Assembly: GCA_040954595.2 (NCBI GenBank) | Contig: CM082578.2 | Location: 2,276,831-2,340,830 of the forward strand | Source of the DNA: Balanoglossus misakiensis | Taxonomy: Eukaryota > Animalia > Hemichordata | Direction: 5' to 3' | DNA length: 64,000 nucleotides | Part shown: positions 1 through 64,000 of the stretch, in pieces | Numbering within the stretch: the stretch's first letter is position 1 | Layout: every line of letters begins with the position of its first letter | Translations under genes and position numbers: made by a program | Notes under the pieces: model-generated | The model's input: only the letters and a program-made list of their open reading frames with translations | What the model was told of the DNA's origin: nothing | Databases searched by the model: none

Positions 1-244
1 TCTGCGACTATGAACTCAACGTAAGCTGGACACTACTCACTCCGAGCCCGACCTGGTAATTTGTATGTTGTCCATCGAGCGCCTATAGCTTAGACCTATA
101 CAGGAGAGAACGGTTTATGAAGTTATGTTCAACAAAAATATATGATCATGGAATTAAAGAATTTGGAGAAAAAAAATATAATTAAAAATGGACGTTTACG
201 ACGACAAAAAGGAAGACTGTTTAATGCAAAAGTTAAGAAAAATG

Positions 245-249
245 AAAAA
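245..249 (-). terminator. RNA polymerase III terminator (T5, followed by further T-runs); present in each unit
   Basis: Minus strand reads ...GGCTT-GAA-TTTTT directly after the 5S 3' end. Confidence 0.8.
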
Positions 250-252
250 TTC

Positions 253-372
253 AAGCCTACGGCACGTGGTATTCCCAGGCGGTCACCCATCCAAGTACTA
301 ACCACGCCCAACGCAGCTTAACTTCGGTGATCGGACGAGAACCGGTGTATTCGACGTGGTATGGCCGTAGGC
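253..372 (-). rRNA. 5S rRNA
   Basis: Reverse complement GCCTACGGCCATACCACG...GATCACCGAAGTTAAGC...TTAGTACTTGGATGGGTGACCGCCTGGGAATACC...GTAGGCTT is a canonical animal 5S with internal box A/IE/box C. Confidence 0.98.
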
Positions 373-393
373 AAACACTGCTTGAATTTCTAC

Positions 394-402
394 AATTATT
401 AA
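394..402 (-). promoter_or_regulatory. TATA-like upstream element of 5S gene (about -30 to -22); present in each unit
   Basis: TTAATAATT on the minus strand at the position typical for 5S upstream AT-rich elements. Confidence 0.5.
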
Positions 403-1323
403 GCAAACGGAAGCTTCACTGACACATAGGCGTACACACAGAGCACGCGGCACGATAATTGTGTGCGTGGCCAGCTGATTGACCGACCCTATCTTATAAT
501 TTATATGGGAGAGAGCGGTTTTGTCTTGTTATATCCTACAAAAAGTGACCATATTAAAGTGGAGAAATAATGACCTGATAATTTGTGTGGCCGATCGACC
601 GTCCCTATCTAAGGCCTATATTGGTATGTTATGCAAGACACACTATTCGAAATAACGCCTGTCCGACAGTCCGAGACTGGTTGTTTTTCCATCAGACTGA
701 TAGTAAAAAAGTTACCAGTCCGGCGGACAGGTTGAATTTAGCGTGGAGTTGACTTGTTTGCGGTATCATAGACGTACATGTACGTGACCCCATCGTGACC
801 CTGGCTGTCCGGGATAGCACCACCAACGATATCTTTTAGACCATCCTCTGTTTATTAGGCCCCTATTGCAATTAATTACCGTCCCTATCTTATATTGGAG
901 GGCACGGGTTTGTCTTGGCATGTTATGCAAAACACTTGAAAGATGAATTTTTTTTTTTAAATGACGTTTATGACATACAGATGTAACCGACCCCATAAGG
1001 TCCCAATGGTATATATTTACATCATACACCAAATTGGACTTAAAAACCAAAAATTGAAAGCCGCTGGAGTTTCTGCGACTATGAACTCAACGTAAGCTGG
1101 ACACTACTCACTCCGAGCCCGACCTGGTAATTTGTATGTTGTCCATCGAGCGCCTATAGCTTAGACCTATACAGGAGAGAACGGTTTATGAAGTTATGTT
1201 CAACAAAAATATATGATCATGGAATTAAAGAATTTGGAGAAAAAAAATATAATTAAAAATGGACGTTTACGACGACAAAAAGGAAGACTGTTTAATGCAA
1301 AAGTTAAGAAAAATGAAAAATTC

Positions 1324-1443
1324 AAGCCTACGGCACGTGGTATTCCCAGGCGGTCACCCATCCAAGTACTAACCACGCCCAACGCAGCTTAACTTCGGTG
1401 ATCGGACGAGAACCGGTGTATTCGACGTGGTATGGCCGTAGGC
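1324..1443 (-). rRNA. 5S rRNA
   Basis: Matches copy at 253-372. Confidence 0.97.
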
Positions 1444-2387
1444 AAACACTGCTTGAATTTCTACAATTATTAAGCAAACGGAAGCTTCACTGACACATAG
1501 GCGTACACACAGAGCACGCGGCACGATAATTGTGTGCGTGGCCAGCTGATTGACCGACCCTATCTTATAATTTATATGGGAGAGAGCGGTTTTGTCTTGT
1601 TATATCCTACAAAAAGTGACCATATTAAAGTGGAGAAATAATGACCTGATAATTTGTGTGGCCGATCGACCGTCCCTATCTAAGGCCTATATTGGTATGT
1701 TATGCAAGACACACTATTCGAAATAACGCCTGTCCGACAGTCCGAGACTGGTTGTTTTTCCATCAGACTGATAGTAAAAAAGTTACCAGTCCGGCGGACA
1801 GGTTGAATTTAGCGTGGAGTTGACTTGTTTGCGGTATCATAGACGTACGTGACCCCATCGTGACCCTGGCTGTCCGGGATAGCACCACCAACGATATCTT
1901 TTAGACCATCCTCTGTTTATTAGGCCCCTATTGCAATTAATTACCGTCCCTATCTTATATTGGAGGGAACGGGTTTGTCTTGGCATGTTATGCAAAACAC
2001 TTGAAAGATGAATTTTTTTTTTAAATGACGTTTATGACATATAGATGTAACCGACCCCATAAGGTCCCAATGGTATATATTTACATCATACACCAAATTG
2101 GACTTAAAAACCAAAAATTGAAAGCCGCTGGAGTTTCTGCGACTATGAACTCAACGTAAGCTGGACACTACTCACTCCGAGCCCGACCTGGTAATTTGTA
2201 TGTTGTCCATCGAGCGCCTATAGCTTAGACCTATACAGGAGAGAACGGTTTATGAAGTTATGTTCAACAAAAATATATGATCATGGAATTAAAGAATTTG
2301 GAGAAAAAAAATATAATTAAAAATGGACGTTTACGACGACAAAAAGGAAGACTGTTTAATGCAAAAGTTAAGAAAAAGGAAAAATTC

Positions 2388-2507
2388 AAGCCTACGGCAC
2401 GTGGTATTCCCAGGCGGTCACCCATCCAAGTACTAACCACGCCCAACGCAGCTTAACTTCGGTGATCGGACGAGAACCGGTGTATTCGACGTGGTATGGC
2501 CGTAGGC
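2388..2507 (-). rRNA. 5S rRNA
   Basis: Matches copy at 253-372. Confidence 0.97.
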
Positions 2508-3451
2508 AAACACTGCTTGAATTTCTACAATTATTAAGCAAACGGAAGCTTCACTGACACATAGGCGTACACACAGAGCACGCGGCACGATAATTGTGTG
2601 CGTGGCCAGCTGATTGACCGACCCTATCTTATAATTTATATGGGAGAGAGCGGTTTTGTCTTGTTATATCCTACAAAAAGTGACCATATTAAAGTGGAGA
2701 AATAATGACCTGATAATTTGTGTGGCCGATCGACCGTCCCTATCTAAGGCCTATATTGGTATGTTATGCAAGACACACTATTCGAAATAACGCCTGTCCG
2801 ACAGTCCGAGACTGGTTGTTTTTCCATCAGACTGATAGTAAAAAAGTTACCAGTCCGGCGGACAGGTTGAATTTAGCGTGGAGTTGACTTGTTTGCGGTA
2901 TCATAGACGTACGTGACCCCATCGTGACCCTGGCTGTCCGGGATAGCACCACCAACGATATCTTTTAGACCATCCTCTGTTTATTAGGCCCCTATTGCAA
3001 TTAATTACCGTCCCTATCTTATATTGGAGGGAACGGGTTTGTCTTGGCATGTTATGCAAAACACTTGAAAGATGAATTTTTTTTTTAAATGACGTTTATG
3101 ACATATAGATGTAACCGACCCCATAAGGTCCCAATGGTATATATTTACATCATACACCAAATTGGACTTAAAAACCAAAAATTGAAAGCCGCTGGAGTTT
3201 CTGCGACTATGAACTCAACGTAAGCTGGACACTACTCACTCCGAGCCCGACCTGGTAATTTGTATGTTGTCCATCGAGCGCCTATAGCTTAGACCTATAC
3301 AGGAGAGAACGGTTTATGAAGTTATGTTCAACAAAAATATATGATCATGGAATTAAAGAATTTGGAGAAAAAAAATATAATTAAAAATGGACGTTTACGA
3401 CGACAAAAAGGAAGACTGTTTAATGCAAAAGTTAAGAAAAAGGAAAATTTC

Positions 3452-3571
3452 AAGCCTACGGCACGTGGTATTCCCAGGCGGTCACCCATCCAAGTACTAA
3501 CCACGCCCAACGCAGCTTAACTTCGGTGATCGGACGAGAACCGGTGTATTCGACTTGGTATGGCCGTAGGC
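3452..3571 (-). rRNA. 5S rRNA (1 substitution)
   Basis: Matches consensus except gacttgg for gacgtgg. Confidence 0.96.
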
Positions 3572-4515
3572 AAACACTGCTTGAATTTCTACAATTATTA
3601 AGCAAACGGAAGCTTCACTGACACATAGGCGTACACACAGAGCACGCGGCACGATAATTGTGTGCGTGGCCAGCTGATTGACCGACCCTATCTTATAATT
3701 TATATGGGAGAGAGCGGTTTTGTCTTGTTATATCCTACAAAAAGTGACCATATTAAAGTGGAGAAATAATGACCTGATAATTTGTGTGGCCGATCGACCG
3801 TCCCTATCTAAGGCCTATATTGGTATGTTATGCAAGACACACTATTCGAAATAACGCCTGTCCGACAGTCCGAGACTGGTTGTTTTTCCATCAGACTGAT
3901 AGTAAAAAAGTTACCAGTCCGGCGGACAGGTTGAATTTAGCGTGGAGTTGACTTGTTTGCGGTATCATAGACGTACGTGACCCCATCGTGACCCTGGCTG
4001 TCCGGGATAGCACCACCAACGATATCTTTTAGACCATCCTCTGTTTATTAGGCCCCTATTGCAATTAATTACCGTCCCTATCTTATATTGGAGGGAACGG
4101 GTTTGTCTTGGCATGTTATGCAAAACACTTGAAAGATGATTTTTTTTTTTAAATGACGTTTATGACATACAGATGTAACCGACCCCATAAGGTCCCAATG
4201 GTATATATTTACATCATACACCAAATTGGACTTAAAAACCAAAAATTGAAAGCCGCTGGAGTTTCTGCGACTATGAACTCAACGTAAGCTGGACACTACT
4301 CACTCCGAGCCCGACCTGGTAATTTGTATGTTGTCCATCGAGCGCCTATAGCTTAGACCTATACAGGAGAGAACGGTTTATGAAGTTATGTTCAACAAAA
4401 ATATATGATCATGGAATTAAAGAATTTGGAGAAAAAAAATATAATTAAAAATGGACGTTTACGACGACAAAAAGGAAGACTGTTTAATGCAAAAGTTAAG
4501 AAAAAGGAAAAATTC

Positions 4516-4635
4516 AAGCCTACGGCACGTGGTATTCCCAGGCGGTCACCCATCCAAGTACTAACCACGCCCAACGCAGCTTAACTTCGGTGATCGGACG
4601 AGAACCGGTGTATTCGACGTGGTATGGCCGTAGGC
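4516..4635 (-). rRNA. 5S rRNA
   Basis: Matches consensus. Confidence 0.97.
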
Positions 4636-5580
4636 AAACACTGCTTGAATTTCTACAATTATTAAGCAAACGGAAGCTTCACTAACACATAGGCGTACAC
4701 ACAGAGCACGCGGCACGATAATTGTGTGCGTGGCCAGCTGATTGACCGACCCTATCTTATAATTTATATGGGAGAGAGCGGTTTTGTCTTGTTATATCCT
4801 ACAAAAAGTGACCATATTAAAGTGGAGAAATAATGACCTGATAATTTGTGTGGCCGATCGACCGTCCCTATCTAAGGCCTATATTGGTATGTTATGCAAG
4901 ACACACTATTCGAAATAACGCCTGTCCGACAGTCCGAGACTGGTTGTTTTTCCATCAGACTGATAGTAAAAAAGTTACCAGTCCGGCGGACAGGTTGAAT
5001 TTAGCGTGGAGTTGACTTGTTTGCGGTATCATAGACGTACGTGACCCCATCGTGACCCTGGCTGTCCGGGATAGCACCACCAACGATATCTTTTAGACCA
5101 TCCTCTGTTTATTAGGCCCCTATTGCAATTAATTACCGTCCCTATCTTATATTGGAGGGCACGGGTTTGTCTTGGCATGTTATGCAAAACACTTGAAAGA
5201 TGAATTTTTTTTTTTAAATGACGTTTATGACATACAGATGTAACCGACCCCATAAGGTCCCAATGGTATATATTTACATCATACACCAAATTGGACTTAA
5301 AAACCAAAAATTGAAAGCCGCTGGAGTTTCTGCGACTATGAACTCAACGTAAGCTGGACACTACTCACTCCGAGCCCGACCTGGTAATTTGTATGTTGTC
5401 CATCGAGCGCCTATAGCTTAGACCTATACAGGAGAGAACGGTTTATGAAGTTATGTTCAACAAAAATATATGATCATGGAATTAAAGAATTTGGAGAAAA
5501 AAAATATAATTAAAAATGGACGTTTACGACGACAAAAAGGAAGACTGTTTAATGCAAAAGTTAAGAAAGAGGAAAAATTC

Positions 5581-5700
5581 AAGCCTACAGCACGTGGTAT
5601 TCCCAGGCGGTCACCCATCCAAGTACTAACCACGCCCAACGCAGCTTAACTTCGGTGATCGGACGAGAACCGGTGTATTCGACGTGGTATGGCCGTAGGC
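5581..5700 (-). rRNA. 5S rRNA (1 substitution)
   Basis: Matches consensus except cctacag for cctacgg. Confidence 0.96.
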
Positions 5701-6199
5701 AAACACTGCTTGAATTTCTACAATTATTAAGCAAACGGAAGCTTCACTAACACATAGGCGTACACACAGAGCACGCGGCACGATAATTGTGTGCGTGGCC
5801 AGCTGATTGACCGACCCTATCTTATAATTTATATGGGAGAGAGCGGTTTTGTCTTGTTATATCCTACAAAAAGTGACCATATTAAAGTGGAGAAATAATG
5901 ACCTGATAATTTGTGTGGCCGATCGACCGTCCCTATCTAAGACCTATATTGGTATGTTATGCAAGACACACTATTCGAAATAACGCCTGTCCGACAGTCC
6001 GAGACTGGTTGTTTTTCCATCAGACTGATAGTAAAAAAGTTACCAGTCCGGCGGACAGGTTGAATTTAGCGTGGAGTTGACTTGTTTGCGGTATCATAGA
6101 CGTACGTGACCCCATCGTGACCCTGGCTGTCCGGGATAGCACCACCAACGATATCTTTTAGACCATCCTCTGTTTATTAGGCCCCTATTGCAATTAATT

Positions 6200-8125
6200 G
6201 GCAGAAAAAATGTGGAGAAAATCTAGGTTGGAAGTACATCGCCAGATTTACAGGGCCTGTCGGACCGACGTCGTTCGCCTTGTGGATGCTGCTAAAAAGA
6301 ACCATTATGTCGGCCTTGTTGACGAGTGCTCAGGTAACCAAAAACAATTATTCAAGGTCGTAAAGGGACTGCTTGGTCACAATAACACATCCACTGTACT
6401 ACCAAAACATGATGATTCTCTGGAATTAGCAAATCGTTTTGCAAAATTCTTCATTAATCGCGTAAAATCACTAACTATAAATATGGGCAATTCCATTCGA
6501 CATCATTCACAACCACAAACTGAATTGAAATCCGATTGTCGCCTTAATGCCTTTGAGCCTACAACTGCTGATGAAATTGACAAGGTTATTCGTGCATCGC
6601 CTTCATCTACTTGTCGGCTTGATCCGATTCCTACCAAGATCTTCACACATTCTGACATTTTACAAGTTGTGTTACCACATATCACAGAAATCTTCAATAA
6701 CTCTCTGCAGTATGGTGTTGTACCTCCTCATTTCAAGGAAGGCGTCGTTAAACCTCTACTTAAAAAGCCATCTCTTGATCATGAAGTTCTCAAAAATTTC
6801 CGTCCTGTATCCAACCTGCCGTTTTTGTCGAAGATCCTGGAACGTATTGTTGCCAAGAGACTGACTTCTCACATTGTCAACCATTCATTGGACGAGCCTT
6901 TGCAATCTGCTTACAAGCCAGGACACAGTACTGAGACTGCTCTCCTCAAAGTAACAAATGACATTTTGCTTGCTCTTGATGAAAAAAGAGATGTTTTCTT
7001 GGTATTACTCGATCTTTCCGCAGCATTTGACACTGTGAACCATACCATTTTACTCAATCGCTTAAGAGACCGCTTTGGTCTCTCTGATACTGTTCTCATG
7101 TGGTTTAAGTCATACCTTCCAATCGTAGTCAGTGTGTACTTGTAAATTCCACCCAATCACCTTTTTATCCGCTCGACACTGGGGTACCACAGGGATCAGT
7201 TCTTGGTCCCATACTTTTCAATATGTACACGTCTCCATTAGGTGAATTAGTTCAAAGTCATGGTTGTCTTTATAGTTTTTATGCAGATGACTCTTCACTT
7301 TATATGTCTTTTAGTAAAGACAACGCAGCAAAAACTGTTTCAAATCTTGAACTTTGTATATCTGATGTTAGGTTTTGGATGTCTGAAAACTTCTTGTGCT
7401 TAAACGATGATAAGACTGAATTTGTTATTTTCTCTGGTATTTTGGGTGATCTGTCTGCTAGAGGGATTTCAGAAATTCGTGTTGGCGATTCTCTGATTCC
7501 CGTCCACTGTCAGGCTAAGAGCCTTGGAGTGATCCTTGACTCTTGTCTGACAATGAAGCCACATATTGGACAGATCTGCTGCTCTGCCACTTTTCATTTA
7601 CGTCGCATTGCGCTTATCCGCAAATATTTATCTCATTCTGCTACAGAGCAATTAGTTCATGCATTCATTACGTCTCGAATTGATTCATGTAATTCACTTT
7701 TATTTGGGCTCCCGAAGTATTCAATCAACCGTATCCAACGCGTTCAGAATATTGCTGCTAGAATTGTAACTCGTTCAAAAATCACCTGTCACATCACTCC
7801 AATTTTGTATCAGTTGCACTGGCTACCTGTTACAGAGCGTATTGTTTTTAAGATGTTAGTTCTCATTTTTAAATCCATTCATAAACTTGGTCCAATCTAT
7901 CTTTCAAGCATGACTAATCTATATGTTCCGTGTCGCAATTTAAGGTCAGCGGATCAGTTCAAACTCTGCCCTGTTCGATCACGCACCAAGAGTTATGGTG
8001 ATCGTGCTTTTACTGTTGCTGCTCCAATTCTTTGGAATAATCTTCCACTCACCATTCGCCAGGCACCAGACTTATCTGTTTCTAAATCAAATGTTAATAC
8101 TTTACTTTTTAAATCTGTTTTTTAG
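6200..8125 (+). pseudogene. Reverse transcriptase ORF2 fragment, frameshifted (ORFs 6198-7145 and 7223-8125)
   Basis: Two ORFs join into one RT if 1 nt is restored at ccttccaatcgt (L-S-N-R-S-Q). No endonuclease domain. Confidence 0.88.
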
Positions 8126-8223
8126 CCATTTGTTGTATTGTACTTTTGCTTTAAGCGTCATTGATCACATTTTTTGTGGATACTGACGCTATACAAATAA
8201 ATTATTATTATTATTATTCTTAT
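6200..8223 (+). mobile_element. 5'-truncated L2-like non-LTR retrotransposon, copy 1 (RT pseudogene)
   Basis: RT motifs NFRPVSNLPFLSKILE, LLDLSAAFDTV, GVPQGSVLGP and YADD, plus C-terminal HITPILYQLHWLPV...GDRAFTVAAPILWNNLP. Frameshift near 7118. AATAAA + (TTA)n tail. Replaces ~227 bp of spacer, no TSD. Confidence 0.92.
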
Positions 8224-8442
8224 TACTCACTCCGAGCCCGACCTGGTAATTTGTATGTTGTCCATCGAGCGCCTATAGCTTAGACCTATACAGGAGAGAA
8301 CGGTTTATGAAGTTATGTTCAACAAAAATATATGATCATGGAATTAAAGAATTTGGAGAAAAAAAATATAATTAAAAATGGACGTTTACGACGACAAAAA
8401 GGAAGACTGTTTAATGCAAAAGTTAAGAAAAAGGAAAAATTC

Positions 8443-8562
8443 AATCCTACGGCACGTGGTATTCCCAGGCGGTCACCCATCCAAGTACTAACCACGCCCA
8501 ACGCAGCTTAACTTCGGTGATCGGACGAGAACCGGTGTATTCGACGTGGTATGGCCGTAGGC
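8443..8562 (-). rRNA. 5S rRNA (1 substitution near 3' end)
   Basis: Matches consensus except aatcct for aagcct. Confidence 0.95.
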
Positions 8563-9507
8563 AAACACTGCTTGAATTTCTACAATTATTAAGCAAACAG
8601 AAGCTTCACTAACACATAGGCGTACACACAGAGCACGCGGCACGATAATTGTGTGCGTGGCCAGCTGATTGACCGACCCTATCTTATAATTTATATGGGA
8701 GAGAGCGGTTTTGTCTTGTTATATCCTACAAAAAGTGACCATATTAAAGTGGAGAAATAATGACCTGATAATTTGTGTGGCCGATCGACCGTCCCTATCT
8801 AAGGCCTATATTGGTATGTTATGCAAGACACACTATTCGAAATAACGCCTGTCCGACAGTCCGAGACTGGTTGTTTTTCCATCAGACTGATAGTAAAAAA
8901 GTTACCAGTCCGGCGGACAGGTTGAATTTAGCGTGGAGTTGACTTGTTTGCGGTATCATAGACGTACGTGACCCCATCGTGACCCTGGCTGTCCGGGATA
9001 GCACCACCAACGATATCTTTTAGACCATCCTCTGTTTATTAGGCCCCTATTGCAATTAATTACCGTCCCTATCTTATATTGGAGGGAACGGGTTTGTCTT
9101 GGCATGTTATGCAAAACACTTGAAAGATGAATTTTTTTTTTAAAATGACGTTTATGACATACAGATGTAACCGACCCCATAAGGTCCCAATGGTATATAT
9201 TTACATCATACACCAAATTGGACTTAAAAACCAAAAATTGAAAGCCGCTGGAGTTTCTGCGACTATGAACTCAACGTAAGCTGGACACTACTCACTCCGA
9301 GCCCGACCTGGTAATTTGTATGTTGTCCATCGAGCGCCTATAGCTTAGACCTATACAGGAGAGAACGGTTTATGAAGATATGTTCAACAAAAATATATGA
9401 TCATGGAATTAAAGAATTTGGAGAAAAAAAATATAATTAAAAATGGACGTTTACGACGACAAAAAGGAAGACTGTTTAATGCAAAAGTTAAGAAAAAGGA
9501 AAAATTC

Positions 9508-9627
9508 AAGCCTACGGCACGTGGTATTCCCAGGCGGTCACCCATCCAAGTACTAACCACGCCCAACGCAGCTTAACTACGGTGATCGGACGAGAACCGG
9601 TGTATTCGACGTGGTATGGCCGTAGGC
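9508..9627 (-). rRNA. 5S rRNA (1 substitution)
   Basis: aactacgg for aacttcgg. Confidence 0.96.
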
Positions 9628-10573
9628 AAACACTGCTTGAATTTCTACAATTATTAAGCAAACGGAAGCTTCACTAACACATAGGCGTACACACAGAGCA
9701 CGCGGCACGATAATTGTGTGCGTGGCCAGCTGATTGACCGACCCTATCTTATAATTTATATGGGAGAGAGCGGTTTTGTCTTGTTATATCCTACAAAAAG
9801 TGACCATATTAAAGTGGAGAAATAATGACCTGATAATTTGTGTGGCCGATCGACCGTCCCTATCTAAGGCCTATATTGGTATGTTATGCAAGACACACTA
9901 TTCGAAATAACGCCTGTCCGACAGTCCGAGACTGGTTGTTTCTCCATCAGACTGATAGTAAAAAAAGTTACCAGTCCGGCGGACAGGTTGAATTTAGCGT
10001 GGAGTTGACTTGTTTGCGGTATCATAGACGTACGTGACCCCATCGTGACCCTGGCTGTCCGGGATAGCACCACCAACGATATCTTTTAGACCATCCTCTG
10101 TTTATTAGGCCCCTATTGCAATTAATTACCGTCCCTATCTTATATTGGAGGGAACGGGTTTGTCTTGGCATGTTATGCAAAACACTTGAAAGATGAATTT
10201 TTTTTTTTAAATGACGTTTATGACATACAGATGTAACCGACCCCATAAGGTCCCAATGGTATATATTTACATCATACACCAAATTGGACTTAAAAACCAA
10301 AAATTGAAAGCCGCTGGAGTTTCTGCGACTATGAACTCAACGTAAGCTGGACACTACTCACTCCGAGCCCGACCTGGTAATTTGTATGTTGTCCATCGAG
10401 CGCCTATAGCTTAGACCTATACAGGAGAGAACGGTTTATGAAGTTATGTTCAACAAAAATATATGATCATGGAATTAAAGAATTTGGAGAAAAAAAATAT
10501 AATTAAAAATGGACGTTTACGACGACAAAAAGGAAGACTGTTTAATGCAAAAGTTAAGAAAAAGGAAAAATTC

Positions 10574-10693
10574 AAGCCTACGGCACGTGGTATTCCCAGG
10601 CGGTCACCCATCCAAGTACTAACCACGCCCAACGCAGCTTAACTTCGGTGATCGGACGAGAACCGGTGTATTCGACGTGGTATGGCCGTAGGC
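10574..10693 (-). rRNA. 5S rRNA
   Basis: Matches consensus. Confidence 0.97.
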
Positions 10694-11192
10694 AAACACT
10701 GATTGAATTTCTACAATTATTAAGCAAACGGAAGCTTCACTAACACATAGGCGTACACACAGAGCACGCGGCACGATAATTGTGTGCGTGGCCAGCTGAT
10801 TGACCGACCCTATCTTATAATTTATATGGGAGAGAGCGGTTTTGTCTTGTTATATCCTACAAAAAGTGACCATATTAAAGTGGAGAAATAATGACCTGAT
10901 AATTTGTGTGGCCGATCGACCGTCCCTATCTTAGGCCTATATTAGTATGTTATGCAAGACACACTATTCGAAATAACGCCTGTCCGACAGTCCGAGACTG
11001 GTTGTTTTTCCATCAGACTGATAGTAAAAAAGTTACCAGTCCGGCGGACAGGTTGAATTTAGCGTGGAGTTGACTTGTTTGCGGTATCATAGACGTACGT
11101 GACCCCATCGTGACCCTGGCTGTCCGGGATAGCACCACCAACGATATCTTTTAGACCATCCTCTGTTTATTAGGCCCCTATTGCAATTAATT

Positions 11193-13118
11193 GGCAGAAA
11201 AAATGTGGAGAAAATCTAGGTTGGAAGTACATCGCCAGATTTACAGGGCCTGTCGGACCGACGTCGTTCGCCTTGTGGATGCTGCTAAAAAGAACCATTA
11301 TGTCGGCCTTGTTGACGAGTGCTCAGGTAACCAAAAACAATTATTCAAGGTCGTAAAGGGACTGCTTGGTCACAATAACACATCCACTGTACTACCAAAA
11401 CATGATGATTCTCTGGAATTAGCAAATCGTTTTGCAAAATTCTTCATTAATCGCGTAAAATCACTAACTATAAATATGGGCAATTCCATTCGACATCATT
11501 CACAACCACAAACTGAATTGAAATCCGATTGTCGCCTTAATGCCTTTGAGCCTACAACTGCTGATGAAATTGACAAGGTTATTCGTGCATCGCCTTCATC
11601 TACTTGTCGCCTTGATCCGATTCCTACCAAGATCTTCACACATTCTGACATTTTACAAGTTGTGTTACCACATATCACAGAAATCTTCAATAACTCTCTG
11701 CAGTATGGTGTTGTACCTCCTCATTTCAAGGAAGGCGTCGTTAAACCTCTACTTAAAAAGCCATCTCTTGATCATGAAGTTCTCAAAAATTTCCGTCCTG
11801 TATCCAACCTGCCGTTTTTGTCGAAGATCCTGGAACGTATTGTTGCCAAGAGACTGACTTCTCACATTGTCAACCATTCATTGGACGAGCCTTTGCAATC
11901 TGCTTACAAGCCAGGACACAGTACTGAGACTGCTCTCCTCAAAGTAACAAATGACATTTTGCTTGCTCTTGATGAAAAAAGAGATGTTTTCTTGGTATTA
12001 CTCGATCTTTCCGCAGCATTTGACACTGTGAACCATACCATTTTACTCAATCGCTTAAGAGACCGCTTTGGTCTCTCTGATACTGTTCTCATGTGGTTTA
12101 AGTCATACCTTCCAATCGTAGTCAGTGTGTACTTGTAAATTCCACCCAATCACCTTTTTATCCGCTCGACACTGGGGTACCACAGGGGTCAGTTCTTGGT
12201 CCCATACTTTTCAATATGTACACGTCTCCATTAGGTGAATTAGTTCAAAGTCATGGTTGTCTTTATAGTTTTTATGCAGATGACTCTTCACTTTATTTGT
12301 CTTTTAGTAAAGACAACGCAGCAAAAACTGTTTCAAATCTTGAACTTTGTATATCTGATGTTAGGTTTTGGATGTCTGAAAACTTCTTGTGCTTAAACGA
12401 TGATAAGACTGAATTTGTTATTTTCTCTGGTATTTTGGGTGATCTGTCTGCTAGAGGGATTTCAGAAATTCGTGTTGGCGATTCTCTGATTCCCGTCCAC
12501 TGTCAGGCTAAGAGCCTTGGAGTGATCCTTGACTCTTGTCTGACAATGAAGCCACATATTGGACAGATCTGCTGCTCTGCCACTTTTCATTTACGTCGCA
12601 TTGCGCTTATCCGCAAATATTTATCTCATTCTGCTACAGAGCAATTAGTTCATGCATTCATTACGTCTCGAATTGATTCATGTAATTCACTTTTATTTGG
12701 GCTCCCGAAGTATTCAATCAACCGTATCCAACGCGTTCAGAATATTGCTGCTAGAATTGTAACTCGTTCAAAAATCACCTGTCACATCACTCCAATTTTG
12801 TATCAGTTGCACTGGCTACCTGTTACAGAGCGTATTGTTTTTAAGATGTTAGTTCTCATTTTTGAATCCATTCATAAACTTGGTCCAATCTATCTTTCAA
12901 GCATGACTAATCTATATGTTCCGTGTCGCAATTTAAGGTCAGCGGATCAGTTCAAACTCTGCCCTGTTCGATCACGCACCAAGAGTTATGGTGATCGTGC
13001 TTTTACTGTTGCTGCTCCAATTCTTTGGAATAATCTTCCACTCACCATTCGCCAGGCACCAGACTTATCTGTTTTTAAATCAAATGTTAAAACTTTACTT
13101 TTTAAATCTGTTTTTTAG
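11193..13118 (+). pseudogene. Reverse transcriptase ORF2 fragment, frameshifted
   Basis: ORFs 11191-12138 and 12216-13118 carry the RT motifs. Confidence 0.88.
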
Positions 13119-13219
13119 CCATTTGTTGTATTGTACTTTTGCTTTAAGCGTCATTGATCACATTTTTTGTGGATACTGACGCTATACAAATAAATTATTA
13201 TTATTATTATTATTATTAT
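11193..13219 (+). mobile_element. 5'-truncated L2-like non-LTR retrotransposon, copy 2
   Basis: Near-identical to 6200-8223 with the same junctions and same frameshift. Confidence 0.92.
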
Positions 13220-13438
13220 TACTCACTCCGAGCCCGACCTGGTAATTTGTATGTTGTCCATCGAGCGCCTATAGCTTAGACCTATACAGGAGAGAACGGT
13301 TTATGAAGTTATGTTCAACAAAAATATATGATCATGGAATTAAAGAATTTGGAGAAAAAAAATATAATTAAAAATGGACGTTTACGACGACAAAAAGGAA
13401 GACTGTTTAATGCAAAAGTTAAGAAAAAGGAAAAATTC

Positions 13439-13558
13439 AAGCCTACGGCACGTGGTATTCCCAGGCGGTCACCCATCCAAGTACTAACCACGCCCAACGC
13501 AGCTTAACTTCGGTGATCGGACGAGAACCGCTGTATTCGACGTGGTATGGCCGTAGGC
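13439..13558 (-). rRNA. 5S rRNA (1 substitution)
   Basis: accgctg for accggtg. Confidence 0.96.
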
Positions 13559-14275
13559 AAACACTGCTTGAATTTCTACAATTATTAAGCAAACGGAAGC
13601 TTCACTAACACATAGGCGTACACACAGAGCACGCGGCACGATAATTGTGTGCGTGGCCAGCTGATTGACCGACCCTATCTTATAATTTATATGGGAGAGA
13701 GCGGTTTTGTCTTGTTATATCCTACAAAAAGTGACCATATTAAAGTGGAGAAATAATGACCTGATAATTTGTGTGGCCGATCGACCGTCCCTATCTAAGG
13801 CCTATATTGGTATGTTATGCAAGACACACTATTCGAAATAACGCCTGTCCGACAGTCCGAGACTGGTTGTTTTTCCATCAGACTGATAGTAAAAAAGTTA
13901 CCAGTCCGGCGGACAGGTTGAATTTAGCGTGGAGTTGACTTGTTTGCGGTATCATAGACGTACGTGACCCCATCGTGACCCTGGCTGTCCGGGATAGCAC
14001 CACCAACGATATCTTTTAGACCATCCTCTGTTTATTAGGCCCCTATTGCAATTAATTACCGTCCCTATCTTATATTGGAGGGAACGGGTTTGTCTTGGCA
14101 TGTTATGCAAAACACTTGAAAGATGAATTTTTTTTAAATGACGTTTATGACATACAGATGTAACCGACCCCATAAGGTCCCAATGGTATATATTTACATC
14201 ATACACCAAATTGGACTTAAAAACCAAAAATTGAAAGCCGCTGGAGTTTCTGCGACTATGAACTCAACGTAAGCT

Positions 14276-17128
14276 TTAAGACTTTTCTACCAAAATACAA
14301 GAAGTATTGCTGGTCCAAACAAGCTTCCCAAGTTTAACATTCAATTTTCTGATGCTGTGTTTGACTTGATTGTAATCACAGAAACTTGGTTGCACACCTC
14401 GGTTAACTGCAGTGAACTCCTAAACAATCAGTACTCTATTTTTCGTCGCGATCGTGATGCATCGACCAGTTGCAAGTCCCGTGGTGGTGGAGTACTCATC
14501 GCAGTCAGATCGGATATAGAAGCTCGTCAGTGCTCTGATGTAGATTCTAATGCTAACATTGAAATTATATGGATCCAACTTAATCTTTTAAACACCAATC
14601 TGTATCTAGGTGTTGTTTATATGCCGCCAAACTCCAACCTTCAGTCATATAACATTCTAGACGATAGTATTGACCGTATAAGTCATCTTTGTACGCCTAA
14701 TGACTCCATTCTGCTGCTTGGTGACTTCAATCTACCAGATATCTCTTGGGTTCCTGATGTGGAGTTGGACCACTTTGTTCCTAGTGCATGGTCCTCTGCT
14801 TCTTCTGAGAGATTTATTGATACTCTTAACGAACACAATCTGCTCCAAGTAAACGGTCATCCCACCTGTAATGGTCATACACTTGACCTGGTTTGTTCAA
14901 GCTTCACCAAGATTTCCGTTTCAGTAAGTGAATCTGTTATTCCATCTGACCATCTTCCACTCGAATGTGACATTAATCTGGCTGCTCCAAAGCGGGTTTC
15001 TTACCCTGATCTTTGGGTCTACAACTATAAGAATGCGGACTTCGACCACTTAAAAACCAATATTTCCTCACTCCCTTGGACTGCACTTCTAAACAGCTCC
15101 AACATCGACGATGATGCTGAACTTTTCTATGACCTCCTACAATCGGCTATAGACGACACAATTCCTAAAGTCCGCATAAAAAGAAGAAAGTTCCCCCTGT
15201 GGTTTGACGCCGATCTAATCTCCCTTGTAAGGGAGAAGGAAATCGCGAGACGCCAGTATAAACGCACTCAGACTCGTTCCGACTACTCTGTCTTCTCGCG
15301 TCTGCGTGCTCAACTTAACCTAGCCAAGGACGTACGTTATCGGGAATATCTCTCAGATGTCCAGGCCTCCATCCACGAAAACAGCAAACGTTTTTGGGGT
15401 TATGCGAAATCCAAGCGTAAATTGACTCTGAACTCTTTTAACTTTGAACTTAACGGCAAGCAGTCTAACTCAGGCTCCGAAGCTGCTCAACTTTTTGCCG
15501 ATTTTTTTGCCTCTGTTTTCACTGAAAACAATGACCCTAATTTACCTGAGCTTAATTATCCTTGCTTTGGGCAACTCTCACATGTCAATATCAGTACCCA
15601 GAGTATTGAGAAAGCCATCGCATCTCTTGACTTGAACAAAGCCAGTGGCCCGGATGGTTTATCCGCCCGTGTCATTAAACACTGTTCAGATGTTATTGTT
15701 GTCCCCCTCCAGATTTTATTCCAAAAATCAATTTATCTGGGACAGTTTCCTACCAAGTACAAACAGGCCAATGTTGTCCCCATTTTTAAATCTGGTCGCC
15801 AATCCTTTGTTGAGAATTACCGCCCCATCTCCTTGTTGCCTCTTTTTGCTAAGATTTTCGAAGCTGTTATTGTCCCTCATATCTACCAGCATGTTCGACC
15901 AAATATATCCATTTATCAGCATGGATTTGTTAAAAATAGATCTACCACAACAAACTTAGTGGCTTACACTGATTTCATTTCAGCTTCATTGAACGACAAA
16001 GAACAGGTAGATTCAATCTACACTGATTTTAGCAAGGCGTTTGACAGTGTCTGTCACACACTACTGCTGTACAAAGCCGCCAAATTTGGTATATGTGGCA
16101 ATTTGCACAGCTGGCTGGCGTCGTATCTCCATCTCAGACAACAGAGGGTGGTGTTTGGCAGTCACTCGTCAAACAGCTTCACTGCTACATCGGGGGTCCC
16201 ACAAGGTTCACTCTTGGGGCCACTACTTTTTGTAATGTATATAAATGATATATCACTGTTAGATATTTCTGCAAAGCTCAGCATGTATGCCGACGATGCT
16301 AAGATTTACCGTACCATCACCTCCTCCGCTGATTGTGACTTGTTACAGAAAGACCTTGATAAATTTGCTCTCTGGTGTGACAACTGGAAGTTGTCACCTA
16401 ATATCAATAAATGCAAATTCATCAGTTTCACCCTAAAGAAAAGGGTTATTTCATCTACTGACTACTCTATCAATGGCACTCCCCTTCAACGTGTTTCTGT
16501 AATCAAGGACTTGGGCATATACCTTACTTCTAATCTCAATTATTCTTTTCACATAAATAACACAGTATCCAGAGCCTTCAAATCTCTGGGTTTTATTAAG
16601 CGCCTCTGCCAGCCTTTTAATGACATGTCCGCAATTATTTCTCTATATTTTGTTTATGTAAGATCTATTCTAGAGTATGGCTCTGTTGTGTGGTCACCCC
16701 ACCAACAGGGCCTGTCAGACAAGATTGAGCGGGTACAAATTAAGTTTGTGAAGTACATTTGTTGCAAACTCAATATTCACTGCAGCAGGTCCAGCTACCC
16801 TATTTATTGTAGATTACTGAATATCCCAATGTTATATAACAGAAGATTCACCCTTGACATGTGTTTTTTATACAAAATTATCCACTCACAGTATGATTCA
16901 CCTGGTATTTTAAATCAAATATGTTTTTATGCCCCTAGTAGAAATTTACGCAAGAAACCCTTTTTTAAACCCGACTTGTGCTCCGTTAATTGTAGAAAAT
17001 TCTCGACAATGCTCAGATGCATGTCTGCTTTTAATGAGATTTCTTCTAAATGTAATATTGATATTTTTACTACGCTCCATAGTTTTAAATCTATTTTATC
17101 CAGTCATTTTAATGGTACTGTTCCTTGA
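14276..17128 (+). CDS. LINE ORF2: apurinic-like endonuclease + reverse transcriptase (open frame, no ATG at 5' junction)
   Basis: Frame is open from the junction (LRLFYQNTRS). APE motifs ITETWL, RGGGVLI, LLGDFN, TLDL, SDH. RT motifs NYRPISLL, YTDFSKAFD, GVPQGSLLGPLLF, YADD. Confidence 0.9.
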   Translation, partial: LRLFYQNTRSIAGPNKLPKFNIQFSDAVFDLIVITETWLHTSVNCSELLNNQYSIFRRDRDASTSCKSRGGGVLIAVRSDIEARQCSDVDSNANIEIIWIQLNLLNTNLYLGVVYMPPNSNLQSYNILDDSIDRISHLCTPNDSILLLGDFNLPDISWVPDVELDHFVPSAWSSASSERFIDTLNEHNLLQVNGHPTCNGHTLDLVCSSFTKISVSVSESVIPSDHLPLECDINLAAPKRVSYPDLWVYNYKNADFDHLKTNISSLPWTALLNSSNIDDDAELFYDLLQSAIDDTIPKVRIKRRKFPLWFDADLISLVREKEIARRQYKRTQTRSDYSVFSRLRAQLNLAKDVRYREYLSDVQASIHENSKRFWGYAKSKRKLTLNSFNFELNGKQSNSGSEAAQLFADFFASVFTENNDPNLPELNYPCFGQLSHVNISTQSIEKAIASLDLNKASGPDGLSARVIKHCSDVIVVPLQILFQKSIYLGQFPTKYKQANVVPIFKSGRQSFVENYRPISLLPLFAKIFEAVIVPHIYQHVRPNISIYQHGFVKNRSTTTNLVAYTDFISASLNDKEQVDSIYTDFSKAFDSVCHTLLLYKAAKFGICGNLHSWLASYLHLRQQRVVFGSHSSNSFTATSGVPQGSLLGPLLFVMYINDISLLDISAKLSMYADDAKIYRTITSSADCDLLQKDLDKFALWCDNWKLSPNINKCKFISFTLKKRVISSTDYSINGTPLQRVSVIKDLGIYLTSNLNYSFHINNTVSRAFKSLGFIKRLCQPFNDMSAIISLYFVYVRSILEYGSVVWSPHQQGLSDKIERVQIKFVKYICCKLNIHCSRSSYPIYCRLLNIPMLYNRRFTLDMCFLYKIIHSQYDSPGILNQICFYAPSRNLRKKPFFKPDLCSVNCRKFSTMLRCMSAFNEISSKCNIDIFTTLHSFKSILSSHFNGTVP

Positions 17129-17290
17129 TTTATATTTATATTTTACGTGACATGTGTTACTTTTTTCGGTGTCTTGTTTATCAGTTAGTTTTTGTTTTGT
17201 GATTTAATTGTTTTTATTGTTTCCCAGATCTGTAAGTGGGTTTGCCCGTTGATCTGTGTAATAAATAAATATATAAAAAAAAAAAAAAAA
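14276..17290 (+). mobile_element. CR1-group non-LTR retrotransposon, copy 1, truncated at the start of ORF2
   Basis: 7-bp TSD GTAAGCT (14269-14275, 17291-17297). AT-rich/poly(A) tail. APE endonuclease + RT ORF. Confidence 0.93.
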
Positions 17291-17522
17291 GTAAGCTGGA
17301 CACTACTCACTCCGAGCCCGACCTGGTAATTTGTATGTTGTCCATCGAGCGCCTATAGCTTAGACCTATACAGGAGAGAACGGTTTATGAAGTTATGTTC
17401 AACAAAAATATATGATCATGGAATTAAAGAATTTGGAGAAAAAAAATATAATTAAAAATGGACGTTTACGACGACAAAAAGGAAGACTGTTTAATGCAAA
17501 AGTTAAGAAAAAGGAAAAATTC

Positions 17523-17642
17523 AAGCCTACGGCACGTGGTATTCCCAGGCGGTCACCCATCCAAGTACTAACCACGCCCAACGCAGCTTAACTTCGGTGA
17601 TCGGACGAGAACCGGTGTATTCGACGTGGTATGGCCGTAGGC
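17523..17642 (-). rRNA. 5S rRNA
   Basis: Matches consensus. Confidence 0.97.
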
Positions 17643-18587
17643 AAACACTGCTTGAATTTCTACAATTATTAAGCAAACGGAAGCTTCACTAACACATAGG
17701 CGTACACACAGAGCACGCGGCACGATAATTGTGTGCGTGGCCAGCTGATTGACCGACCCTATCTTATAATTTATATGGGAGAGAGCGGTTTTGTCTTGTT
17801 ATATCCTACAAAAAGTGACCATATTAAAGTGGAGAAATAATGACCTGATAATTTGTGTGGCCGATCGACCGTCCCTATCTAAGGCCTATATTGGCATGTT
17901 ATGCAAGACACACTATTCGAAATAACGCCTGTCCGACAGTCCGAGACTGGTTGTTTTTCCATCAGACTGATAGTAAAAAAGTTACCAGTCCGGCGGACAG
18001 GTTGAATTTAGCGTGGAGTTGACTTGTTTGCGGTATCATAGACGTACGTGACCCCATCGTGACCCTGGCTGTCCGGGATAGCACCACCAATGATATCTTT
18101 TAGACCATCCTCTGTTTATTAGGCCCCTATTGCAATTAATTACCGTCCCTATCTTATATTGGAGGGCACGGGTTTGTCTTGGCATGTTATGCAAAACACT
18201 TGAAAGATGAATTTTTTTTTTAAATGACGTTTATGACATACAGATGTAACCGACCCCATAAGGTCCCAATGGTATATATTTACATCATACACCAAATTGG
18301 ACTTAAAAACAAAAAATTGAAAGCCGCTGGAGTTTCTGCGACTATGAACTCAACGTAAGCTGGACACTACTCACTCCGAGCCCGACCTGGTAATTTGTAT
18401 GTTGTCCATCGAGCGCCTATAGCTTAGACCTATACAGGAGAGAACGGTTTATGAAGTGATGTTCAACAAAAATATATGATCATGGAATTAAAGAATTTGG
18501 AGAAAAAAAAATATAATTAAAAATGGACGTTTACGACGACAAAAAGGAAGACTGTTTAATGCAAAAGTTAAGAAAAAGGAAAAATTC

Positions 18588-18707
18588 AAGCCTACGGCAC
18601 GTGGTATTCCCAGGCGGTCACCCATCCAAGTACTAACCACGCCCAACGCAGCTTAACTTCGGTGATCGGACGAGAACCGGTGTATTCGACGTGGTATGGC
18701 CGTAGGC
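18588..18707 (-). rRNA. 5S rRNA
   Basis: Matches consensus. Confidence 0.97.
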
Positions 18708-19653
18708 AAACACTGCTTGAATTTCTACAATTATTAAGCAAACGGAAGCTTCACTAACACATAGGCGTACACACAGAGCACGCGGCACGATTATTGTGTG
18801 CGTGGCCAGCTGATTGACCGACCCTATCTTATAATTTATATGGGAGAGAGCGGTTTTGTCTTGTTATATCCTACAAAAAGTGACCATATTAAAGTGGAGA
18901 AATAATGACCTGATAATTTGTGTGGCCGATCGACCGTCCCTATCTAAGGCCTATATTGGTATGTTATGCAAGACACACTATTCGAAATAACGCCTGTCCG
19001 ACAGTCCGAGACTGGTTGTTTTTCCATCAGACTGATAGTAAAAAAGTTACCAGTCCGGCGGACAGGTTGAATTTAGCGTGGAGTTGACTTGTTTGCGGTA
19101 TCATAGACGTACGTGACCCCATCGTGACCCTGGCTGTCCGGGATAGCACCACCAACGATATCTTTTAGACCATCCTCTGTTTATTAGGCCCCTATTGCAA
19201 TTAATTACCGTCCCTATCTTATATTGGAGGGCACGGGTTTGTCTTGGCATGTTATGCAAAACACTTGAAAGATGAATTTTTTTTTTTAAATGACGTTTAT
19301 GACATACAGATGTAACCGACCCCATAAGGTCCCAATGGTATATATTTACATCATACACCAAATTGGACTTAAAAACCAAAAATTGAAAGCCGCTGGAGTT
19401 TCTGCGACTATGAACTCAACGTAAGCTGGACACTACTCACTCCAAGCCCGACCTGGTAATTTGTATGTTGTCCATCGAGCGCCTATAGCTTAGACCTATA
19501 CAGGAGAGAACGGTTTATGAAGTTATGTTCAACAAAAATATATGATCATGGAATTAAAGAATTTGGAGAAAAAAAAATATAATTAAAAATGGACGTTTAC
19601 GACGACAAAAAGGAAGACTGTTTAATGCAAAAGTTAAGAAAAAGGAAAAATTC

Positions 19654-19773
19654 AAGCCTACGGCACGTGGTATTCCCAGGCGGTCACCCATCCAAGTACT
19701 AACCACGCCCAACGCAGCTTAACTTCGGTGATCGGACGAGAACCGGTGTATTCGACGTGGTATGGCCGTAGGC
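19654..19773 (-). rRNA. 5S rRNA
   Basis: Matches consensus. Confidence 0.97.
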
Positions 19774-20716
19774 AAACACTGCTTGAATTTGTACAATTAT
19801 TAAGTAAACGGAAGCTTCACTAACACATAGGCGTACACACAGAGCACGCGGCACGATAATTGTGTGCGTGGCCAGCTGATTGACCGACCCTATCTTATAA
19901 TTTATATGGGAGAGAGCGGTTTTGTCTTGTTATATCCTACAAAAAGTGACCATATTAAAGTGGAGAAATAATGACCTGATAATTTGTGTGGCCGATCTAC
20001 CGTCCCTATCTAAGGCCTATATTGGTATGTTATGCAAGACACACTATTCGAAATAACGCCTGTCCGACAGTCCGAGACTGGTTGTTTTTCCATCAGACTG
20101 ATAGTAAAAAAGTTACCAGTCCGGCGGACAGGTTGAATTTAGCGTGGAGTTGACTTGTTTGCGGTATCATAGACGTACGTGACCCCATCGTGACCCTGGC
20201 TGTCCGGGATAGCACCACCAACGATATCTTTTAGACCATCCTCTGTTTATTAGGCCCCTATTGCAATTAATTACCGTCCCTATCTTATATTGGAGGGCAC
20301 GGGTTTGTCTTGGCATGTTATGCAAAACACTTGAAAGATGAATTTTTTTTTAAATGACGTTTATGACATACAGATGTAACCGACCCCATAAGGTCCCAAT
20401 GGTATATATTTACATCATACACCAAATTGGACTTAAAAACCAAAAATTGAAAGCCGCTGGAGTTTCTGCGACTATGAACTCAACGTAAGCTGGACACTAC
20501 TCACTCCGAGCCCGACCTGGTAATTTGTATGTTGTCCATCGAGCGCCTATAGCTTAGACCTATACAGGAGAGAACGGTTTATGAAGTTATGTTCAACAAA
20601 AATATATGATCATGGAATTAAAGAATTTGGAGAAAAAAAATATAATTAAAAATGGACGTTTACGACGACAAAAAGGAAGACTGTTTAATGCAAAAGTTAA
20701 GAAAAATGAAAAATTC

Positions 20717-20836
20717 AAGCCTACGGCACGTGGTATTCCCAGGCGGTCACCCATCCAAGTACTAACCACGCCCAACGCAGCTTAACTTCGGTGATCGGAC
20801 GAGAACCGGTGTATTCGACGTGGTATGGCCGTAGGC
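20717..20836 (-). rRNA. 5S rRNA
   Basis: Matches consensus. Confidence 0.97.
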
Positions 20837-21786
20837 AAACACTGCTTGAATTTCTACAATTATTAAGCAAACGGAAGCTTCACTAACACATAGGCGTACA
20901 CACAGAGCACGCGGCACGATAATTGTGTGCGTGGCCAGCTGATTGACCGACCCTATCTTATAATTTATATGGGAGAGAGCGGTTTTGTCTTGTTATATCC
21001 TACAAAAAGTGACCATATTAAAGTGGAGAAATAATGACCTGATAATTTGTGTGGCCGATCGACCGTCCCTATCTAAGGCCTATATTGGTATGTTATGCAA
21101 GACACACTATTCGAAATAACGCCTGTCCGACAGTCCGAGACTGGTTGTTTCTCCATCAGACTGATAGTAAAAAAGTTACCAGTCCGGCGGACAGGTTGAA
21201 TTTAGCGTGGAGTTGACTTGTTTGCGGTATCATAGACGTACGTGACCCCATCGTGACCCTGGCTGTCCGGGATAGCACCACCAACGATATCTTTTAGACC
21301 ATCCTCTGTTTATTAGGCCCCTATTGCAATTAATTACCGTCCCTATCTTATATTGGAGGGCACGGGTTTGTCTTGGCATGTTATGCAAAACACTTGAAAG
21401 ATGATTTTTTTTTTTTAAATGACGTTTATGACATACAGATGTAACCGACCCCATAAGGTCCCAATGGTATATATTTACATCATACACCAAATTGGACTTA
21501 AAAACCAAAAATTGAAAGCCGCTGGAGTTTCTGCGACTATGAACTCAACGTAAGCTGGACACTACTCACTCCGAGCCCGACCTGGTAATTTGTATGTTGT
21601 CCATCGAGCGCCTATAGCTTAGACCTATACAGGAGAGAACGGTTTATGAAGTTATGTTCAACAAAAATATATGATCATGGAATTAAAGAATTTGGAGAAA
21701 AAAAATATAATTAAAAATGGACGTTTACGACGACAAAAAGGAAGACTGTTTAATGCAAAAGTTAAGAAAAATGAAAAGAAAAATTC

Positions 21787-21906
21787 AAGCCTACGGCACG
21801 TGGTATTCCCAGGCGGTCACCCATCCAAGTACTAACCACGCCCAACGCAGCTTAACTTCGGTGATCGGACGAGAACCGGTGTATTCGACGTGGTATGGCC
21901 GTAGGC
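21787..21906 (-). rRNA. 5S rRNA
   Basis: Matches consensus. Small insertion in the downstream terminator region. Confidence 0.97.
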
Positions 21907-22849
21907 AAACACTGCTTGAATTTCTACAATTATTAAGCAAACGGAAGCTTCACTGACACATAGGCGTACACACAGAGCACGCAGCACGATAATTGTGTGC
22001 GTGGCCAGCTGATTGACCGACCCTATCTTATAATTTATATGGGAGAGAGCGGTTTTGTCTTGTTATATCCTACAAAAAGTGACCATATTAAAGTGGAGAA
22101 ATAATGACCTGATAATTTGTGTGGCCGATCGACCGTCCCTATCTAAGGCCTATTGGTATGTTATGCAAGACACACTATTCGTAATAACGCCTGTCCGACA
22201 GTCCGAGACTGGTTGTTTTTCCATCAGACTGATAGTAAAAAAGTTACCAGTCCGGCGGACAGGTTGAATTTAGCGTGGAGTTGACTTGTTTGCGGTATCA
22301 TAGACGTACGTGACCCCATCGTGACCCTGGCTGTCCGGGATAGCACCACCAACGATATCTTTTAGACCATCCTCTGTTTATTAGGCCCCTATTGCAATTA
22401 ATTACCGTCCCTATCTTATATTGGAGGGAACGGGTTTGTCTTGGCATGTTATGCAAAACATTTGAAAGATGAATTTTTTTTTTTAAATGACGTTTATGAC
22501 ATATAGATGTAACCGACCCCATAAGGTCCCAATGGTATATATTTACATCATGCACCAAATTGGACTTAAAAACCAAAAATTGAAAGCCGCTGGAGTTTCT
22601 GCGACTATGAACTCAACGTAAGCTGGACACTACTCACTCCGAGCCCGACCTGGTAATTTGTATGTTGTCCATCGAGCGCCTATAGCTTAGACCTATACAG
22701 GAGAGAACGGTTTATGAAGTTATGTTCAACAAAAATATATGATCATGGAATTAAAGAATTTGGAGAAAAAAAATATAATTAAAAATGGACGTTTACGACG
22801 ACAAAAAGGAAGACTGTTTAATGCAAAAGTTAAGAAAAAGGAAAAATTC

Positions 22850-22969
22850 AAGCCTACGGCACGTGGTATTCCCAGGCGGTCACCCATCCAAGTACTAACC
22901 ACGCCCAACGCAGCTTAACTTCGGTGATCGGACGAGAACCGGTGTATTCGACGTGGTATGGCCGTAGGC
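22850..22969 (-). rRNA. 5S rRNA
   Basis: Matches consensus. Confidence 0.97.
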
Positions 22970-23913
22970 AAACACTGCTTGAATTTCTACAATTATTAAG
23001 CAAACGGAAGCTTCACTGACACATAGGCGTACACACAGAGCACGCGGCACGATAATTGTGTGCGTGGCCAGCTGATTGACCGACCCTATCTTATAATTTA
23101 TATGGGAGAGAGCGGTTTTGTCTTGTTATATCCTACAAAAAGTGACCATATTAAAGTGGAGAAATAATGACCTGATAATTTGTGTGGCCGATCGACCGTC
23201 CCTATCTAAGGCCTATATTGGTATGTTATGCAAGACACACTATTCGAAATAACGCCTGTCCGACAGTCCGAGACTGGTTGTTTTTCCATCATACTGATAG
23301 TAAAAAAGTTACCAGTCCGGCGGACAGGTTGAATTTAGCGTGGAGTTGACTTGTTTGCGGTATCATAGACGTACGTGACCCCATCGTGACCCTGGCTGTC
23401 CGGGATAGCACCACCAACGATATCTTTTAGACCATCCTCTGTTTATTAGGCCCCTATTGCAATTAATTACCGTCCCTATCTTATATTGGAGGGCACGGGT
23501 TTGTCTTGGCATGTTATGCAAAACACTTGAAAGATGAATTTTTTTTTTAAATGACGTTTATGACATACAGATGTAACCGACCCCATAAGGTCCCAATGGT
23601 ATATATTTACATCATACACCAAATTGGACTTAAAAACCAAAAATTGAAAGCCGCTGGAGTTTCTGCGACTATGAACTCAACGTAAGCTGGACACTACTCA
23701 CTCCGAGCCCGACCTGGTAATTTGTATGTTGTCCATCGAGCGCCTATAGCTTAGACCTATACAGGAGAGAACGGTTTATGAAGTTATGTTCAACAAAAAT
23801 ATATGATCATAGAATTAAAGAATTTGGAGAAAAAAAATATAATTAAAAATGGACGTTTACGACGACAAAAAGGAAGACTGTTTAATGCAAAAGTTAAGAA
23901 AAAGGAAAAATTC

Positions 23914-24033
23914 AAGCCTACGGCACGTGGTATTCCCAGGCGGTCACCCATCCAAGTACTAACCACGCCCAACGCAGCTTAACTTCGGTGATCGGACGAG
24001 AACCGGTGTATTCGACGTGGTATGGCCGTAGGC
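23914..24033 (-). rRNA. 5S rRNA
   Basis: Matches consensus. Confidence 0.97.
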
Positions 24034-24978
24034 AAACACTGCTTGAATTTCTGCAATTATTAAGCAAACGGAAGCTTCACTAACACATAGGCGTACACAC
24101 AGAGCACGCGGCACGATAATTGTGTGCGTGGCCAGCTGATTGACCGACCCGATCTTATAATTTATATGGGAGAGAGCGGTTTTGTCTTGTTATATCCTAC
24201 AAAAAGTGACCATATTAAAGTGGAGAAATAATGACCTGATAATTTGTGTGGCCGATCGACCGTCCCTATCTAAGGCCTATATTGGTATGTTATGCAAGAC
24301 ACACTATTCGAAATAACGCCTGTCCGACAGTCCGAGACTGGTTGTTTTTCCATCAGACTGATAGTAAAAAAGTTACCAGTCCGGCGGACAGGTTGAATTT
24401 AGCGTGGAGTTGACTTGTTTGCGGTATCATAGACGTACGTGACCCCATCGTGACCCTGGCTGTCCGGGATAGCACCACCAACGATATCTTTTAGACCATC
24501 CTCTGTTTATTAGGCCCCTATTGCAATTAATTACCGTCCCTATCTTATATTGGAGGGCACGGGTTTGTCTTGGCATGTTATGCAAAACACTTGAAAGATG
24601 AATTTTTTTTTTTAAATGACGTTTATGACATACAGATGTAACCGACCCCATAAGGTCCCAATGGTATATATTTACATCATACACCAAATTGGACTTAAAA
24701 ACCAAAAATTGAAAGCCGCTGGAGTTTCTGCGACTATGAACTCAACGTAAGCTGGACACTACTCACTCCGAGCCCGACCTGGTAATTTGTATGTTGTCCA
24801 TCGAGCGCCTATAGCTTAGACCTATACAGGAGAGAACGGTTTATGAAGTTATGTTCAACAAAAATATATGATCATGGAATTAAAGAATTTGGAGAAAAAA
24901 AATATAATTAAAAATGGACGTTTACGACGACAAAAAGGAAGACTGTTTAATGCAAAAGTTAAGAAAAAGGAAACATTC

Positions 24979-25098
24979 AAGCCTACGGCACGTGGTATTC
25001 CCAGGCGGTCACCCATCCAAGTACTAACCACGCCCAACGCAGCTTAACTTCGGTGATCGGACGAGAACCGGTGTATTCGACGTGGTATGGCCGTAGGC
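24979..25098 (-). rRNA. 5S rRNA
   Basis: Matches consensus. First terminator T-run interrupted (aaacatt). Confidence 0.97.
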
Positions 25099-26040
25099 AA
25101 ACACTGCTTGAATTTCTACAATTATTAAGCAAACGGAAGCTTCACTAACACATAGGCGTACACACAGAGCACGCGGCACGATAATTGTGTGCGTGGCCAG
25201 CTGATTGACCGACCCTATCTTATAATTTATATGGGAGAGAGCGGTTTTGTCTTGTTATATCCTACAAAAAGTGACCATATTAAAGTGGAGAAATAATGAC
25301 CTGATAATTTGTGTGGCCGATCGACCGTCCCTATCTAAGGCCTATATTGGTATGTTATGCAAGACACACTATTCGAAATAACGCCTGTCCGACAGTCCGA
25401 GACTGGTTGTTTTTCCATCAGACTGATAGTAAAAAAGTTACCAGTCCGGCGGACAGGTTGAATTTAGCGTGGAGTTGACTTGTTTGCGGTATCATAGACG
25501 TACGTGACCCCATCGTGACCCTGGCTGTCCGGGATAGCACCACCAACGATATCTTTTAGACCATCCTCTGTTTATTAGGCCCCTATTGCAATTAATTACC
25601 GTCCCTATCTTATATTGGAGGGCACGGGTTTGTCTTGGCATGTTATGCAAAACACTTGAAAGATGAATTTTTTTTAAATGACGTTTATGACATACAGATG
25701 TAACCGACCCCATAAGGTCCCAATGGTATATATTTACATCATACACCAAATTGGACTTAAAAACCAAAAATTGAAAGCCGCTGGAGTTTCTGCGACTATG
25801 AACTCAACGTAAGCTGGACACTACTCACTCCGAGCCCGACCTGGTAATTTGTATGTTGTCCATCGAGCGCCTATAGCTTAGACCTATACAGGAGAGAACG
25901 GTTTATGAAGTTATGTTCAACAAAAATATATGATCATGGAATTAAAGAATTTGGAGAAAAAAAATATAATTAAAAATGGACGTTTACGACGACAAAAAGG
26001 AAGACTGTTTAATGCAAAAGTTAAGAAAAAGGAAAAATTC

Positions 26041-26160
26041 AAGCCTACGGCACGTGGTATTCCCAGGCGGTCACCCATCCAAGTACTAACCACGCCCAAC
26101 GCAGCTTAACTTCGGTGATCGGACGAGAACCGGTGTATTCGACGTGGTATGGCCGTAGGC
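26041..26160 (-). rRNA. 5S rRNA
   Basis: Matches consensus. Confidence 0.97.
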
Positions 26161-27103
26161 AAACACTGCTTGAATTTCTACAATTATTAAGCAAACGGAA
26201 GCTTCACTAACACATAGGCGTACACACAGAGCACGCGGCACGATAATTGTGTGCGTGGCCAGCTGATTGACCGACCCTATCTTATAATTTATATGGGAGA
26301 GAGCGGTTTTGTCTTGTTATATCCTACAAAAAGTGACCATATTAAAGTGGAGAAATAATGACCTGATAATTTGTGTGGCCGATCGACCGTCCCTATCTAA
26401 GGCCTATATTGGTATGTTATGCAAGACACACTATTCGAAATAACGCCTGTCCGACAGTCCGAGACTGGTTGTTTTTCCATCAGACTGATAGTAAAAAAGT
26501 TACCAGTCCGGCGGACAGGTTGAATTTAGCGTGGAGTTGACTTGTTTGCGGTATCATAGACGTACGTGACCCCATCGTGACCCTGGCTGTCCGGGATAGC
26601 ACCACCAACGATATCTTTTAGACCATCCTCTGTTTATTAGGCCCCTATTGCAATTAATTACCGTCCCTATCTTATATTGGAGGGCACGGGTTTGTCTTGG
26701 CATGTTATGCAAAACACTTGAAAGATGATTTTTTTTTTAAATGACGTTTATGACATACAGATGTAACCGACCCCATAAGGTCCCAATGGTATATATTTAC
26801 ATCATACACCAAATTGGACTTAAAAACCAAAAATTGAAAGCCGCTGGAGTTTCTGCGACTATGAACTCAACGTAAGCTGGACACTACTCACTCCGAGCCC
26901 GACCTGGTAATTTGTATGTTGTCCATCGAGCGCCTATAGCTTAGACCTATACAGGAGAGAACGGTTTATGAAGTTATGTTCAACAAAAATATATGATCAT
27001 GGAATTAAAGAATTTGGAGAAAAAAAATATAATTAAAAATGGACGTTTACGACGACAAAAAGGAAGACTGTTTAATGCAAAAGTTAAGAAAAAGGAAAAA
27101 TTC

Positions 27104-27223
27104 AAGCCTACGGCACGTGGTATTCCCAGGCGGTCACCCATCCAAGTACTAACCACGCCCAACGCAGCTTAACTTCGGTGATCGGACGAGAACCGGTGTA
27201 TTCGACGTGGTATGGCCGTAGGC
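27104..27223 (-). rRNA. 5S rRNA
   Basis: Matches consensus. Confidence 0.97.
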
Positions 27224-28167
27224 AAACACTGCTTGAATTTCTACAATTATTAAGCAAACGGAAGCTTCACTGACACATAGGCGTACACACAGAGCACGCG
27301 GCACGATAATTGTGTGCGTGGCCAGCTGATTGACCGACCCTATCTTATAATTTATATGGGAGAGAGCGGTTTTGTCTTGTTATATCCTACAAAAAGTGAC
27401 CATATTAAAGTGGAGAAATAATGACCTGATAATTTGTGTGGCCGATCGACCGTCCCTATCTAAGGCCTATATTGGTATGTTATGCAAGACACACTATTCG
27501 AAATAACGCCTGTCCGACAGTCCGAGACTGGTTGTTTTTCCATCATACTGATAGTAAAAAAGTTACCAGTCCGGCGGACAGGTTGAATTTAGCGTGGAGT
27601 TGACTTGTTTGCGGTATCATAGACGTACGTGACCCCATCGTGACCCTGGCTGTCCGGGATAGCACCACCAACGATATCTTTTAGACCATCCTCTGTTTAT
27701 TAGGCCCCTATTGCAATTAATTACCGTCCCTATCTTATATTGGAGGGCACGGGTTTGTCTTGGCATGTTATGCAAAACACTTGAAAGATGAATTTTTTTT
27801 TTAAATGACGTTTATGACATACAGATGTAACCGACCCCATAAGGTCCCAATGGTATATATTTACATCATACACCAAATTGGACTTAAAAACCAAAAATTG
27901 AAAGCCGCTGGAGTTTCTGCGACTATGAACTCAACGTAAGCTGGACACTACTCACTCCGAGCCCGACCTGGTAATTTGTATGTTGTCCATCGAGCGCCTA
28001 TAGCTTAGACCTATACAGGAGAGAACGGTTTATGAAGTTATGTTCAACAAAAATATATGATCATAGAATTAAAGAATTTGGAGAAAAAAAATATAATTAA
28101 AAATGGACGTTTACGACGACAAAAAGGAAGACTGTTTAATGCAAAAGTTAAGAAAAAGGAAAAATTC

Positions 28168-28287
28168 AAGCCTACGGCACGTGGTATTCCCAGGCGGTCA
28201 CCCATCCAAGTACTAACCACGCCCAACGCAGCTTAACTTCGGTGATCGGACGAGAACCGGTGTATTCGACGTGGTATGGCCGTAGGC
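28168..28287 (-). rRNA. 5S rRNA
   Basis: Matches consensus. Confidence 0.97.
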
Positions 28288-29232
28288 AAACACTGCTTGA
28301 ATTTCTGCAATTATTAAGCAAACGGAAGCTTCACTAACACATAGGCGTACACACAGAGCACGCGGCACGATAATTGTGTGCGTGGCCAGCTGATTGACCG
28401 ACCCGATCTTATAATTTATATGGGAGAGAGCGGTTTTGTCTTGTTATATCCTACAAAAAGTGACCATATTAAAGTGGAGAAATAATGACCTGATAATTTG
28501 TGTGGCCGATCGACCGTCCCTATCTAAGGCCTATATTGGTATGTTATGCAAGACACACTATTCGAAATAACGCCTGTCCGACAGTCCGAGACTGGTTGTT
28601 TTTCCATCAGACTGATAGTAAAAAAGTTACCAGTCCGGCGGACAGGTTGAATTTAGCGTGGAGTTGACTTGTTTGCGGTATCATAGACGTACGTGACCCC
28701 ATCGTGACCCTGGCTGTCCGGGATAGCACCACCAACGATATCTTTTAGACCATCCTCTGTTTATTAGGCCCCTATTGCAATTAATTACCGTCCCTATCTT
28801 ATATTGGAGGGCACGGGTTTGTCTTGGCATGTTATGCAAAACACTTGAAAGATGAATTTTTTTTTTTAAATGACGTTTATGACATACAGATGTAACCGAC
28901 CCCATAAGGTCCCAATGGTATATATTTACATCATACACCAAATTGGACTTAAAAACCAAAAATTGAAAGCCGCTGGAGTTTCTGCGACTATGAACTCAAC
29001 GTAAGCTGGACACTACTCACTCCGAGCCCGACCTGGTAATTTGTATGTTGTCCATCGAGCGCCTATAGCTTAGACCTATACAGGAGAGAACGGTTTATGA
29101 AGTTATGTTCAACAAAAATATATGATCATGGAATTAAAGAATTTGGAGAAAAAAAATATAATTAAAAATGGACGTTTACGACGACAAAAAGGAAGACTGT
29201 TTAATGCAAAAGTTAAGAAAAAGGAAACATTC

Positions 29233-29352
29233 AAGCCTACGGCACGTGGTATTCCCAGGCGGTCACCCATCCAAGTACTAACCACGCCCAACGCAGCTTA
29301 ACTTCGGTGATCGGACGAGAACCGGTGTATTCGACGTGGTATGGCCGTAGGC
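29233..29352 (-). rRNA. 5S rRNA
   Basis: Matches consensus. First terminator T-run interrupted (aaacatt). Confidence 0.97.
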
Positions 29353-30294
29353 AAACACTGCTTGAATTTCTACAATTATTAAGCAAACGGAAGCTTCACT
29401 AACACATAGGCGTACACACAGAGCACGCGGCACGATAATTGTGTGCGTGGCCAGCTGATTGACCGACCCTATCTTATAATTTATATGGGAGAGAGCGGTT
29501 TTGTCTTGTTATATCCTACAAAAAGTGACCATATTAAAGTGGAGAAATAATGACCTGATAATTTGTGTGGCCGATCGACCGTCCCTATCTAAGGCCTATA
29601 TTGGTATGTTATGCAAGACACACTATTCGAAATAACGCCTGTCCGACAGTCCGAGACTGGTTGTTTTTCCATCAGACTGATAGTAAAAAAGTTACCAGTC
29701 CGGCGGACAGGTTGAATTTAGCGTGGAGTTGACTTGTTTGCGGTATCATAGACGTACGTGACCCCATCGTGACCCTGGCTGTCCGGGATAGCACCACCAA
29801 CGATATCTTTTAGACCATCCTCTGTTTATTAGGCCCCTATTGCAATTAATTACCGTCCCTATCTTATATTGGAGGGCACGGGTTTGTCTTGGCATGTTAT
29901 GCAAAACACTTGAAAGATGAATTTTTTTTAAATGACGTTTATGACATACAGATGTAACCGACCCCATAAGGTCCCAATGGTATATATTTACATCATACAC
30001 CAAATTGGACTTAAAAACCAAAAATTGAAAGCCGCTGGAGTTTCTGCGACTATGAACTCAACGTAAGCTGGACACTACTCACTCCGAGCCCGACCTGGTA
30101 ATTTGTATGTTGTCCATCGAGCGCCTATAGCTTAGACCTATACAGGAGAGAACGGTTTATGAAGTTATGTTCAACAAAAATATATGATCATGGAATTAAA
30201 GAATTTGGAGAAAAAAAATATAATTAAAAATGGACGTTTACGACGACAAAAAGGAAGACTGTTTAATGCAAAAGTTAAGAAAAAGGAAAAATTC

Positions 30295-30414
30295 AAGCCT
30301 ACGGCACGTGGTATTCCCAGGCGGTCACCCATCCAAGTACTAACCACGCCCAACGCAGCTTAACTTCGGTGATCGGACGAGAACCGGTGTATTCGACGTG
30401 GTATGGCCGTAGGC
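30295..30414 (-). rRNA. 5S rRNA
   Basis: Matches consensus. Confidence 0.97.
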
Positions 30415-31132
30415 AAACACTGCTTGAATTTCTACAATTATTAAGCAAACGGAAGCTTCACTAACACATAGGCGTACACACAGAGCACGCGGCACGATAA
30501 TTGTGTGCGTGGCCAGCTGATTGACCGACCCTATCTTATAATTTATATGGGAGAGAGCGGTTTTGTCTTGTTATATCCTACAAAAAGTGACCATATTAAA
30601 GTGGAGAAATAATGACCTGATAATTTGTGTGGCCGATCGACCGTCCCTATCTAAGGCCTATATTGGTATGTTATGCAAGACACACTATTCGAAATAACGC
30701 CTGTCCGACAGTCCGAGACTGGTTGTTTTTCCATCAGACTGATAGTAAAAAAGTTACCAGTCCGGCGGACAGGTTGAATTTAGCGTGGAGTTGACTTGTT
30801 TGCGGTATCATAGACGTACGTGACCCCATCGTGACCCTGGCTGTCCGGGATAGCACCACCAACGATATCTTTTAGACCATCCTCTGTTTATTAGGCCCCT
30901 ATTGCAATTAATTACCGTCCCTATCTTATATTGGAGGGCACGGGTTTGTCTTGGCATGTTATGCAAAACACTTGAAAGATGATTTTTTTTTTAAATGACG
31001 TTTATGACATACAGATGTAACCGACCCCATAAGGTCCCAATGGTATATATTTACATCATACACCAAATTGGACTTAAAAACCAAAAATTGAAAGCCGCTG
31101 GAGTTTCTGCGACTATGAACTCAACGTAAGCT

Positions 31133-33866
31133 TTAAGACTTTTCTACCAAAATACAAGAAGTATTGCTGGTCCAAACAAGCTTCCCAAGTTTAACATTCA
31201 ATTTTCTGATGCTGTGTTTGACTTGATTGTAATCACAGAAACTTGGTTGCACACCTCGGTTAACTGCAGTGAACTCCTAAACAATCAGTACTCTATTTTT
31301 CGTCGCGATCGTGATGCATCGACCAGTTGCAAGTCCCGTGGTGGTGGAGTACTCATCGCAGTCAGATCGGATATAGAAGCTCGTCAGTGCTCTGATGTAG
31401 ATTCTAATGCTAACATTGAAATTATATGGATCCAACTTAATCTTTTAAACACCAATCTGTATCTAGGTGTTGTTTATATGCCGCCAAACTCCAACCTTCA
31501 GTCATATAACATTCTAGACGATAGTATTGACCGTATAAGTCATCTTTGTACGCCTAATGACTCCATTCTGCTGCTTGGTGACTTCAATCTACCAGATATC
31601 TCTTGGGTTCCTGATGTGGAGTTGGACCACTTTGTTCCTAGTGCATGGTCCTCTGCTTCTTCTGAGAGATTTATTGATACTCTTAACGAACACAATCTGC
31701 TCCAAGTAAACGGTCATCCCACCTGTAATGGTCATACACTTGACCTGGTTTGTTCAAGCTTCACCAAGATTTCCGTTTCAGTAAGTGAATCTGTTATTCC
31801 ATCTGACCATCTTCCACTCGAATGTGACATTAATCTGGCTGCTCCAAAGCGGGTTTCTTACCCTGATCTTTGGGTCTACAACTATAAGAATGCGGACTTC
31901 GACCACTTAAAAACCAATATTTCCTCACTCCCTTGGACTGCACTTCTAAACAGCTCCAACATCGACGATGATGCTGAACTTTTCTATGACCTCCTACAAT
32001 CGGCTATAGACGACACAATTCCTAAAGTCCGCATAAAAAGAAGAAAGTTCCCCCTGTGGTTTGACGCCGATCTAATCTCCCTTGTAAGGGAGAAGGAAAT
32101 CGCGAGACGCCAGTATAAACGCACTCAGACTCGTTCCGACTACTCTGTCTTCTCGCGTCTGCGTGCTCAACTTAACCTAGCCAAGGACGTACGTTATCGG
32201 GAATATCTCTCAGATGTCCAGGCCTCCATCCACGAAAACAGCAAACGTTTTTGGGGTTATGCGAAATCCAAGCGTAAATTGACTCTGAACTCTTTTAACT
32301 TTGAACTTAACGGCAAGCAGTCTAACTCAGGCTCCGAAGCTGCTCAACTTTTTGCCGATTTTTTTGCCTCTGTTTTCACTGAAAACAATGACCCTAATTT
32401 ACCTGAGCTTAATTATCCTTGCTTTGGGCAACTCTCACATGTCAATATCAGTACCCAGAGTATTGAGAAAGCCATCGCATCTCTTGACTTGAACAAAGCC
32501 AGTGGCCCGGATGGTTTATCCGCCCGTGTCATTAAACACTGTTCAGATGTTATTGTTGTCCCCCTCCAGATTTTATTCCAAAAATCAATTTATCTGGGAC
32601 ACTTTCCTACCAAGTTCAAACAGGCCAATGTTGTCCCCATTTTTAAATCTGGTCGCCAATCCTTTGTTGAGAATTACCGCCCCATCTCCTTGTTGCCTCT
32701 TTTTGCTAAGATTTTCGAAGCTGTTATTGTCCCTCATATCTACCAGCATGTTCGACCAAATATATCCATTTATCAGCATGGATTTGTTAAAAATAGATCT
32801 ACCACAACAAACTTAGTGGCTTACACTGATTTCATTTCAGCTTCATTGAACAACAAAGAACAGGTAGATTCAATCTACACTGATTTTAGCAAGGCGTCTG
32901 ACAGTGTCTGTCACACACTACTGCTGTACAAAGCCGCCAAATTTGGTATATGTGGCAATTTGCACAGCTGGCTGGCGTCGTATCTCCATCTCAGACAACA
33001 GAGGGTGGTGTTTGGCAGTCACTCGTCAAACAGCTTCACTGCTACATCGGGGGTCCCACAAGGTTCACTCTTGGGGCCACTACTTTTTGTAATGTATATA
33101 AATGATATATAACTGTTAGATATTTCTGCAAAGCTCAGCATTCAATCAGTTCAAATTCATCAGTTTCACCCTAAAGAAAAGGGTTATTTCATCTACTGAC
33201 TACTCTATCAATGGCACTCCCCTTCAACGTGTTTCTGTAATCAAGGACTTGGGCATATACCTTACTTCTAATCTCAATTATTCTTTTCACATAAATAACA
33301 CAGTATCCAGAGCCTTCAAATCTCTGGGTTTTATTAAGCGCCTCTGCCAGCCTTTTAATGACATGTCCGCAATTATTTCTCTATATTTTGTTTATGTAAG
33401 ATCTATTCTAGAGTATGGCTCTGTTGTGTGGTCACCCCACCAACAGGGCCTGTCAGACAAGATTGAGCGGGTACAAATTAAGTTTGTGAAGTACATTTGT
33501 TGCAAACTCAATATTCACTGCAGCAGGTCCAGCTACCCTATTTATTGTAGATTACTGAATATCCCAATGTTATATAACAGAAGATTCACCCTTGACATGT
33601 GTTTTTTATACAAAATTATCCACTCACAGTATGATTCACCTGGTATTTTAAATCAAATATGTTTTTATGCCCCTAGTAGAAATTTACGCAAGAAACCCTT
33701 TTTTAAACCCGACTTGTGCTCCGTTAATTGTAGAAAATTCTCGACAATGCTCAGATGCATGTCTGCTTTTAATGAGATTTCTTCTAAATGTAATAGTAAT
33801 ATTTTTTCTACGCTCCACAGATTTAAATCTATTTTATCCAGTCATTTTAATGGTACTGTTCCTTGA
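31133..33866 (+). pseudogene. LINE ORF2 (EN+RT), disrupted
   Basis: ORFs 31214-33112 and 33249-33866. Net 119-bp loss relative to copy 1. Confidence 0.9.
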
Positions 33867-34025
33867 TTTGTATTTATATTTTACGTGACATGTGTTACTT
33901 TTTTCGGTGTCTTGTTTATCAGTTAGTTTTTGTTTTGTGATTTAATTGTTTTTATTGTTTCCCAGATCTGTAAGTGGGTTTGCCCGTTGATCTGTGTAAT
34001 AAATAAATAAATAAAAAAAAAAAAA
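31133..34025 (+). mobile_element. CR1-group non-LTR retrotransposon, copy 2 (defective)
   Basis: Same 5' junction and TSD GTAAGCT (31126-31132, 34026-34032) as copy 1. Premature TAA at 33110-33112 and internal deletion removing YADD. Confidence 0.93.
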
Positions 34026-34257
34026 GTAAGCTGGACACTACTCACTCCGAGCCCGACCTGGTAATTTGTATGTTGTCCATCGAGCGCCTATAGCTTAGAC
34101 CTATACAGGAGAGAACGGTTTATGAAGTTATGTTCAACAAAAATATATGATCATGGCATTAAAGAATTTGGAGAAAAAAAATATAATTAAAAATGGACGT
34201 TTACGACGACAAAAAGGAAGACTGTTTAATGCAAAAGTTAAGAAAAAGGAAAAATTC

Positions 34258-34377
34258 AAGCCTACGGCACGTGGTATTCCCAGGCGGTCACCCATCCAAG
34301 TACTAACCACGCCCAACGCAGCTTAACTACGGTGATCGGACGAGAACCGGTGTATTCGACGTGGTATGGCCGTAGGC
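34258..34377 (-). rRNA. 5S rRNA (1 substitution)
   Basis: aactacgg variant. Confidence 0.96.
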
Positions 34378-35324
34378 AAACACTGCTTGAATTTCTACAA
34401 TTATTAAGCAAACGGAAGCTTCACTAACACATAGGCGTACACACAGAGCACGCGGCACGATAATTGTGTGCGTGGCCAGCTGATTGACCGACCCTATCTT
34501 ATAATTTATATGGGAGAGAGCGGTTTTGTCTTGTTATATCCTACAAAAAGTGACCATATTAAAGTGGAGAAATAATGACCTGATAATTTGTGTGGCCGAT
34601 CGACCGTCCCTATCTAAGGCCTATATTGGTATGTTATGCAAGACACACTATTCGAAATAACGCCTGTCCGACAGTCCGAGACTGGTTGTTTTTCCATCAG
34701 ACTGATAGTAAAAAAGTTACCAGTCCGGCGGACAGGTTGAATTTAGCGTGGAGTTGACTTGTTTGCGGTATCATAGACGTACGTGACCCCATCGTGACCC
34801 TGGCTGTCCGGGATAGCACCACCAACGATATCTTTTAGACCATCCTCTGTTTATTAGGCCCCTATTGCAATTAATTACCGTCCCTATCTTATATTGGAGG
34901 GCACGGGTTTGTCTTGGCATGTTATGCAAAACACTTGAAAGATGAATTTTTTTTTTTTTTAATGACGTTTATGACATACAGATGTAACCGACCCCATAAG
35001 GTCCCAATGGTATATATTTACATCATACACCAAATTGGACTTAAAAACCAAAAATTGAAAGCCGCTGGAGTTTCTGCGACTATGAACTCAACGTAAGCTG
35101 GACACTACTCACTCCGAGCCCGACCTGGTAATTTGTATGTTGTCCATCGAGCGCCTATAGCTTAGACCTATACAGGAGAGAACGGTTTATGAAGTTATGT
35201 TCAACAAAAATATATGATCATGGAATTAAAGAATTTGGAGAAAAAAAATATAATTAAAAATGGACGTTTACGACGACAAAAAGGAAGACTGTTTAATGCA
35301 AAAGTTAAGAAAAAGGAAAAATTC

Positions 35325-35444
35325 AAGCCTACGGCACGTGGTATTCCCAGGCGGTCACCCATCCAAGTACTAACCACGCCCAACGCAGCTTAACTACGGT
35401 GATCGGACGAGAACCGGTGTATTCGACGTGGTATGGCCGTAGGC
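35325..35444 (-). rRNA. 5S rRNA (1 substitution)
   Basis: aactacgg variant. Confidence 0.96.
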
Positions 35445-36385
35445 AAACACTGCTTGAATTTCTACAATTATTAAGCAAACGGAAGCTTCACTAACACATA
35501 GGCGTACACACAGAGCACGCGGCACGATAATTGTGTGCGTGGCCAGCTGATTGACCGACCCTATCTTATAATTTATATGGGAGAGAGCGGTTTTGTCTTG
35601 TTATATCCTACAAAAAGTGACCATATTAAAGTGGAGAAATAATGACCTGATAATTTGTGTGGCCGATCGACCGTCCCTATCTAAGGCCTATATTGGTATG
35701 TTATGCAAGACACACTATTCTAACGCCTGTCCGACAGTCCGAGACTGGTTGTTTCTCCATCAGACTGATAGTAAAAAAAGTTACCAGTCCGGCGGACAGG
35801 TTGAATTTAGCGTGGAGTTGACTTGTTTGCGGTATCATAGACGTACGTGACCCCATCGTGACCCTGGCTGTCCGGGATAGCACCACCAACGATATCTTTT
35901 AGACCATCCTCTGTTTATTAGGCCCCTATTGCAATTAATTACCGTCCCTATCTTATATTGGAGGGAACGGGTTTGTCTTGGCATGTTATGCAAAACACTT
36001 GAAAGATGAATTTTTTTTTTAAATGACGTTTATGACATACAGATGTAACCGACCCCATAAGGTCCCAATGGTATATATTTACATCATACACCAAATTGGA
36101 CTTAAAAACCAAAAATTGAAAGCCGCTGGAGTTTCTGCGACTATGAACTCAACGTAAGCTGGACACTACTCACTCCGAGCCCGACCTGGTAATTTGTATG
36201 TTGTCCATCGAGCGCCTATAGCTTAGACCTATACAGGAGAGAACGGTTTATGAAGTTATGTTCAACAAAAATATATGATCATGGAATTAAAGAATTTGGA
36301 GAAAAAATATATAATTAAAAATGGACGTTTACGACGACAAAAAGGAAGACTGTTTAATGCAAAAGTTAAGAAAAAGGAAAAATTC

Positions 36386-36505
36386 AAGCCTACGGCACGT
36401 GGTATTCCCAGGCGGTCACCCATCCAAGTACTAACCACGCCCAACGCAGCTTAACTTCGGTGATCGGACGAGAACCAGTGTATTCGACGTGGTATGGCCG
36501 TAGGC
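36386..36505 (-). rRNA. 5S rRNA (1 substitution)
   Basis: accagtg variant. Confidence 0.96.
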
Positions 36506-37449
36506 AAACACTGCTTGAATTTCTACAATTATTAAGCAAACGGAAGCTTCACTAACACATAGGCGTACACACAGAGCACGCGGCACGATAATTGTGTGCG
36601 TGGCCAGCTGATTGACCGACCCTATCTTATAATTTATATGGGAGAGAGCGGTTTTGTCTTGTTATATCCTACAAAAAGTGACCATATTAAAGTGGAGAAA
36701 TAATGACCTGATAATTTGTGTAGCCGATCGACCGTCCCTATCTAAGGCCTATATTGGTATGTTATGCAAGACACACTATTCGAAATAACGCCTGTCCGAC
36801 AGTCCGAGACTGGTTGTTTTTCCATCAGACTGATAGTAAAAAAGTTACCAGTCCGGCGGACAGGTTGAATTTAGCGTGGAGTTGACTTGTTTGCGGTATC
36901 ATAGACGTACGTGACCCCATCGTGACCCTGGCTGTCCGGGATAGCACCACCAACGATATCTTTTAGACCATCCTCTGTTTATTAGGCCCCTATTGCAATT
37001 AATTACCGTCCCTATCTTATATTGGAGGGAAAGGGTTTGTCTTGGCATGTTATGCAAAACACTTGAAAGATGAATTTTTTTTTTAAATGACGTTTATGAC
37101 ATACAGATGTAACCGACCCCATAAGGTCCCAATGGTATATATTAACATCATACACCAAATTGGACTTAAAAACCAAAAATTGAAAGCCGCTGGAGTTTCT
37201 GCGACTATGAACTCAACGTAAGCTGGACACTACTCACTCCGAGCCCGACCTGGTAATTTGTATGTTGTCCATCGAGCGCCTATAGCTTAGACCTATACAG
37301 GAGAGAACGGTTTATGAAGTTATGTTCAACAAAAATATATGATCATGGAATTAAAGAATTTGGAGAAAAAAAATATAATTAAAAATGGACGTTTACGACG
37401 ACAAAAAGGAAGACTGTTTAATGCAAAAGTTAAGAAAAAGGAAAAATTC

Positions 37450-37569
37450 AAGCCTACGGCACGTGGTATTCCCAGGCGGTCACCCATCCAAGTACTAACC
37501 ACGCCCAACGCAGCTTAACTTCGGTGATCGGACGAGAACCGGTGTATTCGACGTGGTATGGCCGTAGGC
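37450..37569 (-). rRNA. 5S rRNA
   Basis: Matches consensus. Confidence 0.97.
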
Positions 37570-38514
37570 AAACACTGCTTGAATTTCTACAATTATTAAG
37601 CAAACGGAAGCTTCACTAACACATAGGCGTACACACAGAGCACGCGGCACGATAATTGTGTGCGTGGCCAGCTGATTGACCGACCCTATCTTATAATTTA
37701 TATGGGAGAGAGCGGTTTTGTCTTGTTATATCCTACAAAAAGTGACCATATTAAAGTGGAGAAATAATGACCTGATAATTTGTGTGGCCGATCGACCGTC
37801 CCTATCTAAGGCCTATATTGGTATGTTATGCAAGACACACTATTCGAAATAACGCCTGTCCGACAGTCCGAGACTGGTTGTTTTTCCATCAGACTGATAG
37901 TAAAAAAGTTACCAGTCCGGCGGACAGGTTGAATTTAGCGTGGAGTTGACTTGTTTGCGGTATCATAGACGTACGTGACCCCATCGTGACCCTGGCTGTC
38001 CGGGATAGCACCACCAACGATATCTTTTAGACCATCCTCTGTTTATTAGGCCCCTATTGCAATTAATTACCGTCCCTATCTTATATTGGAGGGAACGGGT
38101 TTGTCTTGGCATGTTATGCAAAACACTTGAAAGATGAATTTTTTTTTTTAAATGACGTTTATGACATACAGATGTAACCGACCCCATAAGGTCCCAATGG
38201 TATATATTAACATCATACACCAAATTGGACTTAAAAACCAAAAATTGAAAGCCGCTGGAGTTTCTGCGACTATGAACTCAACGTAAGCTGGACACTACTC
38301 ACTCCGAGCCCGACCTGGTAATTTGTATGTTGTCCATCGAGCGCCTATAGCTTAGACCTATACAGGAGAGAACGGTTTATGAAGTTATGTTCAACAAAAA
38401 TATATGATCATGGAATTAAAGAATTTGGAGAAAAAAAATATAATTAAAAATGGACGTTTACGACGACAAAAAGGAAGACTGTTTAATGCAAAAGTTAAGA
38501 AAAAGGAAAAATTC

Positions 38515-38634
38515 AAGCCTACGGCACGTGGTATTCCCAGGCAATCACCCATCCAAGTACTAACCACGCCCAACGCAGCTTAACTTCGGTGATCGGACGA
38601 GAACCGGTGTATTCGACGTGGTATGGCCGTAGGC
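38515..38634 (-). rRNA. 5S rRNA (2 adjacent substitutions in box C region)
   Basis: gcaatcac for gcggtcac. Confidence 0.9.
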
Positions 38635-39552
38635 AAACACTGCTTGAATTTCTACAATTATTAAGCAAACGGAAGCTTCACTAACACATAGGCGTACACA
38701 CAGAGCACGCGGCACGATAATTGTGTGCGTGGCCAGCTGATTGACCGACCCTATCTTATAATTTATATGGGAGAGAGCGGTTTTGTCTTGTTATATCCTA
38801 CAAAAAGTGACCATATTAAAGTGGAGAAATAATGACCTGATAATTTGTGTGGCCGATCGACCGTCCCTATCTAAGGCCTATATTGGTATGTTATGCAAGA
38901 CACACTATTCGAAATAACGCCTGTCCGACAGTCCGAGACTGGTTGTTTTTCCATCAGACTGATAGTAAAAAAGTTACCAGTCCGGCGGACAGGTTGAATT
39001 TAGCGTGGAGTTGACTTGTTTGCGGTATCATAGACGTACGTGACCCCATCGTGACCCTGGCTGTCCGGGATAGCACCACCAACGATATCTTTTAGACCAT
39101 CCTCTGTTTATTAGGCCCCTATTGCAATTAATTACCGTCCCTATCTTATATTGGAGGGAACGGGTTTGTCTTGGCATGTTATGCAAAACACTTGAAAGAT
39201 GAATTTTTTTTTTTAAATGACGTTTATGACATACAGATGTAACCGACCCCATAAGGTCCCAATGGTATATATTTCCATCATACACCAAATTGGACTTAAA
39301 AACCAAACATTGAAAGCCGCTGGAGCTGGACACTACTCACTCCGAGCCCGACCTGTTAATTTGTATGTTGTCCATCGAGCGCCTATAGCTTAGACCTATA
39401 CAGGAGAGAACGGTTTATGAAGTTATGTTCAACAAAAATATATGATCATGGAATTAAAGAATTTGGAGAAAAAAAATATAATTAAAAATGGACGTTTACG
39501 ACGACAAAAAGGAAGACTGTTTAATGCAAAAGTTAAGAAAAAGGAAAAATTC

Positions 39553-39672
39553 AAACCTACGGCACGTGGTATTCCCAGGCGGTCACCCATCCAAGTACTA
39601 ACCACGCCCAACGCAGCTTAACTTCGGTGATCGGACGAGAACCGGTGTATTCGACGTGGTATGGCCGTAGGC
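39553..39672 (-). rRNA. 5S rRNA (1 substitution near 3' end)
   Basis: aaacct for aagcct. Confidence 0.95.
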
Positions 39673-40618
39673 AAACACTGCTTGAATTTCTACAATTATT
39701 AAGCAAACGGAAGCTTCACTAACACATAGGCGTACACACAGAGCACGCGGCACGATAATTGTGTGCGTGGCCAGCTGATTGACCGACCCTATCTTATAAT
39801 TTATATGGGAGAGAGCGGTTTTGTCTTGTTATATCCTACAAAAAGTGACCATATTAAAGTGGAGAAATAATGACCTGATAATTTGTGTGGCCGATCGACC
39901 GGCCCTATCTAAGGCCTATATTGGTATGTTATGCAAGACACACTATTCGAAATAACGCCTGTCCGACAGTCCGAGACTGGTTGTTTTTCCATCAGACTGA
40001 TAGTAAAAAAGTTACCAGTCCGGCGGACAGGTTGAATTTAGCGTGGAGTTGACTTGTTTGCGGTATCATAGACGTACGTGACCCCATCGTGACCCTGGCT
40101 GTCCGGGATAGCACCACCAACGATATCTTTTAGACCATCCTCTGTTTATTAGGCCCCTATTGCAATTAATTACCGTCCCTATCTTATATTGGAGGGCACG
40201 GGTTTGTCTTGGCATGTTATGCAAAACACTTGAAAGATGAATTTTTTTTTTTTAAATGACGTTTATGACATACAGATGTAACCGACCCTATAAGGTCCCA
40301 ATGGTATATATTTACATCATACACCAAATTGGACTTAAAAACCAAAAATTGAAAGCCGCTGGAGTTTCTGCGACTATGAACTCAACGTAAGCTGGACACT
40401 ACTCACTCCGAGCCCGACCTGGTAATTTGTATGTTGTCCATCGAGCGCCTATAGCTTAGACCTATACAGGAGAGAACGGTTTATGAAGTTATGTTCAACA
40501 AAAATATATGATCATGGAATTAAAGAATTTGGAGAAAAAAAATATAATTAAAAATGGACGTTTACGACGACAAAAAGGAAGACTGTTTAATGCAAAAGTT
40601 AAGAAAAAGGAAAAATTC

Positions 40619-40738
40619 AAGCCTACGGCACGTGGTATTCCCAGGCGGTCACCCATCCAAGTACTAACCACGCCCAACGCAGCTTAACTTCGGTGATCGG
40701 ACGAGAACCGGTGTATTCGACGTGGTATGGCCGTAGGC
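40619..40738 (-). rRNA. 5S rRNA
   Basis: Matches consensus. Confidence 0.97.
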
Positions 40739-41683
40739 AAACACTGCTTGAATTTCTACAATTATTAAGCAAACGGAAGCTTCACTAACACATAGGCGTA
40801 CACACAGAGCACGCGGCACGATAATTGTGTGCGTGGCCAGCTGATTGACCGACCCTATCTTATAATTTATATGGGAGAGAGCGGTTTTGTCTTGTTATAT
40901 CCTACAAAAAGTGACCATATTAAAGTGGAGAAATAATGACCTGATAATTTGTGTGGCCGATCGACCGTCCCTATCTAAGGCCTATATTGGTATGTTATGC
41001 AAGACACACTATTCGAAATAACGCCTGTCCGACAGTCCGAGACTGGTTGTTTTTCCATCAGACTGATAGTAAAAAAGTTACCAGTCCGACGGACAGGTTG
41101 AATTTAGCGTGGAGTTGACTTGTTTGCGGTATCATAGACGTACGTGACCCCATCGTGACCCTGGCTGTCCGGGATAGCACCACCAACGATATCTTTTAGA
41201 CCATCCTCTGTTTATTAGGCCCCTATTGCAATTAATTACCGTCCCTATCTTATATTGGAGGGCACGGGTTTGTCTTGGCATGTTATGCAAAACACTTGAA
41301 AGATGATTTTTTTTTTTTAAATGACGTTTAGGACATACAGATGTAACCGACCCCATAAGGTCCCAATGGTATATATTTACATCATACACCAAATTGGACT
41401 TAAAAACCAAAAATTGAAAGCCGCTGGAGTTTCTGCGACTATGAACTCAACGTAAGCTGGACACTACTCACTCCGAGCCCGACCTGGTAATTTGTATGTT
41501 GTCCATCGAGCGCCTATAGCTTAGACCTATACAGGAGAGAACGGTTTATGAAGTTATGTTCAACAAAAATATATGATCATGGAATTAAAGAATTTGGAGA
41601 AAAAAAATATAATTAAAAATGGACGTTTACGACGACAAAAAGGAAGACTGTTTAATGCAAAAGTTAAGAAAAAGGAAAAATTC

Positions 41684-41800
41684 AAGCCTACGGCACGTGG
41701 TATTCCCAGGCGGTCACCCATCCAAGTACTAACCACGCCCAACGCAGCTTAACTTCGGTGATCGGACGAGAACCGGTGTATTCGACGTGGTATGGCCGTA
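41684..41800 (-). pseudogene. 5S rRNA gene interrupted by DNA element (nt 4-120 here; nt 1-9 at 55614-55622)
   Basis: 5S sequence stops at ...tatggccgta (41800) and resumes as gccgtaggcaaac at 55614. Confidence 0.95.
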
Positions 41801-42130
41801 AGTAGTATAGGTTGGAGCCGTAGCACTCTCATTCCTGGAGGAGGAGCTGAGGAGGAGCTGAGGAGGAGCTGAGGAGGAGGAGGAGGCGGAGGAGCTGAGG
41901 AGGAGCTGAGGAGGAGGAGGAGGAGGAGGAGGAGGAAGAGGAGGAGGAGCTGAGGAGGAGCTGAGGAGGAAGAGGAGGAGGAGGAGCTGAGGAGGAGGCG
42001 GAGCTGAGGAGCTGAGGATGAGGAGGAGGAGGAGGAGGAGGAGGAGGAGGAGGAGCTGAGAGGCGGAGGTGTATCACCCCCTAAGGTAAGGAACCCTAAA
42101 TGTTGGGAGGAGGCGGAGGCGATGAGTGGT
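41801..42130 (+). repeat. Left terminal inverted repeat with (GAG/GCTGAG)n tract
   Basis: Inverted match to 55236-55613, including AGGTGTATCACCCCCTAAGGTAAGGAACCCTAAATGTTGGGAGG and GGCGATGAGTGGT. Confidence 0.92.
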
Positions 42131-42755
42131 CACGTCTGTTATTATCGCGTGCGGGCGACATACTGATTGGAGTAGAGAAAACACAACCAACGCACGGTAG
42201 TTCTCATAGATTAACGCGATAACTTGTAATATCGAACGAGACTATGATGGCGTCCATTTTGGATTCCTTCGGACAGGTCCGGCATTTTGCCGTATTTTTC
42301 CAAATATGGAAGCATAGTCAAGCACGAAGATAATCGTTTCGACATCGTAAACTCTCGGACGTTTCAGGGGTCAAAGGTTCAGTCGCTCGACGTCAATGTT
42401 GTATGAAATATTTCACGCGAAGTCAACGTAACCCTTTGCCAAAACCATGACCATTACCCGGAAGTGACACTATTTTTTAGATCGACGGTATGTATTTTAA
42501 GCCACGTTTTATCATTAAAAAGATTTTTTATGATATGCAACGTAATTTTACTGTGAAGTGTGATTCATTGTGTGAAAGTTCAAGCAGTGTTTGCACCAGG
42601 CCGCAGTCAGACTTTCTCGGCCGCGGTCGCTCCATGGTAACGATCGATTGTTTACGTATTACGTAAAAAGAGCGCCCTTTTCAATTCTGCCGACAGCTGA
42701 TGGTAGCCGGCATTTGTTTACATTTCCGATAATTCCGAATAGTTCATCTTTAATT

Positions 42756-45700
42756 ATGGCTCAAACGTTTGATTTTCATCAACTTGTCCTCAATAGTAGT
42801 TGTCGCATTTGTGGAGATAAAATTCGCTCGTCTGGAGGATCGTCTCGCATTTATAAATGTGCAGATTTTCAGGAGGATTTACGTATTTATTTTGGAATCG
42901 ATTGTCCGGAAAGCAGTGCCACTTACCCAGCTAATTTCTGCCACAAATGCAAAAAGACACTTGGACGTTTGAAATCAGCAACTCTGTCTGGAAAATCTTG
43001 CAGCCATAAAATAGTAATTGCAGAATGGTGCAAACACTCAAGAACTGGTGAATGCCATGTGTGTATCAGGTACAGTAAGAAGGGGGGGGGGGGGAAACCT
43101 AGTAAGCAAAGGTCCCAGTGTACACCTTGTTCCAGTGCTTCTGAAAATGATATATTTAATTCTAAACAAGCAAGCACCAGTGTAGACAGAAATTTAGTGG
43201 AAAGTTTAGAACAGGAAATTACAATGAAAGCTTGTAAATCATTAAAGACACAAATTCCTTTATGTGTGGAAAGATTTAATTCAATAACAGCAAATTTAGA
43301 ATGCCTAATATGCAAAGAGGTTTTTGATGAACCCATACAGCTAATGTGTGAGGGTCATCATATCTATTGTGCTCCATGCATAAAACACTGGGTGAATAGC
43401 TCGCCAACATGCCCAATATGCAGGAAAGACATCACACCCACAAGTATATTGCCTATTCCTGTGCACTTGATGAATTTGATTAGTGACCTAAAGCTATCCT
43501 GTGACTATGCGTGGAAAGGGTGTACAGCTATTGTTAAACTTAGTGAATTGAAAGATCATGTTAAGAATTGTCAGGTTAAGTGAATTGTGAATTGAAAGAT
43601 CATGTTAAGAATTGTCAGGTTAAGTGAATTGTGAATTGAAAGATCATGTTAAGAATTGTCAGGTTAAGTCCACGCCTGTACCAATCTTTGTTGAGCATGA
43701 TTATGCCCTCTTGCCACAACCATCACCAATAGAACCAGTAGAAACTCCACCACAGATCAAGACTGCTCCAATTGTAAGGAGAGAACAATCTCATCATGAC
43801 GTTCATAAGGCTGTCCAAATATTGCTTGACACTCCAAACATTGAACAGACCCCTGGATTTGAAGACCTGACAACTAAGTGTGTAAAGCGAAAGCTTGATC
43901 TAACAGATGATAGTAGGAAAGGAGCACCTGTACGATTCAAAACAAAAGGAGGGGTAAGTGTGTTTTCATGTATCAATTGGCAGTATCATTTCATAAATCT
44001 ACATTGATTTTAACACTACAGTTATCTACATTGTGAAATCAGTTTGCATTTGCATCATGTGTCTTTCATATTATAAATATGAATTGTTACATACTAGTAA
44101 ATACTTTTTTTTTTCTTTCTACATTTACATTGCTACAACCAGCCATTCCATATGACATATACACCTCACCCTAAGACAAAGAGTAGTACTGCATCTTCAA
44201 CAACAAAAAGAAGCAGAGCTCAACACATCGAGTCTCAAAGGAGGGTTTTGAGTGGGGAGGATGATCTCTCCAACAAAACACAACTACAGACTGAATGGAG
44301 GAGAGCAAACAATGTTCTCAAGACCACACCACAAATCCCTCCTGGTGCAGGACTCGCAGTCAAAGCAGACCTCTCAATCCCATGGAACAAGTTGAGAAAA
44401 TTGCGGAGGTATGTTTTGAATTTAGGTACATTGACATTAACCATGAAATATAAAAGGCAAAATTTATTTTACTGATTTACTGATTCATGAGTACAACATA
44501 ACCAAAAGTTGTCATGATGATATCACTCTCATGTGTATTTTCTTCATGTTTACATTTGCCATTGCATTATGTACTTGTTGTATTCATAGGTGGTTGAAAA
44601 AATGGAAAATAAATTTTCCTGGAGAGAATAGGGATAGGGAAGAAGCAAAGAGTCTTCTTGGAGAAATTGAAGTGTCAGCCAAGAACCTACTCCTTCAGTT
44701 CCATGTGAAAAATCCAGTGACTGGAAAACTTGGCACTGAATGTAGACTGGCACCAAGCATTAGCACCAACTTGGAGAGTATTTGTTTCAGATACCTTCAG
44801 GAACTAGATAGGTAATTTGTAATATAATTCACTAAGAGATCAATTGAAAACAATGATAAAACACATACATACATACATACATACATACATACATACATAC
44901 ATACATACACACATACACACACACACACACACACATACATAGAACAAGTTGTGTACTGTCACATACAGTGACTTATATGTATGATAGTAATATAAAATTA
45001 TACTACCAGTAACACCGTAGTACATAATAAGTAATATGCCTAAGTTTCATGCCTTGCAGTCAGATACATGTATAAGTAATCCAGGTTACTGGAAGATAAA
45101 TTCGTGTTTGAAGAATTAAATTGTCTAATTTCAGAATAGCTCAATGTTGTGGAAGCATATTTAATAAATGTCCAATCTCTCAAAGTGATTGAACAGTTGA
45201 TGCATACAATTTAATATCTTCACCTCTGATTAAAAATTCTTTCAATTCAGGTCTGACAAATTGACGTGGCATGGAGCAGTAATACCAGAAGAAGAGATTT
45301 GGATTAAAGTCGGTGGTGATAAAGGAGGCGATCTAATGAAGACGTGTTTGGAGGTGTGCAATGTTGAACACCCAAATTCCATCAAGAGCACAATAATCCT
45401 AAACATGTATCGCGGCACTGATACCTACTACAACCTCCAAACAGCAACTGAACATCTAATGTCTGAAGTAAACCATCTTGATTATTCTAAATGGAGGTAT
45501 GCTTTATCAAAATTTCAAGTCATACTGTATTTAATCAAACAGTTTGATCTGACCCTTGCTTGTATGGGCAATACATAACAGGTTTAGATAGTCCCCCTCA
45601 TATATTCATCCATTGGTGATGTAGCCTGAAATTGCAGATACCATAAATATATCATAGAACACATCTTAACATGTTAATACTAAAATAGTTTACACATTTT

Positions 45701-48700
45701 ACCTGTAAGCTAGTGACTCATACATCACCAATTTACCTACCTGTCTCATACCTGTCTTCTGTAATCATCAACTGTTTGGCCCATTCATTCCCTCTTTTAC
45801 ATGCACCTATTCTATACACATTTTAAAATTGAGTTTCAATCATTTATTAAGCACATACTGACTTACATTTTTTTGTCTATTGTTTATGCAGAGATTTCAG
45901 AATCAAGGTGCATGTAATGGGTGATTATGAATATCTAACCAAATTGTATGGACTGAGTGGACCAAATGGTAAGTGCTTGATAATTGTAAGATGTACATTG
46001 TAAAAATGTTGTCACATGTACATGCACACAGTCAGTCATCATTATTCTGGTTAACTGTCTTTGATGGTGTTGTGAACCTGTTTGTTATTCTGTTAAGGTG
46101 CATACTATTTCATGAGTAAGTTAGTTATGATCAGATTCATCTATTTTTTTTTTTTTATCCAAGGAAAACACTTTTGTTTGTGGTGCCTGACAACAAAGGA
46201 CATATGTTCCATGGTACCTGAAGACAGACCTCAAGTCCAGGCTAGGACCTTGGAATCAATCATCTCTGACCATAATAAATATGAAAAAGATGGTGGTGGA
46301 GTGTTGAAGAAAGCAAAACTGTACAACAACTGTGTCCGCACTCTACTCATAAGTATCCCAATAGAAAGAGTGAGTACATACTGCCAATTTTAAAGCAATG
46401 TGCTATAATCAACCTTATTATATCACACAGTCTAACCAACCCACATGAAATGCAACTATATATATGATGTAGGGGGGTCTGTTGACTTCTTCTCCAGTGC
46501 AATGTGTATTCTCTCCAATATTATAGCATTCATTCTTCCTAGTCTTTTGTTTAATGGAAAGAAAAGACAGAAGTGACTTTTATCCATTTATGACAGTTAC
46601 TTGCATTATTGGATGTTTGTCTATTTTACAGGTAGCAGTGCCAGGGCTGCACATCAGTCTCGGCGTATATCTTATGTTCTTTAAGATGCTTGAGTCTGAG
46701 TGTATAGAACTTGACAAGAAAATATACAAGAAACTAAGCACAACAGGGGAGGTGGATGAACCTGTCATTCAACCTGCAAACTTTAACACATACATTGAAA
46801 CTATAGAAAAGGTATAGTCAGTTTATATATTAGTACATTGTATATTTACACATTTTACACAAACCTACATACGGATTACACATGTTATCAAACATTATAA
46901 AACTTGTGTGAAATTACATTCCATCACAATGTTACTATGGATTTTTTTTCTAAAAATCACTTTTGTATCTTGTCTGAGAGATACTGTTTCATATAATTGT
47001 CAAAAATCTGTTTGTCATTGACCATTGTGTCTAATGTAGCATAGATTTTTAATGTTTATCAACAGAAAAAGTATTAAATAAGTAGTAACATATTTTCATT
47101 ACTTCACATAATGTAGGTTCTCAAACTGACATCTGAGTCTGAGGATCTAAGGGAACAAGCAGAATGTATTGAAACTGAACTTATCGCCTTTGGGTACCTC
47201 GATGAGGATGACAAAGACGATGTACCCTTGGGTGAAGTTCATCGACTGAAAGAGGAAAGAGTCGAGTTACTGTGTAGTGCTGAGGAGAAGGTAATAATCT
47301 TTTGGGTAATACTGAACATACAATGATTAGGTGACCAGCATTCTGCAACCCTACAATTACACAAACGCTATAAGCCAGTGATCAAGATAGTGAACTGTTG
47401 TATAGCTTTTATGAAGTGTTCAGTTTTCAAAATTGATGAGGAACAAAACAAATTATAACTAGGTTGCATGAAGTTCATGTTTTATTAGGATTCTGTGATT
47501 CACATTGATAAAATATTCAGCTATTTCAGTTTCAACATAAGTTACAAATAGTAATACCTTGTTTAGTGATATTTCCTATCTAAAGATGTAGTGACTGCAA
47601 CTTTTTAACCATGATCTCATTGATATTTCTAGGAAATTGAAGCCAGGGATTTAGACAGTTTGTTACCTACTGAAGTAGGTTATTGTTTTAGAGCACTAGA
47701 TAGGACATTGGCCAGTATAAAAGTACACAGGCAGGCATACCATGGGCGTTCATTTGTTGGTAATCATGTAGATAGGTGTTGTAAGGTTTGTCAGCATCAA
47801 ATTATCCTGCATGCATGCTTTTCACTTCATAGTCAGTGTATACGTGTCTGAGGTTTTCAAGAAACTTCCCTTCTGTCGAAATACATTAGTACTGATGTAC
47901 TGATGTAACCACCATTAACTGCTCTCTCTAATTGAGAATTTGGTTAATTTTATGTGATCAAGGATCAAAATATTATTAAAGGGTGATCTTTTTATGACAT
48001 TTCAGTGCTTGCAGATTGTAAACAGGTTATTAACTGGCTAGGATTTTGTCATTAAATTTGCTGTTTTGTGAATGCTATAAATGCATAGTTGCATTCTTCA
48101 TGCCAAATAATAAGTATTATTTCATGTCTTTTCTCTTTGTTTAGCCCCAGCATGTTGAGAAGATTTGCTTAACTCCAGTAACTGTGGTAACAGATGTTTG
48201 CCCAGAGCTTTTAGAGGACGCCGAGTATATATATGACAAGTACCAACCACTCTTCATGTTCTTTGCCAACTGTCACAATATATATAACCTGTGTAGGCCA
48301 TTAACTGGTGATGAAATAGAATCCTTGAGTAAGTATAAAATAACTAGACTATTCTGTTACCCTAGTGTTTGAATTATCTTGTTGATTGAAAATAGTGTAA
48401 AATACTATAATTATATTCTTTACACATACAGTCAAACCTGTCTATAGTGACCAGTCAAGGGACTTTACCAAACTGGCCTTTATAGACAGGTGGTCTTTAT
48501 AGACAGGTTAATTTATACACATGTAAATTGTACAGGGACTGTAACTAAGTGGCCACTATATAGAGGTGGTCACTATATAGAGGTGGTCACTAACACAGGT
48601 TTGACTGTATGTGGATTATACGTCATACATGAATTAGATACTACTTTCAAACAGCATGTCCTCACTCTCATTTTATTGCATATACTTACATACATGTAAT

Positions 48701-49001
48701 TCGTTCATACACAATATTCTTTTTTTTTTTTTTTTTTTCATTTACAGGTACTAACATAAGAGGGTTGTTTATATATCTCAGAGTTCATTTTCCCCAAGTA
48801 CCCATAACACCCAAGCTTCACATGCTCGAGGAACATGTTCTGCCTCAGATACAGAAATATGGAGTTGGCCTTGGGTTTTTAGGGGAGAACGGTGTTGAGG
48901 CAATTCATCATAAAATGAATGAATCACTCAGAAACTATGCAAATATGAGTGGAAATATGTCTTTAATAAAATACAACAAGTCAAATAACAAACAATCTTA
49001 A
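42756..49001 (+). CDS. RAG1-like / Chapaev-type DDE transposase, 11 exons, ~1020 aa; exon 1 disrupted by an 88-bp tandem expansion (possible pseudogene)
   Basis: Exons 42756-43953, 44143-44408, 44590-44811, 45251-45496, 45892-45968, 46164-46369, 46632-46811, 47117-47290, 47633-47785, 48145-48328, 48748-49001; all GT-AG and phase-consistent. Chapa/CND motif H-x7-CRICG...FCHKC...WCKH...CHVC, RING finger and following Zn finger. Core motifs KVGGDKGG, MGDYEYL..LYGLSGPNGKHFCLWC, PGLHISLG, QAYHGRSFVGNH, ITPKLHMLEEH, LGENGVEAIH. Confidence 0.85.
43543..43669 (+). repeat. 44-bp tandem triplication inside transposase exon 1
   Basis: gtgaattgaaagatcatgttaagaattgtcaggttaagtgaatt x ~2.9. Introduces TGA at 43581-43583. 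Confidence 0.92.
44861..44941. repeat. (CATA)n/(CA)n microsatellite in intron 3
   Basis: Directly visible. Confidence 0.9.
48429..48607. mobile_element. Tc1/mariner-pogo-type MITE in intron 10
   Basis: TIR CAGTCAAACCTGT...ACAGGTTTGACTG flanked by TA on both sides. Internal repeats of the TAGAGGTGGTCAC type. Confidence 0.85.
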
Positions 49002-49113
49002 CATGAATTACCTCTACATCAAACGAAAAGTGCTAGCCGATGGAGTGTCCACTGTACCGCTGGAATTGTAAGCAGCAAATGTCAAGGTAAGGGATAACAC
49101 TGTAGGCATTTCC

Positions 49114-49115
49114 TT

Positions 49116-49182
<67 letters not shown>

Positions 49183-49184
49183 TT
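49114..49184. repeat. (TTTA)n microsatellite
   Basis: Directly visible. Confidence 0.9.
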
Positions 49185-49757
49185 ACGAGTAATACGTTTT
49201 CTCCTTTTGGTAGAGTTATACAGGAAATAGAGAAGTGTACTCAAATAACAATAAAACAAGGGTCTTGAAAACAGATTGTTTCTGATGATCAGTTTCACAT
49301 GTGTTTGCAGGATGACAACCACGACAGAAAATGTGTGGATTGTATCGATAAAACAACAACAACAACAACAACTTTTATTCACTGGACGACGGTGAAAGAA
49401 GACCTGGTTGAATGTAAAAGGTGATATTGGTGGAAAAGATGGTCCCCAGGTCCATTAATTTGGCCCGAGGGGCAGAAGGGCCTATGAAGAGGTTAAAACG
49501 GATGGAAACAGTACTTCATATGGGCCCGAGGGGCTAAGGGGCCATCATTACAACCCTTTGGGAAACAGTTTTGTTGACTTTCTCATCTTCACACATCATC
49601 ACTATGTATAATACACCCAATACCAAAATGACATGTTGGAGGATGATTTCAAGTTCAACAGCCTAAGCTTTTTTTTTTTTTTTTTTTGTTGTTGTTGTTT
49701 TGTCTTTTTTGTTGTAGTTGTTGTTGTTTGTTTATTTTTTATTATTTTTTTTTTTTT

Positions 49758-49788
<31 letters not shown>

Positions 49789-49809
49789 TTTTTTGTTTAT
49801 TTATTTATT

Positions 49810-49945
49810 TTTGCTCTGCTGTCACTTGTGTCAGCCGAGCTGTAGCAGTAGGTTGATAAGTGTCCTTCCGTCGTCTGTCCATCCGTCCGTCTGTCGTCTG
49901 TCGTCCGTCGTCCGTCAACTTTTGGTATTTCAAACTTCTTCTGAA
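49810..49945 (+). mobile_element. Probable Helentron-associated (HINE/DINE-1/pearl-like) element fragment
   Basis: T-rich flank, short GCTC...GAGC inverted motif, then (CCGT/CTGT/CGT)n tract and caacttttggtatttcaaacttcttc. Pattern resemblance only. Confidence 0.45.
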
Positions 49946-50357
49946 GATTTGCAAATAAATTCCCAAACTCTTTAATTTTGTTTAAAAAATTTGAAATATA
50001 ATAGACATGTATTAAATTGTAATTCACAAAATCAAACGTCAAAGAGCTCTATCGATACTTTAGATAGGTGCCTCAAATTATAAGTTATGACTGTTTATAA
50101 TGTTTATACATTCATCTGAAGAAAACAAAAAGCAGCTAAACCCAACTTTATAATGTTCCTATTCCTTATAAATATTTCTATATCAGTGTGCGGACAGTAT
50201 GTCATATTTACTATATACTAAACCGATGTAGGGATGGCTTATGACAAACATCGTGTAACAGTTTACGGAAGATTTATCATTTAAGGACTTTTTAGTGAAT
50301 GACTTTATTAGGAAATAGACTTATTTTGACTTTGATGTTCACGATGTTGACTTTGTT

Positions 50358-50439
50358 TGTGTGTGTGTGTGTGTGTCTGTGTGTGTGTGTGTGTATGTGT
50401 CTGTGTGTGTGTGTGTGTGCGTGTGTGTCTGTGTGTGTG
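50358..50439. repeat. (TG)n microsatellite
   Basis: Directly visible. Confidence 0.9.
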
Positions 50440-50506
50440 CCCAGTTTCAATAGTTCGGCAAATGATTTTCAATATTGTTCTCGTCTTGTTATTGCTACAC
50501 CTAATA

Positions 50507-50790
50507 CTAGTGTTTAAACCAATAAATCTATAAATTTAACTTGATTCGTCGCTAAATGACATGACTCTTATGCATTCACTCACACACATACAAGCAAAAC
50601 GCCAGATCAGCAACAACAACCATGAACAGTTGTTTTTATTTTCTAAAAACAAACAAACAAACAAATAAACGTATAGCAATTCACAAGATTATAAAACAGA
50701 CAACTGTGGTCAAACTTGAACATTGAATAATGTACAGCATAATCATTGGCAAAGGCACTGCACGGAGCTGTTTGAAAACAGATTCAAATT
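50507..50790. repeat. Direct repeat copy A (3' UTR of ZF gene), paralogous to 53908-54200
   Basis: ctagtgtttaaaccaataaatc...gtttgaaaacagattcaaatt occurs twice. Confidence 0.9.
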
Positions 50791-50795
50791 TGTGT

Positions 50796-53573
50796 TCATG
50801 ATATTCCCATTGGTGTGGTAGATGTATTAATGTTCCCCACTTGGTAGTCGTTTAGAGTATCGGAGGCGTTGCTGCTCAGTGAACTTTGTAAGAACAGTGG
50901 CGCAGTGTTCGCAAGGGTGTTGGCTGGTGTCCTGTTGACCATGGTGTTCGTCAACGTATTGGTCATGGAGTTGATCATACTGGTACTGCTGGTGCTTGTC
51001 AAGGATGACGGTATGGTACTCATCTGCGATACGGTGTTCGACAAACTGTTGGACGTGGTTGACGCCGTGTTGGAGATCTGGTCGCTCGACAGGGTTGAAG
51101 TCAGCAAATCGCTGACCAACTTTTCGTCCGGGTGGGGAGTGCTTAGAAGCTGCTCAATATCCAAGACAGTATCGATTTCGTTCAGAGGCAGATGACTGTT
51201 GTCCAGGAATTGCTCCAGCTGCTGCAAGATGTTGTCGTCTGTCAGCTGCTCTACGGCTGATTGTTGCTGAGTATTGACACTCGGACTTGGTAAGTTGTTG
51301 AGGTTCTGAAATGTAATCAATTACGTAAGAAAGGTGTGAACAGGACTGTTCAAGAGTAGTAATGTTACTTTCCAACATGTACATGTATGAACTACGCAGT
51401 AAACGTTATTCTTCACAGATGCTTTCTTTTGTGAAGAATGTGATAATAAACAGTGCTGGCATAGGGTTTATTTCACGAAGTTTGGTTGATAACACGTCGT
51501 ATTCGAGTGATGTGATTTTAATGACCATGCGACTGTGGTTTGTGTGATCTTACCTGTGTTTGGTTTTGAGTTGGGTTACTTGTGACAGACAGCTTCTTAT
51601 GTATTTTCAAATGACTGGCATGATGTGCTTTTCTTTTAAATACCATGTCACATATTGAGCATTTATATTGGGAATCCAGGCGGTGATGTATTTCCTTTAA
51701 ATGCCGTGCCATGTTGTCCTTTCGGGTGAAGGTAAGGTCACAACAGGGACACTGAAACTGGTCATTTTCATCACCACCGGTACCTGTTTTCTTGTTGTCA
51801 TGCACTCTCTTTTGGTGTCTTGCCAAGTTGTCTTTGCGTGTAAACGTCTTACTACAACTGGCACATGACAGGCGGTTTTCCCCATGGACGGTGTTGATGT
51901 GACGACACAAATCACCTGGTCTGGAAAATGTGCGGGGACAGTGGGGGCACGTTGATCGGCCTTCATCATTCTCCTCACCATAGACATCCGGGCGATTAGT
52001 GGTCTCACGAAGGACCTGTATATAATCTGGTGATGGCTGGTGTTCGGTGACAGCAAGGTGTGTAGACGGAAGTCTGGGAGAGAAAAAAAAATTGCAAGAA
52101 TAAATTTACAAACGACCTTGCAGTCAGATAGACAACCATACATGTTAGAACGAGTACCCCGCCTAAGGTGAATAGAAACACAATCTATTTAAACCTACCT
52201 GATTTGCTTCGGAGAGGACGATGCATCCTCTTGTGTACCCGATGTGTTATTGTTTGGTGTGGTGTCGATTCTACGAGGATGAAAAATATATTACAACGTG
52301 AATAGACGATTGATTAGGTCTTTACATCCTGAAAAAAAAAAAAAAGTCATCACCAGCGACCGACCGACGGTGTGTGTGTGTTTTCATCAAATACACAGGA
52401 TACCCCCGATTACGATAAAATCGAACAAAAACTTACTGTGGTAAACTCTCGCCGGACGTGCGAGCACTGGGTTCTTCATGCTGCGCGCCTAAATCACTTT
52501 CCTCGTTGAGCGATAACACCTGTTGAAATAGCACATCATTCTGTCATTAGCTCTAACTGCTGGCGTGGAGGTATTGCTAATGGTATAACAATGCCTGAAC
52601 ACGCGTGTGCTGTATTAGTGGCGTGTGACTGGGGCGGGGAGAACAGCTACCCCAGCGATTACAATGCAACAATGTAGCAATTTGCTTGCAAGCCCCTAGA
52701 CCGCCAGGTCACATAATCACCGTAACATTTCGCGGGCGTCACTGCTCATCTTCTACGATCGCAACAGGACAATTTTTGAGATTAATTTTTCAATGAAAAT
52801 GTATTTCATCAAACTTGTTGTGATAAAGGGAGTTGAATTTATGTAAAATCGATGAGTGAAAATGATAGGAAATCGTACACTGCAATTCGCGGCGACGAAT
52901 GCACAGCCAGTTGGGTACACATAGAATACACTCACACTCACAGTGAGTGTGAGCCCACTGCGTTCGTTGCGATAAAAATAAAATAAAATAAAACTTCGCA
53001 CGCTGGTTAAAACTCAGTGTAGATAGCATACACTTCCTTGTTTGGCTTATCCTCGTTACCACACTATTCGCCAGTACAATCATGGGGAGAGGGCGTGTGA
53101 CGCTGATAGTCACGCTGCGCAAAATTAGTACATAGGCCTACATGTACAGTGGGATGTACGTGCTACGCGCAGACGATAAGCTCATATATATTCAATGCGC
53201 GCCCATTTTAACGGAGAGAAAATATAGCTTACGAATTACATGAAATATACTGACATAACATCCACAGGGCAGTCCATTTCTTGGAGTACAATATTGTTCA
53301 AAAATGATGTGTTGACTCTTATGTAATGATAATAAGAGAGGACCATAAAAAAATATATATATATGTATATATATAGTACAGATAGTATGTGTTACCCACG
53401 GGCGAAAAAAAGCTTTGGGTGGGATAATTATAATGTGTCATTAAAAATTACTGGGCATTGATCTAAATAATTTACAATGTGTTACTTACCTGGTTATCTT
53501 CTTGGTCTTGTCTTCCATGTTGTCGTTCTAAATTAATTATTGTTTCCCACTGCTCACTCGCGGAAAAGTCCAT
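50796..53573 (-). CDS. C2H2 zinc-finger protein (4 fingers, S/T-rich C-terminus), 5 exons, ~422 aa
   Basis: Exons 53573-53490, 52519-52437, 52270-52199, 52073-51554, 51305-50796; GT-AG and in phase. Fingers CPHC..RHINTVH, CASC..RHQKRVH, CPCC..RHLKEIH, CSIC..SHLKIH. The 5' exons are less certain. Confidence 0.75.
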
Positions 53574-53789
53574 AGTTCCGAACGCAGACGGTATGGATTG
53601 TACGTTGTGGACGAATGAAACGCTACTTCGGTCGGTAGAGGGCGCATTTCAGGATGTAGTAGGTGTATCACCCCCTTAGATTAGTAACACTATAGTACTC
53701 TCCATTTACTTGGATATATTTATCAAAACTACTCAGAAATCACATACAATATCATAATAATAATTAAAATGATAAATTATAACATAACA

Positions 53790-53900
53790 CAAAAGCTCGA
53801 CGCACTCCGCTAGTCATTTTCGGCCGAGAGGTCAAATCGGACGACGGCGGCCCCGTTTGAAACAGACAGTATTCCAGCGGCGTTTTCCCCACCAGATCCA
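53790..53900 (-). pseudogene. Duplicated ~110-bp fragment of ankyrin-SOCS gene (matches 54440-54549)
   Basis: caaaagctcgacgcactccgctagtc...ccccaccagatcca is present at both places, with small indels. Confidence 0.85.
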
Positions 53901-53907
53901 CCAAATT

Positions 53908-54200
53908 CTAGTGTTTAAACCAATAAATCTATAAATTTAACTTGATTCGTCGCTAAATGACATGACTCTTATGCATTCACTCACACACATACAAGCAAAA
54001 CGCCAGATCAGTTTCCATTAAAAAAAACAACAACCATGAACAGTTGGTTTTATTTTCTAAAAAAAAAAAAACAAACAAACATATCACAATTCACAAGATT
54101 ATAAAACAGATAACTTTGGTCAAACTTGAACATTGAATAATGTACAACATGAACATTGGCAAAGGTACTGCATGGAGCAGTTTGAAAACAGATTCAAATT
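53908..54200. repeat. Direct repeat copy B (3' UTR of ankyrin-SOCS gene)
   Basis: Paralogous to 50507-50790. Contains AATAAA on the minus strand. Confidence 0.9.
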
Positions 54201-55096
54201 CACATATCTAACGCCAAATACCGTTTTAGAGTTAGCGGTAACGGTAGTTGACCGATCCCGTGAGGTAACCTGTCGTTCAGACCTATGGATTGTCTTATTG
54301 TGAAGCGGCAAAGGTGCTTTAGAAGACAGGGAGAATTTGATATGTCGATGTTTTGGAGGAACCCGTCTTTTACTCCCCCAGTATTTAAAGCTTCCAACCG
54401 TTCAACGATTGAAACATCAATATTTTGCAGTGTTCTCAACAAAAGCTCGACGCACTCCGCTAGTCGTTCCGGCCGAGAGGTCAAATCGGACGACGACGGC
54501 CCCGTTTGAAACAGACAGTATTCCAGCGGCGTTTTCCCCACCAGATCCATGGTTGCCGGGTTCGCTCCGTACTTGAGCAGGGCTCTCAGGCATTCGACGT
54601 GGGCCAACTCACAAGCGACATGGACGGCCGTTCTTGAAAATCCCAACGAACGACACCCTTTGCAGTTGATATAGCAGTCGCCATTGTAGTCATATGTCGG
54701 AGGGGCCTCCGCCCTATAATTCTCTCGGCTCTGTGCAGTATTCGCCTCACGCTGCAGTTTCTCGTCGATGGCACTCCTGCAGTGGTCGAACTTCTTTCTC
54801 GCGTAAAAGAGAATCTTCTCCACAATCTGGTGTCTGTCCCACCTCACAGCTAGAATGAGATGCGAGCAACATCGTTTTGATACATCCAGCGCCTCTGCCA
54901 GATGATATTCCAGAAGGTATTCCACGTAGTCGATATGGTTGCACTCAACGGCCAGTGCCAGCGCATCGGCCGGCGTGAAAAACCTGGCGTCGCTCTTCTC
55001 CTCCCAGTCGAACACAACGCGTTTCCGAACTCTCTCTATCCTTTTTGGTGGCTTGTGTTTTCTGATCGCGGTGACTAGCAAGTTATAAAAAGACAT
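54200..55096 (-). CDS. Ankyrin-repeat and SOCS-box protein (ASB-like), intronless, ~298 aa
   Basis: Ankyrin repeats (ALALAVECNHIDYVEYLL, TAVHVACELAHVECLRALLKYGANP, GKTPLE) and C-terminal SOCS box PCLLKHLCRFTIRQ...IGQLPLPLTLKRYL. First in-frame ATG at 55096. Confidence 0.88.
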   Translation of the reverse strand: MSFYNLLVTAIRKHKPPKRIERVRKRVVFDWEEKSDARFFTPADALALAVECNHIDYVEYLLEYHLAEALDVSKRCCSHLILAVRWDRHQIVEKILFYARKKFDHCRSAIDEKLQREANTAQSRENYRAEAPPTYDYNGDCYINCKGCRSLGFSRTAVHVACELAHVECLRALLKYGANPATMDLVGKTPLEYCLFQTGPSSSDLTSRPERLAECVELLLRTLQNIDVSIVERLEALNTGGVKDGFLQNIDISNSPCLLKHLCRFTIRQSIGLNDRLPHGIGQLPLPLTLKRYLALDM

Positions 55097-55204
55097 TTGG
55101 TCGAATCGTGAAAGCAATCCTCTGATCTCGACGATGTTCGTTAAAAATGCGCATTGACCATATCCACAATACGCCCAAGAGAACGATGGTCATGCAGGGC
55201 TAGC

Positions 55205-55212
55205 CTTTTATA
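55205..55212 (-). promoter_or_regulatory. TATA box of ankyrin-SOCS gene, adjacent to right TIR
   Basis: TATAAAAG on the minus strand ~110 bp upstream of the ATG. Confidence 0.55.
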
Positions 55213-55235
55213 CAGTCTCAAATAGGGAAAGGGCT

Positions 55236-55613
55236 ACCACTCATCGCCTCCTCTGCCTCCTCCGCCTCCGCCTCCTCCCAACATTTAGGGTTCCTTACCT
55301 TAGGGGGTGATACACCTCCGCCTCTCATCGCCTCCTCTGCCTCCTCCCAACATTTAGGGTTGTCTACCTCATGGGTGATAGGCCTCCTCCTCCTCCACTT
55401 CCTCCTCCTCCTCCTCCTCCTCCTCCTCCTCCTCCTCCTCCTCCTCCTCCTCCTCCTCCTCCTCCTTCTCCTCCTCCTCCTCAGCTCCTCAGCTCCTCCT
55501 CAGCTCCTCCTCCTCAGCTCCTCCTCCTCAGCTCCTCCTCCTCAGCTCCTCCTCAGCTCCTCCTCAGCTCCTCCTCCAGGAATGAGAGTGCTACGGCTCC
55601 AACCTATACTACT
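55236..55613 (-). repeat. Right terminal inverted repeat with (CTC)n tract
   Basis: Inverted match to 41801-42130, with an extra internal partial duplication at about 55325-55382. Confidence 0.92.
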
Positions 55614-56568
55614 GCCGTAGGCAAACACTGCTTGAATTTCTACAATTATTAAGCAAACGGAAGCTTCACTAACACATAGGCGTACACACAGAGCACGCGG
55701 CACGATAATTGTGTGCGTGGCCAGCTGATTGACCGACCCTATCTTATAATTTATATGGGAGAGAGCGGTTTTGTCTTGTTATATCCTACAAAAAGTGACC
55801 ATATTAAAGTGGAGAAATAATGACCTGATAATTTGTGTGGCCGATCGACCGTCCCTATCTAAGGCCTATATTGGTATGTTATGCAAGACACACTATTCGA
55901 AATAACGCCTGTCCGACAGTCCGAGACTGGTTGTTTTTCCATCAGACTGATAGTAAAAAAGTTACCAGTCCGACGGACAGGTTGAATTTAGCGTGGAGTT
56001 GACTTGTTTGCGGTATCATAGACGTACGTGACCCCATCGTGACCCTGGCTGTCCGGGATAGCACCACCAACGATATCTTTTAGACCATCCTCTGTTTATT
56101 AGGCCCCTATTGCAATTAATTACCGTCCCTATCTTATATTGGAGGGCACGGGTTTGTCTTGGCATGTTATGCAAAACACTTGAAAGATGAATTTTTTTTT
56201 TTTAAATGACGTTTATGACATACAGATGTAACCGACCCCATAAGGTCCCAATGGTATATATTTACATCATACACCAAATTGGACTTAAAAACCAAAAATT
56301 GAAAGCCGCTGGAGTTTCTGCGACTATGAACTCAACGTAAGCTGGACACTACTCACTCCGAGCCCGACCTGGTAATTTGTATGTTGTCCATCGAGCGCCT
56401 ATAGCTTAGACCTATACAGGAGAGAACGGTTTATGAAGTTATGTTCAACAAAAATATATGATCATGGAATTAAAGAATTTGGAGAAAAAAAATATAATTA
56501 AAAATGGACGTTTACGACGACAAAAAGGAAGACTGTTTAATGCAAAAGTTAAGAAAAAGGAAAAATTC

Positions 56569-56688
56569 AAGCCTACGGCACGTGGTATTCCCAGGCGGTC
56601 ACCCATCCAAGTACTAACCACGCCCAACGCAGCTTAACTTCGGTGATCGGACGAGAACCGGTGTATTCGACGTGGTATGGCCGTAGGC
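56569..56688 (-). rRNA. 5S rRNA
   Basis: Matches consensus. Confidence 0.97.
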
Positions 56689-57187
56689 AAACACTGCTTG
56701 AATTTCTACAATTATTAAGCAAACGGAAGCTTCACTAACACATAGGCGTACACACAGAGCACGCGGCACGATAATTGTGTGCGTGGCCAGCTGATTGACC
56801 GACCCTATCTTATAATTTATATGGGAGAGAGCGGTTTTGTCTTGTTATATCCTACAAAAAGTGACCATATTAAAGTGGAGAAATAATGACCTGATAATTT
56901 GTGTGGCCGATCGACCGTCCCTATCTTAGGCCTATATTGGTATGTTATGCTAGACACACTATTCGAAATAATGCCTGTCCGACAGTCCGAGACTGGTTGT
57001 TTTTCCATCAGACTGATAGTAAAAAAGTTACCAGTCCGGCGGACAGGTTGAATTTAGCGTGGAGTTGACTTGTTTGCGGTATCATAGACGTACGTGACCC
57101 CATCGTGACCCTGGCTGTCCGGGATAGCACCACCAACGATATCTTTTAGACCATCCTCTGTTTATTAGGCCCCTATTGCAATTAATT

Positions 57188-59115
57188 GGCAGAAAAAATG
57201 TGGAGAAAATCTAGGTTGGAAGTACATCGCCAGATTTACAGGGCCTGTCGGACCGACGTCGTTCGCCTTGTGGATGCTGCTAAAAAGAACCATTATGTCG
57301 GCCTTGTTGACGAGTGCTCAGGTAACCAAAAACAATTATTCAAGGTCGTAAAGGGACTGCTTGGTCACAATAACACATCCACTGTACTACCAAAACATGA
57401 TGATTCTCTGGAATTAGCAAATCGTTTTGCAAAATTCTTCATTAATCGCGTAAAATCACTAACTATAAATATGGGCAATTCCATTCGACATCATTCACAA
57501 CCACAAACTGAATTGAAATCCGATTGTCGCCTTAATGCCTTTGAGCCTACAACTGCTGATGAAATTGACAAGGTTATTCGTGCATCGCCTTCATCTACTT
57601 GTCGCCTTGATCCGATTCCTACCAAGATCTTCACACATTCTGACATTTTACAAGTTGTGTTACCACATATCACAGAAATCTTCAATAACTCTCTGCAGTA
57701 TGGTGTTGTACCTCCTCATTTCAAGGAAGGCGTCGTTAAACCTCTACTTAAAAAGCCATCTCTTGATCATGAAGTTCTCAAAAATTTCCGTCCTGTATCC
57801 AACCTGCCGTTTTTGTCGAAGATCCTGGAACGTATTGTTGCCAAGAGACTGACTTCTCACATTGTCAACCATTCATTGGACGAGCCTTTGCAATCTGCTT
57901 ACAAGCCAGGACACAGTACTGAGACTGCTCTCCTCAAAGTAACAAATGACATTTTGCTTGCTCTTGATGAAAAAAGATATGTTTTCTTGGTATTACTCGA
58001 TCTTTCCGCAGCATTTGACACTGTGAACCATACCATTTTACTCAATCGCTTAAGAGACCGCTTTGGTCTCTCTGATACTGTTCTCATGTGGTTTAAGTCA
58101 TACCTTCCAATCGTAGTCAGTGTGTACTTGTAAATTCCACCCAATCACCTTTTTATCCGCTCGACACTGGGGTACCACAGGGATCAGTTCTTGGTCCCAT
58201 ACTTTTCAATATGTACACGTCTCCATTAGGTGAATTAGTTCAAAGTCATGGTTGTCTTTATAGTTTTTATGCAGATGACTCTTCACTTTATATGTCTTTT
58301 AGTAAAGACAACGCAGCAAAAACTGTTTCAAATCTTGAACTTTGTATATCTGATGTTAGGTTTTGGATGTCTGAAAACTTCTTGTGCTTAAACGATGATA
58401 AGACTGAATTTTTGTTATTTTCTCTGGTATTTTGGGTGATCTGTCTGCTAGAGGGATTTCAGAAATTCGTGTTGGCGATTCTCTGATTCCCGTCCACTGT
58501 CAGGCTAAGAGCCTTGGAGTGATCCTTGACTCTTGTCTGACAATGAAGCCACATATTGGACAGATCTGCTGCTCTGCCACTTTTCATTTACGTCGCATTG
58601 CGTTTATCCGCAAATATTTATCTCATTCTGCTACAGAGCAATTAGTTCATGCATTCATTACGTCTCGAATTGATTCATGTAATTCACTTTTATTTGGGCT
58701 CCCGAAGTATTCAATCAACCGTATCCAACGCGTTCAGAATATTGCTGCTAGAATTGTAACTCGTTCAAAAATCACCTGTCACATCACTCCAATTTTGTAT
58801 CAGTTGCACTGGCTACCTGTTACAGAGCGTATTGTTTTTAAGATGTTAGTTCTCATTTTTGAATCCATTCATAAACTTGGTCCAATCTATCTTTCAAGCA
58901 TGACTAATCTATATGTTCCGTGTCGCAATTTAAGGTCAGCGGATCAGTTCAAACTCTGCCCTGTTCGATCACGCACCAAGAGTTATGGTGATCGTGCTTT
59001 TACTGTTGCTGCTCCAATTCTTTGGAATAATCTTCCACTCACCATTCGCCAGGCACCAGACTTATCTGTTTTTAAATCAAATGTTAAAACTTTACTTTTT
59101 AAATCTGTTTTTTAG
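57188..59115 (+). pseudogene. Reverse transcriptase ORF2 fragment, two frameshifts
   Basis: ORFs 57186-58133, 58211-58486 and 58432-59115. Confidence 0.88.
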
Positions 59116-59216
59116 CCATTTGTTGTATTGTACTTTTGCTTTAAGCGTCATTGATCACATTTTTTGTGGATACTGACGCTATACAAATAAATTATTATTA
59201 TTATTATTATTATTAT
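57188..59216 (+). mobile_element. 5'-truncated L2-like non-LTR retrotransposon, copy 3
   Basis: Same junctions and frameshift as copies 1-2, plus an extra 2-bp insertion near 58410. Confidence 0.92.
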
Positions 59217-59435
59217 TACTCACTCCGAGCCCGACCTGGTAATTTGTATGTTGTCCATCGAGCGCCTATAGCTTAGACCTATACAGGAGAGAACGGTTTA
59301 TGAAGTTATGTTCAACAAAAATATATGATCATGGAATTAAAGAATTTGGAGAAAAAAAATATAATTAAAAATGGACGTTTACGACGACAAAAAGGAAGAC
59401 TGTTTAATGCAAAAGTTAAGAAAAAGGAAAAATTC

Positions 59436-59555
59436 AAGCCTACGGCACGTGGTATTCCCAGGCGGTCACCCATCCAAGTACTAACCACGCCCAACGCAGC
59501 TTAACTTCGGTGATCGGACGAGAACCGGTGTATTCGACGTGGTATGGCCGTAGGC
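59436..59555 (-). rRNA. 5S rRNA
   Basis: Matches consensus. Confidence 0.97.
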
Positions 59556-60499
59556 AAACACTGCTTGAATTTCTACAATTATTAAGCAAACGGAAGCTTC
59601 ACTAACACATAGGCGTACACACAGAGCACGCGGCACGATAATTGTGTGCGTGGCCAGCTGATTGACCGACCCTATCTTATAATTTATATGGGAGAGAGCG
59701 GTTTTGTCTTGTTATATCCTACAAAAAGTGACCATATTAAAGTGGAGAAATAATGACCTGATAATTTGTGTGGCCGATCGACCGTCCCTATCTAAGGCCT
59801 ATATTGGTATGTTATGCAAGACACACTATTCGAAATAACGCCTGTCCGACAGTCCGAGACTGGTTGTTTTTCCATCAGACTGATAGTAAAAAAGTTACCA
59901 GTCCGGCGGACAGGTTGAATTTAGCGTGGAGTTGACTTGTTTGCGGTATCATAGACGTACGTGACCCCATCGTGACCCTGGCTGTCCGGGATAGCACCAC
60001 CAACGATATCTTTTAGACCATCCTCTGTTTATTAGGCCCCTATTGCAATTAATTACCGTCCCTATCTTATATTGGAGGGAACGGGTTTGTCTTGGCATGT
60101 TATGCAAAACACTTGAAAGATGATTTTTTTTTTTAAATGACGTTTATGACATACAGATGTAACCGACCCCATAAGGTCCCAATGGTATATATTTACATCA
60201 TACACCAAATTGGACTTAAAAACCAAAAATTGAAAGCCGCTGGAGTTTCTGCGACTATGAACTCAACGTAAGCTGGACACTACTCACTCCGAGCCCGACC
60301 TGGTAATTTGTATGTTGTCCATCGAGCGCCTATAGCTTAGACCTATACAGGAGAGAACGGTTTATGAAGTTATGTTCAACAAAAATATATGATCATGGAA
60401 TTAAAGAATTTGGAGAAAAAAAATATAATTAAAAATGGACGTTTACGACGACAAAAAGGAAGACTGTTTAATGCAAAAGTTAAGAAAAAGGAAAAATTC

Positions 60500-60619
60500 A
60501 AGCCTACGGCACGTGGTATTCCCAGGCGGTCACCCATCCAAGTACTAACCACGCCCAACGCAGCTTAACTTCGGTGATCGGACGAGAACCGGTGTATTCG
60601 ACGTGGTATGGCCGTAGGC
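60500..60619 (-). rRNA. 5S rRNA
   Basis: Matches consensus. Confidence 0.97.
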
Positions 60620-61562
60620 AAACACTGCTTGAATTTCTACAATTATTAAGCAAACGGAAGCTTCACTAACACATAGGCGTACACACAGAGCACGCGGCAC
60701 GATAATTGTGTGCGTGGCCAGCTGATTGACCGACCCTATCTTATAATTTATATGGGAGAGAGCGGTTTTGTCTTGTTATATCCTACAAAAAGTGACCATA
60801 TTAAAGTGGAGAAATAATGACCTGATAATTTGTGTGGCCGATCGACCGTCCCTATCTAAGGCCTATATTGGTATGTTATGCAAGACACACTATTCGAAAT
60901 AACGCCTGTCCGACAGTCCGAGACTGGTTGTTTTTCCATCAGACTGATAGTAAAAAAGTTACCAGTCCGGCGGACAGGTTGAATTTAGCGTGGAGTTGAC
61001 TTGTTTGCGGTATCATAGACGTACGTGACCCCATCGTGACCCTGGCTGTCCGGGATAGCACCACCAACGATATCTTTTAGACCATCCTCTGTTTATTAGG
61101 CCCCTATTGCAATTAATTACCGTCCCTATCTTATAATGGAGGGAACGGGTTTGTCTTGGCATGTTATGCAAAACACTTGAAAGATGATTTTTTTTTTAAA
61201 TGACGTTTATGACATACAGATGTAACCGACCCCATAAGGTCCCAATGGTATATATTTACATCATACACCAAATTGGACTTAAAAACCAAAAATTGAAAGC
61301 CGCTGGAGTTTCTGCGACTATGAACTCAACGTAAGCTGGACACTACTCACTCCGAGCCCGACCTGGTAATTTGTATGTTGTCCATCGAGCGCCTATAGCT
61401 TAGACCTATACAGGAGAGAACGGTTTATGAAGTTATGTTCAACAAAAATATATGATCATGGAATTAAAGAATTTGGAGAAAAAAAATATAATTAAAAATG
61501 GACGTTTACGACGACAAAAAGGAAGACTGTTTAATGCAAAAGTTAAGAAAAAGGAAAAATTC

Positions 61563-61682
61563 AAGCCTACGGCACGTGGTATTCCCAGGCGGTCACCCAT
61601 CCAAGTACTAACCACGCCCAACGCAGCTTAACTTCGGTGATCGGACGAGAACCGGTGTATTCGACTTGGTATGGCCGTAGGC
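61563..61682 (-). rRNA. 5S rRNA (1 substitution)
   Basis: gacttgg variant. Confidence 0.96.
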
Positions 61683-62626
61683 AAACACTGCTTGAATTTC
61701 TACAATTATTAAGCAAACGGAAGCTTCACTAACACATAGGCGTACACACAGAGCACGCGGCACGATAATTGTGTGCGTGGCCAGCTGATTGACCGACCCT
61801 ATCTTATAATTTATATGGGAGAGAGCGGTTTTGTCTTGTTATATCCTACAAAAAGTGACCATATTAAAGTGGAGAAATAATGACCTGATAATTTGTGTGG
61901 CCGATCGACCGTCCCTATCTAAGGCCTATATTGGTATGTTATGCAAGACACACTATTCGAAATAACGCCTGTCCGACAGTCCGAGACTGGTTGTTTTTCC
62001 ATCAGACTGATAGTAAAAAGTTACCAGTCCGGCGGACAGGTTGAATTTAGCGTGGAGTTGACTTGTTTGCGGTATCATAGACGTACGTGACCCCATCGTG
62101 ACCCTGGCTGTCCGGGATAGCACCACCAACGATATCTTTTAGACCATCCTCTGTTTATTAGGCCCCTATTGCAATTAATTACCGTCCCTATCTTATATTG
62201 GAGGGAACGGGTTTGTCTTTGCATGTTATGCAAAACACTTGAAAGATGATTTTTTTTTTTAAATGACGTTTATGACATACAGATGTAACCGACCCCATAA
62301 GGTCCCAATGGTATATATTTACATCATACACCAAATTGGACTTAAAAACCAATAAATTGAAAGCCGCTGGAGTTTCTGCGACTATGAACTCAACATAAGC
62401 TGGACACTACTCACTCCGAGCCCGACCTGGTAATTTGTATGTTGTCCATCGAGCGCCTATAGCTTAGACCTATACAGGAGAGAACGGTTTATGAAGTTAT
62501 GTTCAACAAAAATATATGATCATGGAATTAAAGAATTTGGAGAAAAAAAATATAATTAAAAATGGACGTTTACGACGACAAAAAGGAAGACTGTTTAATG
62601 CAAAAGTTAAGAAAAAGGAAAAATTC

Positions 62627-62746
62627 AAGCCTACGGCACGTGGTATTCCCAGGCGGTCACCCATCCAAGTACTAACCACGCCCAACGCAGCTTAACTTCG
62701 GTGATCGGACGAGAACCGGTGTATTCGACGTGGTATGGCCGTAGGC
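62627..62746 (-). rRNA. 5S rRNA
   Basis: Matches consensus. Confidence 0.97.
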
Positions 62747-63107
62747 AAACACTGCTTGAATTTCTACAATTATTAAGCAAACGGAAGCTTCACTAACACA
62801 TAGGCGTACACACAGAGCACGCGGCACGATAATTGTGTGCGTGGCCAGCTGATTGACCGACCCTATCTTATAATTTATATGGGAGAGAGCGGTTTTGTCT
62901 TGTTATATCCTACAAAAAGTGACCATATTAAAGTGGACAAATAATGACCTGATAATTTGTGTGAACGGTTTATGAAGTTATGTTCAACAAAAATATATGA
63001 TCATGGAATTAAAGAATTTGGAGAAAAAAAATATAATTAAAAATGGACGTTTACGACGACAAAAAGGAAGACTGTTTAATGCAAAAGTTAAGAAAAAGGA
63101 AAAATTC

Positions 63108-63227
63108 AAGCCTACGGCACGTGGTATTCCCAGGCGGTCACCCATCCAAGTACTAACCACGCCCAACGCAGCTTAACTTCGGTGATCGGACGAGAACCGG
63201 TGTATTCGACGTGGTATGGCCGTAGGC
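63108..63227 (-). rRNA. 5S rRNA
   Basis: Matches consensus. Only 481 bp from the previous copy. Confidence 0.97.
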
Positions 63228-64000
63228 AAACACTGCTTGAATTTCTACAATTATTAAGCAAACGGAAGCTTCACTAACATATAGGCGTACACACAGAGCA
63301 CGCGGCACGATAATTGTGTGCGTGGCCAGCTGATTGACCGACCCTATCTTATAATTTATATGGGAGAGAGCGGTTTTGTCATGTTATATCCTACAAAAAG
63401 TGACCATATTAAAGTGGACAAATAATGACCTGATAATTTGTGTGGCCGATCGACCGTCCCTATCTAAGGCCTATATTGGTATGTTATGCAAGACACACTA
63501 TTCGAAATAACGCCTGTCCGACAGTCCGAGACTGGTTGTTTTTCCATCAGACTGATAGTAAAAAAGTTACCAGTCCGGCGGACAGGTTGAATTTAGCGTG
63601 GAGTTGACTTGTTTGCGGTATCATAGACGTACGTGACCCCATCGTGACCTTGGCTGTCCGGGATAGCACCACCAACGATATCTTTTAGACCATCCTCTGT
63701 TTATTAGGCCCCTATTGCAATTAATTACCGTCCCTATCTTATATTGGAGGGAACGGGTTTGTCTTGGCATGTTATGCAAAACACTTGAAAGATGAATTTT
63801 TTTTTTTTAAATGACGTTTATGACATACAGATGTAACCGACCCTATAAGGTCCCAATGGTATATATTTACATCATACACCAAATTGGACTTAAAAACCAA
63901 AAATTGAAAGCCGCTGGAGTTTCTGCGACTATGAACTCAACGTAAGCTGGACACTACTCACTCCGAGCCCGACCTGGTAATTTGTATGTTGTCCATCGAG

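Follow-up and report, generated by a model that had tools for sequence, protein, structure and literature searches.

A probable non-autonomous Polinton derivative with a Chapaev-type passenger in a 5S rRNA gene of Balanoglossus misakiensis

The window analysed here, 64,000 nucleotides of contig CM082578.2 of the hemichordate Balanoglossus misakiensis, contains an element of 13,813 bp (41801..55613) whose ends and whose only transposase point to different kinds of transposon, and the question is what this element is and what moves it. An earlier note had described it as a Polinton-like vehicle, mobilised in trans, that ferries a RAG1-like gene and regulatory cargo, or alternatively as a new family in which the RAG1-like enzyme uses non-CAC ends. 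The element opens with AGTAGT at 41801 and closes with ACTACT at 55613. Homology between the terminal inverted repeats (TIRs) extends over 330 bp on the left (41801-42130) and 378 bp on the right (55236-55613), the outer 82 bp of the two arms are 100% complementary, and a perfect 6-bp target site duplication (TSD), GCCGTA, surrounds the element at its one known site. An Academ-like reading of the ends as TAG..CTA yields no TSD. Three genes are present, for a transposase (+), a C2H2 zinc finger (-) and an ankyrin-SOCS protein (-). Termini, arms, duplication and gene content are thus as the earlier note had given them. The features are listed in Table 1.

Table 1. Features of the element and its target, in positions of the window
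Feature	Position	Strand	Remarks
Interrupted 5S rRNA gene, 3' part (nt 4-119)	41685..41800	-	
Left TSD GCCGTA	41795..41800	+	5S nt 4-9 on minus strand
Left TIR	41801..42130	+	AGTAGT end, 36 unique bp, (GAG)n/GCT array, unique inner part
Motif GGTGTATCACCCC, left TIR copy	42068..42080	+	
Predicted four-finger site TGGGAGGAGGCG	42104..42115	+	In left TIR
Chapaev-type left end CACGTCTGTT	42131..42140	+	Adjoins inner edge of left TIR, where TIR homology stops
Chapaev-type transposase gene	42756..49001	+	12 predicted exons, 11 GT-AG introns, 1023 aa
44-bp triplication in transposase gene	43543..43669	+	Causes a stop if its 88-nt GT-AG segment stays unspliced
Zinc-finger gene 3' region	50498..50790		90% identity with 53899-54200 (ankyrin gene 3' region)
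C2H2 zinc-finger gene	50796..53573	-	5 predicted exons, all GT-AG, 422 aa
Motif GGTGTATCACCCC, internal copy	53662..53674	+	89 bp upstream of zinc-finger ATG
Partial duplicate of ankyrin coding sequence 54439-54549	53789..53900		96%
Ankyrin-SOCS gene, ANKRD9-like	54200..55096	-	Intronless
TATA-like box TATAAAAG	55205..55212	-	Between ankyrin gene and right TIR, 24 bp inside right arm
Right TIR	55236..55613	-	Ends ACTACT at 55613
Predicted zinc-finger sites, right TIR	55269-55280; 55338-55349		Exact; 1 mismatch
Motif GGTGTATCACCCC, right TIR copy	55304-55316		
Right TSD GCCGTA	55614..55619	+	Followed by first 3 nt of 5S gene and upstream spacer

The insertion target, overlooked by the earlier note, is a 5S rRNA gene belonging to a tandem array with 37 copies of 5S in units of ~1064 bp, of which the gene makes up 11%. 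The flanking repeat unit breaks off at base 116 and restarts at base 111, which gives the 6-bp duplication. The units are ~99.4% alike, and the identical outer 82 bp together with the perfect TSD in such an array point to a recent insertion. LINE inserts of the same array occupy the same position in more than one unit (3 and 2 copies). Dada-5S is likewise a DNA element that sits in 5S rRNA genes and has a 6-bp TSD; as described in PMC8869645, however, its site is close to the gene's 3' end and its enzyme is a different one, while the element here lies at nt 4-9. Identity with Dada-5S was rejected, as no Dada transposase occurs among the frames of the element and the 5S site differs.

The Polinton (Maverick) reading of the ends is supported by comparison with published elements. 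Termini of the form (AGT)2//(ACT)2 with a 6-bp TSD are given as the commonest Maverick end type, and vertebrate Mavericks as having TIRs of 46-1,447 bp and sizes of 12.7-24.6 kb (PMC8097293). The termini, the 6-bp TSD (at one site), the few-hundred-bp TIRs and the size of 13.8 kb all agree with Polintons as described (PMC8097293, PMC3014272). Unlike the Polintons described there, the element has no core genes and has introns in two of its three genes, and most of its TIR sequence is a (GAG)n array that fits the zinc finger encoded inside. A Pfam search (E<=0.05) of the 72 stop-to-stop frames of at least 55 aa from 42131-55235 gave no match to polymerase, integrase, ATPase, protease or capsid families, so that, in keeping with the earlier note, this profile search found no gene for pPolB, rve integrase, ATPase or protease and none for a major or minor capsid protein. 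No match was obtained in a PHROGs search of 22 of the 72 frames, in a phage search of 49900-54200, or to Kelch/PHD (RAG2L) domains among the element frames, and TIR patterns had 0 matches in viral contigs and prokaryote genomes. Pattern matches to the transposase, ankyrin and zinc-finger genes in viral contigs (57, 47 and 5, respectively) were in no case confirmed. Because the core genes are absent, the element is filed as a likely non-autonomous derivative and not as a Polinton proper; and as the 72 frames hold no Polinton-derived protein remnant, it is the ends, and only these, that argue for Polinton ancestry.

The predicted transposase is composed of a Chapa finger, a RING and a DUF1280/DDE core. 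Its N-terminus shows Chapa motifs as in PMC1131882 and matches to RING and RAG1_imp_bd; the core contains C(2)C, LH and H(4)H, and the catalytic motifs are intact in the predicted spliced model. The tail is ~20 aa shorter than in a full-length relative. The left end adjoining the TIR, CACGTCTGTT, is identical at 10/10 positions to the end of the related locus L002 and is the sole strict-motif match in the window. For a right end (GTG), the best local score was 26 against shuffled maxima of 18-30, and neither a GTG-3' terminus above chance nor a 3-4-bp TSD was found. Candidates at 45268, 46575 and 52607, with 8/10 matches, reached only 10-11/20 when extended and were rejected as chance; the last has a 3/4 flank match, yet lies inside intron 1 of the zinc-finger gene.

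Among 38 related loci, paired CAC..GTG ends are found at five and single CAC ends at two more, and AG-type end pairs at none. A perfect 4-bp TSD accompanies the paired ends at one of the five; L023, complete and 4,445 bp long, combines CAC..GTG ends with a 4-bp TSD. The window transposase groups with CAC-ended L002 (tree support 0.88) in a tree that took in no named Chapaev, Transib or RAG1 sequences. None of the 38 loci contains zinc-finger or ankyrin genes. Judged from its sequence architecture and from the ends of its relatives, the enzyme is a Chapaev-type transposase and not RAG1L. It shares with Chapaev (Chapa+RING, Transib superfamily; PMC4411706, PMC4079192, PMC1131882) the Chapa motifs, the RING, the C(2)C, LH, H(4)H core and a CAC left end; unlike Chapaev transposons as described there, it sits within foreign TIRs without a right end or TSD of its own. 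The term RAG1-like was overstated: the transposase family profile matches RAG1 significantly at the N-terminus only (i-E 4.5e-5; core stretches 5.5 and 3e3). ProtoRAG/RAGL, including that of Ptychodera flava (bioRxiv 10.1101/100735), resembles the passenger in its RAG1-like N-terminus and catalytic residue layout; by contrast with ProtoRAG/RAGL, for which a core >30% identical to RAG1 is a criterion, core similarity here is below significance, and a RAG2L partner, an RSS-like TIR pair and a 5-bp TSD are absent from the element. The observed/expected CpG ratio is 0.30 in the transposase coding sequence against 0.80 in the zinc-finger and 1.14 in the ankyrin coding sequence, which indicates that the transposase has a different history from the other two genes.

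The zinc-finger gene, whose reading frames are intact in the predicted model, encodes a protein with an acidic N-terminus and a Ser/Thr-rich C-terminus. Homologue searches returned only generic C2H2 proteins, 26-59% over parts, and a single-sequence fold was of low confidence (pLDDT 58.8, pTM 0.24) and was set aside. The helices of the four fingers (RPGDLCR, RKDNLAR, RKDNMAR and RKAHHAS) predict, by design tables, the target TGG GAG GAG GCG; the prediction was made after the TIR sequence was known, the linker between fingers 2-3 is long, and one design table gives AAG for RKDNLKN. With at most one mismatch, this 12-mer has three matches, all in the TIRs, against 0.13 expected and 0 of 100 shuffles; under a null fixing the G's contacted by Arg, 7 of 1024 12-mers are common to the two arms. 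Sites within two mismatches number 59 in the TIRs, three in the element interior and one elsewhere. A further motif, GGTGTATCACCCC, has three matches against 0.08 expected, in both TIRs and upstream of the zinc-finger gene. The restriction of the predicted site to the TIRs suggests that this gene probably supplies the element with a factor that binds its ends and is not random cargo; this site and the motif common to arms and gene upstream region speak against reading the gene as passive cargo.

The ankyrin-SOCS gene has an intact reading frame, and its product is 57% identical to XP_070579129 from Ptychodera flava and 44% to XP_077990138 from Glandiceps talaboti.

The TIR was followed in contigs of three sequencing runs, all from a single sample that may also have yielded the assembly. 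In contigs of two of the three runs the TIR continues behind 42120 into a different interior, this second interior being a short loose end. No autonomous Polinton sharing these TIRs was seen. In the X1 run, one contig spans the TIR|CAC junction with four differences from the window, no loose end lies ahead of 42131, and the left-arm variant found most often departs from the predicted 12-mer at one position. The TIR|CAC junction is common to the copies seen in contigs, and one insertion site is known for the element. The variant copies could be alleles, or they could have arisen, like the repeated LINEs, when 5S units underwent unequal crossing-over. Of the earlier note's interpretation, the Polinton ends and the mismatch between ends and transposase stand, and the second interior is in its favour; the RAG1-like label, the non-CAC ends and the passive zinc finger do not.

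The element is probably derived from a Polinton, lacks autonomy and is mobilised in trans; its passengers would be an immobilised Chapaev and an ANKRD9-like gene taken from the host. The left arm would first have received a Chapaev insertion in its inner part; a later deletion may have taken the right end of this Chapaev and what lay beyond it, possibly including the core genes. The composite, retaining both outer ends, would then have been copied and integrated into the 5S gene recently by a putative helper Polinton supplying polymerase and integrase. The zinc-finger protein may coat the G-rich arms and drive inward-facing promoters, the TATA-like box lying 24 bp inside the right arm. Its most likely role would be that of an element-encoded transcription or origin factor. 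The host proteins NFI and Oct-1 act in a similar way on the terminal repeats of adenovirus.

An unlikely alternative is that a Polinton inserted into the 5S gene, was entered by Chapaev and lost its core genes there, and that the composite never moved as a unit, the extra copies being alleles or products of array turnover. The single known site, the recurrence of LINEs at the same place in different units, the rearrangement indicated by internal duplications, and the triplication and short tail of the transposase all accord with this; the recent insertion implied by arms and TSD, however, contrasts with a Chapaev right end lost without trace and a CpG-depleted coding sequence, and the zinc-finger and ankyrin frames are intact. 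It is quite improbable that the outer element is not a Polinton but an undescribed AGT-ended TIR family whose zinc finger binds the arms so as to bring in a separate enzyme. TnpA of CACTA and the Myb protein of Harbinger are analogues for such recognition and recruitment. The lack of a Polinton protein remnant in the frames searched and of a TIR match in viral contigs would fit, as would the predicted self-targeting and GGTGTATCACCCC, which link gene and arms; but end motif, TSD, TIR length and size are all within the Maverick range (PMC8097293), Ginger2 ends are TGT, and the Dada-5S target differs. Mobilisation of the whole element by the internal Chapa-RING-DDE enzyme through AGT ends with a 6-bp TSD, the earlier note's alternative, is very unlikely and largely refuted: although it is the sole enzyme inside, its motifs are intact as spliced and the TIR|CAC junction is shared, a CAC left end belongs to the enzyme itself, its relatives have CAC ends at 7/38 loci, with a 4-bp TSD in L023, and no AG-type pairs, and Chapaev ends are described as invariably CAC/GTG with a 3-4-bp TSD (PMC4079192).

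Foreign cargo within Polinton ends has precedents. In insects, polintons that lack polB and contain LINEs or gypsy as cargo are already described and remain mobile (bioRxiv 10.1101/2025.02.07.637071), nematode Mavericks carry intron-bearing cargo beside the left TIR, and the model for msft-1 includes a cut-and-paste transposon entering a Maverick (bioRxiv 10.1101/2022.07.12.499685). These resemble the present case in having a transposable element or host gene inside Polinton ends; as described there, they keep other core genes, whereas the element here has lost all, bears a one-ended Chapaev as passenger and encodes a likely end-binding protein. What is new is complete core loss together with a predicted self-targeting zinc finger. 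This protein bears on the recognition of Polinton ends and on the continued mobility of defective Polintons, and would be the first named Polinton end-recognition factor in the literature searched (subscription journals and Repbase Reports lay outside).

Tentatively, the element may represent a satellite family of core-less Polintons with their own end-binding zinc finger, which would pirate a helper for replication, integration and perhaps packaging, prefer the 5' part of 5S genes, and ferry varied cargo between loci and possibly hosts. If so, insertion near the 5' end would spare the internal promoter of the 5S gene, and the cargo would include a Chapa-RING-DDE transposase of the RAG1 superfamily. 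The element would offer one route by which such a gene loses its own mobility but keeps moving. The Chapa-RING-DDE architecture has been proposed for the ancestor of RAG1 (PMC4411706); there is no direct bearing on the origin of RAG1-RAG2, because the enzyme is Chapaev, a known and widespread group with 658 representatives at E<=0.001.

The element lies within a 5S rDNA array (37 Rfam 5S matches in the window, repeat unit about 1,064 bp). The AGTAGT...ACTACT termini, long terminal inverted repeats (TIRs) and 6-bp target-site duplication (TSD) described in the earlier note were all confirmed. The outermost 82 bp of the two arms are complementary throughout, and the TIRs consist chiefly of a (GAG)n/GCT array plus a unique inner part. 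With one 5S unit mapped along the window, the interrupted unit ends at base 116 and restarts at base 111; this is therefore a clean insertion with a 6-bp duplication (GCCGTA, corresponding to 5S nucleotides 4-9). The target site of Dada-5S is different (PMC8869645, in excerpt). One insertion into a gene that occupies 11% of the unit does not show 5S targeting. Judged from its sequence, the interrupted 5S copy may still be transcribed, because its internal promoter is untouched.

Coordinates of the element and of other features of the window
Feature	Position	Remarks
Element	41801-55613	13,813 bp; 5' AGTAGT, 3' ACTACT
Left TIR homology	41801-42130	
Right TIR homology	55236-55613	
CACGTCTGTT, Chapaev-type left end	42131	first base past TIR homology
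Transposase gene (+)	42756-49001	twelve exons; introns all GT-AG
44-bp triplication	43543-43669	yields removable 88-nt GT-AG segment
Zinc-finger gene (-)	53573-50796	five exons, all GT-AG; 422 aa (predicted)
Ankyrin-SOCS gene (-)		intronless
Predicted 12-mer, exact	42104-42115, 55269-55280	
Predicted 12-mer, one mismatch	55338-55349	
Interrupted 5S copy	41685-41803	first three 5S bases replaced by three from element end; still full-length to Rfam (110.8 bits)
GCCGTAG within TIR	41817-41823	identical to TSD plus next target base; spotted post hoc, possibly by chance
LINE-type copies, 5'-truncated	6200-8223, 11193-13219, 57188-59216	RT frames, ATT tail
Second LINE	14276-17287, 31133-34022	poly-A tail, 10-bp duplication
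Shortened 5S unit	62482-63444	481-bp period

In the available text of PMC8097293, 5'-(AGT)2//(ACT)2-3' is the most frequent Maverick terminus, TSDs are 6 bp long, TIR length ranges over 46-1,447 bp and whole elements measure 12.7-24.6 kb; a 6-bp TSD and long TIR are likewise given in part of PMC3014272. The element matches in all four features (end motif, TSD, TIR length and size) but is without the defining genes. The reported absence of Polinton core genes was borne out: among 72 frames of at least 55 aa between the arms, no Polinton core family passed Pfam cut-offs, and only RING, DUF1280, C2H2, ankyrin and SOCS did so. The element therefore behaves as a Polinton derivative, yet is not classed as Polinton proper.

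It is probably a non-autonomous derivative mobilised in trans, with a Chapaev passenger and a predicted arm-binding zinc-finger protein. Replication and integration would be supplied in trans, a Chapaev element would have jumped into the left arm and lost its right end afterwards, and the zinc-finger protein would bind the arms and act on inward promoters or an origin. It is unlikely that the element is an immobile wreck whose copies were multiplied through array turnover, and less likely still that it belongs to an undescribed AGT-ended family. Continued mobility of polintons that lack polB and carry LINE or gypsy cargo is described in part of bioRxiv 10.1101/2025.02.07.637071. Intron-bearing cargo adjoining the left TIR, and a MULE jump into a Maverick, appear in the available portion of bioRxiv 10.1101/2022.07.12.499685. 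Titles and abstract openings (supplements, Repbase Reports and subscription papers aside) yielded no Chapaev in Polinton ends, no Polinton in 5S genes and no Polinton with a self-targeting zinc finger. The element informs end recognition by core-less Polintons more, and RAG origins less, than was first read.

The predicted transposase frame is open over 1,023 aa, provided that the 88-nt segment of the triplication is spliced out; this segment is a candidate intron gained through tandem duplication. One contig from sequencing run X1 terminates at this repeat. All catalytic motifs are intact, and the tail past the final Glu falls short of that of XP_070571112 by about 20 aa. Identity is 39% with Ptychodera XP_070549223 (906 aligned residues) and 76% with Glandiceps XP_077985527 (across 177 aa). 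One exon used as query retrieved 658 representatives (E<=0.001), and DUF1280 was identified in 14 of 14 long relatives scanned, six of which also possess RAG1_imp_bd. The N-terminus has the Chapa-type motifs set out in the accessible part of PMC1131882, followed by a RING. The description of the enzyme as RAG1-like holds for the N-terminus, which alone matches when the family profile is compared with RAG1 structures (i-E 4.5e-5); in the core, D708, the C/H zinc ligands and E962 align but without significance, and Chapa and RING with a distant core are assigned to Chapaev in the excerpted PMC4411706. CpG observed/expected is 0.30 in the transposase coding sequence (depleted) and 0.80 and 1.14 in the other two genes.

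Chapaev elements have CAC/GTG ends and 3-4-bp TSDs (PMC4079192, as available). A metagenome scan reduced 160 pattern matches to 38 related transposase loci, most of those showing no ends being too short to display them. Paired CAC..GTG ends bracket the gene at five (L001, L015, L016, L023 and L032, with L015 and L016 forming one family), and a lone CAC end lies beside it at two (L002, L005). Locus L023 is a complete element of 4,445 bp with TSD AGTG; no perfect TSD was found at the other four paired loci. Three (L004, L013, L026) of the seven loci flanked by 300 bp on either side showed no clear end. The relatives' end motif occurs once in the 64-kb window, as CACGTCTGTT, identical to the L002 end at 10 of 10 positions; a relaxed motif would start at any given base with P of about 1.3e-4. 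In a midpoint-rooted FastTree of 60 query-anchored rows, without named reference transposases and leaving out 11 loci with fewer than 180 aligned residues, the window transposase clusters with hemichordate proteins and L002 (support 0.88). No Chapaev right end was found in the element. Given the CAC ends of relatives, CACGTCTGTT and the missing right end, the transposase is a one-ended Chapaev passenger. The alternative that the RAG1-like, Chapaev-type enzyme itself uses the non-CAC, AGT ends fails and is highly improbable, since CAC ends were seen at seven of the 38 related loci and AG-type pairs at none, and it has a CAC end of its own. L015 (1-218) and L016 (1-239) are inserted beside CCCTAA-like repeats, and L006, L007, L008 and L010 form a long-branched group whose related transposase frames have few or no introns.

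The zinc-finger helices (-1 to +6) are RPGDLCR, RKDNLAR, RKDNMAR and RKAHHAS. From design tables in the available parts of PMC5260015 and PMC7317221 (RSDDLVR = GCG, RSDNLVR = GAG, RSDHLTT = TGG), the predicted site, last finger to first, is TGG GAG GAG GCG, a reading made after the TIR was known, with an approximate code and a long F2-F3 linker. This 12-mer occurs nowhere beyond the three positions in the table (0.13 expected, 0 of 100 shuffles). With Arg-contacted G's kept constant, 7 of 1,024 possible 12-mers are common to both arms. At up to two mismatches, 59 sites lie in the TIRs, 3 in the element interior and 1 outside. A further motif, GGTGTATCACCCC, is found in both arms and 89 bp 5' of the zinc-finger ATG (3 matches against 0.08 expected). 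Homologue searches with the zinc-finger protein found no close homologue.

The ankyrin-SOCS gene is an ANKRD9-like frame; its identity is 57% with a Ptychodera protein and 44% with a Glandiceps protein. The closest named relatives of two element genes come from these two genera, which makes an enteropneust hemichordate the likely host. The simplest reading of the ankyrin-SOCS gene is capture from the host, and its product may act as a Cullin-5 adaptor. A TATA-like box lies 24 bp inside the right arm, part of the coding sequence is duplicated, and the 3' region is 90% identical to that of the zinc-finger gene.

Contigs were searched on 42062-43540 in three runs of one sample, and the stretch was present in two (X1, 3 contigs; X2, 15; X3, 0). 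One X1 contig spans the TIR|CAC junction, with 2 substitutions and 2 indels relative to the window. No loose end was found before 42131 among these contigs, which drop rare variants, and thus no free Chapaev flank was seen. Past 42120 the inner TIR also runs into sequence unlike both element arms (X1, X2). Depth in X1 is about 570 for the inner TIR, 194 for the transposase and 161 for the other interior, a pattern that fits composites with two arms each together with an interior of a second type, depth not being copy number. A 1,153-bp X2 contig holds just the Chapaev 5' piece 42641-42842 amid unrelated sequence and is a deleted Chapaev derivative elsewhere.

The array contains other insertions. 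The three LINE-type copies share one 5S-spacer position, each with about 227 bp of spacer lost. The two copies of the second LINE share one spacer position, possibly through spacer targeting or array amplification, and one encodes an endonuclease-RT frame of 950 aa.
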